The notes beneath the pieces were generated by a model that was not told where the DNA came from, made no database searches, and worked only from the letters and a program-made list of their open reading frames with translations. This document shows, piece by piece, positions 1 to 60,644 of a stretch of 60,644 nt of DNA. Made by a program: the position numbers and the translations under genes. This DNA comes from Halobacteriota archaeon (lineage in GTDB: Archaea; Halobacteriota; Syntropharchaeia; Alkanophagales; Methanospirareceae), in contig JBAQFZ010000142.1 in assembly GCA_049287525.1 (NCBI GenBank), positions 1-60,644 of the forward strand, given 5' to 3'. Each line of letters starts with the position of its first letter. Position 1 is the stretch's first letter.

Positions 1-87
1 TATGAGGGTTTTGACTGTTTCCTTGTCACTAAAATCTATGCTTTCTGGATCCAGAGTTACTATCTCTTCAGGGATAGTGGTAGCCAT
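1..87 (-). CDS. Partial CDS: first 29 codons (MATTIPEEIVTLDPESIDFSDKETVKTLI) of a gene that runs off the left edge
   Basis: ATG at 85-87 on the minus strand, open to the window edge. A TATA-like CTTTATAAGG lies about 30 nt upstream. Too short for a family call. Confidence 0.25.
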   Translation of the reverse strand, partial: MATTIPEEIVTLDPESIDFSDKETVKTLI

Positions 88-205
88 AATAAATACGCAT
101 TTGAAATATCGCCTTATAAAGCTTTCGATTTTTATTTTAAAACCCACTGGGTATTGAGCAATTACGGAACATGCTATAAGGGACTGAGTTCATGAGGTAA
201 GAGAA

Positions 206-424
206 ATGGCGATAGAACTATCGGGCAGCACAAAAAAGGTGTACGATGCGATGTTAAAGAAAGGTGCGACAAGCGAGGGAAAAGCAAAAGGGATGGAGGA
301 TATTGTAAGAGAAGCGAAAATCCCGAAGGGTGCGGTTGCGAACAGCATAAACGAGCTGATAAAGAAGAAACTTGTGAAGAGGAAAGCGGGAGAAAAGACT
401 GCAAAATACTACATAACTGGATGA
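206..424 (+). CDS. Small winged-helix/HTH-like DNA-binding protein (72 aa)
   Basis: Lys-rich 72-aa ORF. The pattern DIVREAKIPKGAVANSINELIKKKLVKRK...KYYI resembles a recognition helix plus wing. GAGA-rich RBS upstream. Confidence 0.5.
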   Translation: MAIELSGSTKKVYDAMLKKGATSEGKAKGMEDIVREAKIPKGAVANSINELIKKKLVKRKAGEKTAKYYITG

Positions 425-449
425 GATTCAAAGCGGAGAAATATCTGGT

Positions 450-647
450 CTACTCGCTATTTTTCGCCATTGCATATCGCTCTGTGATAAAAGCCCTCTT
501 CGCTTTGTATTTTACTTTCGCTTCATCATAGCCGTATTCATCCACGAGTTTCGCGAGTAATCGCTCTTTGCTTCCCCCGTTCAGCGCTAAATCGGCCAGC
601 ACTGCTTTCACTACCTTCTCCTTCGCATCGGCGCTTTTCTCGCTCAT
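450..647 (-). CDS. Hypothetical small helical protein (65 aa)
   Basis: Clean ORF convergent with 206-424. No recognisable motif. Confidence 0.35.
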   Translation of the reverse strand: MSEKSADAKEKVVKAVLADLALNGGSKERLLAKLVDEYGYDEAKVKYKAKRAFITERYAMAKNSE

Positions 648-776
648 CTTACGCTTACCTCAGGTACAACTGATATATCTATTCCTGTTAGATTAAATAA
701 GTAAAGTTTAACTATCGCGGGCTTTTTAGATACTGTCAGTACAGATTTGCCTCTGTAAATGGAGGACGAGAAATAG

Positions 777-1325
777 ATGGAAATAACAATAACAGTGCTG
801 AGGTTAGGACACCGTCCAGAGAGAGACAAACGAATAACCACGCATGTCGGATTAGTAGGACGCGCATTAGGAGCAAAAGGCATGCTACTCGCTTCGGCGG
901 ATAAAGGCATAGAGCGAAGTATAAGAGAAGTGACGAGGCGATGGGGTGGCGACTTCTTTGTTAAGAACGGCGTCAAATGGCGTGACGAGATAACTACCTG
1001 GAAGCAGGAAGGCGGGAAAGTGTGTCACCTGACGATGTACGGTGAGAACATCCTCGACGTGATAGATGAAATAAGAAACAACACGACCCGTATAATGGTA
1101 ATAGTAGGAGCGGGGAAGGTACCTCATGATGTGTTCGACACTGCGGACTGGAACATCGCCGTGGGTAATCAGCCGCATTCAGAAATAGCTGCTCTAGCTT
1201 TATTCCTCAACTATTTGCAACAGGGTAAAGAGCTAAAAGCGGAATTCAAGCATGCGAACCTGGAAATAGTGCCAAAGAGACGAGGTAAAGAGATGAAAAA
1301 GAAAGCCAATACAGAACTTTACTGA
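777..1325 (+). CDS. trm56: tRNA (cytidine56-2'-O)-methyltransferase aTrm56 (SPOUT family)
   Basis: Motifs LRLGHRPERDKRITTHV, HLTMYG and GNQPHSEIAALA are characteristic of archaeal aTrm56. Length is 182 aa. Confidence 0.9.
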   Translation: MEITITVLRLGHRPERDKRITTHVGLVGRALGAKGMLLASADKGIERSIREVTRRWGGDFFVKNGVKWRDEITTWKQEGGKVCHLTMYGENILDVIDEIRNNTTRIMVIVGAGKVPHDVFDTADWNIAVGNQPHSEIAALALFLNYLQQGKELKAEFKHANLEIVPKRRGKEMKKKANTELY

Positions 1326-1437
1326 ACGGGTGTAAGAATTTAGGTTATGGCGGGTCCTCGATGGTGTCACGGAATGGAACTATGCTATCTACCCAACGTC
1401 ATGAACCTCGCACACTTATTCTGTAACGTCCCCTCAG

Positions 1438-1473
1438 CTTTTTATGTGAGGAAACTACTTTGGTGTTTAGAGG
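1438..1473 (+). promoter_or_regulatory. Copy A of a conserved promoter-proximal motif (core TGAGGAAACTACTTTGG at 1447-1463)
   Basis: CTTTTTATGTGAGGAAACTACTTTGGTGTTTAGAGG ends 19 nt before the ATG at 1492. The same 17-mer occurs at 5385-5401 and 35404-35420. Confidence 0.6.
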
Positions 1474-1491
1474 ATAGCGTATTCAAAAACG

Positions 1492-2394
1492 ATGCCGGGA
1501 CCAATAAGGGTTTTGCATGTGGAAGACGAGAAGGGTGCTCGAGATGTAACAAGGTTGTTCCTGGAAAAGAAGGGTCATAACGTTTATAAAATCACACAGG
1601 CATTATCAGCGGAGCAGGGATTGGAGAAGGTGGAAAACGCTGAGTTTGACGTCATAGTCTCTGATTACAAGATGTCGGGGATGGATGGACTCGAATTTCT
1701 GAAAGAGTTGAGGAACAGAGGAAACGACACACCGTTTATTCTATTCACGGGAAAAGGCGAAGAGAAAGTGGCGATAGAGGCATTAAATAAAGGAGCGAAC
1801 AGATATATCAAGAAGCAGGGACGTCCAGATGTTCTATTTGATACGCTGGGGCGCTATATTCAAGAGGTGCTAGTTGAGAGGCGAGAAGCGCAGGAAGATT
1901 ATCGTGTCGCATCTCCACCTCTTAAAGGGAGGGAAGTAAAGGGGGGGAAGGAGATAAAATCTTTTGAGTCCCTTCCACCTGAGTCTGACTTCAAACTCTC
2001 TGCGGAACTGGATAAGGATACATACATGCCTGGTGAGGAGCTGATGTGCAGTGTAAAACTGTTAGTTCCGGAAGATATTTCGGGTCGCATGGAGGAGCGG
2101 CCGAAAGTGATATTCCAGTTATTCTTAGATGATGAACTTCTGGAAACACGGGAGAGGCGGGTGTTGGTTTCGGGGCGAGATCACGTTGAGGAGTTCCGAA
2201 TAATCCTTGATACCACAGGCTCCGCACTCATAGTTGTATCTACACTGGGGCACACCGTCAAACTTCCTTTTAAGATAAAGGATGATTTTTCCGACGTTGG
2301 TACGTTATCTACGGACCTGGAGAATATGTTGAAGGAGGAAGGTCTTGAACATCTCATTGTCCAGAAGCAGCGTGGAGAAAAGAGGAAGAGGTAG
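1492..2394 (+). CDS. Response regulator: N-terminal CheY-like receiver plus an uncharacterised C-terminal domain of about 160 aa
   Basis: REC hallmarks are VLHVEDE, DVIVSDYKMSGMDGLEFL and PFILFTGKG..ALNKGA. The C-terminal half has no motif I recognise. Confidence 0.8.
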   Translation: MPGPIRVLHVEDEKGARDVTRLFLEKKGHNVYKITQALSAEQGLEKVENAEFDVIVSDYKMSGMDGLEFLKELRNRGNDTPFILFTGKGEEKVAIEALNKGANRYIKKQGRPDVLFDTLGRYIQEVLVERREAQEDYRVASPPLKGREVKGGKEIKSFESLPPESDFKLSAELDKDTYMPGEELMCSVKLLVPEDISGRMEERPKVIFQLFLDDELLETRERRVLVSGRDHVEEFRIILDTTGSALIVVSTLGHTVKLPFKIKDDFSDVGTLSTDLENMLKEEGLEHLIVQKQRGEKRKR

Positions 2395-2410
2395 GAGGGA
2401 GAAGAAAGGT

Positions 2411-2614
2411 TCAGTCGAAGAATCCTTCCTTCTTCATATCTGTCAGCCACTCGATGTCCCGCTCCAGTTGCTCGAGTTCTTCTTCGGTTACCTCGCCTTG
2501 CGACTGCAACATCTCAAATTCTGACCTTAACATCATTAATTTCAGGTATAAAAACCCGATAATAACCCAGGATATTACAAGGGCACCATACAAGATTGGA
2601 CCTGGTACACTCAT
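2411..2614 (-). CDS. Small membrane protein: N-terminal TM helix plus an acidic coiled-coil tail (67 aa)
   Basis: Starts 4 nt after the minD stop, so it is probably co-transcribed. The hydrophobic stretch ILYGALVISWVIIGFLYL is followed by an E/L-rich tail. Confidence 0.5.
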   Translation of the reverse strand: MSVPGPILYGALVISWVIIGFLYLKLMMLRSEFEMLQSQGEVTEEELEQLERDIEWLTDMKKEGFFD

Positions 2615-2618
2615 GCCT

Positions 2619-3407
2619 TCATGCCTTCACCCCCAAAGACTTCAGAAGCCGGCTTATAAAACCTGACCTACTCGCTTCCTTCTCAACTACGTCTAACGGG
2701 CCAATATTTGCGAGTTTTCTGGCAACGGCTTTAAATTGCTTTGCCGCCGGAGAGCCTGGTTCTCTTACAACAACCGGAACTTTAAGTGCCGCGGATTTCA
2801 TTACACTTCGGTCGTTAGGTATCACGCTTATAATCGGTACTTCAAGCAGTTCTGCTATCCTGCTCGCACTAAGCTCACTTTTCATGCCCATCACTCTATT
2901 AATGATTGCACCTTTCACCCTTCTACCTACAATGTCAGTTATAAGCTTGGTCTTCAGAGCATCTGTGATGGAAGGGAGTTCGGGATTGACGATAAGAACG
3001 ACTTCATCAGAGACCGCAAGAGGAATCACCGATTCTTTGCTGATACCCGCAGGTGCATCTATCAGTATGAACTCGTACTCGTAAACAATCTGACCCATGA
3101 CACCCCGCAATTTCTCCGGGTCTGCCTGCCGGAATCCTTTAATTGAAATACCACTGGGAAGCACGTCCATGCCATAAGAGGTGTGAGTGATAGCGTCGTG
3201 AATATCTGCTTTGCCTGCGAGGACATCATGCAGCGAAAATTGCTTCCTGGTGTCAAGAATAACCATCAGATTAAGATTTGCCATCCCGATATCACAATCC
3301 ATAACGAGCGTTTTCTGCCCTAATGCAGAAAGTGCAGCACCAATGTTCACCGTAGAGACGGTCTTTCCTACTCCGCCTTTTCCCGATGCTATCGTGTAAA
3401 CAGTCAT
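2619..3407 (-). CDS. minD: MinD/ParA-family P-loop ATPase
   Basis: Deviant Walker A SGKGGVGKT, plus the DCD and IDAPAG motifs. The start is placed at MTVYTIASGKGG; the ORF could extend to 3431. Confidence 0.85.
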   Translation of the reverse strand: MTVYTIASGKGGVGKTVSTVNIGAALSALGQKTLVMDCDIGMANLNLMVILDTRKQFSLHDVLAGKADIHDAITHTSYGMDVLPSGISIKGFRQADPEKLRGVMGQIVYEYEFILIDAPAGISKESVIPLAVSDEVVLIVNPELPSITDALKTKLITDIVGRRVKGAIINRVMGMKSELSASRIAELLEVPIISVIPNDRSVMKSAALKVPVVVREPGSPAAKQFKAVARKLANIGPLDVVEKEASRSGFISRLLKSLGVKA

Positions 3408-3679
3408 TTTTGCAATGATGATGAAACACACAAGGAATTAGCCGCTATAAATATTCTTGCATCTACATTAAAAAAATGGTCAATGATTGATTTAGTTTTG
3501 ATGTCGTGGTCAATTTTTTGGGATACATGTGAAATCCTTATATATTTGTCTAATATTCTCATAGCTGTTGATATGTTTCCATTACTCAGAAGAAGAAAAA
3601 AGGTACGTGGATTGTCTGCACTTCTTAATGGCAACTTAGAGACCTTAAGGCGAGATGAAACGCCTGGTGAGATACATGC

Positions 3680-5326
3680 ATGCCTCTGAACACGCGAGAT
3701 AAAGAATCAAAAGCATTCTCAGGTAAAGTTGAACGCCGGGGAGTAGCGGTAGATGAAGAAGAGGATAGTGATGCGAGCTTACTTTCTCTCCTGGACGTGA
3801 AGAGCGAAGAGCTCAGATATTCTTTGCATACCGAGGAGCAGCATTCCGAGAGGTGCCTGTATAGTTTCCTGAGGTGTGTAGAAGCAGATATTGGTGAATA
3901 TCCAATCCCGGATGGTTACACCGCGTTAGAGCGATACTTTGTAGATGAACCGTATGCACTTATCAGCATTTTGTACAGCAAAGAACAGGATAAGTATTTG
4001 TATCACGTCTCGGAGCCAAAACTGAGAGAAGAGGAGCAGTCGCTTTTCGTGGATATACGAGAAAAGCTCAGGGCTATGCAATTTCTCAATGCGCTACAAG
4101 GTGGTAAGGAGGATAGTAAAGAAAGAGTAAAGAGAAAGATAGAAGAGGTACTGCGCAGCTCTAAGGTTGTACCAGAGGCCGACTCGTTCAAGAAGATATG
4201 TTATTACCTCGTCAGAGATTTCGCAGATTTTGGTAGGATATACGCACCGATGCGCGATAAGCTCGCGGTGGAGATATCTTGCGTTGGATATAACGTCTTT
4301 GTCTATCACCGGAAATATGGGTACATGGCGACAAATATGGTACTTAACGAGGTAGAGTTCGAGTCGGTAGCATACAAAGCAGAGCAAGCACATCTGGCAC
4401 TGTACGTAGCTGATAAAATAGCGACTGCGGGGCGCGGATTTACGATAAAGAGGAGCCACGAAGTTATTATATCCCCTGTGGACATGATTCGCTGGGGAAC
4501 ATTCAGTGCTCTGGAGATGGCATATCTATGGCTATGCGTGGAGAATAGAAGAAGCATTTTAGTCATGGGTCTGACTGCTTCTGGACGGACTGCTGCACTG
4601 AATGCCATCGCGCATTTTATACCGCAGACCGCGAATATTTTAAGCATAGAGGAAACAAGAGAGCTAAATTTACGTCAGAAGCATTGGATTGCCAGTGTAA
4701 CTAAAGTTTCCTTTGGCAATAGCAAAAGGGACAGGCTGGATATGTATGACCTTTTATCAAAATTGGTGTTAAGTGATGAGGTGCTAAAAGTACCGCTGGA
4801 ATACTTACTTATAGGCGAGTTACGTGGAAAAGAAGCAGCACCTTTTTTCCGCGCTATCTCCTCCGGGTACACTGCGTTCACTACTTTTCAAGCAGACACA
4901 ATAGATGCAGTAATCCCACGACTGGAATCGCCACCGTTTAACGTCCCTCATTTCTTGCTGGAATCGCTGGACGTAATCGTCAACCAGGCACGGGTGTTTA
5001 TAGGGGACAAAATAGAGAGAAGGAATCTTGCAATTGCCGAATACTCAGGAATGGACGGCACAACGGATAAGCAGAAGACGCGGGTGATTTTCAAGAGGAA
5101 CGCGGTTCAAGACACGTTTGTCTGCTCTTTAACTTCATCAAAGGTCATGAAGGCGATAGCTGAAGCCAACTGCTGGTACGGAAAACGGCTTGAGCAGGAA
5201 TTGAAGGGCAGGATAAAGCTGCTTGAGTTCATGGTGGCGAGAGGATTTACATACCGGGAGTTCATTTCAATCATCCGTGATTTTCAGGCAAGTCCCGGAA
5301 AGGTGAAGCGAATGTTTGGAATATAA
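3680..5326 (+). CDS. FlaI/VirB11/GspE-family (T2SSE) secretion-ATPase homolog with degenerate catalytic motifs
   Basis: Family signature AYLWLCVENRRSILVMGLTASGRTAALNA...SIEETRELNL...LLIGELRGKEA...SSGYTAFTTFQAD. Walker A has R in place of K, and the His-box TGH is SGY. Confidence 0.8.
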   Translation: MPLNTRDKESKAFSGKVERRGVAVDEEEDSDASLLSLLDVKSEELRYSLHTEEQHSERCLYSFLRCVEADIGEYPIPDGYTALERYFVDEPYALISILYSKEQDKYLYHVSEPKLREEEQSLFVDIREKLRAMQFLNALQGGKEDSKERVKRKIEEVLRSSKVVPEADSFKKICYYLVRDFADFGRIYAPMRDKLAVEISCVGYNVFVYHRKYGYMATNMVLNEVEFESVAYKAEQAHLALYVADKIATAGRGFTIKRSHEVIISPVDMIRWGTFSALEMAYLWLCVENRRSILVMGLTASGRTAALNAIAHFIPQTANILSIEETRELNLRQKHWIASVTKVSFGNSKRDRLDMYDLLSKLVLSDEVLKVPLEYLLIGELRGKEAAPFFRAISSGYTAFTTFQADTIDAVIPRLESPPFNVPHFLLESLDVIVNQARVFIGDKIERRNLAIAEYSGMDGTTDKQKTRVIFKRNAVQDTFVCSLTSSKVMKAIAEANCWYGKRLEQELKGRIKLLEFMVARGFTYREFISIIRDFQASPGKVKRMFGI

Positions 5327-5375
5327 CGGTGGTATTGGTATAACTGCTGCAAGGACCAAGTTATTTAAGTTATTT

Positions 5376-5410
5376 TTATTTATATGAGGAAACTACTTTG
5401 GTCTTTTGAG
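5376..5410 (+). promoter_or_regulatory. Copy B of the conserved promoter-proximal motif (core at 5385-5401)
   Basis: TTTATTTATATGAGGAAACTACTTTGGTCTTTTGAG lies upstream of rtcB. Confidence 0.6.
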
Positions 5411-5484
5411 TTATATGAACGCAAAAGTCTTTAACTTCTTGTTTATTAGAACGAAATGGATAATGCAAAAGGGGTTGTTCAAAG

Positions 5485-6993
5485 ATGGAAATTCCACTTA
5501 AAAAGGTACGGGAAGATGTATGGGAAGTGCCACAGTCGTATAAGGACTACATGAGGGCACCCGCGCGGATATACGCTGCGGAAGAGCTGTTAACAAAGAT
5601 GAAGAACGACCTGACGCTACAACAAACAATAAATATCGCTTCGCTACCCGGAATAGAGAAATACTCGCTGGTTATGCCCGATGGTCACCAGGGTTATGGT
5701 TTTCCAATTGGTGGCGTTGCCGCTACGAACTTTGAGGAAGGCGTTGTATCGCCAGGCGGTGTCGGTTACGACATAAACTGTGGCGTGAGGCTTATCCGCA
5801 CCAATCTAAGGGAAGAGGAAGTCCGACCACATCTGTCTGAGATATTGGACCGCTTATTTGAGTATATCCCTGCTGGACTTGGACTCTCAGGAAAAGTGAC
5901 CTTGTCGTTTAACCAGTTAGATGAAGTGCTCCGGGGCGGCACGGAATGGTGCGTTGAGAACGGCTATGGCTGGCAGGAAGATATAGAGCATACGGAAGAG
6001 AACGGCAGATTAAAAGCAGCAAATCCGGATAAGGTAGACGAGAAGTCGAAGAAGCGGGGTACGCCACAGCTCGGCACGCTCGGTTCAGGGAACCACTTTT
6101 TGGAAGTGCAGGTAGTAGATGAGATTTTTGATGCACCGCTTGCGAAGGCATTTGGAATAGAAGAGCCGGGTCAGGTGGCTGTTTTAGTTCATACCGGTGG
6201 TAGAGGTTTCTCGCATGGTGTTTGCGCATTTTATCTGCGTAGTTTTGAACGCGAGATGAAGAAAGATGCGACATTATCTCAGATACTCAATTTAGAGCGA
6301 GAATTGGCATGTGCGTATTTGAAGAGTGATGCGGGCATGGATTATTGGGGAGCGATGTGTTCGTGTGCAAATTACGCCTTTGCGAACCGACAACTCGCAA
6401 CACACGGGGTAAGGACAGTATTTGAGGAGGTGTTTAGACGTAGCGCGGAGGATATGGATATACGACTGGTGTATGACATTGCACATAACATCGCGAAGGA
6501 AGAGGAGCACATAGTGGCTGGAAAGAAGAAGAAATTGTGTGTACACCGGAAAGGTGCAACCCGTGCATTCCCTACCGGTGATGAGCGATTACCGAGCCTT
6601 TATAGGGAGATAGGCCAGCCAGTATTGATCCCTGGTTCGATGGGCACACGCAGTTTCTTAGCTGTGGGTACGGATATAGCGAAGGAAGAGACTTTTGGTA
6701 GCTGCGCTCATGGTTCTGGCAGAGAGCTGAGCAGGACTGCGGCAATGCGTAAATACAGAGGTGGTGAAGTGCGGGAGGAGCTGGCTAAGCGAGGTATCAT
6801 GGTAAAAGCACGGGAACGCAGCAAGCGGGATGTACGGAGGAAGAAAGGGCTACAGTTTGATAAGTATGGCGAACTGGCAGAGGAAGTTGCCGCGGCTTAT
6901 AAAGACCCGGAGGTAGTGGTTCGAAGCTGTGAAGTGTCGGGTATAGCGCGAAAAGTAGCGGCGTTCCGGGCTATTGGTATTATAAAAGGGTGA
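5485..6993 (+). CDS. rtcB: RNA-splicing ligase RtcB
   Basis: Motifs MPDGHQGYGFPIGGVAA, GGVGYDINCGVRL, GSGNHFLE, HRKGATRA and SCAHGSGR. Length is 502 aa. Confidence 0.95.
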   Translation: MEIPLKKVREDVWEVPQSYKDYMRAPARIYAAEELLTKMKNDLTLQQTINIASLPGIEKYSLVMPDGHQGYGFPIGGVAATNFEEGVVSPGGVGYDINCGVRLIRTNLREEEVRPHLSEILDRLFEYIPAGLGLSGKVTLSFNQLDEVLRGGTEWCVENGYGWQEDIEHTEENGRLKAANPDKVDEKSKKRGTPQLGTLGSGNHFLEVQVVDEIFDAPLAKAFGIEEPGQVAVLVHTGGRGFSHGVCAFYLRSFEREMKKDATLSQILNLERELACAYLKSDAGMDYWGAMCSCANYAFANRQLATHGVRTVFEEVFRRSAEDMDIRLVYDIAHNIAKEEEHIVAGKKKKLCVHRKGATRAFPTGDERLPSLYREIGQPVLIPGSMGTRSFLAVGTDIAKEETFGSCAHGSGRELSRTAAMRKYRGGEVREELAKRGIMVKARERSKRDVRRKKGLQFDKYGELAEEVAAAYKDPEVVVRSCEVSGIARKVAAFRAIGIIKG

Positions 6994-7007
6994 GGCTATT
7001 TTTTCTA

Positions 7008-7535
7008 ATGCGAATAACATTAAGTGGTCTCCCCGGCAGTGGCACAACAACAGTTGCAAACTTACTATCGAAGGAGCTGTCACTGGAACTAATTTCTGCA
7101 GGTGCGGTGTTCCGTCAAATAGCATCGGAGAAGGGTTTATCGCTGGCTGAGTTCAGCGAGATAGCGGAGGATAATCACCATTTCGATCGGGAGATAGATG
7201 AGCGACAGCAAGAGGAAGCGCGTAAAAGGGCGAATGTGATTATAGAAGGCAGATTGTCCGGATTCTTCGTACCTGATGTGGATTTAAAAATATGGTTGAA
7301 AGCGCCACAGGAGATAAGGGTGAAACGGATTGCCGCCCGTGAGAACCTGACATACAACGAGGCTTTTTATGCAATGAAAGCCAGAGAACAGTCAGAATAT
7401 ACGCGATACGAACATTATTACGGGATAAAGCTGGACGACCTTTCTATTTACGACCTGGTGATTGATTCTTCACGATGGACCGAAAAAGATATAGTAGCGA
7501 TTATATTGCTCGCGGGAATGAGGTACAAACATTGA
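7008..7535 (+). CDS. cmk: Cytidylate kinase, archaeal type
   Basis: P-loop MRITLSGLPGSGTTT and the typical length. The alternative GTG start at 6990 overlaps the rtcB stop. Confidence 0.8.
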   Translation: MRITLSGLPGSGTTTVANLLSKELSLELISAGAVFRQIASEKGLSLAEFSEIAEDNHHFDREIDERQQEEARKRANVIIEGRLSGFFVPDVDLKIWLKAPQEIRVKRIAARENLTYNEAFYAMKAREQSEYTRYEHYYGIKLDDLSIYDLVIDSSRWTEKDIVAIILLAGMRYKH

Positions 7536-7597
7536 TATACCTGAGACATAAAGGAAGGTTGAAGAAGGTTTTCTAAAGTATAAATAAGTGATAAAAA

Positions 7598-9460
7598 GTG
7601 GCGGGCGAGATAAGAGAGTTAGAAACGTGGGCTAAACAGACATTCCATTATGCACTCATAGGTATTATGGTAGGTCTTGTCATAGTCTGTTTTTTTTTTG
7701 CTTTGGATTACTGCACCTCTCTGTTTCTGGGATTCCTCGGTGGGTACCATCCACCATTGCCAGGAAATGAGGCACATTTCTTCGCTTTCGCACCTCTCTT
7801 AGGTGACGCATTTACAAATCCTCGTTTGTTGATTCTGTTAGCGCTTATTCCGGCGTTGGGGGGATTGATATGCGGTATAATAAAATACAAACTTCTTCCT
7901 GTGGATAAGCCTGAACTACACGAGACTGACGTCTTCATAGATGCGTTTCACAATGAAAGAGGCGTAATAAAAGTCAGGAACGGATTGGTGCGGGGATTAT
8001 GTTCTGTGTTAACGATTGGCGCAGGAGGGAGTGTGGGGCGGGAAGGACCGAGTGCAATGCTGGGTGCGACGATAGGCTCGTTCTTCAGCAGAGTTCTAAA
8101 GTTAGAAGAGCGGGAAAGGAGGAAGATAGTAGCGGCGGCAGCGGGAGCCGGGATAGCAGCGATTTTTAAATCACCGCTTGGTGGTGCGCTCTTCGGTATT
8201 GAAACTTTGTACCGGCGAGATATGGAAATAGATGCGCTGGTTCCTGCAATAATATGCTCTATCGCTGCTTATAGTATCTCCTGTTCCTTCTTTGGATTCG
8301 GACATTTATTTGAAATAGGGGCTTATGACATTGAAGCTTTGTTAAAACCGTTCTCGTTACTGCTATTTCTATGTCTTGGAGTAGTGTGTGTTCCGTTTGT
8401 TATTATGTTTATTAAACTACTAGATTCATCGCGGTCTTTTTTCTTTGACAAATTGAAGATATTTGACTGGCTCAAACCAGCAATAGGTGGGCTTCTACTT
8501 GGCACCCTTTTCCTCTTCGGTTATCTCATCGTTAATCCCGGCTATGATGTAAAAACGGGAATTGGAGTAGCAAGTGGGATATTTGGTGGTGGGTACGGTT
8601 TTATACAACTGGCATTCTATGGAGAGCTCACGCTGAGCGTTTTGACGTTCATCACTGTTGCGAAGATTATAGGGACCGCGTTAACTCTGGGTTCGGGCGG
8701 TAGTGGCGGTTCATTTATTCCCGCGTTGGTTATGGGAACGGCGTTAGGAGGGGCAACAGGGCACATTCTCTCCCTGTTATTCCCCAGAACGGTAGCGAAC
8801 CCATGGTTATTTGCTCTTATCGGTGCTGCGGCATTCTTCGGTGCTGCTGCTAATGCACCACTTACCGCTCTTTTCATCGTGTGTGAAATCTCAGGTTCTT
8901 ATACGCTCTTCGTTCCTGCTCTACTCGCAATAATCCCCGCGTATTCGCTTGTAGGGCGGAGGACGATTTATCCGGAGCAATATGATATAAGGCGGGAATC
9001 GCCAGCACACAGAAGGGAGTTCATGGTGGATATACTGGAGGGCATAAAAGTGGCGGATGCCTATACGAAGGATGTGCTGACCATACCAGGGGATAAAACG
9101 GTGAAAGAGGGACTCCATTTCGCAGAGAAAACGGGACACATAACCTTCCCGGTGATGGATAAAACGGGTAAGTTAGTAGGAATAACGACCATAATGATGT
9201 TAGAAGAGGAAAGAGCGCAGGGGGCGGTCTATAAAAGGATAGATCAAATGTGCACGAAGGAAGTGATAGTAGCATATCCCGACGAATTTTTAGAGGACGT
9301 GCTGCAAAAGATGAACAAATATAATATAGGAAGATTACCGGTAGTGAGGGGGCAAGGAGAAGAGGAAGGGGAAGAACTGGTTGGAATAATAAGCAGGTCA
9401 GATATAATAAGAGAGCACTGCCGCAGGCAATCTCTTCTAAGAGAAGAAGGTTATTCTTAA
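7598..9460 (+). CDS. ClC-family chloride channel/antiporter with C-terminal tandem CBS domains
   Basis: ClC selectivity motifs GSVGREGP, GAALFGIE and GSGGSFIP. The CBS-like C-terminus includes VGIISRSDI. GTG start. Confidence 0.9.
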   Translation: MAGEIRELETWAKQTFHYALIGIMVGLVIVCFFFALDYCTSLFLGFLGGYHPPLPGNEAHFFAFAPLLGDAFTNPRLLILLALIPALGGLICGIIKYKLLPVDKPELHETDVFIDAFHNERGVIKVRNGLVRGLCSVLTIGAGGSVGREGPSAMLGATIGSFFSRVLKLEERERRKIVAAAAGAGIAAIFKSPLGGALFGIETLYRRDMEIDALVPAIICSIAAYSISCSFFGFGHLFEIGAYDIEALLKPFSLLLFLCLGVVCVPFVIMFIKLLDSSRSFFFDKLKIFDWLKPAIGGLLLGTLFLFGYLIVNPGYDVKTGIGVASGIFGGGYGFIQLAFYGELTLSVLTFITVAKIIGTALTLGSGGSGGSFIPALVMGTALGGATGHILSLLFPRTVANPWLFALIGAAAFFGAAANAPLTALFIVCEISGSYTLFVPALLAIIPAYSLVGRRTIYPEQYDIRRESPAHRREFMVDILEGIKVADAYTKDVLTIPGDKTVKEGLHFAEKTGHITFPVMDKTGKLVGITTIMMLEEERAQGAVYKRIDQMCTKEVIVAYPDEFLEDVLQKMNKYNIGRLPVVRGQGEEEGEELVGIISRSDIIREHCRRQSLLREEGYS

Positions 9461-9469
9461 GGATGGTGA

Positions 9470-10645
9470 GTGACGATGGAACGGAAGTCCGCAATCGAAA
9501 GAGCGAAGACGCACTTTGGGCTGATTGTAGAGGAACAACTGAAGAGGGTAGAAGTACTGAAAGTAGCGGCTGCTTGGATTGACTACCAGAAGGTAAAACC
9601 GATAGTAATAGGTTTTATTGGCGGTGATGGTATAGGACCTTATATCACGCGAGAAGCGAAGCGGATATTGGCATCTCTGCTGGATGAGCAGGTGAGAAAC
9701 GGTAAGGTCATGTTCAAAGAGATAGAAGGCTTAACCATAGAACATCGGGCAGAACTTATGCAATCCGTACCAGATGACGTGCTTGTCGAAATCAAGAGCT
9801 GCCAGGTGATTCTGAAAGGGCCCACGACTACACCCCGACAGGGTGACCCATGGCCTGATATAGAAAGTGCGAACGTCACTTTAAGACGAGAACTGGACAT
9901 GTTTGCCAATGTGCGACCTGTGAAGGTACCGGAGCAGGGCATAGATTGGATCTTCTTCAGAGAGAATACCGAAGGTGCTTATATCCTTGGAAGCCAGGGC
10001 ATAGACGTCACAGAGGACCTCGCAGTTGATTTTACGGTCGTTACCACGCAAGGTGCGGAGCGAATATTACGAATGGCATTTGATTATGCAGCGCGAAACG
10101 GTATCAACAGAGTAACCGTGGTGACAAAGGCGAATATATTAAAAGTAACAGATGGTAAGTTCCTCCGCGTGGCAGAGCTGGTAGCCCGGGAGTATCCTGA
10201 AGTCGCATGGGACCACTGGTTCGTGGACATCTTCAGTGCGAAACTGGTTGATCCGAAACGAAGGAAAGAGTTCAGGGTCGTTGTGCTTCCTAACCTGTAT
10301 GGAGATATTATCACAGACGAAGCCGCGGAATTTCAGGGCGGTGTGGGTACTGCTGGCAGTGCTAATATCGGAACACAATACGCAATGTTCGAGGCTATTC
10401 ATGGTTCCGCACCCCGGATGGTTGAGGAAGGACGTGCGGAATATGCCGACCCTGCAAGCATGTTGCGTGCTGCGGTGATGCTTCTACGGCACATTGGGTT
10501 CGTGGGCGAGGCGAAGCACCTGGAGATGGCACTTGACGTTTGCACGCAGGAGATACGCATCACAGGGCGTTCTGACGGGGCGACTGGTGCGGAGTTTGCG
10601 GATTACGTGATGGAACTGATTGAGAGTTATCAGCGTTTAGAATAG
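9470..10645 (+). CDS. Isocitrate/isopropylmalate dehydrogenase-family beta-decarboxylating dehydrogenase
   Basis: Motifs FRENTEGAY, NLYGDIITDEAAEFQGGVGTAGSANIG and FEAIHGSAP. Substrate (isocitrate, IPM or homoisocitrate) cannot be resolved. Alternative ATG at 9476. Confidence 0.85.
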   Translation: MTMERKSAIERAKTHFGLIVEEQLKRVEVLKVAAAWIDYQKVKPIVIGFIGGDGIGPYITREAKRILASLLDEQVRNGKVMFKEIEGLTIEHRAELMQSVPDDVLVEIKSCQVILKGPTTTPRQGDPWPDIESANVTLRRELDMFANVRPVKVPEQGIDWIFFRENTEGAYILGSQGIDVTEDLAVDFTVVTTQGAERILRMAFDYAARNGINRVTVVTKANILKVTDGKFLRVAELVAREYPEVAWDHWFVDIFSAKLVDPKRRKEFRVVVLPNLYGDIITDEAAEFQGGVGTAGSANIGTQYAMFEAIHGSAPRMVEEGRAEYADPASMLRAAVMLLRHIGFVGEAKHLEMALDVCTQEIRITGRSDGATGAEFADYVMELIESYQRLE

Positions 10646-10711
10646 AACCATCAGATACATCTAATTATATATAAAGACCAATCTAATAAGAAGTATTAAT
10701 CAATCTTAATC

Positions 10712-10954
10712 ATGTCAAAAGTAAAAGCAGCGAAGAAGGCGCAGAAAGCAGGGAAGAAAGGAGGTGGTGGCGGAAAAGGAGAAGAGCGTGGGCTTATGTC
10801 CTCCGCGGGGTTGATGCGATATTACGATGTGGAGGAGTCTGCGGTAAAAGTCTCGCCGAAGACGATAGTAATTATAGGCGTAGTCCTGGGAACTCTGATA
10901 ATAGGGTTGCACATATGGTGGACAATACGTTACGGTATTGGACCATGGACTTGA
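10712..10954 (+). CDS. secG: Preprotein translocase Sec61-beta (archaeal SecG)
   Basis: Basic N-terminus, conserved [10 protein letters not shown] motif and a single C-terminal TM helix. Confidence 0.8.
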
Positions 10955-11403
10955 GTACAACGCATCGGCATGGCATGGTGGACATAAGTGGTAAAGAGGA
11001 TGTAGTGCGGATAGCGGTAGCTTCAGGTAAGATAAAATTGAAAAGCAGTACGGTTGAGCAGATAAAAGCAGGTACTATCACGAAGGGCGATGTACTCGGC
11101 TGTGCCGAAACTGCAGCGATATTAGCGGTGAAAAAAACGCCGGATGTAATCCCGCTGTGTCATTATATACTTATTGACGCGATAAACGTTGATTTCTCGA
11201 TAGGAGAAGACGAGATAAAAGCAGCAGTATCCGTGAAGTCAGCAGGAAAGACCGGCGTTGAGATGGATGCACTGTGCGGTGTGAGCGTAGCGCTGCTGAC
11301 GATATGGGACATGGTGAAATCGGCGGAGAAGGACGATACAGGGAATTATCCACATACCAGTATAGAGGCGATTCGGGTGGATAAGAAAGATAAAAGCGGA
11401 TAG
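10945..11403 (+). CDS. moaC: Cyclic pyranopterin monophosphate synthase MoaC
   Basis: Motifs MVDISGK, KGDVLG.A..A, IPLCH and KTGVEMDAL. The start is placed at MDLSTTH and overlaps the end of secG. Confidence 0.9.
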
Positions 11404-11424
11404 CTCGTATCCATCCGGAGGGGG

Positions 11425-11440
11425 GGTGGTTACGACCACC
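11425..11440 (+). terminator. Short GC hairpin after moaC (GGTGGT-tacg-ACCACC)
   Basis: 6-bp perfect stem about 20 nt after the moaC stop, followed by an A/T-rich tract. Confidence 0.3.
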
Positions 11441-11498
11441 TTCAAATAAAGATTCTTATTTATTACCAGAAAAATTTTGGTTAGGGAGGATAAAAATC

Positions 11499-11927
11499 AT
11501 GGGAGAAAAAGAGAGGGAGATAACAAAAGCTGTTAGAGAAGCGGTGGTGAACGCGGTTGAGAAGGGAGAAGACATAAAAGAAAAGGTAATTGGGATTACC
11601 CGGGACGCCGTTAAGAAGGCATTAGAGGGCGCCGAAGTTACACGTGAGAAAGTGGAATCCGCGGCTAAAGCTGCAATGAAAGGTGCAATTGAAGGCGCAC
11701 GGAAGGCAGAAGTGGAAGCTGCTGAAGTCACCAAAGGGGCTGCTGAGGGCATAATCGAAGGGACGAAGCAGGCTGGTGCCAAAGCTGCTGCCCTCGCGGA
11801 ACATGCAGCAGAAGCAGCTCTGGACTCCGCGAAAGAAGCGGGTGATAAGGCCGTGGAAGTGGTGAAAGGAGTTGTAAAAGGTCTTCTTGAAGCTGTCAAA
11901 GAGGTCTTAGAGAAGAAGAAAGAATAA
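11499..11927 (+). CDS. Ala/Glu/Lys-rich low-complexity helical repeat protein (142 aa)
   Basis: Good RBS (GGGAGGA). Degenerate repeats of the type KGAxEGAxKAxxEAA. No TM helix or known motif. Confidence 0.5.
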   Translation: MGEKEREITKAVREAVVNAVEKGEDIKEKVIGITRDAVKKALEGAEVTREKVESAAKAAMKGAIEGARKAEVEAAEVTKGAAEGIIEGTKQAGAKAAALAEHAAEAALDSAKEAGDKAVEVVKGVVKGLLEAVKEVLEKKKE

Positions 11928-11960
11928 TAAAATGGCGTCTTCGTCTTGATGATGGAGTTG

Positions 11961-13496
11961 TCATGGCATCCCACCCCCCAGTCCAAATAGTGAATTAATC
12001 CGGTGCAAAATTGGTATAGGTATCTCAGTGAGCCATAAAATACCAACGATAATGCAGAGAGAGGCAAGTGTTAATATCGGAATAAGCATGCTAAGAGGTA
12101 TTTCATCCATCCTCGAATGGCTTTCTTCTTCTTCTCCTTCTCCCCCCCTCATATACATTGTTTCTATCACGCGCCAGAAATATACGAGATTGAGAAGTGT
12201 GCTGAGCAGCATAACCGCCACAAATATGAATTTACCTGCATCTAAAGAAGCAAGTATTATATACAACTTTGATACAAATCCCACGCTCGGCGGCACTCCT
12301 ATTATTGAAATCGCCGCTAAAGTAAAAGCCGCGCACGTGTAGGGCATTTTCCTTCCCAAACCACGGAAATCCGCTATATCCCATAAATTAAACTTGTAAA
12401 TAAACGCACCAGCAACCAGGAACAAACATCCCTTCATCAATGCGTGGTTCAATACGTGCATCAATGCGGGTGTCAGTCCACACCAGGGGTAAGTAGTAGT
12501 GGAAATGGAAAGTCCCACTGCAAGCATGATGTAGCCCATTTGCGATACACTCGAATAAGCGAGCATCCTCTTCAAATTTACCTGCGCTATTGCAAGAATA
12601 GACCCTATGATTATGCCTAACGCAGCGATCCAGCAAAGAAAATCGAATATGAAGGGCAGGTACCCGGTGATAAATTTCAAAGTGAATACAGAGAATGTTA
12701 CTCTTATGAATGCGTAGGTGTAGACCTCGATGATGATACCGGAAAGCATTGCGCTTATTTCTGAAGGTGCGAAGGAATGCGCATCGGGTAACCACGTATG
12801 AAGCGGGAAGAGCGCCATTTTTAGGCTGAACCCAACGAGGATAAAGACATAAGCCGCCAGAACCATTCTATTATGGTATAAAGGTGGCAATAAAATTCTT
12901 AGATCAGCCATATTCAGCGAGCCGGTCACGGAATAGAGGAACCCTACGCCAAGCAAGTAGAAGCAAATGCCAATGGAGCCCATGACAAGGTAAGTATACG
13001 TTGCTCTTAATGCTCTTCCACCCGCAGTCGCTATTAATGCATACGCAGTCAGAGCTACTACCTCAGAAAGAACATACATATTGAAGACATCACCGGTAAC
13101 TACCACACCGCAAAGTCCTGCCACGAGGAGTTGGAAAAGTGTATAGTAGGTTACATGCTTCCTTTCTTCGAGCTTGTGCTCTTCGTACCGCTTTGAATAG
13201 AGCGCCGCCATGAAACTCAAGAAAAGCACGATCACCAAAATGTAGGCATTCAATACATCTACAACGTATTCTATACCCCAGGGCGGTCTCCATCCTCCTA
13301 ACCAGTAATGGATTGTTCCCACGGTAAGGACGTGGTGCAAGATGAAGAGGGACATAATGAGGTGGGAGAAGATGGTTGCGAGAGAGATATAGAAGCATGA
13401 TTTCCTCTTCACCAAGCCCGCGAGCAGAATAGTGTAACCAGCAAACACACCTGTGGTTACAATAAGCACGGGGAAATGTTCAACTATATTCAGCAT
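11961..13496 (-). CDS. mrpD: MrpD/NuoN-type proton/cation antiporter subunit, outlying paralog P1
   Basis: Multi-TM protein with Proton_antipo_M-type motifs (LKMALFPLHTWLPDAH, KRMLAYSS). The first 240 aa or so are nearly identical to the proteins at 22055-23593 and 23841-25421. Confidence 0.85.
   Translation of the reverse strand: MLNIVEHFPVLIVTTGVFAGYTILLAGLVKRKSCFYISLATIFSHLIMSLFILHHVLTVGTIHYWLGGWRPPWGIEYVVDVLNAYILVIVLFLSFMAALYSKRYEEHKLEERKHVTYYTLFQLLVAGLCGVVVTGDVFNMYVLSEVVALTAYALIATAGGRALRATYTYLVMGSIGICFYLLGVGFLYSVTGSLNMADLRILLPPLYHNRMVLAAYVFILVGFSLKMALFPLHTWLPDAHSFAPSEISAMLSGIIIEVYTYAFIRVTFSVFTLKFITGYLPFIFDFLCWIAALGIIIGSILAIAQVNLKRMLAYSSVSQMGYIMLAVGLSISTTTYPWCGLTPALMHVLNHALMKGCLFLVAGAFIYKFNLWDIADFRGLGRKMPYTCAAFTLAAISIIGVPPSVGFVSKLYIILASLDAGKFIFVAVMLLSTLLNLVYFWRVIETMYMRGGEGEEEESHSRMDEIPLSMLIPILTLASLCIIVGILWLTEIPIPILHRINSLFGLGGGMP
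12761..13496. repeat. Copy 1 of a dispersed repeat of about 0.73 kb (the 5' half of the mrpD paralogs)
   Basis: Long identical runs are shared with 22859-23593 and 24681-25412, for example CCCCAGGGCGGTCTCCATCCTCCTAACCAGTAA. Confidence 0.75.
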
Positions 13497-13699
13497 CGCT
13501 TTTATGTACCCCCGAAGATTTTAGAGTCTGTGTTACATGAAGGCATGCTCACCTATCAACATAATCCATATATAAATTTTCCTTTTTCCCGCGATGCCAA
13601 CAAAACCCGAAAGCTTTTTATTATCCTTTATCCTCATAGAAACTATCCTTCCTTTGCATGATATAAAGAAGGGATTGATAAGGGGATAAGACTCTGGAG

Positions 13700-14692
13700 A
13701 TGATCATAAAAGAATCCTTCGAGAAGGCGATGACGGATAAGCGAACTTTGGTAGTGATAGTGATTGTAGCGATTTTATGGCGCACTTTCATAAGTCTTAA
13801 TAAAGTGATTACTCTTCGGGAAAGTTTGTGCTCAGGTATTGTTCTTATCATATTTGGCTGGGTTCTCTTCGCTTACTTGTATCACTTGTTCACGCATCTT
13901 AAGGGCTGGGTAATCTCGAATTGGATTTGCCAGGGGATTGCCGTCAGCATGATCTCTATAAACATTTACGTTCTTATATACTACGGCATGAGATGGCTAA
14001 GATTACTATATGAAGAAGCTTATCAGCCCTGGGATTTCCTCTTCCGGGACATAAGGTATATTGCTTTAGTGGTGTTTTATTGCGGAATACTATGGTCGGC
14101 GAAGTATGTGAAGAAGGTTAATGAAGATTATATATCGCTGGCTAAAGAGAAGGCGCTTCTCCACATCATATCCACATATTTATACCCGAAGGTTAGAAAG
14201 CTGAGAGAAATGAGCATGAGAGAATTATTATGGACAGTGCTAACCGATGAACGAATACTATTAATAATGGTAGGCCTATCGTTTTTATGGCGACTGGTAA
14301 TAAGCATTGACCTCACCATAACCCTAAAGGAAAGCGTGTTTTCTGGGATGATACTTTTCATGGTAGGCTGGCTTTTTTTCGCTTACGTCTGGTCAATGTC
14401 ATGGAAACAAAAAGAGTGGTTAGACCTGATGAGAGTAAACCATGGTATTGCCATTGGGGTATTTGCCATAAACATTTATGTTCTTGTTTACTATGGAATG
14501 AGATGGTATCGAATGAGCATGGGCGCGGAAGTTTTTGTGCCACTGGATTTCCTCTTCCGTGATGCAAGATTCTTCGCGCTTGTGATATTCTACTGTGCAT
14601 CAATCGTGCTATCGAAGTTCATAAAAAGAGCATATGAGGAATATACGTTGTTATCCGCGTCTGCGGAAGCGAAGGAGCAGAGAGAGCAATAG
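13700..14692 (+). CDS. Internally duplicated polytopic membrane protein (2 x about 165 aa, about 8 TM helices), uncharacterised
   Basis: The two halves align clearly: ...LWRTFISLNKVITLRESLCSGIVLIIFGWVLFAY...INIYVLIYYGMRW...DFLFRDIRY against ...LWRLVISIDLTITLKESVFSGMILFMVGWLFFAY...INIYVLVYYGMRW...DFLFRDARF. Confidence 0.6.
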   Translation: MIIKESFEKAMTDKRTLVVIVIVAILWRTFISLNKVITLRESLCSGIVLIIFGWVLFAYLYHLFTHLKGWVISNWICQGIAVSMISINIYVLIYYGMRWLRLLYEEAYQPWDFLFRDIRYIALVVFYCGILWSAKYVKKVNEDYISLAKEKALLHIISTYLYPKVRKLREMSMRELLWTVLTDERILLIMVGLSFLWRLVISIDLTITLKESVFSGMILFMVGWLFFAYVWSMSWKQKEWLDLMRVNHGIAIGVFAINIYVLVYYGMRWYRMSMGAEVFVPLDFLFRDARFFALVIFYCASIVLSKFIKRAYEEYTLLSASAEAKEQREQ

Positions 14693-14695
14693 TAT

Positions 14696-15073
14696 ATGCA
14701 GAGGAAATTATCACATTCTGTGAGGATAAGATATTTCGATAAGAAGTTAGTGGAAGAATCGCTCAGTGGCTATCTGAAAGAGATAGAGAGGAAACATCCA
14801 GAAGTAGAGCGTGTGCTCCTCTTCGGCTCTTTTGTTCGGAATGAATGCGTGCCGGGAAGTGATATAGATTTGCTTATGATATTGAAAGAGTCAGAAGAGT
14901 CCTTCTTGAAAAGGATACCGCGCTTTTTACCTTCTCGGTTCCCGGTAGGGGTGGATGTATTTCCTTATACAGAGACGGAGGTGGAAAAGATGAAAGACGA
15001 AGGGAATTTCTTCATAAAGAAAGTATTAGAAGAAGGAGTGGAGGTTTTTCGTAAAAAGCGAAGAATAGGATAA
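14696..15073 (+). CDS. Minimal nucleotidyltransferase (MNT/Pol-beta superfamily) domain protein
   Basis: GS-x10-DxD motif within LLFGSFVRNECVPGSDIDLLMIL. Starts 3 nt after the preceding gene. No HEPN partner is adjacent. Confidence 0.75.
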   Translation: MQRKLSHSVRIRYFDKKLVEESLSGYLKEIERKHPEVERVLLFGSFVRNECVPGSDIDLLMILKESEESFLKRIPRFLPSRFPVGVDVFPYTETEVEKMKDEGNFFIKKVLEEGVEVFRKKRRIG

Positions 15074-15098
15074 AGAGATTTTTTCTTTTCCGTCAACG

Positions 15099-15121
15099 CT
15101 TTTCTTTTTCTAAAAGAAAAG
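15099..15121. terminator. Perfect 10-bp A/T-rich hairpin between convergent genes
   Basis: CTTTTCTTTT-tct-AAAAGAAAAG lies between the stops at 15073 (+) and 15128 (-). Confidence 0.5.
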
Positions 15122-15127
15122 GGTTGA

Positions 15128-16519
15128 TCATACAAAAGCGGTGAGCTTTAATTTAAGAGCTTCTTCCGTGATGATATTCTCCAGGCAATGTAATTTGGTA
15201 TCAGGGCGATTACAATAAAAGATGACACCCCGATCGAGCACAGTCATCTTAAAGTAATTTGTTACCATATGACCCAGCTCTGTGCCCAATACGCCCCCGG
15301 CAGGCATTGAAAATACTCCCACATTTTCCGCCTCCCTCATCTCCATTATCCAGTATGAGAATAGCTCTGCCATTCTCTCAAGGTTGCCCGGCGTTTTCAA
15401 CCGATAGTGATACTCCAGCAGATCCGTTCCGATGATAATCACGACCGGAGGCTCTAAATTGGAGATGAACTCTGTGAATATTGTAAAATCTTCCTCCATT
15501 GATTCGCCGTTCAAAACTTTCACGTTCTCTCTTACCTCTTTCTTCTCCTTCCTTATCTCAAAGATGGTGAAATACTTCAGATAATCCTCTCCCTTCACGA
15601 AGGGCAATATCCCCCTCCTTAACCTCCGCTCATCCCAACCACTACTCGGAATCTTCACAACATGAATCCCTTGTTGTATGCTGTTTATAATCATGTGCGC
15701 GATGATAGAATGGTATCCTAAGAGGGATAAATCATCTCCATATTCCACAATATGGGTGCTTCCCTTAGCCATCCCCCCTCCTAAAATCGTATCTATCCCC
15801 TCACATCCCGTGGATATGTATATAGCAGTATTTGGCACAACCTCAACTCTTCTCTCCTTCTCTATTTTCCGCCTCTGGAAAGGAGCGAAATAACGGAATC
15901 TGCCACCGTCTAAGGTAAACCCATATTTATGCTGGTCTATTCTGACGCCTCTGAGCTTCTTTAATACCAGTTCCCTCGCCCGCCGGTAATCTATGGTTAT
16001 CCGGCTTAGCTCCGCTATTCCGTCTACCATATAATCGAGCGGAGTAGTGCCAGCTGTTTCTGATATGAGTATCAAATTCATTTTGAATTCCGTTGCATAA
16101 CTCCTTATCAGGTCAGTTATCGCATCTTCCAGCACTTCCCGCTTCTCCTCCTTTCCACCTCCTATTATCGCCTCCCAGCTATCAATGACGAGTGTGGCGG
16201 GCTTCTCTGCCTCTACCAATTTAGTGTAAAGAATATCTGAGAAGGACCGTGGTCTTAGAAACGCTTTTGATGAGATATACAACTTCGTTGCATCTACCAC
16301 GCTAAAGCCGGGACGTTCTTCCAGCCATGGAAATTGGTTATAAAGAGCGGGGAGTGAGACTCGCGCTGAAAGATATACCGCATTCTCGCCCCCGAACTCG
16401 TCGAGCATCTCGAAGGCGAGCATCGTCTTCCCCGTTCCCGGCTCCCCCTTTATCAGCAGCGAATACCCAATACCCGCTGACAACGCCGCTCTCAATTCAG
16501 GTGGTATTTTGCTATTCAT
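15128..16519 (-). CDS. KaiC/RecA-superfamily (GvpD-like) two-domain ATPase; the second domain lacks a P-loop
   Basis: The N-domain has Walker A GEPGTGKT and Walker B ATLVIDSWE. The C-domain keeps the KaiC-like entry ISTGCEGIDTILGGGMAKGS but reads HIVEYGDDLS where a P-loop is expected. Confidence 0.75.
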   Translation of the reverse strand: MNSKIPPELRAALSAGIGYSLLIKGEPGTGKTMLAFEMLDEFGGENAVYLSARVSLPALYNQFPWLEERPGFSVVDATKLYISSKAFLRPRSFSDILYTKLVEAEKPATLVIDSWEAIIGGGKEEKREVLEDAITDLIRSYATEFKMNLILISETAGTTPLDYMVDGIAELSRITIDYRRARELVLKKLRGVRIDQHKYGFTLDGGRFRYFAPFQRRKIEKERRVEVVPNTAIYISTGCEGIDTILGGGMAKGSTHIVEYGDDLSLLGYHSIIAHMIINSIQQGIHVVKIPSSGWDERRLRRGILPFVKGEDYLKYFTIFEIRKEKKEVRENVKVLNGESMEEDFTIFTEFISNLEPPVVIIIGTDLLEYHYRLKTPGNLERMAELFSYWIMEMREAENVGVFSMPAGGVLGTELGHMVTNYFKMTVLDRGVIFYCNRPDTKLHCLENIITEEALKLKLTAFV

Positions 16520-16560
16520 ATTTTTAATAGTATAGATTCATAAATAAAAGCCTTTTGATT

Positions 16561-16827
16561 TCACGGTGGGAAAAGCTCTTCACGATAGAGGATAACCACT
16601 CTGAGTGCGTAAAAGAATATATACGCCATCACACAGAGAAGAACGAATAGCACACCCATGAAAAGACCGAAATAATAGCCTAAATTCTCCACTTCTACTT
16701 CAGGGCAAGTTTCCTTTATTAATTCCAGTGTCTCAGGGTCACATGAACCAAAATTACGCATGAGGCTAATGACGCACCCCGGGCATTTAATAAAACATTT
16801 CACCGCACTGCTGAATTTTCCCCCCAT
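16561..16827 (-). CDS. Small Cys-rich tail-anchored membrane protein (88 aa)
   Basis: The N-terminal soluble part contains five Cys (CFIKCPGC...SC...TC). One C-terminal TM helix (FGLFMGVLFVLLCVMAYIFFYAL). Confidence 0.45.
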   Translation of the reverse strand: MGGKFSSAVKCFIKCPGCVISLMRNFGSCDPETLELIKETCPEVEVENLGYYFGLFMGVLFVLLCVMAYIFFYALRVVILYREELFPP

Positions 16828-16831
16828 CTTC

Positions 16832-16931
16832 TTTTACCTCTTTTTATTTTTTCTTTGGTACTTTTAAAAGAAAGGTTTTTTACCTCTTTTACTTTTTTCT
16901 TTGGTAAAGCTTTCTTTTTTAAAGAAAGGTT
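16832..16931. repeat. Tandem direct repeat, 2 units of about 46 and 54 bp, each ending in an A/T hairpin
   Basis: TTTTACCTCTTTTTATTTTTTCTTTGGTACTTTTAAAAGAAAGGTT is followed by TTTTACCTCTTTTACTTTTTTCTTTGGTAAAGCTTTCTTTTTTAAAGAAAGGTT. Confidence 0.7.
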
Positions 16932-18439
16932 TATAATAATCCTATCACAGAGTGAAGAAGTTCCATGAGTGGTTCAGGATACAGACCTATGATGAAAGAT
17001 ATAACTGCCAGGAAGAGAAGAGGAACGGTCATCGTTAATGGAGGGTCCCTGATCCTGGTATCATTTGCTAAAGCCGGCTTCAAGGGACCAAAGAAGATCC
17101 GCTTCGCAGCCCAGAATGCGTAGACACCCGTTAATATAGTTGAGAGGATTCCCAGACTTGCAATTACCAGTCCGACGTAAGTTGGATTTGAACCGAAAAT
17201 GCCGGTAAACAGTATCCATTTTCCCGTAAACCCACTTGTGAGAGGAACACCGGTGAGTATTGCTGCGGCTGCGATCCAGAGCGTAGCGGCTATTGGCATC
17301 TTACGTATAAGTCCGCCCATCTCTCTCATATCCCTGATTCCCGTTACGTAAACTACTATACCAGCAGTTGAGAAGAGAATGCCTTTACCCAGGATGTGAC
17401 TCAGGAAGTAAAACATGCCACCTTCAATACTCCAGATGGTGAGTGCTCCCAGCCCAAGAACAGAGTATGAGATCTGACCGATAGTTGAGCACGCACAGAG
17501 TCGCTTCACGTCAGTTTGAGCCAGTGTGAGAAGAGCGCCATATACTATCGTTATCATTGCCATTATCATAATAGGTATGCTGAACACTTTGAGATCATTA
17601 TAGAGTGGTAAGATGAGAACCCTTACAATTACATAGGCTCCTATATTCGCATAAATCGCAAGCAATCCAGCTATGCATGTGGGATGTTCTGCGTGAACCC
17701 ATGGCATCCAAACATGAAGTGGAAATATTGCAAGCTTAGTAGATACACCGAGAAGGATAAGTAATGCAATCCAGAAAGTCATGGGATTCCCTGCAAGAGT
17801 ATGCAACTGCGAAATCTCGAAGGTTCCTATCTGAGAATAAACTAACACAGAGCCAAATAAGATGAAGGTCCCTCCAACAATTCCCCATAGGAAACACATC
17901 ATGGCGACTCGAAAGCGCTCTATATACCCAAAGAAACTCATTATGAAGTAAAGGGGAATAACCATTAATTCTATAAAGAGATATATTACTATGAGGTTTG
18001 TAGCAAAGCAAATACCGATGAAAGCTGCGGGAAAGAGGAGGTATAGCCAGAAATATGTGGTGTAATACGAAAGTTGTGTCTTTTCATCCTCTTCTCCGTA
18101 TATTATATCTATTCTGTGTTCCACATAGTGTATTGAGAAGAATGCAAGAGCAACGCATATCATATTTATTATCAACGAAACCGGAAGACTCAAACCATCA
18201 GCTAAGAGACCAAAGCTCACATTTGGTCCCCATACATATTCCTCGACAATTTTTGCCTTTTCTCCTATACCCTGATAAACGTTGATGCCCGCAATTAAGA
18301 GAAGAGCTGTCGTGTAGAGCAGGATTATACAGGGTATAAATCGCGCTTTTCTTCCTATTTTGCGCCTGGTTACAAGTATGAACATGGAGGCTATAACTGG
18401 CGCCACTACTATTTGGAGTAGAATATAAGGCATCATCAT
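16931..18439 (-). CDS. NuoM/MrpD-type antiporter subunit
   Basis: About 14 TM helices with Proton_antipo_M-type motifs (KLAIFPLHVWMPWVHAEHP, KRLCACSTIGQ). Overlaps the upstream gene by 4 nt. Confidence 0.85.
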   Translation of the reverse strand: MMMPYILLQIVVAPVIASMFILVTRRKIGRKARFIPCIILLYTTALLLIAGINVYQGIGEKAKIVEEYVWGPNVSFGLLADGLSLPVSLIINMICVALAFFSIHYVEHRIDIIYGEEDEKTQLSYYTTYFWLYLLFPAAFIGICFATNLIVIYLFIELMVIPLYFIMSFFGYIERFRVAMMCFLWGIVGGTFILFGSVLVYSQIGTFEISQLHTLAGNPMTFWIALLILLGVSTKLAIFPLHVWMPWVHAEHPTCIAGLLAIYANIGAYVIVRVLILPLYNDLKVFSIPIMIMAMITIVYGALLTLAQTDVKRLCACSTIGQISYSVLGLGALTIWSIEGGMFYFLSHILGKGILFSTAGIVVYVTGIRDMREMGGLIRKMPIAATLWIAAAAILTGVPLTSGFTGKWILFTGIFGSNPTYVGLVIASLGILSTILTGVYAFWAAKRIFFGPLKPALANDTRIRDPPLTMTVPLLFLAVISFIIGLYPEPLMELLHSVIGLL

Positions 18440-20256
18440 CGCATCACCACCATAAATAGTATATAGAGGAGAAGGAGTAGCATAGCAAGAAGTATGTATA
18501 TTATATTAAACGACAACTCTCTACTTTTACTTTTCCTTATTTTGTTATGAATCTGTTCGAAGTTGAGGAGAGTAGGAATTCCCACGTGAAACGCTTTATC
18601 CAGTGGATTCTCAGCATACTTAACTACGAGAGAGAGAAAACGATTAACGAAGAAACCCGCCATCTTCATTACATTCCGGTCAATGAAACTCGCGAACGTC
18701 ATTAACGGTTTTTCACAGAACCATATAACCCTCTTCCCCGGTATTCGATAGAACCAGTCAGTGTCAAGCGTAATTGTTGGTGTACCATGAAGCATTGCCC
18801 TTAAAAACCAAAACGCTACAAAGGTGAACAGAAGGAGCTGACTCATTCCTACCACATGCCCGAGTGCATAAGGTTCATAATTAACGGGATATGGGAGTAT
18901 GTCGTACAGTATTTTTGGATATACCCCGAGCAGGGTGCACAAAAATGCAGTGATACCCATTCCGACAAGCATATTCTTAGGCGGCTCCCGTGCCTCGCAT
19001 GCCGGCTCCTCTCTTGCAAACCAGACACCCCACGGAAGTTTTAGACCCGTGTGCAGGAAAGTTCCTATTGAGGCACCTTCCAGAAGCAGCCAGACAATCG
19101 GCTGATGCCACATCCCGGCGGAAAAGACAACCATTGTCTTACTCACGAATCCATTGAAAAGAGGAAAGCCTGAAATGGAAAATGCACCAATCATATAAAG
19201 CCAAAAAGTGATTGGCATGTATTTATAGATACCACCCAGTTCGGTCAGCTTGTTCCGTCCCGTCACCTCCAGCACGGCGCCCATACCCATGAAAAGGAGC
19301 GCTTTGTAAAGGATATGGCAGAAGGCATGGGCAGCCGCACCATTTATCGCCATTTCGCCAGCCGCAGTGCCAAAAACGCCCAGTCCCACACCACACACCA
19401 TATAGCCCACCTGGGAGATGATGTGGTATGCGAGAAGTCTCCTTATATCATTCTCAAGCACTGCATAAACCACTCCATACATCGCCATGATTGCTCCCAA
19501 CCACATCAGAAGCTCAACACCCGGAAAGCCTCTTATCAGCACGTATATCGCACTCTTCGTGGTAAACGCAGTTAAAAACACCGCTCCAGTAACCGTCGCT
19601 TCTGGATAGGCATCTGCCAGCCATGCACCTAGAGGTGGGACGGCAGCGTTTATGATAAATGCGAGAAAGATAAGATAAGAACCCAGATATTCACTCCCCA
19701 ACCCCCATTCAAAACTTTCAAAAGCAATAGAACCCGTAGCTTGCAGATGTAACACGATCCCGCCTAATAGACAGATACCGCCAAACATGTGCACCATAAT
19801 AAACCGGAATCCCGCACCGTATGCCGCCTTCGTCTTACGATACCAGATTAAGAGCATGGATGACCATGCCATCACTTCCCAGAAGAAGAATAAAGTAAAG
19901 AGGTCGCCTGCAAAGACCACGCCCAGCGTGCTTCCAACGTAGATGAAAGCGGCTAAATGCTGCCCCGTCTCTTTTACATGGAGTGCATAAATCGTCATGC
20001 AGAAGGAGGCAATCACGAATACATATGCGAAGACCATGCTCAGCCTGTCCACTCTCCCGAGAGTAAGGCCGTATCCCATGAAGGAAAACTGCCAGAAAGG
20101 ACCACTTCCGAATACGCCCTTTGATATGAGCATGAGCTCCGTGAACGCTACTGCGGGCAGCAGAAGCAAATACACCTGTCTCCATTTGCCCTTTAACAGT
20201 GGTATCAAAAGAGCACCTAAGAGAAATATAAGTCCTGGATGCAACCACGCAATCAC
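18436..20256 (-). CDS. NuoL/MrpA-like long antiporter subunit (606 aa) with a C-terminal amphipathic extension and terminal TM anchor
   Basis: Antiporter core (AAVPPLGAWLADAYPEA, RRLLAYHIISQVGY). It is followed by a mostly non-TM segment of about 100 aa and a final TM helix (IIYILLAMLLLLLYILFMVV), as in the NuoL lateral helix. Confidence 0.8.
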   Translation of the reverse strand: MIAWLHPGLIFLLGALLIPLLKGKWRQVYLLLLPAVAFTELMLISKGVFGSGPFWQFSFMGYGLTLGRVDRLSMVFAYVFVIASFCMTIYALHVKETGQHLAAFIYVGSTLGVVFAGDLFTLFFFWEVMAWSSMLLIWYRKTKAAYGAGFRFIMVHMFGGICLLGGIVLHLQATGSIAFESFEWGLGSEYLGSYLIFLAFIINAAVPPLGAWLADAYPEATVTGAVFLTAFTTKSAIYVLIRGFPGVELLMWLGAIMAMYGVVYAVLENDIRRLLAYHIISQVGYMVCGVGLGVFGTAAGEMAINGAAAHAFCHILYKALLFMGMGAVLEVTGRNKLTELGGIYKYMPITFWLYMIGAFSISGFPLFNGFVSKTMVVFSAGMWHQPIVWLLLEGASIGTFLHTGLKLPWGVWFAREEPACEAREPPKNMLVGMGITAFLCTLLGVYPKILYDILPYPVNYEPYALGHVVGMSQLLLFTFVAFWFLRAMLHGTPTITLDTDWFYRIPGKRVIWFCEKPLMTFASFIDRNVMKMAGFFVNRFLSLVVKYAENPLDKAFHVGIPTLLNFEQIHNKIRKSKSRELSFNIIYILLAMLLLLLYILFMVVMR

Positions 20257-20262
20257 TACCGA

Positions 20263-20499
20263 TCACCTCTTCTCATAATAATCCTCCTCCTTCTGAAGCC
20301 AATGATGTCCAAGTGCTTTCGACGCAACGATGATGACTACACACCCGACAAACCCATAGAGAGCGCTGAAAACTGGTAATTCCTCCCACACGAAATGGGG
20401 ATGAACAAGGTGGAAATGATGAACGATAAAGCCTGCTAAGACACCAGCCGTAAGACATACATAAAGCATCAAGAACAAATGCCTCATTGTTATTTTCAT
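20263..20499 (-). CDS. Small His-rich 2-TM membrane protein embedded in the antiporter operon
   Basis: 78 aa, sequence HHFHLVHPHFVWEE between two hydrophobic helices. Tightly packed between antiporter genes. Confidence 0.5.
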   Translation of the reverse strand: MKITMRHLFLMLYVCLTAGVLAGFIVHHFHLVHPHFVWEELPVFSALYGFVGCVVIIVASKALGHHWLQKEEDYYEKR

Positions 20500-20502
20500 T
20501 TT

Positions 20503-22062
20503 TTAGACACCACCACCTACTAAACCTGCAACCGCGATTTTGGCAAGCTCCAATATATAAAATGTGTTCGGGAACAAACAGAATATGATGGAGATAATTG
20601 CCGTTAAGGTCAGGGGGACGAGCATGAAAAGCGGTGCTTCTTTTATCTCTGCCTTTTCACTCTTACTCCCGCTATCAGTCAACTCTTTGGGTTTACCAAA
20701 GAACGCAGTAAAGATGATGGGGAAGAAATAAACGATGTCGAGCAGGGAACTTATCAAGAGGACAGCTAAAAAAACCAGCTCTCCCGCTTCAACTGTGCCC
20801 AGGCAAAGATACCACTTACTTATAAATCCTGAAACTGGAGGGATACCGCTCATTCCAAGCGCGCCTACCGTAAATGCCAGCATCGTTACCGGCATTGTTC
20901 GTCCTATGCCCGCCATCTCGCTTATGTTCTTCTTTCCCGTAGCCACCAATATGGAGCCGGCGCAGAGAAAGAGGGTTATCTTCATGAACCCGTGAAAAGG
21001 TATGTGAATCATTGCCCCGGTTACACCCTTAGGGCCCAATAGCGCAACGCCAAAGATGATATAAGATAACTGGCTTATCGTAGAATATGCAAGCCTTCTC
21101 TTCAGGTTGTCCTGAGCAATGGCAAACAAAGAAGCGACGATCATCGTAAAAGACGCTAGAGCTGCGAGTATTAGCCCCAGTCCAAGTGCACCCATCAAAT
21201 CCACACCATAGATGTAACACACGATTCTAACTACTACGAATACCCCGGCTTTTACCACTGCTACGGCATGCAAAAGCGCACTCACCGGCGTTGGTGCCGC
21301 CATTGCCGTTGGCAGCCAACTGTGGAAAGGCATCCATGCCGCCTTCATGGAGCCCAACATGAATAACGCAAATAACAACATCAATGTCAAGCGTGATGCG
21401 GAATCAAGCGTTAATATACCTCCGTTCACAAAATCAGTCGTCCCAGTAAGGTAAAACGTTAACACGATTGCAACAAAGAAACACCAACCCGAAGTGAGCA
21501 AATAAGCTAAGTATTTACGACCCGCAAATCGTGCTTCCCGTGCCTTCTCAGATTCCTCTTCCTTGTGTCCCCATTCGGCTAACCCATCGTGAGCCACCAA
21601 CGGATACGTTGAGATCGTTAATGCCTCGTAGAAGAAGTACAGTGTGATCAGGTTCTTGGACATTGCTATGCCTACCGCACCGAAAATGGCCAGTGCGAAA
21701 CAGGCAAAGTATCGCGTTTGGGCGTGCTCGTGCAACGACCTCATATATCCGATGGAGTAGGAGGATACCAGAATCCAGAGGAAAGAAGAAGTAATCGCAA
21801 AAATAAGACCAAACGCATCTACTTTGAATATGAACTCAAGTCCAGTAAATATAGTGAAAAGGTGGCATTCGATTACATTTCCTGCTATAACCATCGGTGC
21901 CATAGAAAAGATAATCAAGAACTGTATTATGCTGGCGAACATCGTGCAGCTCTCCCTTATGTTCGGCCGCTTTCTAAATAGCAATATGAGAAAAGCGCAG
22001 ATAAAAGGAGATGAAATTGCTAACAACGGGCTTATGGATCCTACTACGTTCATCTCATCCAC
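20503..22062 (-). CDS. MrpD/NuoN-type antiporter subunit
   Basis: Multi-TM protein with motifs MKAAWMPFHSWLPTAMAAPTPVSALLHA and KRRLAYSTISQL. Overlaps the upstream gene by 8 nt. Confidence 0.85.
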   Translation of the reverse strand: MDEMNVVGSISPLLAISSPFICAFLILLFRKRPNIRESCTMFASIIQFLIIFSMAPMVIAGNVIECHLFTIFTGLEFIFKVDAFGLIFAITSSFLWILVSSYSIGYMRSLHEHAQTRYFACFALAIFGAVGIAMSKNLITLYFFYEALTISTYPLVAHDGLAEWGHKEEESEKAREARFAGRKYLAYLLTSGWCFFVAIVLTFYLTGTTDFVNGGILTLDSASRLTLMLLFALFMLGSMKAAWMPFHSWLPTAMAAPTPVSALLHAVAVVKAGVFVVVRIVCYIYGVDLMGALGLGLILAALASFTMIVASLFAIAQDNLKRRLAYSTISQLSYIIFGVALLGPKGVTGAMIHIPFHGFMKITLFLCAGSILVATGKKNISEMAGIGRTMPVTMLAFTVGALGMSGIPPVSGFISKWYLCLGTVEAGELVFLAVLLISSLLDIVYFFPIIFTAFFGKPKELTDSGSKSEKAEIKEAPLFMLVPLTLTAIISIIFCLFPNTFYILELAKIAVAGLVGGGV

Positions 22063-23593
22063 CTCCTAAAATTGCAAGTGCCGCTCTTATTGATAATCTA
22101 ATGAGAGGAATGGGGAAGAATAAACCGCCTATTACGCAGATGAGTGCAAAAACAACAACTGAGAATACCATTGAAGAGGGTGCCTCGTGTGTCCGAACCG
22201 CTCCACTCTCTATCATTAAAACCTTTGCTACTTTGATATAATACGTAGCAGCGTATATAACATTAAATAAGAGAAGGATAAAAGTCGCAATTATCACAAA
22301 TCCTCCAACAGACTGAATTGCCATTGCCACGGACATTATTATCAGGATTTTACTCCAAAAACCAAGTAAAGGCGGCAAGCCTAATAAAGAAAGCAAGCCT
22401 ACCGACATTGAATAACCTGTTAAAGGCATGTCCCGTCCAATGCCGCCCATTTTCGCAAGCTCCTTTGTATGGATACGATAATGAATGTTACCAGAACCAA
22501 GGAATGCCAGCGCTTTACCCATACCATGACTAAAGATATGTAGTAATGCGCCAGCCATAGCTAAAGAAGCCTCTTCTGGAATTGCCTCTGATGGTTCCGC
22601 TACTTTCGATAGAATATAAGCGGCAACTCCTGCTCCTGTGGCTATAATACCCAGGTTGACAATGCTTGAGTAAGCAAGAAGTCTTTTCAAGTCCTTTTGG
22701 AAGTAAGCAAATAAGTTTCCCACTGTCATTGACAGAAGACCAAGGATGAGCAACACCAGTCCATAATTGTAGTATAAAGGGAATATTGTAAAAAGCAACC
22801 TAATTAACGCATAGAGTCCTACCATTATCACGATCCCACTCAGCATGGCTGAGATTGGGCTGGGCGCAGATGAGTGTGCATCCGGTAACCATGTATGAAA
22901 AGGGAAGAGAGCCATTTTTATGCTCAATCCAATGAGGATGAACACAAAAGCTGTTTGAACCATTCTATTACCATATAAGGGAGAGAGCAAAATCCTCAAG
23001 TCTCCCATATTCAGCGAGCCGGTTACTGAATAAAGGAATGCCACACCGAGAAGATAGAAGCAAATACCAATGGAGCCCATTATAAGGTAATTATAAGATG
23101 CTCGTAATGCCCTTCCACCCGCACTTGCTATTAATGCATATGCAGTCAGGGCTGCTACCTCGTAAAGAACATACATGTTGAAGACATCACCAGTTAGAAC
23201 AACACCGCAAAGCCCTGCAACCATTAGTTGTAAAAGTGTATAGAAGGTTACACGCTTCCTTTCTTCTATATCATGCTCTATACCCCTCTTTGAATGTATT
23301 CCAGCCATTAAACCTAAGAAAAGAACTATAACCAAAATGTAGGCATTCAGTTCATTTATAACATACTCAATACCCCAGGGCGGTCTCCATCCTCCTAACC
23401 AGTAACGGATTGTTCCCACGGTAAGGACGTGATACAAGATAAAAAATGACATAATTAGATGTGAGAAGATGGTTGCGAGAAAGATATAGAAGCATGATTT
23501 CCTCTTCACCAAGCCAGCGAGCAGAATAGTGTAGCTCGCAAACACACCTGTAGTAACAATAAGCACTGGGAACTGTTCAACTACACTTAGCAT
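22055..23593 (-). CDS. mrpD: MrpD-type antiporter subunit, paralog P2 (mosaic: P1/P3-like N-half, divergent C-half)
   Basis: The N-terminal 240 aa or so are near-identical to P1 and P3. After ...PDAHSSAPSPISAMLSGI the sequence diverges strongly. Confidence 0.85.
   Translation of the reverse strand: MLSVVEQFPVLIVTTGVFASYTILLAGLVKRKSCFYIFLATIFSHLIMSFFILYHVLTVGTIRYWLGGWRPPWGIEYVINELNAYILVIVLFLGLMAGIHSKRGIEHDIEERKRVTFYTLLQLMVAGLCGVVLTGDVFNMYVLYEVAALTAYALIASAGGRALRASYNYLIMGSIGICFYLLGVAFLYSVTGSLNMGDLRILLSPLYGNRMVQTAFVFILIGLSIKMALFPFHTWLPDAHSSAPSPISAMLSGIVIMVGLYALIRLLFTIFPLYYNYGLVLLILGLLSMTVGNLFAYFQKDLKRLLAYSSIVNLGIIATGAGVAAYILSKVAEPSEAIPEEASLAMAGALLHIFSHGMGKALAFLGSGNIHYRIHTKELAKMGGIGRDMPLTGYSMSVGLLSLLGLPPLLGFWSKILIIMSVAMAIQSVGGFVIIATFILLLFNVIYAATYYIKVAKVLMIESGAVRTHEAPSSMVFSVVVFALICVIGGLFFPIPLIRLSIRAALAILGGG
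22859..23593. repeat. Copy 2 of the mrpD 5'-half repeat
   Basis: See 12761-13496. Confidence 0.75.
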
Positions 23594-23703
23594 CCGCTTT
23601 ATTCATCTCCGCTCCTTTTCACGGGACATACGTGACACAAATATTTGGAATAAAGCATGAGAAATGCACTATATATAAAAACCTTTCGCTTTTTATCGCC
23701 CGT

Positions 23704-23760
23704 GTTAATTAAGCCCTTTCAGGGCTTGCGGGACGTGGGCAGAGCCCACGAGCGTTAATC
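23704..23760. other. Twin GC-rich hairpins flanked by GTTAAT direct repeats, in the 247-bp gap between mrpD P3 and P2
   Basis: AAGCCCT-ttc-AGGGCTT (23711-23727) and CGTGGGC-aga-GCCCACG (23734-23750), bracketed by GTTAATT and GTTAATC. A minus-strand TATA (TTTTTATATATAG) lies around 23680. Confidence 0.55.
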
Positions 23761-23840
23761 TGTGTCAATAATTTATGCTTTCACTTTATTTTATATCCTC
23801 TGATTTTAAATTATAGGTGGCTGCGGCATCAGTTCTACCG

Positions 23841-25421
23841 TTACGGGGGCAGCACCGCCTCCACTCCTAATTCGGCCATCACATTTTTAATTAAAGGTAA
23901 CGGCGTCTGTGTAAGCCATAAAATGCCTACCACCACACACAGAGATGCAAGGAGTAGCATTGGAAGCAGCATGCTAAGTGGTGCTTCCTTCTCCCGCTCT
24001 CCACCATTCTGCTCTTCCCGCTTTACAAAATACATACGCTCGATTACTCGCCAGAAATAAACGAGGTTAAGAAGACTGCTGAGCAGCAGCACTCCGACGA
24101 ATATGTACGCGGCACTTGAAAAAACTTCGGTAGCCTTTAGAGATGCGTAGATTAAAAACAGCTTTGATACAAATCCCGTGCTCGGGGGAACGCCTATCAT
24201 TGAAAGTGCAGCCAGAGTAAAAGCAGCACTTGCATACGGCATCTTCTTCCCTAACCCTTCAAAATCTCTGATGTCCCACAAGTTATACTTATAAATAAAA
24301 GCACCGGCAGCCAGGAATAGGCATCCCTTCATTATTGCATGATTTGCGAGGTGAGCAAGAGCGCCGAGGAGTCCCCATGAGATCACCACGCTTGATCCTG
24401 ACAGGAATATCTTTGAAATTGAAATTGGAGAAAGACCTATTCCCAGTACGAGATATCCTATCTGCGAGATGCTGGAATAGGCGAGCATCCGCTTTAAATT
24501 ATGCTGCATGATTGCGAGCACTGATCCCGCTATGATTCCAATCGCAGCGAGCCAGCAAATTGCAATCTCCACATACCTGTAACTACTGATGAAATCGAGC
24601 GTGAAGATAGAGTAAATAACCCGTATCAGTGCATATACTGAGACCTTGGACATCGCCGCGGCAATGATCACACTCACTGCGGATGGAGCATAGGTATATG
24701 CGTCAGGCTGCCAGATGTGCAGAGGGAAGAACGCACATTTTATACTCAATCCGATGAGAACGAAGATAAAAGCGGTTTGAACTACTCTATTACCATAGAG
24801 AGGGGGTAGCAAAATCCTTAAGTCACCCATATTCAGCGAGCCGGTTACTGAATAGAGGAACCCTATGCCAAGCAAGTAGAAGCAGATACCAATGGAACCC
24901 AACACCAGGTAATTATATGATGCCCGTAATGCTCTTCCACCTGCACTCGCGATTAATGCGTACGCAGTCAGAGATGCTACTTCAGTAAGAACATACATAT
25001 TGAACATATCACCAGTTACCACGACACCGCAGAGCCCAGCCACAAGTAGCTGGAAAAGTGTATAAAAGGCTACATGCTTTCTTCCCTCGAGCTCGTGCTC
25101 TACACTCCGCTTTGAATAGATCGCTGCTATTAAACTTAATAAAAGAACGATAATCAAAACGTAGGCATTCAATCCATCAACAACATATTCTATACCCCAG
25201 GGCGGTCGCCACCCCCCCAACCAGTAATGGATTGTTCCTATGGTAAGAACGTGGTGCAAGATGAAGAGGGACATAATGAAATGGGAGAAGATGGTTGCGA
25301 GAAAGATATAGAAGCATGATCTCCTGTTCAACAAGCCAGCAAGCAAAATAGTGTAACCAGCAAAGACTCCGGTTGTTACAATAAGCACGGGGAACTGCTC
25401 AACAATCGTTATCATAGCCAC
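23841..25421 (-). CDS. mrpD: MrpD-type antiporter subunit, paralog P3 (last gene of the mrpFGE..BCD operon)
   Basis: Similar to P1 along its whole length. Starts 3 nt after the mrpC-like stop. Confidence 0.85.
   Translation of the reverse strand: MAMITIVEQFPVLIVTTGVFAGYTILLAGLLNRRSCFYIFLATIFSHFIMSLFILHHVLTIGTIHYWLGGWRPPWGIEYVVDGLNAYVLIIVLLLSLIAAIYSKRSVEHELEGRKHVAFYTLFQLLVAGLCGVVVTGDMFNMYVLTEVASLTAYALIASAGGRALRASYNYLVLGSIGICFYLLGIGFLYSVTGSLNMGDLRILLPPLYGNRVVQTAFIFVLIGLSIKCAFFPLHIWQPDAYTYAPSAVSVIIAAAMSKVSVYALIRVIYSIFTLDFISSYRYVEIAICWLAAIGIIAGSVLAIMQHNLKRMLAYSSISQIGYLVLGIGLSPISISKIFLSGSSVVISWGLLGALAHLANHAIMKGCLFLAAGAFIYKYNLWDIRDFEGLGKKMPYASAAFTLAALSMIGVPPSTGFVSKLFLIYASLKATEVFSSAAYIFVGVLLLSSLLNLVYFWRVIERMYFVKREEQNGGEREKEAPLSMLLPMLLLASLCVVVGILWLTQTPLPLIKNVMAELGVEAVLPP
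24681..25412. repeat. Copy 3 of the mrpD 5'-half repeat
   Basis: See 12761-13496. Confidence 0.75.
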
Positions 25422-25423
25422 GT

Positions 25424-25843
25424 TTACCTCTGCTCGTAAAGTTCCAGCTCTTTCGCCATTATCTCATCTTCCTCTATCGTTCCGTATAGTTGATACATCC
25501 TCACGACGAGGGCAAGGGCGACACCGGTTGTTGCGGCACTCACTACGATCCCCGTGAGCATGAGCACATTCGGCAGAGGATTCGCATAGACATATCCTTC
25601 TTCTATTGCCGGTTCCCATAAAATCGGTGGCGTTGCTGTTCTCAGTCCCCAATTCGCTAAGTCCCCCACATCCCCCAGGGATATGTAGAACAGGAAAATA
25701 CCAGTTTGAAATATACTCAGTCCAATGAGTTTCTTTAATAAATTGCCCTTCGCGATCGTTGCGTAAAGACCAATAAGTATGACAAAGATGGCAGTCCAAA
25801 AATTATACTTTGCAAATACCTCCTGAACGAGCCATTCGATCAT
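25424..25843 (-). CDS. mrpC: MrpC/MnhC (NuoK-like) subunit
   Basis: Three TM helices with LIGLSIFQTGIFLFYISLG. The start is placed at MIEWLVQ; the longer ORF to 25909 overlaps mrpB. Confidence 0.8.
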   Translation of the reverse strand: MIEWLVQEVFAKYNFWTAIFVILIGLYATIAKGNLLKKLIGLSIFQTGIFLFYISLGDVGDLANWGLRTATPPILWEPAIEEGYVYANPLPNVLMLTGIVVSAATTGVALALVVRMYQLYGTIEEDEIMAKELELYEQR

Positions 25844-25844
25844 T

Positions 25845-26324
25845 CTATTCGTGCTCACCCCCCTCTTCTTCTTCCTCTTTCCACGCAAGGTCAAAGAACT
25901 GCGAGACAAACGCTGCCATCACGGTTATCCCTATCCCCACGGATACCATGAATGCTAACAAATAACCTCGCGTCGTTGCTATACCTACGAGCTTCGCCAG
26001 CGGCCAAACTGCGGAATAGTTCAGGAACTGCGCAGCACCGAGGCTGAAGATAACTGCCAGGAGACCCGCTCCATTATAGAGATACAATCCAAAGCTCGTA
26101 AAGACGGTATTCCAGGATTCTGGCATCAGCCCCCTGCCTTTATCAGTACCAAAGGCTGTGATATATAAAATAAAAGCACCTGCGAGTATACATCCCCCCT
26201 GGAATCCACCTCCCGTTCCCTCCGTTCCTACCATGACATACATGCCAAATACTAAAATCAAAGGAACCATCAGCTTCGCCGTCGTCTCTATGATGATATC
26301 CCGCTTGTATACTTTAGGATTCAC
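25845..26324 (-). CDS. mrpB: MrpB/MnhB-domain subunit
   Basis: IIETTAKLMVPLILVFGMYV...GGGFQGG is typical of the MnhB domain. Confidence 0.8.
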   Translation of the reverse strand: MNPKVYKRDIIIETTAKLMVPLILVFGMYVMVGTEGTGGGFQGGCILAGAFILYITAFGTDKGRGLMPESWNTVFTSFGLYLYNGAGLLAVIFSLGAAQFLNYSAVWPLAKLVGIATTRGYLLAFMVSVGIGITVMAAFVSQFFDLAWKEEEEEGGEHE

Positions 26325-26896
26325 AGTCTCCCTCGCCTCCTCAACAAGAGTATAACAGATACCGCACCACTGAAGATAACCGTCTCCTCAAACATGGTAT
26401 CATAACCCCGGTAATCAGCAAGACCAGAAGTTACAGCGTTCATGGTAGCCGTCTCTTCTTCGGTCTTCTCTATTACCCTCACCGGCCAATTATACCGGTA
26501 AACCGTCAGATTTCCTTTAACTTCCTTGATGAAGTAATATTTTATAGGTTCTTTAAAGTATATCTCACCCTCATTGATGAGAACATCCCAACCCCCTCCC
26601 TCTGTGGCAAAGACCCCGCTGTTCTTCTCAATCACGTATTCCCCTTCTTCCAGGGTTGGATAGTTGTTCTCCTTATTGAACCCTATACGTTCTATTTCAT
26701 TTTTTATCTCCGCGGGAACAACGCCCTCATCCAAGCTCTCCACCAATAATCCATCAGCATCGATGCTAAAGAGCTTTATATACTTATTTGCAGGTGAATT
26801 GTAATCACCAAAAGCAGGAACATCCTGAACTACGTAAACGAACAGAGCAGCCAGAAGGAGTACCATAATGAGCCCCATTACTGATGTTGGTTTCAT
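26321..26896 (-). CDS. MbhE-like / MrpA-C-terminal-like subunit carrying a large soluble insertion
   Basis: N-terminal TM helix, then the conserved NAVTSGLADYRGYDTMFEETV motif and a C-terminal TM helix. About 100 non-hydrophobic residues are inserted between FGDY and that motif. Confidence 0.6.
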   Translation of the reverse strand: MKPTSVMGLIMVLLLAALFVYVVQDVPAFGDYNSPANKYIKLFSIDADGLLVESLDEGVVPAEIKNEIERIGFNKENNYPTLEEGEYVIEKNSGVFATEGGGWDVLINEGEIYFKEPIKYYFIKEVKGNLTVYRYNWPVRVIEKTEEETATMNAVTSGLADYRGYDTMFEETVIFSGAVSVILLLRRRGRL

Positions 26897-26900
26897 TTAC

Positions 26901-27152
26901 TTACTTCTCCCACCTCGCCTTTCTCGATAATCGTGATAATGCCGCTATCATGAGAGCTGTTGAAGTCCCTGCGCCGACCGCAGCCTCAGTAAACGCGACG
27001 TCAGCCGCCCCGAGCTGCAACCACATGTTTGCCATAATAAAACTGTAAGCGCCAAGGATGACAATCGCAGCTAAAAGGTCTTTTACTGTTATCGCCGCTA
27101 TTGCTGTTACTATTATAAAGGATAGCAGTATGAAATCAATTGGAACTATCAT
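26901..27152 (-). CDS. DUF4040 / MbhD-like (MrpA C-terminal) subunit
   Basis: 83 aa, 3 TM helices. The motif AADVAFTEAAVGAG is typical of DUF4040. Confidence 0.65.
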   Translation of the reverse strand: MIVPIDFILLSFIIVTAIAAITVKDLLAAIVILGAYSFIMANMWLQLGAADVAFTEAAVGAGTSTALMIAALSRLSRKARWEK

Positions 27153-27172
27153 CTCTTTTCCTTTCGCCTCCT

Positions 27173-27733
27173 CTATCCTTCCTCCATGAATACATGTCCC
27201 ACCTTCCTCTGCATGGTTTGATCCACTGTGAGGGCATCTGCTGGCTCCTTCGCTATTGCATGCACGGTATACTTACCTCTTTCAGGTTCAATATCTATTG
27301 TTATCGTCCCCGGCGTCAAGGTAATGGAATCACCAAATGTAGTGAGTGCTAAATCGCTTCGCAGGGTTGTCTCGAATTCTATTATTAGAGGATCTACCGT
27401 CCTGAGACCAAGAACACGATATGCGACGTCAATGGCTGCTAACATGATCTGCCACAACTCCCATGTACTGTAAAGAAGCCACCTCTGGATTTTTAATAGC
27501 ACTTTCTCACCTCTTCCGGGTATTAATAGTTCGTGTACGGTAAGAGTAACGACCAGGACGACAATTACACCTCTTGCTAACCTGAAAAGGTCGTAATGCC
27601 CGGTAAGATAAATATTCCAGGCTGACAGGAGCAACCAGAATATAAACATCGCACAAAAGGTTAGAACCATTGAGAACGCCTTTTCGCTTCCTCGCATTCC
27701 TCTTACCCCGTTCATATCTCTCTTCTCCTTCAC
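27173..27733 (-). CDS. mrpE: MrpE/MnhE subunit
   Basis: Two N-terminal TM helices followed by ITLTPGTITIDIE, as in MNHE. The GTG start overlaps the mrpG stop. Confidence 0.7.
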   Translation of the reverse strand: MKEKRDMNGVRGMRGSEKAFSMVLTFCAMFIFWLLLSAWNIYLTGHYDLFRLARGVIVVLVVTLTVHELLIPGRGEKVLLKIQRWLLYSTWELWQIMLAAIDVAYRVLGLRTVDPLIIEFETTLRSDLALTTFGDSITLTPGTITIDIEPERGKYTVHAIAKEPADALTVDQTMQRKVGHVFMEEG

Positions 27734-28206
27734 ATCCTCTGATCGCCCTTCTTCCAGACCTTCACGCCAGTAACATACGCAGCTTTCATTATCGCATGCG
27801 TTGCCGCCGGTCCGGCTAATAAATAGTAAGCCGCTACAAAGAAGAGCTTTATCGTGATAAAACTAAACCCTTCATAAATCATACAACCGACTATTATAAA
27901 AATTTGCCCGAGGGTATCGCACTTTCCCGTTGCGTGTAACCGTGTATAAAAGTCAGGAAATTTCACCAATCCAACTGCTCCAGTTATCATGAAGAATGCT
28001 CCGCCAGCCAGGAATATTATTGATAGAATATCTACGAGGTGTCTCGTGCCCTGCACGATTGCCATGATTAACCCAACGCTGAATATTATACCCGCTATCC
28101 CGATAGAAGCGTCCCGGTATTTCAATATTCCAAACGCAGCAGTTAGCATAGCGAATGCTCCCGCAGCCAGGAATAATATCGCTATAATATCTACTATGGT
28201 GAGCAT
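27730..28206 (-). CDS. mrpG: MrpG/MnhG subunit with a duplicated N-terminal TM segment
   Basis: FPDFYTRLHATGKCDTLG is the MnhG signature. The preceding helix IFLAGGAFFMITGAVGLVKFPD is duplicated upstream as LFLAAGAFAMLTAAFGILKYRD. Confidence 0.75.
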   Translation of the reverse strand: MLTIVDIIAILFLAAGAFAMLTAAFGILKYRDASIGIAGIIFSVGLIMAIVQGTRHLVDILSIIFLAGGAFFMITGAVGLVKFPDFYTRLHATGKCDTLGQIFIIVGCMIYEGFSFITIKLFFVAAYYLLAGPAATHAIMKAAYVTGVKVWKKGDQRM

Positions 28207-28463
28207 AGTTCCCCCCTCTCTAAGTATTTAGCTATGATGATGGTGCCGATAAAACTCAGTACTGCGTACATGAGTGCGATATCGACGAAATGCGGTCGTT
28301 CAAGGATATAGCCCACAACAACTAAGAGCACCATCGCCTTCGTGCCGATTACATTCGCCGCAACAATACGATTGAAGGTTCCGGGTCCAATTATCACCCG
28401 GTAGGTGCTGATCAGTATGGTGGACGCAATTATTATTCCGACGGCGACGAACGGTAGTATCAT
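28194..28463 (-). CDS. mrpF: MrpF/MnhF subunit
   Basis: 89 aa, 3 TM helices, with motifs RVIIGPGTFNRIVAANVIGTK and DIALMYAVLSFIGT. Confidence 0.8.
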   Translation of the reverse strand: MILPFVAVGIIIASTILISTYRVIIGPGTFNRIVAANVIGTKAMVLLVVVGYILERPHFVDIALMYAVLSFIGTIIIAKYLERGELCSP

Positions 28464-28684
28464 ATTTTATATATCAGGAGGAGGCGGTATATAAATACCC
28501 TTCGGATTTTTTCTGTTATTACAGTAAAAAGCAAGCTGTCAGCACATGTTTTTGTAGCGCGGAGGGCACTTGATACCGCGGTATAAAAGCGATTCCAAAG
28601 CGCGATGTAAAGTAAAAGTCGTGGTTTTTTAGTTAAGTTATTAGCACATGCCTATTATTAACGTGGAAGAGGAATAGGATTATT

Positions 28685-30196
28685 ATGCAAACCCGTAAAG
28701 ATTACATCCTGTCTTTGGATGCGGATAAGCGGCTATTTCATGCCGATATGCTCGTGGACAAAGCGCATGTGGTCATGTTAAGGGAGAAGGGGATTTTAAA
28801 AAGGAATGATGCCGCGATGATTTTAAACTGTTTAAACAAGATAGATCCGGGATATTTCGTAGAGCATGTCCTTCCCACTTATGAGGACGTGCACACCGCG
28901 ATAGAATCGGTGTTAATAAAGGAGGTAGGTGCGGATATAGGCGGTAGGATGCATACCGGTCGGTCGAGAAATGATGAAGTGGCAACGTGCATAAGACTTG
29001 CACTCCGGGATGGTTTATTAGTGCTCATGGAAGAAGTAAACGAGCTGAGAAGAGCGGCAATAGAGAAAGCGGATATGAATGTAGAAACCATAATGCCGGG
29101 CTATACACACTTGCAGCATGCGCAGCCAACTACCTTCGCACATCATTTCCTAGCGCATGCCGATGCGTTTGCACGTGATTTCTCGCGGCTTAAAAGCGCA
29201 TATGAAGGTGTAAACGTAAGCCCCTTAGGTGCTGCGGCATTTGCATCTACTGGATTCCCCATAGACCGTGATAGAACTGCGTATCTTCTTGGATTCGACT
29301 CTGTACTGGAGAATTCTATGGATGCCGTTTCCACACGTGACTTTGCCATAGAAGCGATTTCCTGTTATGCCAATTTGATGACAAATCTGAGCAGGCTTGC
29401 CGAGGAGATAATACTGTGGAGTACGTCAGAATTCAATCTGGTGCGTGTTGCTGCGGAATATGCAGCCGGTAGCTCAATAATGCCACAGAAACGAAATCCG
29501 GACTATGCTGAGCTGGTAAGGGCGAGAACAGGCTCGGTTTACGGCTGTTTGATGAGTGCGATTTCGATATGTAAAGCATTGCCATACGCATATAACCGCG
29601 ATTTGCAGGAGGTAACACCACATCTTTTGAAAGCCACAGAGATCACGTTGTCTTCGGTATCTGTGCTGAGCCACATCGTGGAAGGGCTGGAATTGAAAAG
29701 AGAAGAGATGGTGAAGAAGGCACAAATGGGGTTCACTACTGCAACAGAGCTGGCTGATACGATAGTCCGTGAGACGGGTGTCCCTTTTAGAACAGCGCAT
29801 AAAATCGTATCTTCACTGGCAAAGAAGCTGGAAGATAGTGTGGAAACGACAGAAGGTAGTGTGGTGCTGCGTGAAATGGATGATTTCGCTATCCTGATCA
29901 TAGGCGAAAAACTAAGTAAGCTTGGGTTAACCGAGAAGGAGGTAGATCTGGCGTTGGATATTGCTTCAAATATAGAAATGCGGATTGTCACCGGCGGACC
30001 AGCCAGTAAAGAGATTCAGAGGATGCTACGTACAAGAAGAATGGGTCTGGAGAGGGATGAGAAGATAAGAGTAGCGAAGGAAGAGAGAGTAATAAAATCA
30101 TTAGAAGAGCTGAGGAAAGAGGTAAAGAAGAAGACCCGGGTAATAAAAGTGATAAAGAAAAGTCAAATCCTCTCCGCCTTTTATATTGTGTTGTGA
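28685..30196 (+). CDS. argH: Argininosuccinate lyase
   Basis: Motifs HTGRSRNDEVAT and the fumarate-lyase signature GSSIMPQKRNPDYAELVR. Confidence 0.9.
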   Translation: MQTRKDYILSLDADKRLFHADMLVDKAHVVMLREKGILKRNDAAMILNCLNKIDPGYFVEHVLPTYEDVHTAIESVLIKEVGADIGGRMHTGRSRNDEVATCIRLALRDGLLVLMEEVNELRRAAIEKADMNVETIMPGYTHLQHAQPTTFAHHFLAHADAFARDFSRLKSAYEGVNVSPLGAAAFASTGFPIDRDRTAYLLGFDSVLENSMDAVSTRDFAIEAISCYANLMTNLSRLAEEIILWSTSEFNLVRVAAEYAAGSSIMPQKRNPDYAELVRARTGSVYGCLMSAISICKALPYAYNRDLQEVTPHLLKATEITLSSVSVLSHIVEGLELKREEMVKKAQMGFTTATELADTIVRETGVPFRTAHKIVSSLAKKLEDSVETTEGSVVLREMDDFAILIIGEKLSKLGLTEKEVDLALDIASNIEMRIVTGGPASKEIQRMLRTRRMGLERDEKIRVAKEERVIKSLEELRKEVKKKTRVIKVIKKSQILSAFYIVL

Positions 30197-30271
30197 ACCC
30201 CTTAGGCTGATTTGCACCTGAAGTCGCCAATTAATTCTTTTTATACTTCGTAACTTTTGGGTTCGATAGGC

Positions 30272-31990
30272 TTACCCATGCGACTTAAATAAAGACTGAT
30301 TGCAAACACTACAGGCATTGCAGTCCGTACCACCATGCGTCTCACCGAAATAATTCAATATGAACTTCCTTTTGCACTCGCTGGTCTCTATGTATTCCAC
30401 GACCCTATCTATTTTTTTCTGGCTATTCTCTTCCAGGCGCCGGAAGATTTCGAGCAGCGCAACCATGTCCACCTCTTTTATGCCGGGATAGACCCTGACC
30501 GGGATGCAGAAATCTCGCTCTATAAGTTCTATTCGCCCTGTGGTCTTCAGTTCCCGCAGAACATTGTTTAGCCTTGACACAGGTAGCTGGACAGAACTGC
30601 TCAGCTCCTCAAGGTCCAACCACATATTCAAATTCTTACGGAAATATGTGTTCCTGATTAGCATGGTTGCTTCCTGCCGGTATTTTAGCGCTTCTACATC
30701 GGCATTCCGCACGCTTACCACGGCACGCCGGAAAATGCGGAAATAGGTCTTTATCGCACCCATCCGCTCAAGGTGATGGAGAGCTAACCTGATGGGCACT
30801 TCATTCAGATTCAACTCGTTTGCTATCCGCTTCACATTCGCAAAAATTAATTCACCATCCCCTTTTGCTAACAGTCCAAGCACCGCTTTTAGCTGCTCGT
30901 TAGAAGGTGTATTACGCTGAATCAATTTACGTAACATTGCCGCATCCCATTTGGAGTAGAGCAGTATGCAATTCGAGATATTCTGGTCCCGTCCCGCACG
31001 TCCCACTTCCTGGTAATAGTTCTCAATAGATTTCGGTAGGTTGTAATGAATTATAGCCCTTATGTCCTCTTTATCTATGCCCATGCCAAAGGCATTGGTG
31101 GCAACCACTATTCTCGTTCTTCCGCTTATAAACTCGTTCTGAATCATTCTTCGGTCTTCTTTATTCGCGATCTGACCGTGATAGTACGATGCGCTAAACC
31201 CCGAACTGGCTAAACAGTTAGCTAACGTCTCCGCAGTTCGTGTGAAATTGACATACACGATAGCAGAGCCCGGGAGCTGTTCTAATAGCCGTTTAAGCAG
31301 TTCTTCTTTTGCTCTGCCATTTTCCTGGTGGATAACGGAGAATAGCAGATTCCTGCGGTCAAAACTGTCTTTAAACACATCACATTGGATGCCCAGTTGT
31401 TTCTGCATGTCTGCTTCTACTTTTTCCGTGGCTGTTGCTGTCAATCCGAGTACCGGCGGATTACCCAATGCTTTTATTACCCTTCTAAGGTGTAAATAAT
31501 CGGGACGGAAGTTATGACCCCAGACAGAGATGCAGTGGACTTCGTCAATAGCAATCAGACTGATGTCGCATCCTTTTAAAATACTCATCAATTTGTTATC
31601 CACGAACGTTTCGGGCGCGAGATAGAGCATCTTCAGCTTCTTGTCTTTTAATAGCCGATATATACGCTCTTTCGTGCTTGAATTCTGCATGGAATTGATA
31701 TACGCAACTTCAAGGACGCCTCTTTTACGCAGGTTGTCTATCTGGTCTTTCATCAATGCGATTAATGGGCTAACAACCACGGTCAGACCGTCAAAGACCA
31801 ATGCCGGTATTTGAAAGCAGAGCGATTTGCCCGCTCCAGTAGGTAAGATAGCTAATGTGTCCCGAGCTGCTAAGATATTGTCTATTATCTCTTTTTGACG
31901 AGAGCGAAAGGAATGATGATGGAATACAGAGGTTAGGACCGTTTGGGGGTCTTTTGAAGTATAGACATCCCTTTTTATCGCGGCCATCAT
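30272..31990 (-). CDS. recQ: RecQ-family ATP-dependent DNA helicase
   Basis: Motifs F.SFRSRQKEII, PTGAGKSLCFQIPAL, DEVHCISVWGHNFRPDY, LTATAT, ATNAFGMGIDK and QEVGRAGRD. Terminal Cys cluster CKRK...CNACSVC. Confidence 0.85.
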   Translation of the reverse strand: MMAAIKRDVYTSKDPQTVLTSVFHHHSFRSRQKEIIDNILAARDTLAILPTGAGKSLCFQIPALVFDGLTVVVSPLIALMKDQIDNLRKRGVLEVAYINSMQNSSTKERIYRLLKDKKLKMLYLAPETFVDNKLMSILKGCDISLIAIDEVHCISVWGHNFRPDYLHLRRVIKALGNPPVLGLTATATEKVEADMQKQLGIQCDVFKDSFDRRNLLFSVIHQENGRAKEELLKRLLEQLPGSAIVYVNFTRTAETLANCLASSGFSASYYHGQIANKEDRRMIQNEFISGRTRIVVATNAFGMGIDKEDIRAIIHYNLPKSIENYYQEVGRAGRDQNISNCILLYSKWDAAMLRKLIQRNTPSNEQLKAVLGLLAKGDGELIFANVKRIANELNLNEVPIRLALHHLERMGAIKTYFRIFRRAVVSVRNADVEALKYRQEATMLIRNTYFRKNLNMWLDLEELSSSVQLPVSRLNNVLRELKTTGRIELIERDFCIPVRVYPGIKEVDMVALLEIFRRLEENSQKKIDRVVEYIETSECKRKFILNYFGETHGGTDCNACSVCNQSLFKSHG

Positions 31991-32063
31991 GCTTTTAAAT
32001 GTTCATGCTAATATTAAAAACTTGTCCGGAATGAGAATAACAAATAAATAACATTAGGATATA

Positions 32064-32081
32064 TATTCGAAGTATTCGAAG
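32064..32081. repeat. Perfect tandem 9-mer TATTCGAAG x2 (each contains the palindrome TTCGAA) in the recQ/uvrC divergent promoter region
   Basis: Read directly from the sequence. Ends 13 nt before the uvrC ATG. Confidence 0.6.
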
Positions 32082-32093
32082 CGATTTGGTAAG

Positions 32094-33590
32094 ATGTTTA
32101 TCCAAAACTGTACCCTACCTGATAACCCGGGCTGTTATCTCTTTAAAGACGCTTCCGGCAGCGTAATCTATGTCGGCAAGGCAAAGAACCTGAGAAAGAG
32201 GGTCAAGAGCTACTTCCAGAAGAAGAATCTGGACCCTAAAACAGAGGCAATGATGCAGAAGATTGATACTGTTGATTTCATCGTCACGGATACGGAAGTA
32301 GAATCGTTAATCCTCGAGAACAACCTGATAAAGAAGAACAACCCGAGATATAATATTAACCTGAAGGATTCAAAGCGGTATGCCTACATCAAATTGACAT
32401 TAGAGAAATTTCCGCGGTTGCTAATTGCGAGAAGAAGAGACGATACTGGCAGGTTCTTCGGACCGTTCGTATCGGCTGCGGTACGTGATTATGTACTATC
32501 CGCCCTGAAAAAGACTTTTCAGATCAGAACATGCAATAGAATGCCGAAGAAGCCGTGTTTGAGGCACCAGATTAAATTATGCCTGGCGCCGTGCATCGAA
32601 AAAGTCTGCACCGCCGAGTATTCTGATAGAATCCATGCAATCGAATTGATTCTCAACGGCAGGACGGAGGAACTCATCAAATCCAGAATACGCGATATGA
32701 AAGCGGCTTCGGATCGATTGGATTTTGAACGTGCCCTGGAATTGCGTAATCAGATAAAAGCAATCGAAATGCTCAAGGAAAAACAGAACATGGAGCTCTC
32801 GAAGAGATATGACGAAGATATAATCAATTACATCATAAAGAACGGGCGGGTCTATCTTATCCTCTTTAACATCTACAAAGGTACACTCGAGAATAAGCAG
32901 GAGTTTGAATTTGAGCATAAAGATAACTTCCTTGAGGAGTTTCTGGTTCAGTATTATTCAGAGAATGCCGTGCCTGAGGAATTGATACTACCAGAAGAAG
33001 TAGACGAATCCCTGAACTCGTTTCTTGAGCAGAAAAGAGCAGCAGGTAAAGTATCGGTCCGGGTACCAAAGAGAGGGGATAAGAAACAATTACTGGACCT
33101 CGTCCTGAAGAACATAAAAGCGTCATTCTTTTCTGAATCTGAGCAACTGGAGGAGATTAAAGATACGCTTCATCTCCCGGAGATTCCGGTTGTGATCGAA
33201 TGCTTTGATATATCGCACTTATCAGGGACATCCACTGTCGGGTCCATGGTGCAGTTCAGGCATGCGCGAGCGGCAAAAAGCAATTACCGACGGTTCAGAA
33301 TCAAAACAGTGGACGGTATAGACGATCTGAGTGCGATTGCCGAGGTTGTCAGGAGACGATACACGCGGCTCGTTAAGGAATGCTCAGAACTGCCCGACTT
33401 GATTATCATTGATGGCGGCACCGGACAGTTGAATTCCGCTATTAAAGAGCTCAATAAGCTTGGTCTTAGGGTTCCGGTCATAGCCATTGCAAAGAAGTTC
33501 GAAGAGGTTTATATGTCAGGATTACCGTTTCCGCTGAGATTAGACCGGAGAAGCAAAGCATTGAAGCTGATACAACCAGATAAGAGATGA
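32094..33590 (+). CDS. uvrC: Excinuclease ABC subunit C (UvrC), frameshifted near the 3' end and lacking the C-terminal (HhH)2 region
   Basis: GIY-YIG N-terminus (GCYLFKD..G.VIYVGKAKNLRKRV.SYF) and a UVR-like segment (FERALELRNQIKAIE). The ORF stops at LKLIQPDKR, but the +1 frame continues QIRDEAHRFAITYNRQLRKEELLK to 33651. Confidence 0.85.
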   Translation: MFIQNCTLPDNPGCYLFKDASGSVIYVGKAKNLRKRVKSYFQKKNLDPKTEAMMQKIDTVDFIVTDTEVESLILENNLIKKNNPRYNINLKDSKRYAYIKLTLEKFPRLLIARRRDDTGRFFGPFVSAAVRDYVLSALKKTFQIRTCNRMPKKPCLRHQIKLCLAPCIEKVCTAEYSDRIHAIELILNGRTEELIKSRIRDMKAASDRLDFERALELRNQIKAIEMLKEKQNMELSKRYDEDIINYIIKNGRVYLILFNIYKGTLENKQEFEFEHKDNFLEEFLVQYYSENAVPEELILPEEVDESLNSFLEQKRAAGKVSVRVPKRGDKKQLLDLVLKNIKASFFSESEQLEEIKDTLHLPEIPVVIECFDISHLSGTSTVGSMVQFRHARAAKSNYRRFRIKTVDGIDDLSAIAEVVRRRYTRLVKECSELPDLIIIDGGTGQLNSAIKELNKLGLRVPVIAIAKKFEEVYMSGLPFPLRLDRRSKALKLIQPDKR

Positions 33591-33686
33591 AGCGCACAGG
33601 TTTGCTATCACTTATAACAGGCAGTTACGTAAAGAGGAACTATTGAAATGAGTATGCGTGTGCCGGGCAAAAAAAAAACAGCCGCA

Positions 33687-34817
33687 TTAGCACGCCTTCA
33701 TAAATCTGCTCTTTATTTGCGCGGCATTCAACTTTATGTTTCCTATTTCTGCATTGCCTGGCTTCACCAGGAGATGCAGGAACCGCGGACCTTTTTCCTC
33801 GTATAGCTGCTCTAAGGCGTATCGCAGCTCTTCTTCGGTATGCACCCGCTTCGTATTCGCTATCCCTGCACTTATCGCCATCAGTTCCATATCTGCATAA
33901 GGTGCAGGTTGGTCACCGGTGCTGCCCCACGTGCCGTTGTCAAGGCAAACAATAGAGAGATTTACCGGCTTCTTATCCGCTACAACAGGCAAAATGTTGC
34001 TCATCTTGAGACTTCCATCACCGTCAAGCACCAACACTTCCCTTTTTGTCTTCATTGCGACACCCAGACCTATTGCAGAAGCTTGACCCAGACTACCGAG
34101 CATATAGAAATTCAGAGAGCGGTCTTTAGCAGCATAAAGCTCCTTGCTCGGCACCCCGATATTAGAGATAACAGCTTCTTCGGCTAGATAAGCTGTTATT
34201 AACTTTATTGCATCGTATCTTCTCATTTCCGGTGGATTAATCACTTTTTCATACTGCAAGCGTATTTCATCCGGTTTGTGCGGTTTGTGCGAAGTTGTCT
34301 CCTCTTCAATAGTACCAGTACCGCTGCATTCCCATATCTTCGGCGAGATGAGCGCAATATGCGGTCTTTCATTCTCGAACGCATCCTGAATGACCTCTTC
34401 TATCAGTCCAATCGCAGATGTCTCTTCTATTAGCGTGCAGTTCAGGTCTAACGCATCTAAAAGTTTGGGCAACGCTTTTCCCAGTGGTACCTGCGCTTCT
34501 ATCTTCTCTTTATAGACACCACGCCAGCTCGCTAATACCGGTAGCGGTAAGCCATATGTAACTGTAAGCGACATGAGCGTATTTATCGAATTGCCTAACC
34601 CTGTGCTCTGTATAATCATCAGTGGCTTACCCCCGGCGAGGTAAACGCCTGCGGAGATGCCAACGCCATTTTCCTCGCGGTTCAAGCCTACGTGACAGAA
34701 CTCGTTTGCAACGAACCGTAATAGTACGCTCAGTTTCTCACAGGGCAGCGTGGACACCACGTCTATTTTTGCACTCTTCAATATCTCGATTACTTCTCGT
34801 TCTGGTTCTTCATCCAT
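33687..34817 (-). CDS. comDE: Sulfopyruvate decarboxylase, fused alpha-beta (ComDE), TPP-dependent; coenzyme M biosynthesis
   Basis: The N-half resembles ComD (IDVVSTLPCEKLSVLL). The C-half has the TPP-binding motif LDGDGS...N. A phosphonopyruvate decarboxylase is the alternative call. Confidence 0.8.
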   Translation of the reverse strand: MDEEPEREVIEILKSAKIDVVSTLPCEKLSVLLRFVANEFCHVGLNREENGVGISAGVYLAGGKPLMIIQSTGLGNSINTLMSLTVTYGLPLPVLASWRGVYKEKIEAQVPLGKALPKLLDALDLNCTLIEETSAIGLIEEVIQDAFENERPHIALISPKIWECSGTGTIEEETTSHKPHKPDEIRLQYEKVINPPEMRRYDAIKLITAYLAEEAVISNIGVPSKELYAAKDRSLNFYMLGSLGQASAIGLGVAMKTKREVLVLDGDGSLKMSNILPVVADKKPVNLSIVCLDNGTWGSTGDQPAPYADMELMAISAGIANTKRVHTEEELRYALEQLYEEKGPRFLHLLVKPGNAEIGNIKLNAAQIKSRFMKAC

Positions 34818-34917
34818 GGGTGAGTTTGATATGTATAGTAAGTATGTTGTTGATGTGTTAGTAAAGTGCTTTTATAAAACAAGGTATAATGTTCCCCATG
34901 TCAATATAAGTTTTAAG

Positions 34918-35328
34918 ATGAGTACTGCAGGTGCCTTAAAAGGGGTAGATAAAAACCATTGGAAGATGTTTACAGAACAGGATTTTACCCTTGATACTCT
35001 TGTGAAGGGAATGAAAAGACCGGCATTGGGCTGTATTGTCTCGTTCCTCGGTGTCGTGCGGGATGATGGTGCAACAAAAGGAATGGAGATTACAGTGGAC
35101 GAGCAAACGGCAGAGATAGAGCTTATGAAGTTGAAGCGAGAAACACTGGAAAAGTTTGACGTTGAAGATGTGGAAATAGTACACCGAAAAGGCTCGCTGG
35201 ATGTCGGCGATAGCATAGTGGCTATTCTGGTAGGAGCGGCTCACAGAAAAGACGCGTTCCTGGCTTGTGAGTATTTGATAGACGTATTGAGGGTAAGCGG
35301 GGCTATAAGGATGAAAGAATTGAAATGA
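34918..35328 (+). CDS. moaE: MoaE-like molybdopterin synthase catalytic subunit family protein
   Basis: GCIVSFLGVVRDD...VHRKGSLDVGDSIVAILVGAAHRKDAF.ACEYLID. The start is placed at MSTAG, after a TTTTATAAAA TATA box. The upstream part of the ORF overlaps comDE. Confidence 0.7.
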   Translation: MSTAGALKGVDKNHWKMFTEQDFTLDTLVKGMKRPALGCIVSFLGVVRDDGATKGMEITVDEQTAEIELMKLKRETLEKFDVEDVEIVHRKGSLDVGDSIVAILVGAAHRKDAFLACEYLIDVLRVSGAIRMKELK

Positions 35329-35395
35329 CCTGTTGAATTATGTCAATGCGGTGGTTGCCAAAATCCGCACTTTTTTAATGGAAAATAGGACTAAG

Positions 35396-35429
35396 CTTTT
35401 ATGTGAGGAAACTACTTTGGATTTTAGAG
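35396..35429 (+). promoter_or_regulatory. Copy C of the conserved promoter-proximal motif (core at 35404-35420)
   Basis: CTTTTATGTGAGGAAACTACTTTGGATTTTAGAG lies upstream of the fwdE-like/ABC operon. Confidence 0.6.
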
Positions 35430-35479
35430 ATATATAAAAAATAACGTAACGTCTTTGAGCGATAAAATAGAAGAAGGGT

Positions 35480-36217
35480 ATGAACATGAAAGAGCAAGGT
35501 GAAAAGAAACCCTTTAGGGAAGATATAGAAGAATTAATAGAAACCGGGGACTTAAGGGGACTACTTGAAAAGAGTGGCGAATTGCACGGGCATTTATGTA
35601 GCTATTCTGCCTACGGTGTTAAAGCCGGCTATATTGCCATGCGCGAATTAGGGATAAGAAATACAGGCATGGAAGAAATTGTGGCAATTGTCGAGACCAA
35701 TAATTGCTTCAGTGATGGCATTCAACTCGTTACGGGCTGCACGTTCGGAAACAACGGTCTTATATTCAGAGATTTTGGGAAGACTGCGGTAACCGTAGCG
35801 AAACGGGACGGGACTGCGATAAGAATCGTTTTAAACCCTGATGTTGACGCTCGTCGTGCACAAGAGTATCCCGAAGCACATGAACTCTTCGATAAGATCG
35901 TAGCTAAGCGCGAAAAGGCAACACCCGAGGAGCATAAAAGGTTGATGCAGCTATTTGCAGAGATGTCAATCGCGGAATTGGAAACACCCGCGGATGAGAT
36001 ATTTCTCATAAAGCGCCTGAACATTAGAGTGCCTGAGTACGCCCCTATATTTGATTCGGTGACGTGTTCGATTTGTGGCGAGAGCTTGATGAAAACGCGT
36101 GCTGTGAACGAGAATGGGGAATATCTTTGCATCCCGTGCTCCAACCATGAATACTATCAGATGGACGGGTCTGGCATTTCCTTCATGGACACGGGGGTCG
36201 GCAACAATGAAGAATAA
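35480..36217 (+). CDS. FwdE/FmdE-family protein with a C-terminal zinc ribbon
   Basis: The ELHGHLCSYSAYGVKAG and NNCFSDGIQLVTGCTFG motifs match the FmdE domain. The C-terminal zinc ribbon is CSICG...CIPC. Confidence 0.8.
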   Translation: MNMKEQGEKKPFREDIEELIETGDLRGLLEKSGELHGHLCSYSAYGVKAGYIAMRELGIRNTGMEEIVAIVETNNCFSDGIQLVTGCTFGNNGLIFRDFGKTAVTVAKRDGTAIRIVLNPDVDARRAQEYPEAHELFDKIVAKREKATPEEHKRLMQLFAEMSIAELETPADEIFLIKRLNIRVPEYAPIFDSVTCSICGESLMKTRAVNENGEYLCIPCSNHEYYQMDGSGISFMDTGVGNNEE

Positions 36218-37913
36218 AGCCATTACATTTTTATCGTTAGTATCAGTTTCAATTCTACTGAGTTCTTCATTACCGGGCTTGTCCGTCGCCAGCGCAGGTC
36301 CTGAAGATGCAAAGTCTGGTGAAGTGAGCTACACAATTGCGGATCCCACGGGTGATTACGGCTATCCCTCTCCTCATGGACACTATCCACGGGGTCCGGG
36401 GTACGTAAGAATGAGTTTCATCTTTGATACTTTGGTGTGGAAGAATCCGCAAGGTTTTGTGCCTGCGCTTGCCACAGACTGGGAGTACCTCGGAGATGAA
36501 AACGCGTATCTTTTCCACCTGCGCAAAGACGTTACCTGGCACGATGGCGAGAGGTTTACGGCTGAAGATGTCGCTTTTACCTTCAATTATGTTAAAGAAC
36601 ATCCCAGTTGGTGGGTGGACCTTCTATATGTAAAGCAGGTAGAGGTACTTGACGAATATACCGTAAAAATCTACTTGACGGAGCCGTACGCACCCTTCCT
36701 TAACGATGCTGCAGGCACATTAGCCATTCTTCCAAGACATATATGGCTGGACGTCAAGAATCCTGGCGAATTCATGGAACCGGAAGCGCTGATAGGGACA
36801 GGGCCCTTCAAGCTTGTTGATTACAGCAAAACTCATGGCACCTACCTCTATGAAGCCTACGAAGATTACTATCTGGGAAAGCCAGAAATAGAGCGATTGA
36901 TATTTGTCAAAATCAGTGAGGAGATGGCTTCTACTGCATTAATAAGAGGAGAAGTCAACGCTACTGCAATACCACCGGAAACCGTGGAAGAGGTTAAAGG
37001 TAAGGGCTTCACGTTAATAAGCCAATCCGGGGATTGGAATGCCAAGCTCATGATAAACCACGAAAAGGAGCCAATGTCTTCTAAAGAGTTCAGACACGCC
37101 CTCGCCTATGCAATAAACAGGAGTGAACTGGTGGAAATCGCACAACGAGGTCAAGCGATTCGAGGAAGCCCCGGATTACTCTCTCCTACCAGTCCGTACT
37201 ACAACCCTGACATCGTAACGTATGACTACAATCCAGAGCGTGCAAAAGACCTTTTGGAAAGCATGGGGTACCAATTGAAAGACGACGGCTACTACTGGAA
37301 AGATAAAGAACTGCTTGAACTCGAACTCATAACGTCCCCGCAAATGGGTTTTGAACGTGTTGCCGAGATAATGGCGCAGCAGTTGGAGGAAGTAGGCATA
37401 AAAGTCAATGTCAGAAGCCTTGAATCGAAAACACTTGATAGCAGGGTCATAACCCGGCAATTCGATCTGGCTATAAACGGGCATGGCGGGATCGGCGGCG
37501 ATCCGTCAATCCTGAACAAAGTCATTCCTGGCACGTTTGGCTACAGTGCGAATTACACGAAAAACGAGACCTTGAACCAGTTGCTCGAAGCACATTTGCA
37601 TGAAATGGACGAGGAAAAGAGGAAGGGGATGGTGCGTGAAATTCAGGAGATATACGCAGAGGAGCTTCCTGCTTTGACGCTTTACTATCCGACGTGGTAC
37701 TGGGGACATGACGGCCGCGTTGACATTTATTACACCAGTGGCGGTATTGCAAGGGGAATACCCATCCCTCTGAACAAGCTGGCTCTTATGGACTACAAAG
37801 CAACGGCGAATACTCCGGCATCCACAGCCACGACAGCACCAGTACCGGGATTTGAACTCGCGCTTTCGCTACTTCTACTCATTACAGCGGCGGTTCTGAA
37901 AAGAAGACGGTGA
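36207..37913 (+). CDS. ABC transporter substrate-binding protein, family 5 (Opp/Dpp/Nik type), with a PGF-CTERM anchor signal
   Basis: Signal peptide MKNKAITFLSLVSVSILLSS and an SBP_bac_5-like body (VTWHDGERFTAEDV). The C-terminus reads TATTAPVPGFELALSLLLLITAAVLKRRR. Confidence 0.85.
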   Translation: MKNKAITFLSLVSVSILLSSSLPGLSVASAGPEDAKSGEVSYTIADPTGDYGYPSPHGHYPRGPGYVRMSFIFDTLVWKNPQGFVPALATDWEYLGDENAYLFHLRKDVTWHDGERFTAEDVAFTFNYVKEHPSWWVDLLYVKQVEVLDEYTVKIYLTEPYAPFLNDAAGTLAILPRHIWLDVKNPGEFMEPEALIGTGPFKLVDYSKTHGTYLYEAYEDYYLGKPEIERLIFVKISEEMASTALIRGEVNATAIPPETVEEVKGKGFTLISQSGDWNAKLMINHEKEPMSSKEFRHALAYAINRSELVEIAQRGQAIRGSPGLLSPTSPYYNPDIVTYDYNPERAKDLLESMGYQLKDDGYYWKDKELLELELITSPQMGFERVAEIMAQQLEEVGIKVNVRSLESKTLDSRVITRQFDLAINGHGGIGGDPSILNKVIPGTFGYSANYTKNETLNQLLEAHLHEMDEEKRKGMVREIQEIYAEELPALTLYYPTWYWGHDGRVDIYYTSGGIARGIPIPLNKLALMDYKATANTPASTATTAPVPGFELALSLLLLITAAVLKRRR

Positions 37914-38917
37914 TAGCGTTGCCCGTAAAAATGAGAGCACCAAAAATTGGTAACTATGTTATAGCCTTCCTCATAATACTGGCTCTCAATTTTTTACTCC
38001 CGAGGATGATGCCAGGTGACCCGCTTACCGCTATCTGCGGCGAAGAAGTTTTTGTGGAGATGACGCCGGAACTGAGAACTGAACTCATGCACCGTTTTGC
38101 TTTGGATGAACCTCTCTGGAGACAGTTCTTCGTTTATCTCACAAGCATTCTACGTGGCGATTTTGGATATTCCTACTACTATAACGCACCGGTATTGGAA
38201 GTGATCCTTGAAGCTCTCCCCTGGACCTTACTGCTTCTTGGCTCATCGCTCGTTCTTTCCACGTTACTGAGCATAATTATGGGGATAGAATCCGGCTGGC
38301 GGCGAGGCAAAAGCAGTGATAAATCCTTGCTCACCGCAATCATGATTATGAATGGTTTTCCGAATTTCTTCATTGGCATTATTCTGCTGCTCTTGTTTGG
38401 CGTTTATCTTGGCATTCTACCGCTTCAGGGCGCCCAAACCCCTTATTCCAATCTATCAGGTCTCGCGCTCCTGCTTAATAGAGCCACGCACCTTGTCTTA
38501 CCTCTTACGGCATTGACCTTAGCACAGATCCCTAGCTCTTATCTCCTCATGCGGAATACGATGATCACAACGCTAAAAGAGCCTTTTATCCTGACAGCAA
38601 AAGCAAAAGGTCTATCAGAGGCGTCAGTACGGTATAGACACGCGGGTAGAAATGCAATGCTTCCGATTGTCACCACGACGGGCGTAAGAGTGGGGATGAT
38701 CGTTACGGGTGCGCTCTTCATCGAAACAATCTTCTCTTATCCTGGTGTGGGACTGTTGATATACAACTCGCTGCTTATGCGAGATTATCCGATTCTGCAA
38801 GGCGCGTTCTTCATTGTAACGGTTTTTGTTATAGCTGCCAACTTCTTCGTTGATTCGCTCTATACAAAGATTGATCCGCGAATAGGGATAGGAGATAGCG
38901 TAGAACATGCACATTAA
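37910..38917 (+). CDS. ABC transporter permease (DppB/OppB/NikB type)
   Basis: Six TM helices and the EAA-like loop TAKAKGLSEASVRYRHAGRNA. 4-nt overlap with the SBP gene. Confidence 0.9.
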   Translation: MIALPVKMRAPKIGNYVIAFLIILALNFLLPRMMPGDPLTAICGEEVFVEMTPELRTELMHRFALDEPLWRQFFVYLTSILRGDFGYSYYYNAPVLEVILEALPWTLLLLGSSLVLSTLLSIIMGIESGWRRGKSSDKSLLTAIMIMNGFPNFFIGIILLLLFGVYLGILPLQGAQTPYSNLSGLALLLNRATHLVLPLTALTLAQIPSSYLLMRNTMITTLKEPFILTAKAKGLSEASVRYRHAGRNAMLPIVTTTGVRVGMIVTGALFIETIFSYPGVGLLIYNSLLMRDYPILQGAFFIVTVFVIAANFFVDSLYTKIDPRIGIGDSVEHAH

Positions 38918-39752
38918 CTACTGGAAAGAGCTGAAAAAGAGCACCTTTGGAATGACCGGGTTAGCTATGCTCATCTTAGTCGTCATTATTGCGGTATCGT
39001 CGCCTCTTCTTGCTCGATATGACCCGGGTGAGCCAAGCCACGCAGCCCTTAAACCTCCGTCCAACGAGCATTGGTTGGGAACAAACGATGTGGGACAGGA
39101 TATTTGGAGTCGTCTACTTTACGGGGCGAAAAACACGCTCTTAGTGGCTTTAGGTGTGGGCGTGCTAACAACCCTTATCGGTACCGTCATCGGAGCATCG
39201 GCTGCGCTAGCCGGTGGCTTATACGAAAGAATAATGATGAGAGCGGTAGATGCCCTCATTGCGATTCCCACGTTTATTGTTATCATTTTAGTCGCAGCCT
39301 ATGTCCTGCCGAATGTCTGGACACTTATTCTTCTCATTTCTGTCCTAACGTGGCAGGGCGAGGCGAGACTGGTAAGAGCTCAAACACTGTCAGTTAAGGA
39401 ACGAATGCATGTTTACGCAGCAAGAACGTTTGGCGCAAATATGTGGTACATCTCAACACGCCATATAATACCTGACCTCAGTCCAATTCTGTTCGCCGTA
39501 TTTATCCACAACGCAACGAGGGGGATATTCATGGAAGCGGGTTTGGCGTTCCTCGGCATAGCAGACATCTCAACGGTGAGTTGGGGGCTCATGATGCATC
39601 ACGCACTCAGATTCTACTACCTTGACGTTTGGATGTGGTGGCTCCTTCCGACTGGACTTGCCCTTTCGGTTACGATAATGGCTTTCGTTTTCATTGGATA
39701 CGCCCTTGAAACAGCCATGGACCCCCGCCTAAAGGAGGGAAGTAATGCTTGA
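38907..39752 (+). CDS. ABC transporter permease (DppC/OppC/NikC type)
   Basis: The HWLGTNDVGQDIWSRLLYG N-terminal motif is typical of OppC/DppC. Confidence 0.9.
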   Translation: MHINYWKELKKSTFGMTGLAMLILVVIIAVSSPLLARYDPGEPSHAALKPPSNEHWLGTNDVGQDIWSRLLYGAKNTLLVALGVGVLTTLIGTVIGASAALAGGLYERIMMRAVDALIAIPTFIVIILVAAYVLPNVWTLILLISVLTWQGEARLVRAQTLSVKERMHVYAARTFGANMWYISTRHIIPDLSPILFAVFIHNATRGIFMEAGLAFLGIADISTVSWGLMMHHALRFYYLDVWMWWLLPTGLALSVTIMAFVFIGYALETAMDPRLKEGSNA

Positions 39753-41547
39753 ACTAGAAAATCTGGAAGTCAGCTATGATCAAAAAAAGGTTCTCTGTGG
39801 GATAAATCTCACGGTGAGACGAGGCGAATCTCTATCAATTGTAGGCGAATCGGGCGGTGGTAAAACCACTCTTGGGCTTAGCATCATGGGACTCGTTAAA
39901 GGCGCTGTTACTGGTAAGATTCTATTGGATGGTAAGAATTTGACTTCACTTCCAGAACCTGAGCTGAGAAAGATAAGATGGAACAAGGTCTCTCTGGTCT
40001 TTCAGGATGTAGAAGGCGCGTTAAACCCGCTATACACGGCATTGGACCAGGTTTCAGAGCCAATAATAGAGCATAAACTGAAGAAGAAGGAAGAGGCTAG
40101 GAGGCATGCTCAACAGCTCTTAAAGGCAGTCGGTCTTCCACAGGAGCGTTCTTCCGCCTATCCACACCAGCTGAGTGGCGGGGAGAAGCAACGCGTCTTG
40201 ATAGCAATGGCAATAGCAAACAACCCCGATCTGATTATTCTGGACGAACCCACCGCAGCATTGGACGTCATCACCAAAGCAGAGATAATCAACTTGATTC
40301 GCGATGCCTGTAAGGGGCGGACAATACTTCTATTAACTCATGACCTCTCCACACCCCCAAAGCTCACAGATAGAATCGCGGTACTCTATGCCGGTAGAAT
40401 TTTGGAATTAGGTTCGACAACCAATATCCTCTCCAATCCGAGACACCCTTATACACGAGGGCTTCTTCGTTGCTATCCTAGCATGACCAGAACGAAGGAT
40501 TTGCAGGGGATAAAGGGCAGAATGAGCTTCTCTGAGCGGGGATGCCCTTTTTATCCTCGCTGCACTCAATCAATTGAAATCTGTCGAGACGAGGTGCCTC
40601 GGTTGGAAGAGAAGGGTGATCGCCTCATAGCCTGCCATAGAGGTGGGGTCATACCGCTCTTGGAGGTGCAAAAGCTAAGCAAGTTTTTTAGCTCATTGAA
40701 GGCGGTTGATTCTGTTGATCTAACCCTCTATGAAGGGGAGACCTTAGGACTGGTAGGAGAAACGGGCTCTGGAAAGACAACGCTGGCCAAGACGATCATG
40801 GGGATTTTTGAAGCAACGGAAGGAGAGATTTTTCTTGAGGGTTCAAGAATTCGCAATAGAGACCTGTCCTTCTATACGCGAGTTCAAATGGTCTTTCAAA
40901 ACCCAAGGGAGTCTTTAAGCCACCGCCTCTCAGTTCTTGAAGCTGTAAAAGAGCCTTTGGAAATACAGAAGCTGGAGGATAAGGATCACAGAGAAAGCAG
41001 AGTGCGCGACATTTTGGAGGAGGTTGAATTGCCTTGCGCAGAGTACTTGAACAAATATCCACATCAACTGAGCGGTGGAGAAGCGCAAAGAGTTGCAATA
41101 GCAAGAGCGCTTATATTAAATCCGAAGCTCCTCATTGCTGATGAACCAACTTCAGCCCTGGATGCCAGTATCCAGGCAAAGATTGTAAAGCTCCTGCTCA
41201 ATCTTCAGGAGAAGAGGGGCATAAGCATACTCTTCATCACCCATAACTTGCCCCTGGCAAGGAAGATAAGTGATCGGATTGCGGTGATGTTAGCGGGTAA
41301 AATCGTGGAAATGGGCAATACAAACGAGATACTTGGTTATGAAAGCCATCCATATACAAATGAACTGATTTCTCTATTATCCGAAGACCAGGTAATCTTA
41401 GAGGGTAATATAAAACGCAGGAGCAATTATCCGTCAGGGTGCGTGTTTTATCCGAGATGCCCTTTTGCGGCAGAAATTTGTAAGGAAAAAGAGCCGGAGA
41501 TGGTTGAACTTGGAAAGGGGCATTTGGTAGCCTGTCATTTTGTTTAA
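39745..41547 (+). CDS. Fused double ATP-binding protein (DppD-DppF type) of the ABC transporter
   Basis: Two complete cassettes. Walker A is GESGGGKTT and GETGSGKTT, the signature LSGGEKQR and LSGGEAQR, and Walker B ILDEPT and IADEPT. Confidence 0.9.
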   Translation: MLELENLEVSYDQKKVLCGINLTVRRGESLSIVGESGGGKTTLGLSIMGLVKGAVTGKILLDGKNLTSLPEPELRKIRWNKVSLVFQDVEGALNPLYTALDQVSEPIIEHKLKKKEEARRHAQQLLKAVGLPQERSSAYPHQLSGGEKQRVLIAMAIANNPDLIILDEPTAALDVITKAEIINLIRDACKGRTILLLTHDLSTPPKLTDRIAVLYAGRILELGSTTNILSNPRHPYTRGLLRCYPSMTRTKDLQGIKGRMSFSERGCPFYPRCTQSIEICRDEVPRLEEKGDRLIACHRGGVIPLLEVQKLSKFFSSLKAVDSVDLTLYEGETLGLVGETGSGKTTLAKTIMGIFEATEGEIFLEGSRIRNRDLSFYTRVQMVFQNPRESLSHRLSVLEAVKEPLEIQKLEDKDHRESRVRDILEEVELPCAEYLNKYPHQLSGGEAQRVAIARALILNPKLLIADEPTSALDASIQAKIVKLLLNLQEKRGISILFITHNLPLARKISDRIAVMLAGKIVEMGNTNEILGYESHPYTNELISLLSEDQVILEGNIKRRSNYPSGCVFYPRCPFAAEICKEKEPEMVELGKGHLVACHFV

Positions 41548-41708
41548 ACGGCTAAAAATTTCCCCTCTCTTCTTACACGATACGGGTATCTCTTTAATTT
41601 CCATGTTCTCCTTTTATAACTTTCTCTATGGTTTGAGCATATTACCCGTCAGGATGATTAGAATTATATAATCGAGTCCTGAAGCAGAAAGTATCGGTTT
41701 TCCCGTTT

Positions 41709-41733
41709 AAACCTAACTTTCTTAGGTTTTTTT
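41709..41733 (+). promoter_or_regulatory. 8-bp-stem palindrome AAACCTAA-ctttc-TTAGGTTT followed by a T-run; terminator of the ABC operon and/or operator upstream of feo
   Basis: Read directly from the sequence. The half-site CCTAACTTT recurs at 41772-41780, right after the TATA-like GTTTTTATAT. Confidence 0.45.
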
Positions 41734-41812
41734 GACAAGACCGAATCTTTTTAGGGCGTGGTTTTTATATTCCTAACTTTTAAATAGGGATGAGGAATAA
41801 AAAGAGAATAAA

Positions 41813-42103
41813 ATGGGCGATGAGTGCGTGAGCAACCATATAGCAGAGGAGAAACGGGCTTTTCTAAATGATAACTACGGTGACACGATGCCGTTAAACC
41901 AGTTGAAACCTGGTGAACTGGGAAGAGTCATGGCAGTGGAAGGCGGTCGTGGTATTCGCCAGAAGTTGTTCTTAAGGGGTTTATTTGAAGGCAGTGTCGT
42001 TCGCATGATCTCCTGTTACGGACCTGTTACCATTGAGTTAGATAGAAACATGATGTCCATAGGTCGCGGAATGGCGCAAAAAGTTATCGTGAGGAGGATT
42101 TGA
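41813..42103 (+). CDS. feoA: FeoA-family protein
   Basis: LNQLKPGELGRVMAVEGG...RQKL..LG...G..V is the FeoA/SH3-like signature. The true start may be at MPLNQL (41888). Confidence 0.75.
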   Translation: MGDECVSNHIAEEKRAFLNDNYGDTMPLNQLKPGELGRVMAVEGGRGIRQKLFLRGLFEGSVVRMISCYGPVTIELDRNMMSIGRGMAQKVIVRRI

Positions 42104-42333
42104 ACGGAATGGAGAAGAAGTTGAGTGAAATGGATTTTGATGAAGAGGGAACGGTGAAAGAGATAAAGGAGAATTTAAGGAAGCTAGTAGCAGGTATGGG
42201 CATCAGAGAAGGTAAGAATATAAGAATGGCGACAAAGCAGCCCATAAAAGGACCTGTGGTGGTAGAAGTGGACACGTCATTCACTTCTTTGGGGTTAGGT
42301 GTAGCGGAGAAAATAGTCGTAGAGGTGGAATAG
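42100..42333 (+). CDS. feoA: Second FeoA-like protein
   Basis: LSEMDFDEEGTVKEI...LVAGMGIREGKNI and LGLGVAEKIVVE. 4-nt overlap with the previous gene. Confidence 0.6.
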   Translation: MNGMEKKLSEMDFDEEGTVKEIKENLRKLVAGMGIREGKNIRMATKQPIKGPVVVEVDTSFTSLGLGVAEKIVVEVE

Positions 42334-42360
42334 CAATTAATAAGAGATAGGAACAGAGAA

Positions 42361-42921
42361 ATGAAAATCTTATTGATGGGGCATCCGAATGTGGGGAAAA
42401 GCGTCTTCTTCAACCGGCTGACGGGCGCAAAAGTGTTCGAGTCAAATTATCCGGGAACGACAGTAGATTTCATGCGAGGCTGGATGCGTTTGGAAGGAGA
42501 AGATGTCGAGCTAATAGACGTGCCCGGGGCATTTTCCTTAGTGCCTAAGGACCGGGCTGAAGAAGTAGCGGTGAAAATGCTTACGGAGAACCCTGATTCT
42601 GTGGTTGTATGCGTGCTTGACGCATCGAAAGTAGAGCGGGGCCTTTACCTGGCTTTGGAAATCATTGAAAGAGGCTATCCGGTTGTAGTAGCATTGAATA
42701 TGTGGGACGTTGCCGGGGAGAAGAATATAAAGATAGATGTGGAGAACCTGGAGCGGATTCTTGGTGTGCCAGTAGTGCCAACGACAGCGATAAGCGGAGA
42801 GGGCTTCAAAGAGCTCGTTTCAAGAATAAAGGAAGCAGCACCTGTGAAAATAGAAAAAATTATCGAGAGCGCAGGTGATGTAAGAAGAGTAAGAGGTGGT
42901 GAAAGTGCCGCTGTCTGTTGA
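42361..42921 (+). CDS. feoB: FeoB N-terminal GTPase domain, encoded as a separate ORF
   Basis: G1 GHPNVGKS, G2 region PGTTV, G3 DVPG and the NMWD (G4-like) motif. Confidence 0.85.
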   Translation: MKILLMGHPNVGKSVFFNRLTGAKVFESNYPGTTVDFMRGWMRLEGEDVELIDVPGAFSLVPKDRAEEVAVKMLTENPDSVVVCVLDASKVERGLYLALEIIERGYPVVVALNMWDVAGEKNIKIDVENLERILGVPVVPTTAISGEGFKELVSRIKEAAPVKIEKIIESAGDVRRVRGGESAAVC

Positions 42922-44161
42922 TGAGCGATGGGATTTAATAGATAAAATATCGAAAGAGACGGTGGAGTTTGGTGCGTATAAACATACATTGAAAGACGCA
43001 ATTGCGGAACTCACCGTTAAGCCACTGACCGGAATACCGGTTGCAATTGCAGTTATATACGGTTTTTGGTCTTTTTTCTGCGATTTCGCAGGTACTCTGT
43101 TTACAGACGGCTTCATGGTCCGGCTTTTCGATGAGCACTGGCTGCCGTGGCTGCAGTCAGTTTTTCCCGGTGGATTAGGAAACCCGTTCTATGCACTCAT
43201 GGTAGATGCGGGGCATCTAGAAAATGGAGTGCTTGTAGCCTCAGACAATTGCTTTGAGGCTTTTGGCGTGCTTACCAGCGGGCTGTTCGTTCCTTTTGGC
43301 GTGGTCCTATGGGCAGTGCTGGCGTTTTATCTGATGTTTGCAATATTAGAAGACGTAGGCTATTTGCCAAGACTGGCTGTTCTCGTTGATACGGTATTGC
43401 ACAAAATAGGTTTGCACGGCTATGCGATTGTGCCCACTTTCCTTTCCTTAGGCTGCAATGTCCCGGGCGTAACGGCTACGAGACCACTGGAAACAAGGAA
43501 ACAAAGGTTCATGATGATAACGCTGTTAGCGATATTCGTTCCATGTGGTGCGCAAATAGGAATTATGCAGGATTTAGTTCCAGAGCTGATGGGCTGGATT
43601 TTCTTGACTTTAGCCATAGGTTATCTGGGCTTTGGGTTCATCCTTAACAAGATTGTGCCCGGGAAGTCGCCAGAACTCATAATGGACGTGCCGCCGTATC
43701 AACTGCCAACGTTGAGAAATATCGTAAGGAAGCTGTGGATAAGGACTTCGCGTTTTCTACTCGTTGCGGTTCCTTTCGTTCTATTAGGGTGTCTAATTGT
43801 TGGTCTTATGTACCTGACTGGAGCGATGGATTGGCTGGCGGCTGCACTGGGTCCGTTGCTAATGGGCTGGTTTGGAGTGCCATCAGAAACAGTAGCACCG
43901 TTGATAGCAGGCTTTCTGAGGAAGGACCTGGCAGTGGGAATGCTCGGCGGTCTTATGGAGCAAGGGATAATGACTACTTTTCAGATGTTCACATCCGTGA
44001 TTTTGCTTTCTATCTACTTCCCATGCCTGGCGACATTCGCACTGATGTTGAAGGAAGAGAACTGGAAAGAATTTATTGGCAGCATCGCTTCGCTTATAGC
44101 AATGATCTTTGTCTATGGCGGCTTGATACATTTAGTAGGAATCATGCTGGGGGTGGCGTAA
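42896..44161 (+). CDS. feoB: FeoB membrane (permease) portion, encoded as a separate ORF
   Basis: Polytopic protein with FeoB gate motifs (GYLPRLA, LGCNVPG, FVPCGAQ). The GTG start overlaps the G-domain ORF by 26 nt in another frame. Confidence 0.85.
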   Translation: MVKVPLSVDERWDLIDKISKETVEFGAYKHTLKDAIAELTVKPLTGIPVAIAVIYGFWSFFCDFAGTLFTDGFMVRLFDEHWLPWLQSVFPGGLGNPFYALMVDAGHLENGVLVASDNCFEAFGVLTSGLFVPFGVVLWAVLAFYLMFAILEDVGYLPRLAVLVDTVLHKIGLHGYAIVPTFLSLGCNVPGVTATRPLETRKQRFMMITLLAIFVPCGAQIGIMQDLVPELMGWIFLTLAIGYLGFGFILNKIVPGKSPELIMDVPPYQLPTLRNIVRKLWIRTSRFLLVAVPFVLLGCLIVGLMYLTGAMDWLAAALGPLLMGWFGVPSETVAPLIAGFLRKDLAVGMLGGLMEQGIMTTFQMFTSVILLSIYFPCLATFALMLKEENWKEFIGSIASLIAMIFVYGGLIHLVGIMLGVA

Positions 44162-44165
44162 ACAA

Positions 44166-44621
44166 ATGAACGAAGGGGAAGAGGAATTTGGACAGGTGTA
44201 TTTCGCAGTTTTAGGGGCAGTAGCATTAGCGTTTGGAGCAGCAGAACTGATTACAAGTGCGGGTGAGGGATTTACATGGGGGATTTTGGATTCTTCGGGG
44301 GGTGCAGACCCCATGTTTCTGCCGTGGAGGGCAATAATCCTCCTATCCGTGGGCTTCTTTTATCTGAGCAGCGTGAAGAATTTCGCTGAGATACATCAAT
44401 TGGCGAAGGCAGTAATGGGAAGCATAATGATATGGATAGTTGCGGGAATGGCGATATGGTCGCGGATAGCGAACTCTATCCCCGGAGAAGAGACGTGGTT
44501 TAACAGCTTAGAAGGGTTCTTAGCGAGTTATGCACCGCCTTATTGCCCGGAGATGTTTTTACTGCCGTTCTCGCTGGTGATCGTGTATTATATCTTGAAG
44601 GAGAAGGAAGCGGAGAAATGA
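44166..44621 (+). CDS. Hypothetical 4-TM membrane protein
   Basis: Clean ORF starting 4 nt after feoB, with hydrophobic helices. No known motif. Confidence 0.5.
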   Translation: MNEGEEEFGQVYFAVLGAVALAFGAAELITSAGEGFTWGILDSSGGADPMFLPWRAIILLSVGFFYLSSVKNFAEIHQLAKAVMGSIMIWIVAGMAIWSRIANSIPGEETWFNSLEGFLASYAPPYCPEMFLLPFSLVIVYYILKEKEAEK

Positions 44622-44752
44622 AAAAGATATTAGAATTGAGATTTTACCGAGAGCGCTTTGGGTTGTTCATGGCTTTTGTTTGTATTTGGGACTTCTCATG
44701 GATATGGTTTGCAATTATGATTATCTTTATCCCGGTATGGTATTTGTATTAA
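44618..44752 (+). CDS. Possible small membrane peptide (44 aa)
   Basis: ATGA start/stop overlap with the previous gene. One strongly hydrophobic Trp/Phe-rich helix. Confidence 0.3.
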   Translation: MKKILELRFYRERFGLFMAFVCIWDFSWIWFAIMIIFIPVWYLY

Positions 44753-44841
44753 GGTTGTAATGGCAAAAAATAGAAAAATTTATATACCACCCCTATCTCC
44801 ATATATATTAAAATTAAAGGAGGTATTATAAACGGAACAAA

Positions 44842-45597
44842 ATGATTGCGCAAGAGCAGAAGCCTATGGATGAGATTCTGGGCTATCTCAATGGTAAGCG
44901 GCTGATAGTAGTGATGGGCTGTGGTGGCTGTGCTACGTTCTATGGTACAGGTGACAAAAAAGCGGTGAGTGATATGGCAGAGAAACTAACGAAGGAAGGA
45001 AAGGAGGTCACGAAAATTAGTCTGCCTTTAGGGATTTCAGCATGTGAAATTGACATGAGTGCAGCGTTCTTGGTAAAAAACCGAAAGGCGCTTGAGAACT
45101 GCGATGCCGTTTTAATGATGAGTTGTGGTGATGGTGTGCAAGTGGTAACTGAATATATGGACGGGCCGATGGGAATCACAAAGCACATAATTCCAGCAAA
45201 CGATGCGATAGGGCTTGTAGGCGGCGGACCTACCAGGTTCAAGGAGACCTGTCAGTCATGTGGAATGTGTGAAATGGGCAAAACCGCGGGAGTCTGTCCC
45301 TTGACGGCGTGTGGAAAAGGCTTGATGAACGGTCCCTGCGGTGGCGTGCGAGAGGATGACAAATGTGAGATAGACCCGGAGAAGGACTGCGCATGGGTGA
45401 AGATATACAAACGGATGGAGAAACTGGGAGAACTCGACAAATTCATCGAAATGCGAGACCCACACGAGTGGAGTAAAGCGAAGCGACCACGGCTGTTCGA
45501 GATAGAGAAGCCAATTAATCCAGTGCGAACAATGCTTGGTTCTCTACCGGCATATCTGCCTTTGCTAAGGAAACCAAGGATAGAAGAGGGGGAGTGA
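44842..45597 (+). CDS. metV: MetV-like protein (methylene-tetrahydrofolate reductase C-terminal-domain family, Cys-rich)
   Basis: Cys clusters GCGGCAT and CQSCGMCEMGKTAGVCPLTACGKGLMNGPCGG. Lies immediately upstream of metF. Confidence 0.75.
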   Translation: MIAQEQKPMDEILGYLNGKRLIVVMGCGGCATFYGTGDKKAVSDMAEKLTKEGKEVTKISLPLGISACEIDMSAAFLVKNRKALENCDAVLMMSCGDGVQVVTEYMDGPMGITKHIIPANDAIGLVGGGPTRFKETCQSCGMCEMGKTAGVCPLTACGKGLMNGPCGGVREDDKCEIDPEKDCAWVKIYKRMEKLGELDKFIEMRDPHEWSKAKRPRLFEIEKPINPVRTMLGSLPAYLPLLRKPRIEEGE

Positions 45598-45606
45598 TGA
45601 AAAGAA

Positions 45607-46527
45607 ATGGGCGATGAAGTGTATAGCGATTTGATGAGGGACTTGAAGTCCGGGAAGTATGCCTTCACAGGGGAGTTAGAGCCTGAAAAAGCGGGTGATG
45701 TCCACGAACCGATTGCGATGGCAAGAGACTTGAAGGGACTGGTAGTAGCATGTAACGTGACGGACAATCCACAGAGTTTCGCTTATGTTAACAGCATGGC
45801 GGCGTCGTATCTAATCCAGAAAGAGACGGGTATGGAGTGCGTTTACCAGTTGCGGTGTGCGGACCGAAATCGTATGGCGCTTCTATCTGATGTGCTTGGT
45901 GCTGGCGCCTTGGGACTGAAGAATATCTTAGCGTTAACGGGTGATCATGTATCTCTTGGGGATACACCGGATGCAAAGCCCGTCTTCGATCTGGATTCAA
46001 CCACGCTGATAGCTATGATCCGGAAAGTGGTAGACGAGGGAAAGGACATGGCAGGCAATGAAATACATAACCCGCCGAAACTGCATGTGGGCGGGGCCGC
46101 GGCGCCTGGAGCGGCACATTTGAAAGCAGAAGTTGCAAAGGTGAAGCGAAAAATCAAGGTTGGCGTGGAATACCTACAAACTCAGGTCGTTTACTACACG
46201 GATACTCTGGATAAGTTCTTTAACGAGCTGGGGAAGGTAGATGTCCCGATTCTGGTGGGGATATTCCCGGCAAGGACTTTTGGGCAGGCGGAATTCTTCG
46301 ATAAATTCGTTGCGGGTGTGGATGTGCCACCGGATTATCTGGAAGCCATGCGGAAGACGAAGGAGATAAAGGACAAGGAGAAGAAGAATGAAGAGGTGGA
46401 CAGAGTAAACGTAGAGTTCTTTACGGGTTTCCTGGAGCATCTGAAAGGAACACCGGCGGCGGGATGCCACATGATGGCGGTGGGGTATCCCCGGATAATA
46501 CCAGCACTCAAGAAGATAATCGAGTAA
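45607..46527 (+). CDS. metF: Methylenetetrahydrofolate reductase (MetF/MTHFR family)
   Basis: TIM-barrel MTHFR pattern: VVACNVTDNPQ, LTGDH, D..S..LI, YLQTQVVY. Length is 306 aa. Confidence 0.85.
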   Translation: MGDEVYSDLMRDLKSGKYAFTGELEPEKAGDVHEPIAMARDLKGLVVACNVTDNPQSFAYVNSMAASYLIQKETGMECVYQLRCADRNRMALLSDVLGAGALGLKNILALTGDHVSLGDTPDAKPVFDLDSTTLIAMIRKVVDEGKDMAGNEIHNPPKLHVGGAAAPGAAHLKAEVAKVKRKIKVGVEYLQTQVVYYTDTLDKFFNELGKVDVPILVGIFPARTFGQAEFFDKFVAGVDVPPDYLEAMRKTKEIKDKEKKNEEVDRVNVEFFTGFLEHLKGTPAAGCHMMAVGYPRIIPALKKIIE

Positions 46528-46579
46528 GGAAGAGAACGTTTTTTCGTTCCCTTCTTCCTTCCTTCCTTCCTTCTTTATT

Positions 46580-46966
46580 TTATTTATCCAGAATATTCAC
46601 TATTTCATCTATTGTGATGGTCCAGTCAGCGGCTTTGCGTATTGTCCCTTTTGCACCCGCGTCGAGCGCTTTTCGTTCCACATCGGTATTGGCATAGGCG
46701 GTGAAGAGGTAGATGTTAGCTCCCGGATCGTTATCCTTTATCCTTATAGTCGCTTCCACACCGTCCATCACGGGCATTCGAAGGTCCATCAGCACGAGGT
46801 CTGGCTTCTGACCGTCACCTGACAGTTTGCTGTACATCTGAACCCCCACCTCCCCATTTCCCGCAGAGTACACGGAAAATGTATGCTGATCGTTCCGCGC
46901 AAGAAAAAGAGACAGCAGTGTGTGAACCGCTTCTTCGTCATCCACAATCAAGATACGATATTCCAT
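46580..46966 (-). CDS. Stand-alone CheY-like receiver protein
   Basis: ILIVDDEE, DLVLMDLRMPVMDG and LFTAY...GAKG.I.K. Starts 8 nt after the upstream gene. Confidence 0.85.
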   Translation of the reverse strand: MEYRILIVDDEEAVHTLLSLFLARNDQHTFSVYSAGNGEVGVQMYSKLSGDGQKPDLVLMDLRMPVMDGVEATIRIKDNDPGANIYLFTAYANTDVERKALDAGAKGTIRKAADWTITIDEIVNILDK

Positions 46967-46973
46967 CTTTATT

Positions 46974-48038
46974 TTATCCCTCCTTCTCTTCTGTTTCTTC
47001 CTGTGAATATCTCCCAGCCAGTGAATCCTTCACCAGTTGCAGGATTTCCTCGTTTTTTTCGCGTATAATTCTAATTTTCTCACGCTGGTCTTCGTCAAGA
47101 TTACCGGATTCAAGTAATAAATCAGCGTATCCACCGATGATACACACCGGAGTGATAATTCTGTGTGACGTTTCTTTCAGGAAGTATTCTCTTAGTCTAT
47201 AAGCCCTTGCTCTCTCTCGTTTCGACTCTTCAAGCTGTTCTACATGCTCCTGAAGTGAACGAGCGGTATGTTTCAAAGCGTTTTCCGCACGCTTGCGCTC
47301 GGTGATGTCCAGGTAAACAATGACAAAATCCTTATTCTTTGGAGACCCGTCCATTCTTGAAGCGTATACTGTGCATAGTATATCCCTACCATCCTTGTGC
47401 CGGCACGTGACCTCTTCACTATAAGTCTGTTGCGTCTCAAGAGCAAGATAAATGTGTGCGCATATTTCTGCATACTCTTTCTCAGTTCGGTATAAAATTC
47501 GTGTGCTTTTGCCAATTAACTCTTCGAGTTTCCAGCCGAAAACCGTCTCCACACTTTTATTTGCAAAGATGATATGACGTTCACGCGAATGAATAACGGC
47601 AACTGGGACTGTCTCAAGTATGGTGCTCTTTAACACTTCGCTCTCTTTTAACTTCTTATCCATACGGCTCTTGTAAAGCGCCATTTGTATGGCTGCGAGG
47701 AGCTGCCTATCCTGAAACGGCTTAACGAGATAAGCATACGGTGCAGTGCTTTTGGCACGGTCTATCAACTCCATATCAGAATATGCAGTCAGAAAGATAA
47801 TAGGAATATCCAGCTTATTTTTTATCTCAAGCGAAGCGTCTATGCCGTTTCCCTGACCTTTCAGGACGATGTCCATCAATACTAAATCCGGCTTAAGTTC
47901 AAGTGCCTTTTTCACCGCAGCCCCGGCACTGGCTACTCGCCCCACCACTTCGTAACCAAGGTCGGTAATCACCATTTCCAGGTCTTCAGCCACGATGGCT
48001 TCGTCTTCAACGATTAGTACACTTTCCTTTTTTGCCAT
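46974..48038 (-). CDS. Receiver-PAS-HisKA(DHp) protein lacking an HATPase_c catalytic domain
   Basis: REC motifs are VLIVEDE, DLVLMDIVL and FLTAY...YLVKP. The PAS region contains RHKDGRDI and ITERKRAE. The H-box is ETSHRIITPV. The ORF ends about 60 aa after the H-box with no N/G1/G2 boxes. Confidence 0.8.
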   Translation of the reverse strand: MAKKESVLIVEDEAIVAEDLEMVITDLGYEVVGRVASAGAAVKKALELKPDLVLMDIVLKGQGNGIDASLEIKNKLDIPIIFLTAYSDMELIDRAKSTAPYAYLVKPFQDRQLLAAIQMALYKSRMDKKLKESEVLKSTILETVPVAVIHSRERHIIFANKSVETVFGWKLEELIGKSTRILYRTEKEYAEICAHIYLALETQQTYSEEVTCRHKDGRDILCTVYASRMDGSPKNKDFVIVYLDITERKRAENALKHTARSLQEHVEQLEESKRERARAYRLREYFLKETSHRIITPVCIIGGYADLLLESGNLDEDQREKIRIIREKNEEILQLVKDSLAGRYSQEETEEKEG

Positions 48039-48188
48039 GCTAACGCCTCCGAAGTCCCGTATAAGTTACTTATACTTCCGTTTTTCCACCACATTCATAT
48101 ACAATATACAGTTTTTTTTAAATTATTATATCCTTTGTTTTTAAGTTTTTAAGTTTATTAGTGGAAATGACAAAGGTGGCATGTGAAA

Positions 48189-49388
48189 ATGAAAGTGATA
48201 ATTTTGGCTGCGGGAGAGGGTAAGAGGATGCGACCCCTTACTTACGAACGGCCAAAAGTAATGCTTCCAATAGCGGGAAAGCCGATATTAGAGCATTTGC
48301 TCGTAGAGGCAAAAGAAGCGGGACTAAACGACTTTATATTCGTGGTTGGGTACCATGATGAGACCATTCGAGATTACTTTGGAAACGGTGCGGACTGGAA
48401 CGTGGGAATCCAGTATGTAACGCAAAAGGAGCAGCTCGGTACTGCGGACGCTCTGCGGCGGACTGAGCATTTAGTAGAGGACAAAATCCTCATGCTGAAC
48501 GGGGACACAATTGTGAGTGCGGAGGACATCAAGCAGGTCATAACAGGTGAACTCACACTGGGCGTTATTGGAGTACCAAATCCCGAAGAATACGGTGTGG
48601 TTGAGACAGAAGGGGAGCGGATATTACGAATACACGAGAAGATGCGTGAACCTCCTTCAAACCTGATAAACGCCGGGGTTTATCTATTGGACGAGAATAT
48701 CTTCACAGCACTGTCAAAGACGGTGAAATCGAAAAGGGGCGAATTCGAGCTTACGGATTCTTTACAGTTGCTTATAAATGAAGGTATTAGCATCGTCTGT
48801 AAGCGTATCGAGCACTGGATAGATGTCAGCTACCCCTGGGATTTGCTGGTTGCGAACGAGCATCTAATAAAGAAGATAAGTAGGGAAGTCAGAGGTGAGC
48901 TTGAGGAGAACGTCTGGTTAAAAGGGGAGATATTGATTGGAGAAGGCACGGTGGTAAAATCTGGCACTTACATAGAAGGTCCTGTCGTGATAGGACAGGA
49001 CTGTGAAATCGGCCCTAATAGCTATATACGTCCAAATACGTCGGTGGGCGATAACTGCCATATAGGCAACGCGGTAGAGCTGAAAGGTTCGATTATTATG
49101 GACGACACGAAGATTCCACACTTCAGCTATGTCGGTGATTCCGTTATCGCATGCCGGTGCAATCTCGGTGCAGGAACGAAGATAGCGAATTTAAGGTTTG
49201 ATAACGCGCATGTGAGAGCAAAAGGATTGGACACAGGTAGGAGGAAATTTGGAGCGATAATAAGCGATGGTGTGAGTACGGGGATAAATGCAAGTATAGA
49301 TGCAGGAGCGATTATCGGCAATAACACGCTTGTTGGACCCGGTGCTTTCGCTTCGGGGTATATAGAGCGAAATTCGAGGATATTTTAA
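48189..49388 (+). CDS. Bifunctional sugar-1-phosphate nucleotidyltransferase / left-handed beta-helix acyltransferase (archaeal GlmU-like)
   Basis: N-terminal motifs ILAAGEGKRMRPLT, GTADAL and LNGD. The C-terminal half carries hexapeptide repeats. Alternative GTG start at 48183. Confidence 0.8.
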   Translation: MKVIILAAGEGKRMRPLTYERPKVMLPIAGKPILEHLLVEAKEAGLNDFIFVVGYHDETIRDYFGNGADWNVGIQYVTQKEQLGTADALRRTEHLVEDKILMLNGDTIVSAEDIKQVITGELTLGVIGVPNPEEYGVVETEGERILRIHEKMREPPSNLINAGVYLLDENIFTALSKTVKSKRGEFELTDSLQLLINEGISIVCKRIEHWIDVSYPWDLLVANEHLIKKISREVRGELEENVWLKGEILIGEGTVVKSGTYIEGPVVIGQDCEIGPNSYIRPNTSVGDNCHIGNAVELKGSIIMDDTKIPHFSYVGDSVIACRCNLGAGTKIANLRFDNAHVRAKGLDTGRRKFGAIISDGVSTGINASIDAGAIIGNNTLVGPGAFASGYIERNSRIF

Positions 49389-49389
49389 A

Positions 49390-50571
49390 ATGAGGTTTGA
49401 ACAGGCAGTAGTGCTTGCTGCGGGAGAAGGGGAAAGGCTGAGACCGTTCACGGCGTCAAAGCCAAAGGTAATGATTAAGGTGGGGAATAAGCCGATTCTA
49501 CAGTATGTCGTGGAGGCCCTGGAAAGAAACGGCATAAGAAGGATTATATTCGTTGTGGGGTATAAAAAAGAGAAGATCATGGATTATTTTGGTGACGGCA
49601 AAGATTTAGGCGTGGAAATAGAGTATGTGGTTCAGGAACATCTGCTTGGGACTGGAGACGCACTGAATCAGGCGGAGAATAAGACGGCAGACCGATTTCT
49701 CGTTTTGTCCGGCGATAACGTAATTGATGCCTCGACCATTGCAGATTCCGAGCTCCTGGACGCAGAAGGAAACGCGATATTGATAAAGGCATACAATGAT
49801 GTGAGCAAGTATGGTGTGGTAACGGTGGATAACGGCATGGTTACGGATATTATAGAGAAGCCGGCAGAAGAGATAAGCAATCTGGTAAATACGGGCATAT
49901 ACGCCTTTGAAGATGCGATATTTGAGTACATGGATGATGAGCTGACGTCAGGATTAATAGGCATGGTTCACGCGGGCATTCCGGTTAGAGCGTATGCCAC
50001 GCACGGTGCATGGCTGGATGCCGTCTATCCCTGGGACATCCTACGATTGAACGACATCGTGCTGAAGGGAGAGCCCGCAAAGATAGAAGGAAAGATAGAA
50101 CGGGGTGTGACCATAGATGGGAAAGTCACAATAGGCAAGAATTCGGTGATAAGAGCGAACTCGTATCTGAAAGGACCTGTTATAATAGGCGAAAATTGCG
50201 AGATCGGGCCCAATGCCTGTATCTTTCCGTCCACGAGTATAGGAAATGACGTCCAAATATGCCCGTTTACAGAGGTAAAGAACTCGGTATTGATGGATAT
50301 GGTAAGAATAGGCTCGTTCTCTTCTATTCATGATTCTATATTTGATACTGGCTCGCATGCCGAAGGGGGATTTATAGCACGAAGCGAGGAAGCAGATATA
50401 GAAATCGGTGGTGAGCATCACAGGGTAAACGTTGGCGCGATAGTAGGCGAATATTGCGAGCTGGGCAGCAACATCATTGCGATGCCCGGAGCGATAATAG
50501 GAAATCATGTGGAGATAATGTCAATGAAGGAGCTGCGCGGTAAAATACGGGATGGAAGCATGGTGGTATGA
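49390..50571 (+). CDS. Second GlmU-like nucleotidyltransferase/acyltransferase paralog
   Basis: LAAGEGERLRPFT and GTGDAL, with a hexapeptide-repeat C-terminus. Starts 2 nt after the previous stop. Confidence 0.8.
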   Translation: MRFEQAVVLAAGEGERLRPFTASKPKVMIKVGNKPILQYVVEALERNGIRRIIFVVGYKKEKIMDYFGDGKDLGVEIEYVVQEHLLGTGDALNQAENKTADRFLVLSGDNVIDASTIADSELLDAEGNAILIKAYNDVSKYGVVTVDNGMVTDIIEKPAEEISNLVNTGIYAFEDAIFEYMDDELTSGLIGMVHAGIPVRAYATHGAWLDAVYPWDILRLNDIVLKGEPAKIEGKIERGVTIDGKVTIGKNSVIRANSYLKGPVIIGENCEIGPNACIFPSTSIGNDVQICPFTEVKNSVLMDMVRIGSFSSIHDSIFDTGSHAEGGFIARSEEADIEIGGEHHRVNVGAIVGEYCELGSNIIAMPGAIIGNHVEIMSMKELRGKIRDGSMVV

Positions 50572-50594
50572 GGAGGGAGGCAATAGGCAATAAA

Positions 50595-52451
50595 ATGTGT
50601 GGAATAGTAGGATACGTGGGAGAACGTGGAGCACTGCCTATCATCCTTAATTCGCTGCAGCGGATTGAATACCGTGGATATGACTCCTGTGGCATTTTAG
50701 TGCAGGATAACATAGAGGGGAATATTCATGTGCATAAGAGCATGAACTCGATAGCAGGTTTGAAGAAGAACCTGTCGGAATTGGATTATCCTGGCACCAT
50801 AGGTATTGGACACACCAGATGGGCAACGCATGGCGTGCCATCAACTCGAAATGCACATCCACACTTTGATTGCGAAGGAGAGATTGCCGTTGTCCATAAC
50901 GGGATAATAGAAAACTTTCAGGGGCTAAAAGAAGGACTGTTGAGCAACTGCCAGTTTAAATCAGATACTGATACAGAGGTAATACCACATCTAATCCGTC
51001 AATATTTAGAAAAGCGTGATAAACAAACATTTAAAAGAAGTTTGAACAGAAACAAAAACGCTGCGCAAGACGCGTTTGAGTTACAATTGAAAGAAGCAGT
51101 GAGTGCGTGTTTGTCGCGTTTGAGGGGTTCCTATGCGATAATAGCAGCGGTAAAAGGTTTTGATGGGTTAGTGGCAGCGAGGAAAGATTCTCCGCTTATT
51201 ATCGGAGTGGGCGACCGTGAAAATTTCATTGCCTCTGACGTGCCAGCCGTGCTTGAGCAGACGAACCGGATAATTTATCTGGAGAATGGGGACCTCGCGG
51301 TGGTGAAGAAGGATTCGATATACATAGAGAATGACGATTCCGAGGTGAAGCGGGAGGAGAAACTAATTCCATGGACGATAGAAGATGCGGAGAAGGGCGG
51401 TTACGAGCACTTCATGTTAAAAGAGATACATGAGGAGCCAAAGGCGATTATAGATACGCTAAGAGGTTATTTATCAGAAGAAGGCATAAATTTAGGGCTT
51501 GAATTAGGTGCAGCTCGTATTCTGATGGTAGCCTGCGGCACGTCCTACTATGCCGCTCTGTGTGGTAAATATATAATAGAACATTTAGCAAAGGTGCCTG
51601 TGCAGGTTGAGCTTGCATCTGAGTTCAATTACTCGGATTTCGTGCTGGACGACATGATAGTAATGGCGATTACGCAATCGGGCGAGACTGCGGATACGCT
51701 GATGTCGTTGAAGAAAGCGAAGAGGTTCGGCTGCAAAACGGTAGCGATCACAAATGTAGTGGGCAGTTCGGCAACGCGAATCGCGGATGATACGATATAC
51801 GTAAGAGCGGGACCGGAGATTGGGGTTGCAGCGACAAAAAGCTTTATTGTGCAGCTCGTTACGTTTTATCTCATAGGGCTCTGCCTTGCGAAATTGCCGG
51901 CACGCGAGCTTGAGGAACGCATTGTGGATTTGAAACGAATGCCACAGCTTGCTCAGGTAGTGCTGGACGAAGAAGACGCGAATATACAGAAATATGCACG
52001 GTATCTCTCTCAGTATGAGAATGCGTTCTTCGTGGGACGCGGAGTAAACCTGCCTATTGCATTAGAGGGTGCGTTGAAGCTGAAGGAGATTTCGTATATA
52101 CATGCGGAGGGTTATGCCGCGGGTGAGCTCAAACACGGTCCTTTTGCGTTACTTACCCGTGACACACCGGTAATTGCGATTTTGTGCCGGGATCTTAGCT
52201 ATGAGAAGACGCTGGGGAATGTGAAGGAGATAACGGCACGCGGTGCACCGGTGATTGCCATTGCGGAAACGGGAGATGAAGAGGTGGAGAAGTATGTGGA
52301 TGGTGTGATACGGGTGCCTAAGACGAGTGCGATTACCTCGCCGATTCCTAATACGGTTGCGCTTCATTTGCTCGCTTACTGGACGGCAAAGATGAGAGGA
52401 TGTGAGATAGATAAGCCACGGAATCTGGCGAAGAGTGTGACGGTGGAATGA
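50595..52451 (+). CDS. glmS: Glutamine--fructose-6-phosphate aminotransferase (isomerising)
   Basis: Ntn start MCGIVGY, HTRWATHG and VHNGIIEN. Two SIS domains (ITQSGETADT) and the C-terminal KSVTVE. Confidence 0.95.
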   Translation: MCGIVGYVGERGALPIILNSLQRIEYRGYDSCGILVQDNIEGNIHVHKSMNSIAGLKKNLSELDYPGTIGIGHTRWATHGVPSTRNAHPHFDCEGEIAVVHNGIIENFQGLKEGLLSNCQFKSDTDTEVIPHLIRQYLEKRDKQTFKRSLNRNKNAAQDAFELQLKEAVSACLSRLRGSYAIIAAVKGFDGLVAARKDSPLIIGVGDRENFIASDVPAVLEQTNRIIYLENGDLAVVKKDSIYIENDDSEVKREEKLIPWTIEDAEKGGYEHFMLKEIHEEPKAIIDTLRGYLSEEGINLGLELGAARILMVACGTSYYAALCGKYIIEHLAKVPVQVELASEFNYSDFVLDDMIVMAITQSGETADTLMSLKKAKRFGCKTVAITNVVGSSATRIADDTIYVRAGPEIGVAATKSFIVQLVTFYLIGLCLAKLPARELEERIVDLKRMPQLAQVVLDEEDANIQKYARYLSQYENAFFVGRGVNLPIALEGALKLKEISYIHAEGYAAGELKHGPFALLTRDTPVIAILCRDLSYEKTLGNVKEITARGAPVIAIAETGDEEVEKYVDGVIRVPKTSAITSPIPNTVALHLLAYWTAKMRGCEIDKPRNLAKSVTVE

Positions 52452-52589
52452 GGATGCGTAAGACGTGCCCCGATAACTTATATCACGAATCAAAAAAAAA
52501 TAATAATAATGACCGTGAAAAATCTTTTGAGATGCATGCGGTGCTTCTCCTTATTATTGACGTTTGTGGTGTAGAGTAGAAGGTTGTGA

Positions 52590-52802
52590 TTGGATAAAAC
52601 TCTTTTAAATGAGCTTATTTTCTCGACTTCACCGGGCTTTTTTTTGCTCTTTTTGCAAATGGGGTTATCATATCAAAAACTGTCGATGGCAATGCTTGTA
52701 GAAAAGGGCAGAATAAGGGGCAAAGCGAGAGCTATGACTGCTAACCGCACGGACCACGCCTGGACTTTAGAAGAGTTGTTCCGGTTTAAACCACCTCCGT
52801 AG
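52590..52802 (+). pseudogene. Probable transposase C-terminal remnant
   Basis: The tail ARAMTANRTDHAWTLEELFRF resembles the conserved ...TDHvWtleELl C-terminal tail seen in several transposase families (from memory). There is no intact upstream transposase body, and the start codon is non-ATG. Confidence 0.3.
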
Positions 52803-52954
52803 CAGGTGAATATCCGGAATATGCAGGGGTCGGGAACTTTTTACGTGTTCACGCAATAATTAACTTTAAGTACCCGTGTTGATCATTAATTGGGTGATCG
52901 CCTCTATAGTATGAAAATTATACCTTTAATAAGAAGAAAGTTTATTCATCACTC

Positions 52955-54136
52955 TCAGACACCGGGATACACGAATATCTTACCTTCTGGATAAGATATG
53001 CCCATGAATTTGTTCAGATATTCCGTGTAAACTTCTTTAGGATTCAGGTTTAACTCTGGATGTATTATCTTAACCCAATATGTAAGCCCAACAACACTAT
53101 CCAACCCATAGAGCGGTTCATTGCAGAACGCATAAATGCGGTTGTCTTTCACTGCAAATATACTCTCTGCCGCGGGTCGGCTCTTAATATCTGCTCTCAG
53201 CCTTTCAGGCTCGTCAATACTGCTCCAGCCCCAGCCACTGGTATATACCCCCTTAATTATCACATCGGGATTCTGCGCTACGACCCATTCCCACCCCAGA
53301 TGCGGGTACGTCTTGCTCAGCTCACCAGCGACATTTTTCCCACCAGCCATAGTGCATGCGAAGTCATCTGCCGACCCGGGACCCTTGGTCGCAATATCTT
53401 CCAACCCCGTCACCGTTCCTTCGATAAATACCCACGGCTTCTGTCCATAAGAATAGAACCATGCAAGCCTGCTCAATCTATTCAGCTCTATATGTTTCAC
53501 CGGCTCTCCAAGGCGTGTTGCCTCAAGATATGACAGAATCGCATTAGCGAGTTTATTCCTCGATACCGGCTCAAGGCCAGCAACGGCTTTTTTAACTGAC
53601 TCCTCTTTCGTCTGATACCAACCTCTGTACTTATCCACAGCCCCCGTAGCATTAAGAATAGTTCCCAGTTTCGTTACTTCTTCCTGTAATGTATCGTGCT
53701 TATAAAAGTCAAAAGCAACCACTGTGATATTTCTAAAACCTTTTAACTTCTCAACGGGCTCTAATTTAGATGTATAGGTGATTACGAGTGTATGGTCGTC
53801 CGTTGCAAGTTCCGCAATCTTTCCATAATCAAACTCCTTCCATGTGCCAACAGATGGTGTATTCTTCAAACCCGGGAAGTAATAGCTCTTTTTATTCTTT
53901 ATATCAGCGACCACACCAACGATATTGTGAACATGCCCAAGGACTTTTACCGCTTCTGCCGCATCACTGTTCAGGACGATTATCTTTACAGGCTCCATCG
54001 TTATCGTTAGTTCTCTACCTGCGGAATCTGTAATAGCCAGCGGATAAGTTGTTGCAATTGCAATTGCAGGCATCGCCATCAGCAACACGCATAACGCGAG
54101 AAGTGTCGCTGAGTAAAATGTTATCTTAGTTCGCAT
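52955..54136 (-). CDS. Periplasmic-binding-protein type 2 (Fe-siderophore/cobalamin FecB/BtuF-like) substrate-binding protein; orphan
   Basis: Signal/TM N-terminus, P.KIIVLNSDAAEAVKVLG and the C-terminal lobe V.DNRIYAF. No cognate permease or ATPase gene is adjacent. Confidence 0.7.
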   Translation of the reverse strand: MRTKITFYSATLLALCVLLMAMPAIAIATTYPLAITDSAGRELTITMEPVKIIVLNSDAAEAVKVLGHVHNIVGVVADIKNKKSYYFPGLKNTPSVGTWKEFDYGKIAELATDDHTLVITYTSKLEPVEKLKGFRNITVVAFDFYKHDTLQEEVTKLGTILNATGAVDKYRGWYQTKEESVKKAVAGLEPVSRNKLANAILSYLEATRLGEPVKHIELNRLSRLAWFYSYGQKPWVFIEGTVTGLEDIATKGPGSADDFACTMAGGKNVAGELSKTYPHLGWEWVVAQNPDVIIKGVYTSGWGWSSIDEPERLRADIKSRPAAESIFAVKDNRIYAFCNEPLYGLDSVVGLTYWVKIIHPELNLNPKEVYTEYLNKFMGISYPEGKIFVYPGV

Positions 54137-54230
54137 TTCATATCACCTCCTTTTTCTTTCTTCACAAACACCTTCGTGTAAACTATCACCCGCGATACCG
54201 CCGTCACCGTCCCCCCAATAAAAGTGGTTG

Positions 54231-54255
54231 TATAGTCACATTATTTTTGACTATA
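54231..54255. promoter_or_regulatory. Palindrome TATAGTCA-n9-TGACTATA overlapping the minus-strand TATA box of the binding-protein gene
   Basis: Read directly from the sequence. The minus strand reads TTTATATAGTCAAAAATAATGTGACTATAC, about 100 nt upstream of the ATG at 54136. Confidence 0.4.
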
Positions 54256-54504
54256 TAAATACCTTTTACTACTCCGCATCAATCATACTGCTACTTTTCA
54301 TCCTTCTCACCACCCGATTATTTTTCGCGATGCTTCATCAAGAATCGCACAGAACTTGCTATTGTTGAAACCCGTGTCATTTCGGGATTGTTGTGGTCTG
54401 CGGTTTGTCATTCATGTTGGATTTAATCTATATTTCTCCAATTATATTTATATATCTATGCCTATGCCTATGAAGTAACTGGTGAAAAAAAGCAAAAGAA
54501 TTAA

Positions 54505-54528
54505 ATGATGATGATGATGATGAAATGA
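54505..54528 (+). repeat. (ATG)6 microsatellite forming the mini-ORF MMMMMMK-stop, which overlaps the start codon of the next gene
   Basis: ATGATGATGATGATGATGAAATGA. The main ATG is at 54525 in a different frame (AAATGA overlap). Confidence 0.6.
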
Positions 54529-55070
54529 AAGCACCGGAAAGAATCACGATAGCTATGGACGAAGATACATTTGGAATATTTAAGAAGATGAGGGATGACC
54601 TGGGAATATCGCAAAGCGAGTTAATGCGTGAAGCATTGAAATTCTACAGCAAACATAAAACGCTGTTTGAGTCCATCGAGGATAAAAAGGTTTATACCCA
54701 CGCGGAGATGCTCTCGGCAGGCGAGCACATCATATTGGACATAGACCACTGGCTTCTATTCTTGAGCTTTATCGAATCGCATCCAGAAAAGGAGCAATTC
54801 TGGAAGTTGCATACGGCAATATGCGAAGCCCATGCGGAGCAGTTCAAGCACAAATTTTATCGTGTAGAATATATCCTAAAACGACTCGAAGCTTGCAATT
54901 TCTTTAAATTAAGCAAAAATTCTAAAGATGAGTTCACTCTCGTTTTAGGTTCTAACATGCCAAAGAAGTTCGTTAAAACCGAGCTTGAAGAGATATTTAG
55001 AGGAATGGGCTTCCAGGTCGAGATAAAAGAGGATTTCGCAAAGCTGAGGGTGAAAGTGTTGCATGAATGA
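54525..55070 (+). CDS. Ribbon-helix-helix (CopG-like) domain protein with an uncharacterised C-terminal domain
   Basis: ERITIAMDEDTFGIFKKMRDDLGISQSELMREALKFY fits the RHH beta-alpha-alpha pattern. Confidence 0.6.
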   Translation: MKAPERITIAMDEDTFGIFKKMRDDLGISQSELMREALKFYSKHKTLFESIEDKKVYTHAEMLSAGEHIILDIDHWLLFLSFIESHPEKEQFWKLHTAICEAHAEQFKHKFYRVEYILKRLEACNFFKLSKNSKDEFTLVLGSNMPKKFVKTELEEIFRGMGFQVEIKEDFAKLRVKVLHE

Positions 55071-55174
55071 TAATAATCAGTTTCCCTTACTCAGAGATGC
55101 AATCCTGAACGATTGAATCCGCTTCGCCATCCTGCGTTTTCAGCTGCCCGCTGCGTCATAAATATTGTTAAGCC

Positions 55175-55750
55175 CTAAGAGATATAATTCAATAATTTCC
55201 TGAATGCTCTACCTCTATGCGATATTTTATTCTTCTCCCCGGTGCTCAGTTCCGCAAATGTCTTCCCTACGCCTTCATATTCAAATATAGGGTCAAATCC
55301 AAAGCCACCTTTCCCCCTTATCGCATTCGCTATCTTGCCCTCGACTGTACCGACAAAAAGAATCGGGTCCTCTTCCACGGATTCGCATAATGCCACGACC
55401 GTTTTAAAAGTAGCCCTTCGTGCCTCTCCTTTCTTATCCACCATCAACTTTAATATCCCATCATTTCCTATGCTCTTGAAGACAAAAGCGGAAAAAGGGC
55501 CAGGAAAACCATTTAACGAGGGAATAAACAACCCGGAGTCTTCTAAGAAGAACGGTGTTCTTATCCCCGGATGTTTCCTCATATAATTCGCACTCTCGCG
55601 CGCTACTTCTTCGCTCGCATCAAGCTGTCGTTCGGGATAGTCATATTCAAGATGGGCGATGGTTATATCCCACGATTCGACTTCTGCCAGGTCCCTTATC
55701 TCTTTTACTTTGTGCGCGTTCGTGGTGATGAAGACTATCTCTTTTCGCAA
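55175..55750 (-). CDS. rdgB: Non-canonical purine NTP pyrophosphatase (RdgB/HAM1 family)
   Basis: FITTN..K..E, EDSGL....L.G.PG..SA, FGFDPIF, TFAEL...EKN.ISHRG.A. Confidence 0.85.
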   Translation of the reverse strand: MRKEIVFITTNAHKVKEIRDLAEVESWDITIAHLEYDYPERQLDASEEVARESANYMRKHPGIRTPFFLEDSGLFIPSLNGFPGPFSAFVFKSIGNDGILKLMVDKKGEARRATFKTVVALCESVEEDPILFVGTVEGKIANAIRGKGGFGFDPIFEYEGVGKTFAELSTGEKNKISHRGRAFRKLLNYIS

Positions 55751-55756
55751 TCGCCT

Positions 55757-56512
55757 TTACTCCGATTCTATCCGCGGCGCCAGCAAATAGCTTACTTTTA
55801 CTTTGCCCTCTGCCAGTTCAAAATCCATTTGCAGTGGATAATTCATACCCAGATTGAGCGTTATATTCTCGGTATGGCTCATTCCTTTGCTCATTGCCGA
55901 GATGTACTCCCGCGAATATAAGGAACTAACCGTTTCTGGTGTCAAATGTATCAATTGCTCCTTGCTCAAGCTTAGCCGTAATTTATCCATCTCACTCTCT
56001 GCCACCATATAGAACTCTTCTCCAGCCACGCCGAGCACGATGCTATCGCCTATCTTCTCCGCAGCACGTATTGCCCTTCTGAACTCTTCCGTCTCGATGA
56101 TTACCTGTGCGGGGAACTCAAGTTCCGGCACCTTTGGCTCCTTTCGAAGCGTTGAGGGGTCAAGCAATGAGAGCGTGTAGTCAAGACTGCCCATCTTTGT
56201 GTATAATTTCTGTGCATGCTCGTCCAATTTCAGCTCAACGTCTTCTTTGCCACCTATGCCTAAGATTCCAAGTAACTTCATGAAATCTATACCTACTTCG
56301 AGTTCATTATCCCCTTCTGACTCAGTGGTGAACCGATATTCAGCGAAGGCATCACTTTTCAGCACAAAAGAGATCATTGACACATTCGCAGGGTCTACCG
56401 CTCTTAGCTTCATACCTGCCTCCGTCAGTCTTAACTTTCCTTCATCCACGACCGCAGTAATCGCCTCTATGCACTCTCTTAACGTGCTTGCCTCTATCTT
56501 AGCCTCAAACAT
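55757..56512 (-). CDS. pcn: DNA polymerase sliding clamp PCNA
   Basis: 251 aa. The N-terminus MFEAKIEASTLRECIEAITAVVDEGKLRLTEAGMKLRAVDPANVSMISF and the C-terminus YLLAPRIE are typical of archaeal PCNA. Confidence 0.9.
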   Translation of the reverse strand: MFEAKIEASTLRECIEAITAVVDEGKLRLTEAGMKLRAVDPANVSMISFVLKSDAFAEYRFTTESEGDNELEVGIDFMKLLGILGIGGKEDVELKLDEHAQKLYTKMGSLDYTLSLLDPSTLRKEPKVPELEFPAQVIIETEEFRRAIRAAEKIGDSIVLGVAGEEFYMVAESEMDKLRLSLSKEQLIHLTPETVSSLYSREYISAMSKGMSHTENITLNLGMNYPLQMDFELAEGKVKVSYLLAPRIESE

Positions 56513-56648
56513 TTCTCTTTATTCCTCCTCTGTCTGTTCTATAACATACATGTATTATTGTTACTGTAATGTTAAACAATAAAGTAAGGTATATGAATAT
56601 TTAAATAAACCAACCATTCGATGCGAAAGAAGTCAGTGAAAGTGATTC

Positions 56649-57833
56649 CTAAATTTCACTCAACCTTGCAATGCTCTCAACCGTTTCCAAAAACTTATCT
56701 AACTCCTCTTCTATGTTATATAGATACAAAGAAGCCCTGACCGTTCCCTCCAAACCCAAATAATTCATCAACGGCATGCAGCAGTGATGTCCCGACCGGA
56801 CCATTATATCAGAGGCATCGTCAAGCATTAACGCAACATCGTGCGGATTCATGCCTTTTATATTAAAGGAGACCACGCCAATCCTATCCTTTAGAGTCGT
56901 AGAGCCATATACCTGCACATTTCCCGTATCCAGCAGTCCTGATAGGAGCATCTTTGTCAATTTCGATTCATGTGACTTCATCTCATTCATTCCCACTTCC
57001 TGCAAATAATCGACCGCCCTTCCAAGTCCGATACAGCCCGCGATATTTGGCGTCCCTGCCTCAAATCGCTCATAGCCCGCAGCCAATTTGTAATCATCCA
57101 GGGATACCTCCTCTATCATGCCACCACCAAAAAAGCTCGGCTCTATCCCTTCTGGATCTTTCATCCAAAGGACGCCTGTTCCGGTCGGTCCAAGCATCTT
57201 ATGCCCCGAGAATGCGAAGAAGTTACAGCCAAGCACCTCTACATCTATGCTAATATGAGGAGCGGACTGCGCACCATCAACGAGCAATAACGCATTACTC
57301 TCTCTGCAAAGCGCCGATATTTCTTTGATTGGTGAAATCGTGCCTAAGACATTTGATACATGTGTTACAGCAACCAATCGCGTTCCGGCATCAATGGCAG
57401 CCTCAAAATCCGCGACATCGAATAGCCCATCCCTATTCGGCTTCACGATTTTTATATTTACGCCCTTCTCTTTCAACCTCAACCAGGGTAGGAAATTAGA
57501 ATGGTGCTCCAGCGCAGTTGTTACTACTTCGTCCCCCTTCTCCCACTTTAACCCATACGCAACCATATTTATCGCTTCGGTCGTATTCTTTGTGAATATG
57601 ACCTCCCCTTCTTTCGCACCTATGAATCCCGCAACCTTTCTGTGCGCATCTTCATAGTACTGCGTTGCCATCTTTGCCAATCTGTGAACGCCACGCCCCA
57701 CATTCGCATTATAATCCCGGTAATATCTCGAAACAGCTTCTACGACTGGTTCTGGTGTGAGACTCGTTGCTCCACTGTCCATGTAGATTATATCCCTCAA
57801 TATAGGGAAATCCGCTCTTAATTTATCATTCAT
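56649..57833 (-). CDS. sufS: Cysteine desulfurase, SufS/CsdA-like class V PLP enzyme
   Basis: The PLP lysine context is FSGHKMLGPTG. The active-site loop RSGHHCCMPL is typical of group II (SufS). Confidence 0.85.
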   Translation of the reverse strand: MNDKLRADFPILRDIIYMDSGATSLTPEPVVEAVSRYYRDYNANVGRGVHRLAKMATQYYEDAHRKVAGFIGAKEGEVIFTKNTTEAINMVAYGLKWEKGDEVVTTALEHHSNFLPWLRLKEKGVNIKIVKPNRDGLFDVADFEAAIDAGTRLVAVTHVSNVLGTISPIKEISALCRESNALLLVDGAQSAPHISIDVEVLGCNFFAFSGHKMLGPTGTGVLWMKDPEGIEPSFFGGGMIEEVSLDDYKLAAGYERFEAGTPNIAGCIGLGRAVDYLQEVGMNEMKSHESKLTKMLLSGLLDTGNVQVYGSTTLKDRIGVVSFNIKGMNPHDVALMLDDASDIMVRSGHHCCMPLMNYLGLEGTVRASLYLYNIEEELDKFLETVESIARLSEI

Positions 57834-58063
57834 ACTTCATTCGTACCCCTCCCTCTTCTATATACTATGAGGTCTATCGTTATATCTTTATTTAATCGCC
57901 ATGAATTCTTGCTCTTATCCATCCAATTTGCAAACTATCTTGCGGTTGTGGGTGTTGGGAAGAAAGAATGGTGGATTGCAATACATTTCCACTCGCTCCG
58001 CTAATCATGGCAACTGCGCCATGCACCTGACTGACCCGGGTGCTATTCACGGACTGGAGTTAT

Positions 58064-58216
58064 TTACTCCGCCACAACGTTTTCAGACCGACACGAAGGG
58101 CAGATTACTTTTTCGCCCATCCCATCGAACTTGTTCCCACAGTCCCTGCACCGGTATCTCGTCATTTCTAACTTCTCTATTTCAAAATTGAAGTCGCCTC
58201 CTCCTACACTACACAT
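58064..58216 (-). CDS. Small zinc-ribbon protein
   Basis: CRDCGNKF...CPSCRS forms CxxC-x13-CxxC. The start is placed at MCSVGG, behind an AGGAGG RBS. The ORF is open to 58270. Confidence 0.45.
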   Translation of the reverse strand: MCSVGGGDFNFEIEKLEMTRYRCRDCGNKFDGMGEKVICPSCRSENVVAE

Positions 58217-58286
58217 CTCTCCATAGCCTCCTTTATTTTTATACATTCCTAAAAATACCGGAAATGTCACGTATAGGAAATTGATA

Positions 58287-58314
58287 GATATGAATATAAA
58301 AGGATAGGTTTATA
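58287..58314 (+). promoter_or_regulatory. Copy 1 of a 28-nt motif GATATGAATATAAAAG-n4-GGTTTATA, upstream of mqnA
   Basis: 26 of 28 nt are identical, with identical spacing, to 59375-59402. Confidence 0.6.
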
Positions 58315-58360
58315 CGAATGAAGGTCCTGGTATCTAAGAGCCTATTCGAAGGAGGTGTTA

Positions 58361-59107
58361 ATGAGCCTGAAAATCGGTAAATTTGGATTGGTGAATAACT
58401 TCTTGCCCTATTACCGGCTTGAGCAGGACGGTGTGGAGGTAATCGAGGCATTACCAAAACAGCTTGCCGGGATGTTTGAAACGGGAGAAATAGATTTCGC
58501 TCCTGTTCCTACCTTCTATTATATAAAGAACCGGGATAAGTTAAGAACCTATGAGTTCTGCATTGCATCGCGGGATAGCGTTTTGAGTGTAGTGGTCGTT
58601 TCGAGGGGGAAGATGCTTGAGGAAGGATGTATTGCAGTAACAAGCCAGACAGTAACGTCGCTAAATCTACTGAAAATCATATTGAGTGAGAGAGGGCGGA
58701 ATAACAGGGTTGTGCGTGTGAATGCGAGTAAAGCAAGCGAGTTACTTAAGCACGGCACGTATGCGCTTGTGATTGGCGATGAAGCAATCAAAGCGAGGAT
58801 GAGCTATCGGGTTGTCATGGATTTGGGTGAGGAATGGTCTGGATTAACCGGCTATCCGATGGTGTTCGGGATTTCAACATCGCGTAAAGAGAGGGATATG
58901 AGTGAAGTAAATAAAACAGTTATGGAATCGGTCGAGTGGGGGGAGAAGAACATTGATGTGATTATATCGGAAGCCGGGAAGAAGTTTGGATTGCCATTAG
59001 ACTTCCTCCGCAAGTATTTCAAATCGCTTACGTATCGGATGGGGTCGAGAGAAAAGAGAGGGCTTGCGCTGTTCGGGAAGAAGTGCCATGAATACGAGTT
59101 ACTCTGA
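58361..59107 (+). CDS. mqnA: MqnA-like chorismate dehydratase (futalosine pathway, VitK2_biosynth family)
   Basis: LKIGKFGLVNNFLPYY, GEIDFAPVP, LVIGDEA and the C-terminal YRMGSREKRGLALF. ATG follows a GGAGGTG RBS. Confidence 0.7.
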   Translation: MSLKIGKFGLVNNFLPYYRLEQDGVEVIEALPKQLAGMFETGEIDFAPVPTFYYIKNRDKLRTYEFCIASRDSVLSVVVVSRGKMLEEGCIAVTSQTVTSLNLLKIILSERGRNNRVVRVNASKASELLKHGTYALVIGDEAIKARMSYRVVMDLGEEWSGLTGYPMVFGISTSRKERDMSEVNKTVMESVEWGEKNIDVIISEAGKKFGLPLDFLRKYFKSLTYRMGSREKRGLALFGKKCHEYELL

Positions 59108-59374
59108 CTGGAGGGGATGTTTAGATAAGAATTTGAAAGGCGAAGATTTGGCGCAGATGAGAATTGCACCTAAAACGCTTACCCCTCTCCTCTACCTTCA
59201 GGTCTTCCAATTGTGAGAGCTTGAAGGGGAACTCACCATTGAGGAACCCAAGCGGATTTTTACCCGCGGGTAATTCCTCCAGGGATTTCCAAACGTGCTT
59301 CATGATACCTGGCAGAGCCAGAAAGAGTTCTATTCATGCCCTGCTCTTTTCATGAGAGGTCATATTCATTATTG

Positions 59375-59402
59375 GATATGAATATAAAAGAAGAGGTTTA
59401 TA
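59375..59402 (+). promoter_or_regulatory. Copy 2 of the 28-nt motif, upstream of the radical-SAM mqn gene
   Basis: GATATGAATATAAAAGAAGAGGTTTATA. It is preceded by the inverted partner CATATTCAT at 59361-59369. Confidence 0.6.
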
Positions 59403-59467
59403 TGTAGTCAGAGAAAAGAAGCCATAAGCATATTTATTAATACTCACAAAATTGAAGACAATCAAAA

Positions 59468-60514
59468 ATGGAAGAATGGACACCGAAAACAATTGAGGAC
59501 CTCTTTGGTAGGAGCGTTCATGAACTCGGAGCGTTAGCAGATTGCATCAATCGAGAGAACGAGAATATCGTAACATTTGTGGTTAACCGGCATATAAACT
59601 ACTCGAATATCTGCGTTTCTCGATGCCCGCTCTGCGCTTTCTACCGTGACCGCGGAGATACCGATGCCTATTTTATGAGCATGGAAGAGCTGCTTCAAAA
59701 CGCTGATCATGCGATCAAAATGGGTGCTACGGAGCTCCATATAGTCGGCGCACTCAATTTTGAAATGAATGTGGAATACTTCGAGGAATTATTCAGCCAG
59801 ATAAAAAGGAGAGCTCCAAACGTGGTTATCAAAGCGTTGACTGCCGTTGAAATAAGCTTTCTTGCGCATGTCGAGAAGATGAGTGCTGCTGAAGTGCTCT
59901 CAAGGCTGAAGGATGCCGGACTACAAGCAATGCCTGGAGGGGGAGCGGAGATCCTTGATGATGAGATACGGGAGATTATCTGCCCGAACAAAATAAAAGC
60001 GGAAGAATGGCTTCGGATAATGGAGATAGCCCATAACCTTGGTCTAAAAAGCAATGCAACAATGCTCTTCGGGCATATTGAAAAGCAAAACCACAGGGCT
60101 ACTCATCTCTATAAGCTCTGGAAGCTGCAAGAGAAAACAAATGGCTTTGTCTCCTTCATTCCTCTCCCTTTCCATCCAGAAAACACCGAACTACATGCAA
60201 TGGGGCTTGTTGAAGAAAAGACGAATGCTGTTGATGTCCTCAAAACGATAGCCATTTCGAGAATAGTTCTGCGGAACTTTCGCAGTATAAGGGCATACTG
60301 GGTCTCGCTGGGTGAGAAACTCGCTCAAGTGGCTTTGAATTACGGTGCGAACGATTTGGACGGAACGCTTATGGAGGAAAGGATTACCCATGCGGCTGGT
60401 GCAAAAACACCCCTTATGCTTCCAATAAATAAGATTCTGGCTCTTGCGAAGGGTGCTAATAAAATACCCGCGGAGAGGGACACATTTTACCATATTTTGA
60501 GGGTGTATTCATGA
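59468..60514 (+). CDS. Radical SAM enzyme of the MqnE/MqnC/CofH family; most likely aminofutalosine synthase or cyclic dehypoxanthine futalosine synthase, given the mqnA neighbour
   Basis: CxxxCxxC cluster NICVSRCPLCAF and the typical length of 348 aa. MqnE, MqnC and CofG/H cannot be separated by eye. Confidence 0.75.
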   Translation: MEEWTPKTIEDLFGRSVHELGALADCINRENENIVTFVVNRHINYSNICVSRCPLCAFYRDRGDTDAYFMSMEELLQNADHAIKMGATELHIVGALNFEMNVEYFEELFSQIKRRAPNVVIKALTAVEISFLAHVEKMSAAEVLSRLKDAGLQAMPGGGAEILDDEIREIICPNKIKAEEWLRIMEIAHNLGLKSNATMLFGHIEKQNHRATHLYKLWKLQEKTNGFVSFIPLPFHPENTELHAMGLVEEKTNAVDVLKTIAISRIVLRNFRSIRAYWVSLGEKLAQVALNYGANDLDGTLMEERITHAAGAKTPLMLPINKILALAKGANKIPAERDTFYHILRVYS

Positions 60515-60563
60515 AGACAAACAAGCACAGCGATTAATCTACTAAAAATCCTTTTATCAGTGA

Positions 60564-60644
60564 ATGAAAGTCACCTACCGATTGGGAGTGGAAGAGCGAA
60601 AAGGGCTCGAAGTCTTTGAGGAGAGATGTTATGAATACGGGTTG
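60564..60644 (+). CDS. Partial ORF (27 codons, runs off the right edge) resembling the C-terminal tail of MqnA/MqnD proteins
   Basis: MKVTYRLGVEERKGLEVFEERCYEYGL compares with the MqnA tail LTYRMGSREKRGLALFGKKCHEYELL. A stop codon lies immediately upstream in frame. Confidence 0.25.
   Translation, partial: MKVTYRLGVEERKGLEVFEERCYEYGL

Follow-up and report, generated by a model that had tools for sequence, protein, structure and literature searches.

Is a large set of antiporter-like genes in a methane-oxidising archaeon a cation/proton antiporter in its own right, or the membrane arm of a respiratory complex that has its peripheral module encoded at another site? The window analysed here, a 60,644-nt stretch of DNA from an ANME-1 archaeon, raises this question, for positions 16931-28463 of its minus strand hold an enlarged Mrp cluster with five pumps and without a redox enzyme. 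Both answers were offered in the original prediction, and comparison with about 50 related loci from Bacteria and Archaea (labelled L001 and so on) leaves the first, an unusually large cation/proton antiporter, as the best-supported reading. We consider it probable that the product of the locus is a stand-alone Mrp-type (CPA3) Na+(or K+)/H+ antiporter, belonging to a multi-pump class with a split MrpA and possibly interchangeable proximal pumps.

Table 1. Features of the Mrp-type locus and its surroundings, in the direction of transcription
Feature	Positions	Strand	Description
Putative archaeal promoter	28464..28520	-	first transcription unit
mrpF	28194..28463	-	89 aa; Pfam MrpF_PhaF 70 bits
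mrpG	27730..28206	-	158 aa; Pfam PhaG_MnhG 91 bits, residues 65-144
mrpE	27173..27733	-	186 aa; Pfam MNHE 98 bits
MbhD-like subunit	26901..27152	-	83 aa; Pfam MbhD/DUF4040 71 bits; first part of MrpA C-terminal domain
MbhE-like subunit	26321..26896	-	191 aa; Pfam MbhE, residues 141-187 only
mrpB / MbhF-like	25845..26324	-	159 aa; Pfam MnhB 67 bits
mrpC / NuoK-like	25424..25843	-	Pfam Oxidored_q2 71 bits
D3	23841..25421	-	MrpD/MbhH-type pump, 526 aa; PF00361 179 bits
Intergenic gap	23594..23840	-	247 bp; two perfect hairpins, then TTTTTATATATA box
D2	22055..23593	-	MrpD/MbhH-type pump, 512 aa; Proton_antipo_M
D519	20503..22062	-	MrpA-N/NuoL-type pump core without lateral helix, 519 aa
s78	20263..20499	-	2-TM small subunit, 78 aa, between D519 and L606
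L606	18436..20256	-	MrpA-N/NuoL-like with lateral helix and TM16, 606 aa
M502	16931..18439	-	NuoM-like pump, 502 aa; start codon overlaps L606 stop
s88	16561..16827	-	Cys-rich single-TM small protein, downstream of pump arm
X511	11961..13496	-	orphan MrpD-type pump, own TATA box, 511 aa; PF00361 194 bits

All genes were found at the positions and in the minus-strand order originally predicted (Table 1). The genes mrpF-G-E, MbhD, MbhE, MnhB and mrpC were identified by Pfam, and the five intact PF00361 genes downstream of mrpC (Proton_antipo_M, 142-195 bits), interrupted by the gap, together with the separate sixth copy bear out the predicted Mrp/Mbh-type membrane module. Genes are tightly packed in two blocks with overlapping start and stop codons, and mrpF is the conserved first cluster gene in more than 25 loci. 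Every profile proposed for checking these assignments (MrpF_PhaF, PhaG_MnhG, MNHE, MbhD/DUF4040, MnhB and Proton_antipo_M) gave a match. MbhE scored 26.7 bits, just under its cut-off of 27, and its identity is backed by NCBIfam NF009159 (E = 1.8e-18) and by synteny. This subunit carries an insertion of ~100 aa, predicted to be non-membrane; it is ~180 aa long where the gene order is F-G-E, compared with 91-94 aa in the E-F-G-order loci L033 and L035. MbhD and MbhE together are homologous to MrpA-C (PMC7419157). The N-terminal extension of mrpG, common only to the window and L013, duplicates the first TM segment (residues 4-31 align with 57-84). mrpC most probably begins with the ATG at 25843 (139 aa) rather than the TTG at 25909, the outer limit of the ORF; matches in related loci start at residues 22-24.

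All six large subunits retain the TM5 Glu, TM11 His/Lys and TM12 Lys; none is therefore a pseudogene, and the decay considered in the original prediction is excluded. D3, which scores 383 bits against NCBIfam NF009305 (under the cut-off), has the complete canonical set (TM5 E, TM7 K, TM8 K, TM12 K). D2 has its best PDB matches in MbhH (213 bits), MbsH (190) and MrpD (154), and its TM8 Lys is replaced by Met, as in 7/7 orthologues. D519 is closest to NdhF, MbhH, NuoL and MrpA in the PDB, reaches 614 bits against NCBIfam NF006236 (cut-off 663), and is fully canonical, TM8 His included. L606 scores above the cut-off of the curated NCBIfam equivalog NF009310 "Na+/H+ antiporter subunit D" (684 bits against 564), with MrpA 6z16_A as best PDB match, and has Asn for the TM7 Lys, the residue found in 34/34 family members aligned at that column. 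Its C-terminal extension is predicted to comprise TM15, a long helix at 501-548 (continuing to ~575) and TM16. The AF2 model (pLDDT 82 overall, <60 past residue 490) has MrpA and NuoL as top Foldseek matches over more than 620 aligned columns, in support of the lateral-helix-like extension that had been predicted. M502 (254 bits against TIGR01972 NuoM, cut-off 264) has Asn for the TM8 Lys, and its place after the L subunit recurs in L001-L005, L037 and the bacterial loci L033-L036. X511 shares 64-70% identity with the leading D gene in bacterial clusters and is the orthologue of the first pump in the bacterial/archaeal three-pump core; its TM8 Lys is Glu, as in 15/15 orthologues, and no pump-gene remnant follows it in the window. 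Each paralogue group has its residue signature preserved in both Bacteria and Archaea, a sign of purifying selection. Some subunits are perhaps non-canonical channels, given that L606 is without the TM7 Lys essential to MrpA and NuoL, and that the central TM8 Lys is absent from D2, M502 and X511.

Two small proteins accompany the pumps. s78, which has no Pfam or NCBIfam match, is invariably encoded directly upstream of an L606-type gene in Bacteria and Archaea alike, and its homologues form 417 representative clusters (E <= 1e-3). The description of a His-rich membrane protein holds for the window copy, with eight His and two TM segments, but not for the family, in which only ~1-3 His are conserved within the motif H.HF.W..P.F.A.YGF.GC...SKA.G...EDYYEK. 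s88, with no significant Pfam match, is conserved after L606 or M502 in 14 ANME-1-type loci and in ANME-1 only; it has conserved Cys in KCF.(K/R)CP.C and in a later CPE/D, and is a candidate accessory subunit.

The gap between D3 and D2 has exactly the predicted length and contains both predicted elements: two perfect local hairpins (GTGGGC-TCT-GCCCAC and AAGCCCT-GAA-AGGGCTT) and, ~75 nt upstream of the next ATG on the D2 side, a TTTATATA TATA box. Folded as a whole, the gap is unremarkable (z = -0.93). One hairpin element of 40 nt is also present in L001 (92% identity) and L012, and similar TATA boxes stand upstream of D2/X511-type genes in L002 and of the window's own X511. At the start of the cluster, TATTTATATA, ~25 nt upstream of the ATG of mrpF, marks a putative promoter read from sequence.

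How unusual is this arrangement? An 11-gene core with three pumps, made of the small subunits, two MrpD-like genes, the 78-aa protein and a 606-aa-type MrpA-N/NuoL-like subunit, occurs in Deltaproteobacteria/Syntrophaceae, NC10, Archaeoglobaceae and ANME-1, and a 12-gene form with four pumps, to which the NuoM-like subunit is added, also in Desulfobacterales and Nitrospinota. These clusters are routinely annotated as Mrp subunits and belong to the published 'Group 3 Mrp' category, where more than one mrpD gene is permitted (PMC5703873, PMC8415708). The supposed novelty thus stands only in part: the three- and four-pump design is widespread and treated as Mrp in relatives, and only the fifth pump (an extra MrpD paralogue with an internal promoter) and the orphan sixth copy are lineage-specific.

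Known systems share parts of this design. Group 3 Mrp, exemplified by Aphanothece halophytica mrpCD1D2EFGAB, for which Na+/H+ antiport was demonstrated, and Microbacterium sp. TS-1 mrpFGBCDDAE (Ito et al. 2017, PMC5703873), is likewise stand-alone, irregular in gene order and endowed with more than one mrpD. In contrast, the class to which the window's cluster belongs has MrpA split into L606 (TM1-16) and MbhD plus MbhE, three to four conserved pump genes (five in the window), a NuoM-like subunit and the conserved 78-aa subunit. The Mrp of Bacillus/Anoxybacillus (mrpABCDEFG; 6z16, 7qru) has all the same E, F, G, B, C, D and A parts, but with a fused MrpA and two pumps, MrpA-N and MrpD. Although L606 is closest to MrpA in both sequence and fold, it lacks the TM7 Lys, and the separate NuoL-type D519 holds the full residue set. 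Pyrococcus furiosus Mrp (mrpEFGBB'CD; PMC8415708) is also archaeal and stand-alone, with Mbh-like small subunits including MbhD/E-type B subunits and no redox module, but it has the single pump MrpD and no MrpA-N. Thermococcales MBH/MBS (6cfw, 6u8y) have the same small-subunit set (MbhA-G equivalents), and L606 resembles MbsH'; their operons, however, include MbhM/NuoH-like and MbhJKLN (NuoB/C/D/I-like) genes, of which the window has none.

Mbh and Mbs show that Mrp modules can be redox-driven (PMC8415708), and the cluster could accordingly be the membrane arm of a redox-driven respiratory complex with its peripheral module elsewhere in the genome. Several ANME-1 loci do hold 'orphan' pump arms without small subunits, and in the related genome of L038 a satellite X511-L696-M503 triad has an FrhB-like and an HdrA-like gene directly upstream; that pair is missing at the equivalent position in the window, L002, L014 and L019. 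The window has no NuoH/B/C/D/I or hydrogenase gene, just as predicted, and no NuoH/MbhM-like anchor, NuoBCDI-like or hydrogenase gene adjoins any of the ~50 related loci; known redox-coupled relatives keep such genes in the same operon. Neighbours instead vary by taxon (TrkAH, Memo/AMMECR1, EF-G, Usp, ETF-QO, a LacI-family regulator and others), the K+ transport genes TrkAH being conserved in Deltaproteobacteria. The respiratory reading thus finds no support for this cluster and seems highly improbable. The further statement that the window has no Fe-S or flavin subunit holds for complex-I/hydrogenase-type modules; unrelated cofactor enzymes are present (a MetF-like MTHFR, a radical-SAM MqnC-like gene and a ParA/NUBPL-type ATPase).

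The other alternatives concern the D paralogues, whose evolution has been mosaic. Their N-terminal halves, 80-82% identical among D3, D2 and X511 of the window, cluster by genome lineage and the C-terminal halves by paralogue type, so that D2 combines a D3/X511-like N-terminal half with a distinct C-terminal half (28-38% identity to other D types). The ~750 nt that the three genes have in common at 73-92% identity would be a substrate for recombination or mis-assembly, the exact order C-D3-gap-D2 is found only in the window (L002, for example, has C-D3'-D519'-gap-D2), and D3 of L013 is broken into two ORFs, all of which would suit extra copies that are mere duplications, recombination products or a metagenome mis-join beside an ordinary three- to four-pump Mrp. 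We regard this as very unlikely: the longest exact match between paralogues is just 31-36 nt, which makes a within-genome mis-join unlikely, D2 is evenly 76-90% identical to D2 of L039, an independent contig with the same type of small-subunit module, C-D3-gap recurs before X511 in L013, from a different study, and D3 matches PF00361 over its full length with every catalytic residue kept. Could all five pumps then work in series in one giant antiporter (C-D3-D2-D519-L606-M502) with a still higher H+/Na+ ratio? The five genes are intact, co-oriented and adjacent, L002 has six pumps consecutively, and an added antiporter-like subunit has a precedent in 2M complex I, where, in the account of Chadwick et al. 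2018 given in PMC6606698, the idea is that more protons are moved per cycle in energy-limited organisms. That complex is redox-driven and has a lengthened NuoL, whereas the L606 tail past the DxDWxYR motif is 106-109 aa in four- to six-pump clusters against 116-120 aa in three-pump clusters; the lateral helix is thus not extended for extra pumps. Moreover, D2 looks built for MrpC and not for another D, given that its N-terminal half is the same as in D3/X511. Between D3 and D2 stand hairpins and a putative internal promoter, and in L039, the closest relative of the small-subunit module, D3 is missing and D2 lies directly 3' of mrpC. A five-pump series is therefore unlikely, if less so than the two preceding readings.

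The multi-pump antiporter with possibly interchangeable proximal pumps would be built as follows. On a cation module of MrpE/F/G, MnhB, MrpC and MbhD/MbhE would dock an MrpD-type pump, followed by the core D519, then s78 and L606, whose lateral helix would reach back across the two preceding pumps, with M502 appended at the end. The position of M502 is not explained by the lateral helix, which is no longer when M502 is present. D3 and X511, recent paralogues of the proximal pump, would probably be alternatives to D2 at one docking site, expressed from separate promoters and not added in series. In complex I and Mrp structures the N-terminal half of a pump is the proximal interface. Homogenised N-terminal halves would fit interchangeable subunits at least as well as one five-pump complex, but could reflect neutral gene conversion instead of a common docking site.

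The H+/Na+ ratio, which is thought to be ~2 in Mrp, though not established (PMC7419157), would rise with the number of proton channels per cation site; pump count may differ from this ratio, and some subunits may be something other than canonical proton channels. With a high ratio, a low-energy marine anaerobe could expel Na+ up a steep gradient with a small proton motive force. Rnf is lacking from most ANME-1 genomes, which conserve energy by translocating H+ through Fqo and draw on sodium motive force to run Mtr, and the main comparative-genomics paper on ANME has no mention of Mrp or any antiporter (PMC9012536). In ANME-1, Mrp antiport would regenerate the sodium motive force spent by reverse Mtr. 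The cluster expands a widespread three- to four-channel class and may supply the sodium gradient consumed in methane oxidation.

The locus is best placed in a widespread, annotated and uncharacterised class of multi-pump Mrp antiporters, of which the window carries a lineage-specific expansion with concerted evolution of its proximal paralogues. The window is archaeal, since it encodes aTrm56, RtcB, FmdE and PCNA, and its nearest genomic relatives are ANME-1 (Methanophagales) MAGs. By Pfam, the minus-strand order is mrpF, mrpG, mrpE, MbhD, MbhE, MnhB and mrpC, followed by five full-length Proton_antipo_M (PF00361) pump genes of 526, 512, 519, 606 and 502 aa, here called D3, D2, D519, L606 and M502; a sixth, X511, stands apart, and the gene order and pump count of the original prediction are thus confirmed. 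Identity of L606 reaches 93% in L001 and 87% in L002 and L003 (L001 to L042 being related loci on other contigs or genomes). The MNHE, MrpF_PhaF and PhaG_MnhG domains all score above their Pfam cut-offs, so MrpE, MrpF and MrpG are encoded together, and MnhB (67 bits), MbhD (71 bits) and the MrpC/NuoK-like Oxidored_q2 (71 bits) are also detected; MbhE lies slightly below its cut-off (26.7 against 27 bits) and is backed by NCBIfam NF009159. With MrpB domain(s), a NuoK-like MrpC and both MrpD-type and MrpA-N-type pumps, the locus has the gene set of an Mrp (CPA3) system. Within each block, neighbouring genes touch or overlap by 4-13 nt, and the sole break is a gap of 247 bp.

Coordinates of features in the window and in related loci
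Feature	Sequence	Position	Strand	Remark
Mrp-type locus	window	16931-28463	-	
MrpG	window	27730-28206	-	
MbhE	window	26321-26896	-	
mrpC start	window	25843	-	ATG, most likely start
Gap before D2	window	23594-23840		
Double-hairpin element	window	23710-23747	-	
Double-hairpin element	L001	6323-6362		intergenic, ANME-1
Double-hairpin element	L012	1721-1763		intergenic, ANME-1
s78	window	20263-20499	-	78 aa
s88	window	16561-16827	-	88 aa
KaiC/GvpD-like ATPase	window	15128-16519	-	
Nucleotidyltransferase	window	14696-15073	+	HEPN partner in relatives
p330	window	13700-14692	+	330 aa, without Pfam family
X511	window	13496-11961	-	511 aa, sixth Proton_antipo_M gene (Pfam)
Rejected ORF	window	11456-12067		203 aa
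Stretch searched for a decayed pump gene	window	10601-12100		
MetF-like MTHFR, MetV-like partner	window	44842-46527	+	
Futalosine-type menaquinone genes	window	58355-60514	+	
Split D3 orthologue	L013	4823-6388		two ORFs
FrhB/HdrA-like genes and pump triad	L038	2988-11512		GCA_017883965.1, JAFNKG010000005.1

Several smaller features of the window deserve mention. MrpG has its first TM segment duplicated at the N-terminus (residues 4-31 and 57-84), an extension common only to the window and L013 among the loci examined. MbhE carries a soluble-looking insertion of ~100 aa between its N-terminal TM and its conserved C-terminal TM, which is present in F-G-E-order clusters of Bacteria and Archaea and absent in E-F-G-order clusters, where MbhE has 91-94 aa. 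A decayed pump gene sought downstream of X511 was not found there, and a 203-aa ORF in that region, lacking a homologue in any locus, is probably spurious. Rfam and tRNA scans of the window gave no matches, and looking up its L606 and D2 proteins by exact sequence retrieved no record. The KaiC/GvpD-like ATPase, nucleotidyltransferase and p330 genes are syntenic with pump arms across ANME-1 (L002, L003, L014, L019 and L037) and tandemly multiplied in some genomes, with four KaiC-like genes in L003 and three p330 genes in L019. Elsewhere in the window, the MetF-like MTHFR with its MetV-like partner fits the proposed Mer-to-MetF switch of ANME-1, and the menaquinone genes (VitK2_biosynth and an MqnC/CofH-like radical SAM enzyme) are consistent with a quinone-using Fqo.

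Scanning one genome per species yielded 32 related loci, onto which the window proteins were mapped. A conserved unit of 11 genes, mrpF-G-E, MbhD, MbhE (~180 aa), MnhB, mrpC, an X511-type D, a D519-type gene, the small gene s78 and an L606-type gene, occurs in Deltaproteobacteria and Syntrophaceae (L008, L010, L011, L016, L022, L023 and L032), NC10 (L006), Archaeoglobaceae (L017) and several ANME-1 lineages. The L606, D519 and X511 families are 64-76% identical between ANME-1 (window, L001-L005) and Deltaproteobacteria, Syntrophaceae and NC10 (L006-L011), and in a rough neighbour-joining tree the ANME-1 clade of the window has a bacterial clade as its sister, which together point to a recent inter-domain transfer of the whole cluster. 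The NuoM-like subunit is not specific to ANME-1 either: in Desulfobacterales (L033 and L034) and Nitrospinota (L035 and L036) it ends a 12-gene cluster, mrpE-F-G-MbhD-MbhE-MnhB-mrpC-D-D-(80 aa)-L(589-615 aa)-M(501-503 aa). Flanking genes vary by taxon and include TrkH/TrkA, Memo-AMMECR1, EF-G, Usp, ETF-QO, a histidine kinase, a LacI-family regulator, malate dehydrogenase and fumarase.

Canonical Group 1 and Group 2 Mrp (mrpABCDEFG or mrpA'CDEFG) have 6-7 genes in A-to-G order with one fused MrpA and one MrpD, whereas the present locus has MrpA in three genes, an F-G-E order and five PF00361 genes. The literature places clusters of this kind in "Group 3" Mrp, whose marks are an irregular gene order and, in some cases, several mrpD genes (PMC5703873, PMC8415708). 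Their subunits are routinely annotated as "multicomponent Na+:H+ antiporter subunit D" or "NADH-quinone oxidoreductase subunit M". A literature search for three- or four-pump Mrp, or for Mrp in ANME-1, returned generic mentions only and no characterising paper, and found no antiport assay of this sub-class. The original interpretation of an unusually large cation/proton antiporter is supported in part: this is a multi-pump Mrp without a redox module, but it is not singular, because three- and four-pump designs are widespread and routinely annotated.

The large subunits are of distinct types. Judged by their closest solved structures and NCBIfam models, D3, D2 and X511 belong to the MrpD/MbhH type (for D2: MbhH 213 bits, MbsH 190 and MrpD 154). 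D519 has an MrpA-N/NuoL-type core and lacks the C-terminal extension; its top matches are NdhF, MbhH, NuoL and MrpA, and it reaches 614 bits on NF006236 (cut-off 663); M502 is NuoM-like (TIGR01972, 254 bits, cut-off 264). L606 exceeds the curated cut-off of the NF009310 (PRK12668) equivalog "Na+/H+ antiporter subunit D" (683.8 bits against 564), its residues 1-597 aligning to positions 3-581 of the 584-position profile, and its best PDB sequence match is MrpA. The AlphaFold2 model of L606 (pLDDT 82 overall, below 60 past residue 490) has a 14-TM core, TM15 at 465-489 and, in a tail of low confidence, a long helix at 501-548 continuing to ~575 and a terminal TM at 581-604; Foldseek ranks MrpA first, then NuoL/NdhF, over more than 620 aligned columns. 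Model and ranking support the predicted lateral-helix-like C-terminal extension.

Among 94 homologues from the window and related loci, the TM12 Lys is kept throughout and the TM5 Glu in all but one small outlying group, and all six window pumps have both. Beyond these, each paralogue has its own signature: Asn replaces the TM7 Lys in the L606 family (34/34 members aligned at that column), the TM8 Lys is Glu in the X511 group (15/15), Met in the D2 group (7/7) and Asn in the M502 group (7/7), the D519 group has the complete NuoL-type set including the TM8 His (22/22), and the D3 group has mostly canonical residues. These signatures are fixed per orthologous group across Bacteria and Archaea, which indicates purifying selection and argues against decay of the six pumps; all are intact. 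The classical "MrpA-N" role thus appears to be split between D519, as the catalytically complete core, and L606, as the helix-bearing subunit without the TM7 Lys.

Every cluster, bacterial or archaeal, encodes s78 directly ahead of its L606-type gene; this protein is predicted to cross the membrane twice and carries a conserved motif that ends in EDYYEK. It has no family in Pfam or NCBIfam, matches at least 417 representative sequence clusters at E <= 1e-3, and is best regarded as an unnamed subunit of the multi-pump Mrp class. The His-rich character first ascribed to it holds for the window copy, with 8 His, but only ~1-3 of these are conserved. A second small protein, s88, follows the pump arm in ANME-1 only (L001-L005, L013, L014, L019, L021, L028, L037, L038 and L042); it has one TM helix, no family assignment and a conserved N-terminal motif KCF.(K/R)CP.C followed by a CPE/D Cys, and a metal or Fe-S cluster might be bound through the CxxxCxxC spacing.

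The gap contains the predicted hairpins and TATA-like box: two perfect hairpins are followed by TTTATATA ~75 nt ahead of the next ATG, and a similar box precedes mrpF. The RNA fold of the whole gap is no better than that of shuffles (z = -0.93), and as only the two local hairpins stand out, no riboswitch or attenuator is claimed. Copies of the double-hairpin element, 84-92% identical, lie between genes on other ANME-1 contigs, which suggests a small dispersed palindromic repeat.

What sets the window apart is its proximal pumps. The clean relatives L003 and L037 have four pumps in the order F-G-E-MbhD-MbhE-B-C-D2-D519-s78-L606-M502; in the window, D3 and the gap with its putative promoter are inserted between mrpC and D2. 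L039, the closest relative of the small-subunit module (81-98% identity), has D2 directly after mrpC, L013 (ANME-1-THS) has C-D3-gap as in the window and then X511, and L002 has six pumps in a row. The D3 orthologue of L013 is in two ORFs (162 and 315 aa), through a frameshift or pseudogene or a sequencing error. Other ANME-1 contigs have arms without small subunits, namely D3-D519 beside a divergent L606' and X511 (or D2)-L700-M503. One contig (L037 and L038) carries eight PF00361 genes in ~40 kb, so pump-gene copy number is highly plastic in ANME-1.

Within the window, D3, D2 and X511 share 80-82% identity over their first ~240 residues (73-92% in DNA), whereas beyond them D2 is ~30% identical to D3 and 38% to X511, with D3 and X511 still at ~60%. 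Across genomes, the N-terminal halves cluster by lineage (window, L013 and L039 against L002, L003, L037 and L038) and the C-terminal halves by paralogue type (D2 79-88%, X511 66-82%, D3 60-77%), and we therefore attribute the pattern to gene conversion confined to the N-half. Recombination among D paralogues also fits better than a fusion of two clusters, in which the F-to-C genes and D3 would come from an L013-type and D2 to M502 from an L001-type source. Non-functional duplication or mis-assembly is improbable: D2 could be imagined as a chimera of an X511 N-half and a D2 C-half, but the independent contig of L039 has the same D2 allele at a uniform 76-90% identity and the longest exact matches between D paralogues are 31-36 nt, so the mosaic does not stem from mis-assembly.

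Structures of complex I and Mrp show the N-terminal repeat (TM4-8, carrying the TM5 Glu and TM7 Lys) turned to the proximal neighbour and the C-terminal repeat (carrying the TM12 Lys) turned to the distal one, so D3, D2 and X511 would share the MrpC/MbhD-E interface and differ toward the next pump. Five pumps might instead stand in series within one complex, a reading we consider rather unlikely. The L606 tail after DxDWxYR measures 116-120 aa in three-pump clusters and 106-109 aa in four- to six-pump clusters; its helix fits spanning two neighbours, as in NuoL, and is not adapted for more. In 2M-type complex I, by contrast, the added NuoM is accommodated by a lengthened NuoL (PMC6606698). Because the three have a common proximal half and separate putative promoters, and because helix length does not change, we tentatively favour, at less than even confidence, D3, D2 and X511 as alternatives at one docking site over pumps in series.

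The locus was also proposed to be the membrane arm of a respiratory complex with its redox module encoded elsewhere. Group 4 [NiFe]-hydrogenases, MBH, MBS and complex I encode anchor and redox subunits with the membrane arm, whereas here no NuoH/MbhM-like anchor, NuoB/C/D/I-like or hydrogenase subunit occurs among the scanned window ORFs of at least 120 aa, nor beside those related loci whose flanks were scanned or had precomputed Pfam annotation. The only hint of such an arm comes from L038, in the same contig region as L037, where FrhB-like (F420-binding) and HdrA-like FAD/Fe-S genes lie directly upstream of a satellite triad (X511-type, 696-aa NuoL-like and NuoM-like) without Mrp small subunits. 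That triad may be a redox-linked arm; the window, L002, L014 and L019 lack the FrhB/HdrA-like pair at the corresponding place, and for the window locus we give the respiratory reading little credence.

Subunit homologies (MbhD+MbhE to MrpA-C, MrpC to NuoK, MrpD to NuoM/N and MrpA-N to NuoL; Steiner and Sazanov, PMC7419157) are most simply read as a complex ordered [E,F,G,B | MbhD/E,C] - D - D519 - L606, with M502 peripheral and the L606 helix clamping D519 and D. It would import several H+ per Na+ exported, a ratio that extra channels would raise; the Mrp ratio is thought to be ~2 and has not been measured (PMC7419157). Oxidising methane costs ANME-1 sodium motive force at Mtr. Rnf is missing from most ANME-1 genomes, which appear to store energy as a proton gradient by way of H+-translocating Fqo, and the main comparative paper on ANME speaks of no antiporter, Mrp included (PMC9012536). 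Current ANME-1 models therefore need a Na+/H+ converter without naming one, and the window locus is the obvious candidate for it. With a high-ratio Mrp, a small pmf would sustain both the Na+ gradient spent by Mtr and a low cytoplasmic Na+ in seawater.

The arms seen in ANME-1 are X511-D519-s78-L606, D2-D519-s78-L606-M502, D3-D519 with L606', and D-L700-M503. A bolder and doubtful scheme would give ANME-1 a single cation (Na+) module with a set of alternative pump arms, whose proximal pumps are kept compatible by N-half concerted evolution and whose exchange from separate promoters changes the H+/Na+ "gear ratio"; some arms might be driven by cytoplasmic FrhB/HdrA-type modules. If true, a modular ion converter of adjustable stoichiometry would be central to the energetics of reverse methanogenesis.

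Many low-energy anaerobes have conserved a stand-alone Mrp in which three or four L/M/N-type subunits go together with a NuoL-like lateral helix, and the hosts beyond ANME-1 (syntrophs, sulfate reducers, NC10 and Nitrospinota) fit the same logic of Na+ export at low pmf. The class would offer a redox-free minimal model of long-range coupling along a complex-I-type membrane arm, with s78 and the division between the D519 core and L606 as concrete testable features. For ANME-1, which lives near the thermodynamic limit, the number of proton channels in the locus would matter because it would set the H+ spent per Na+.
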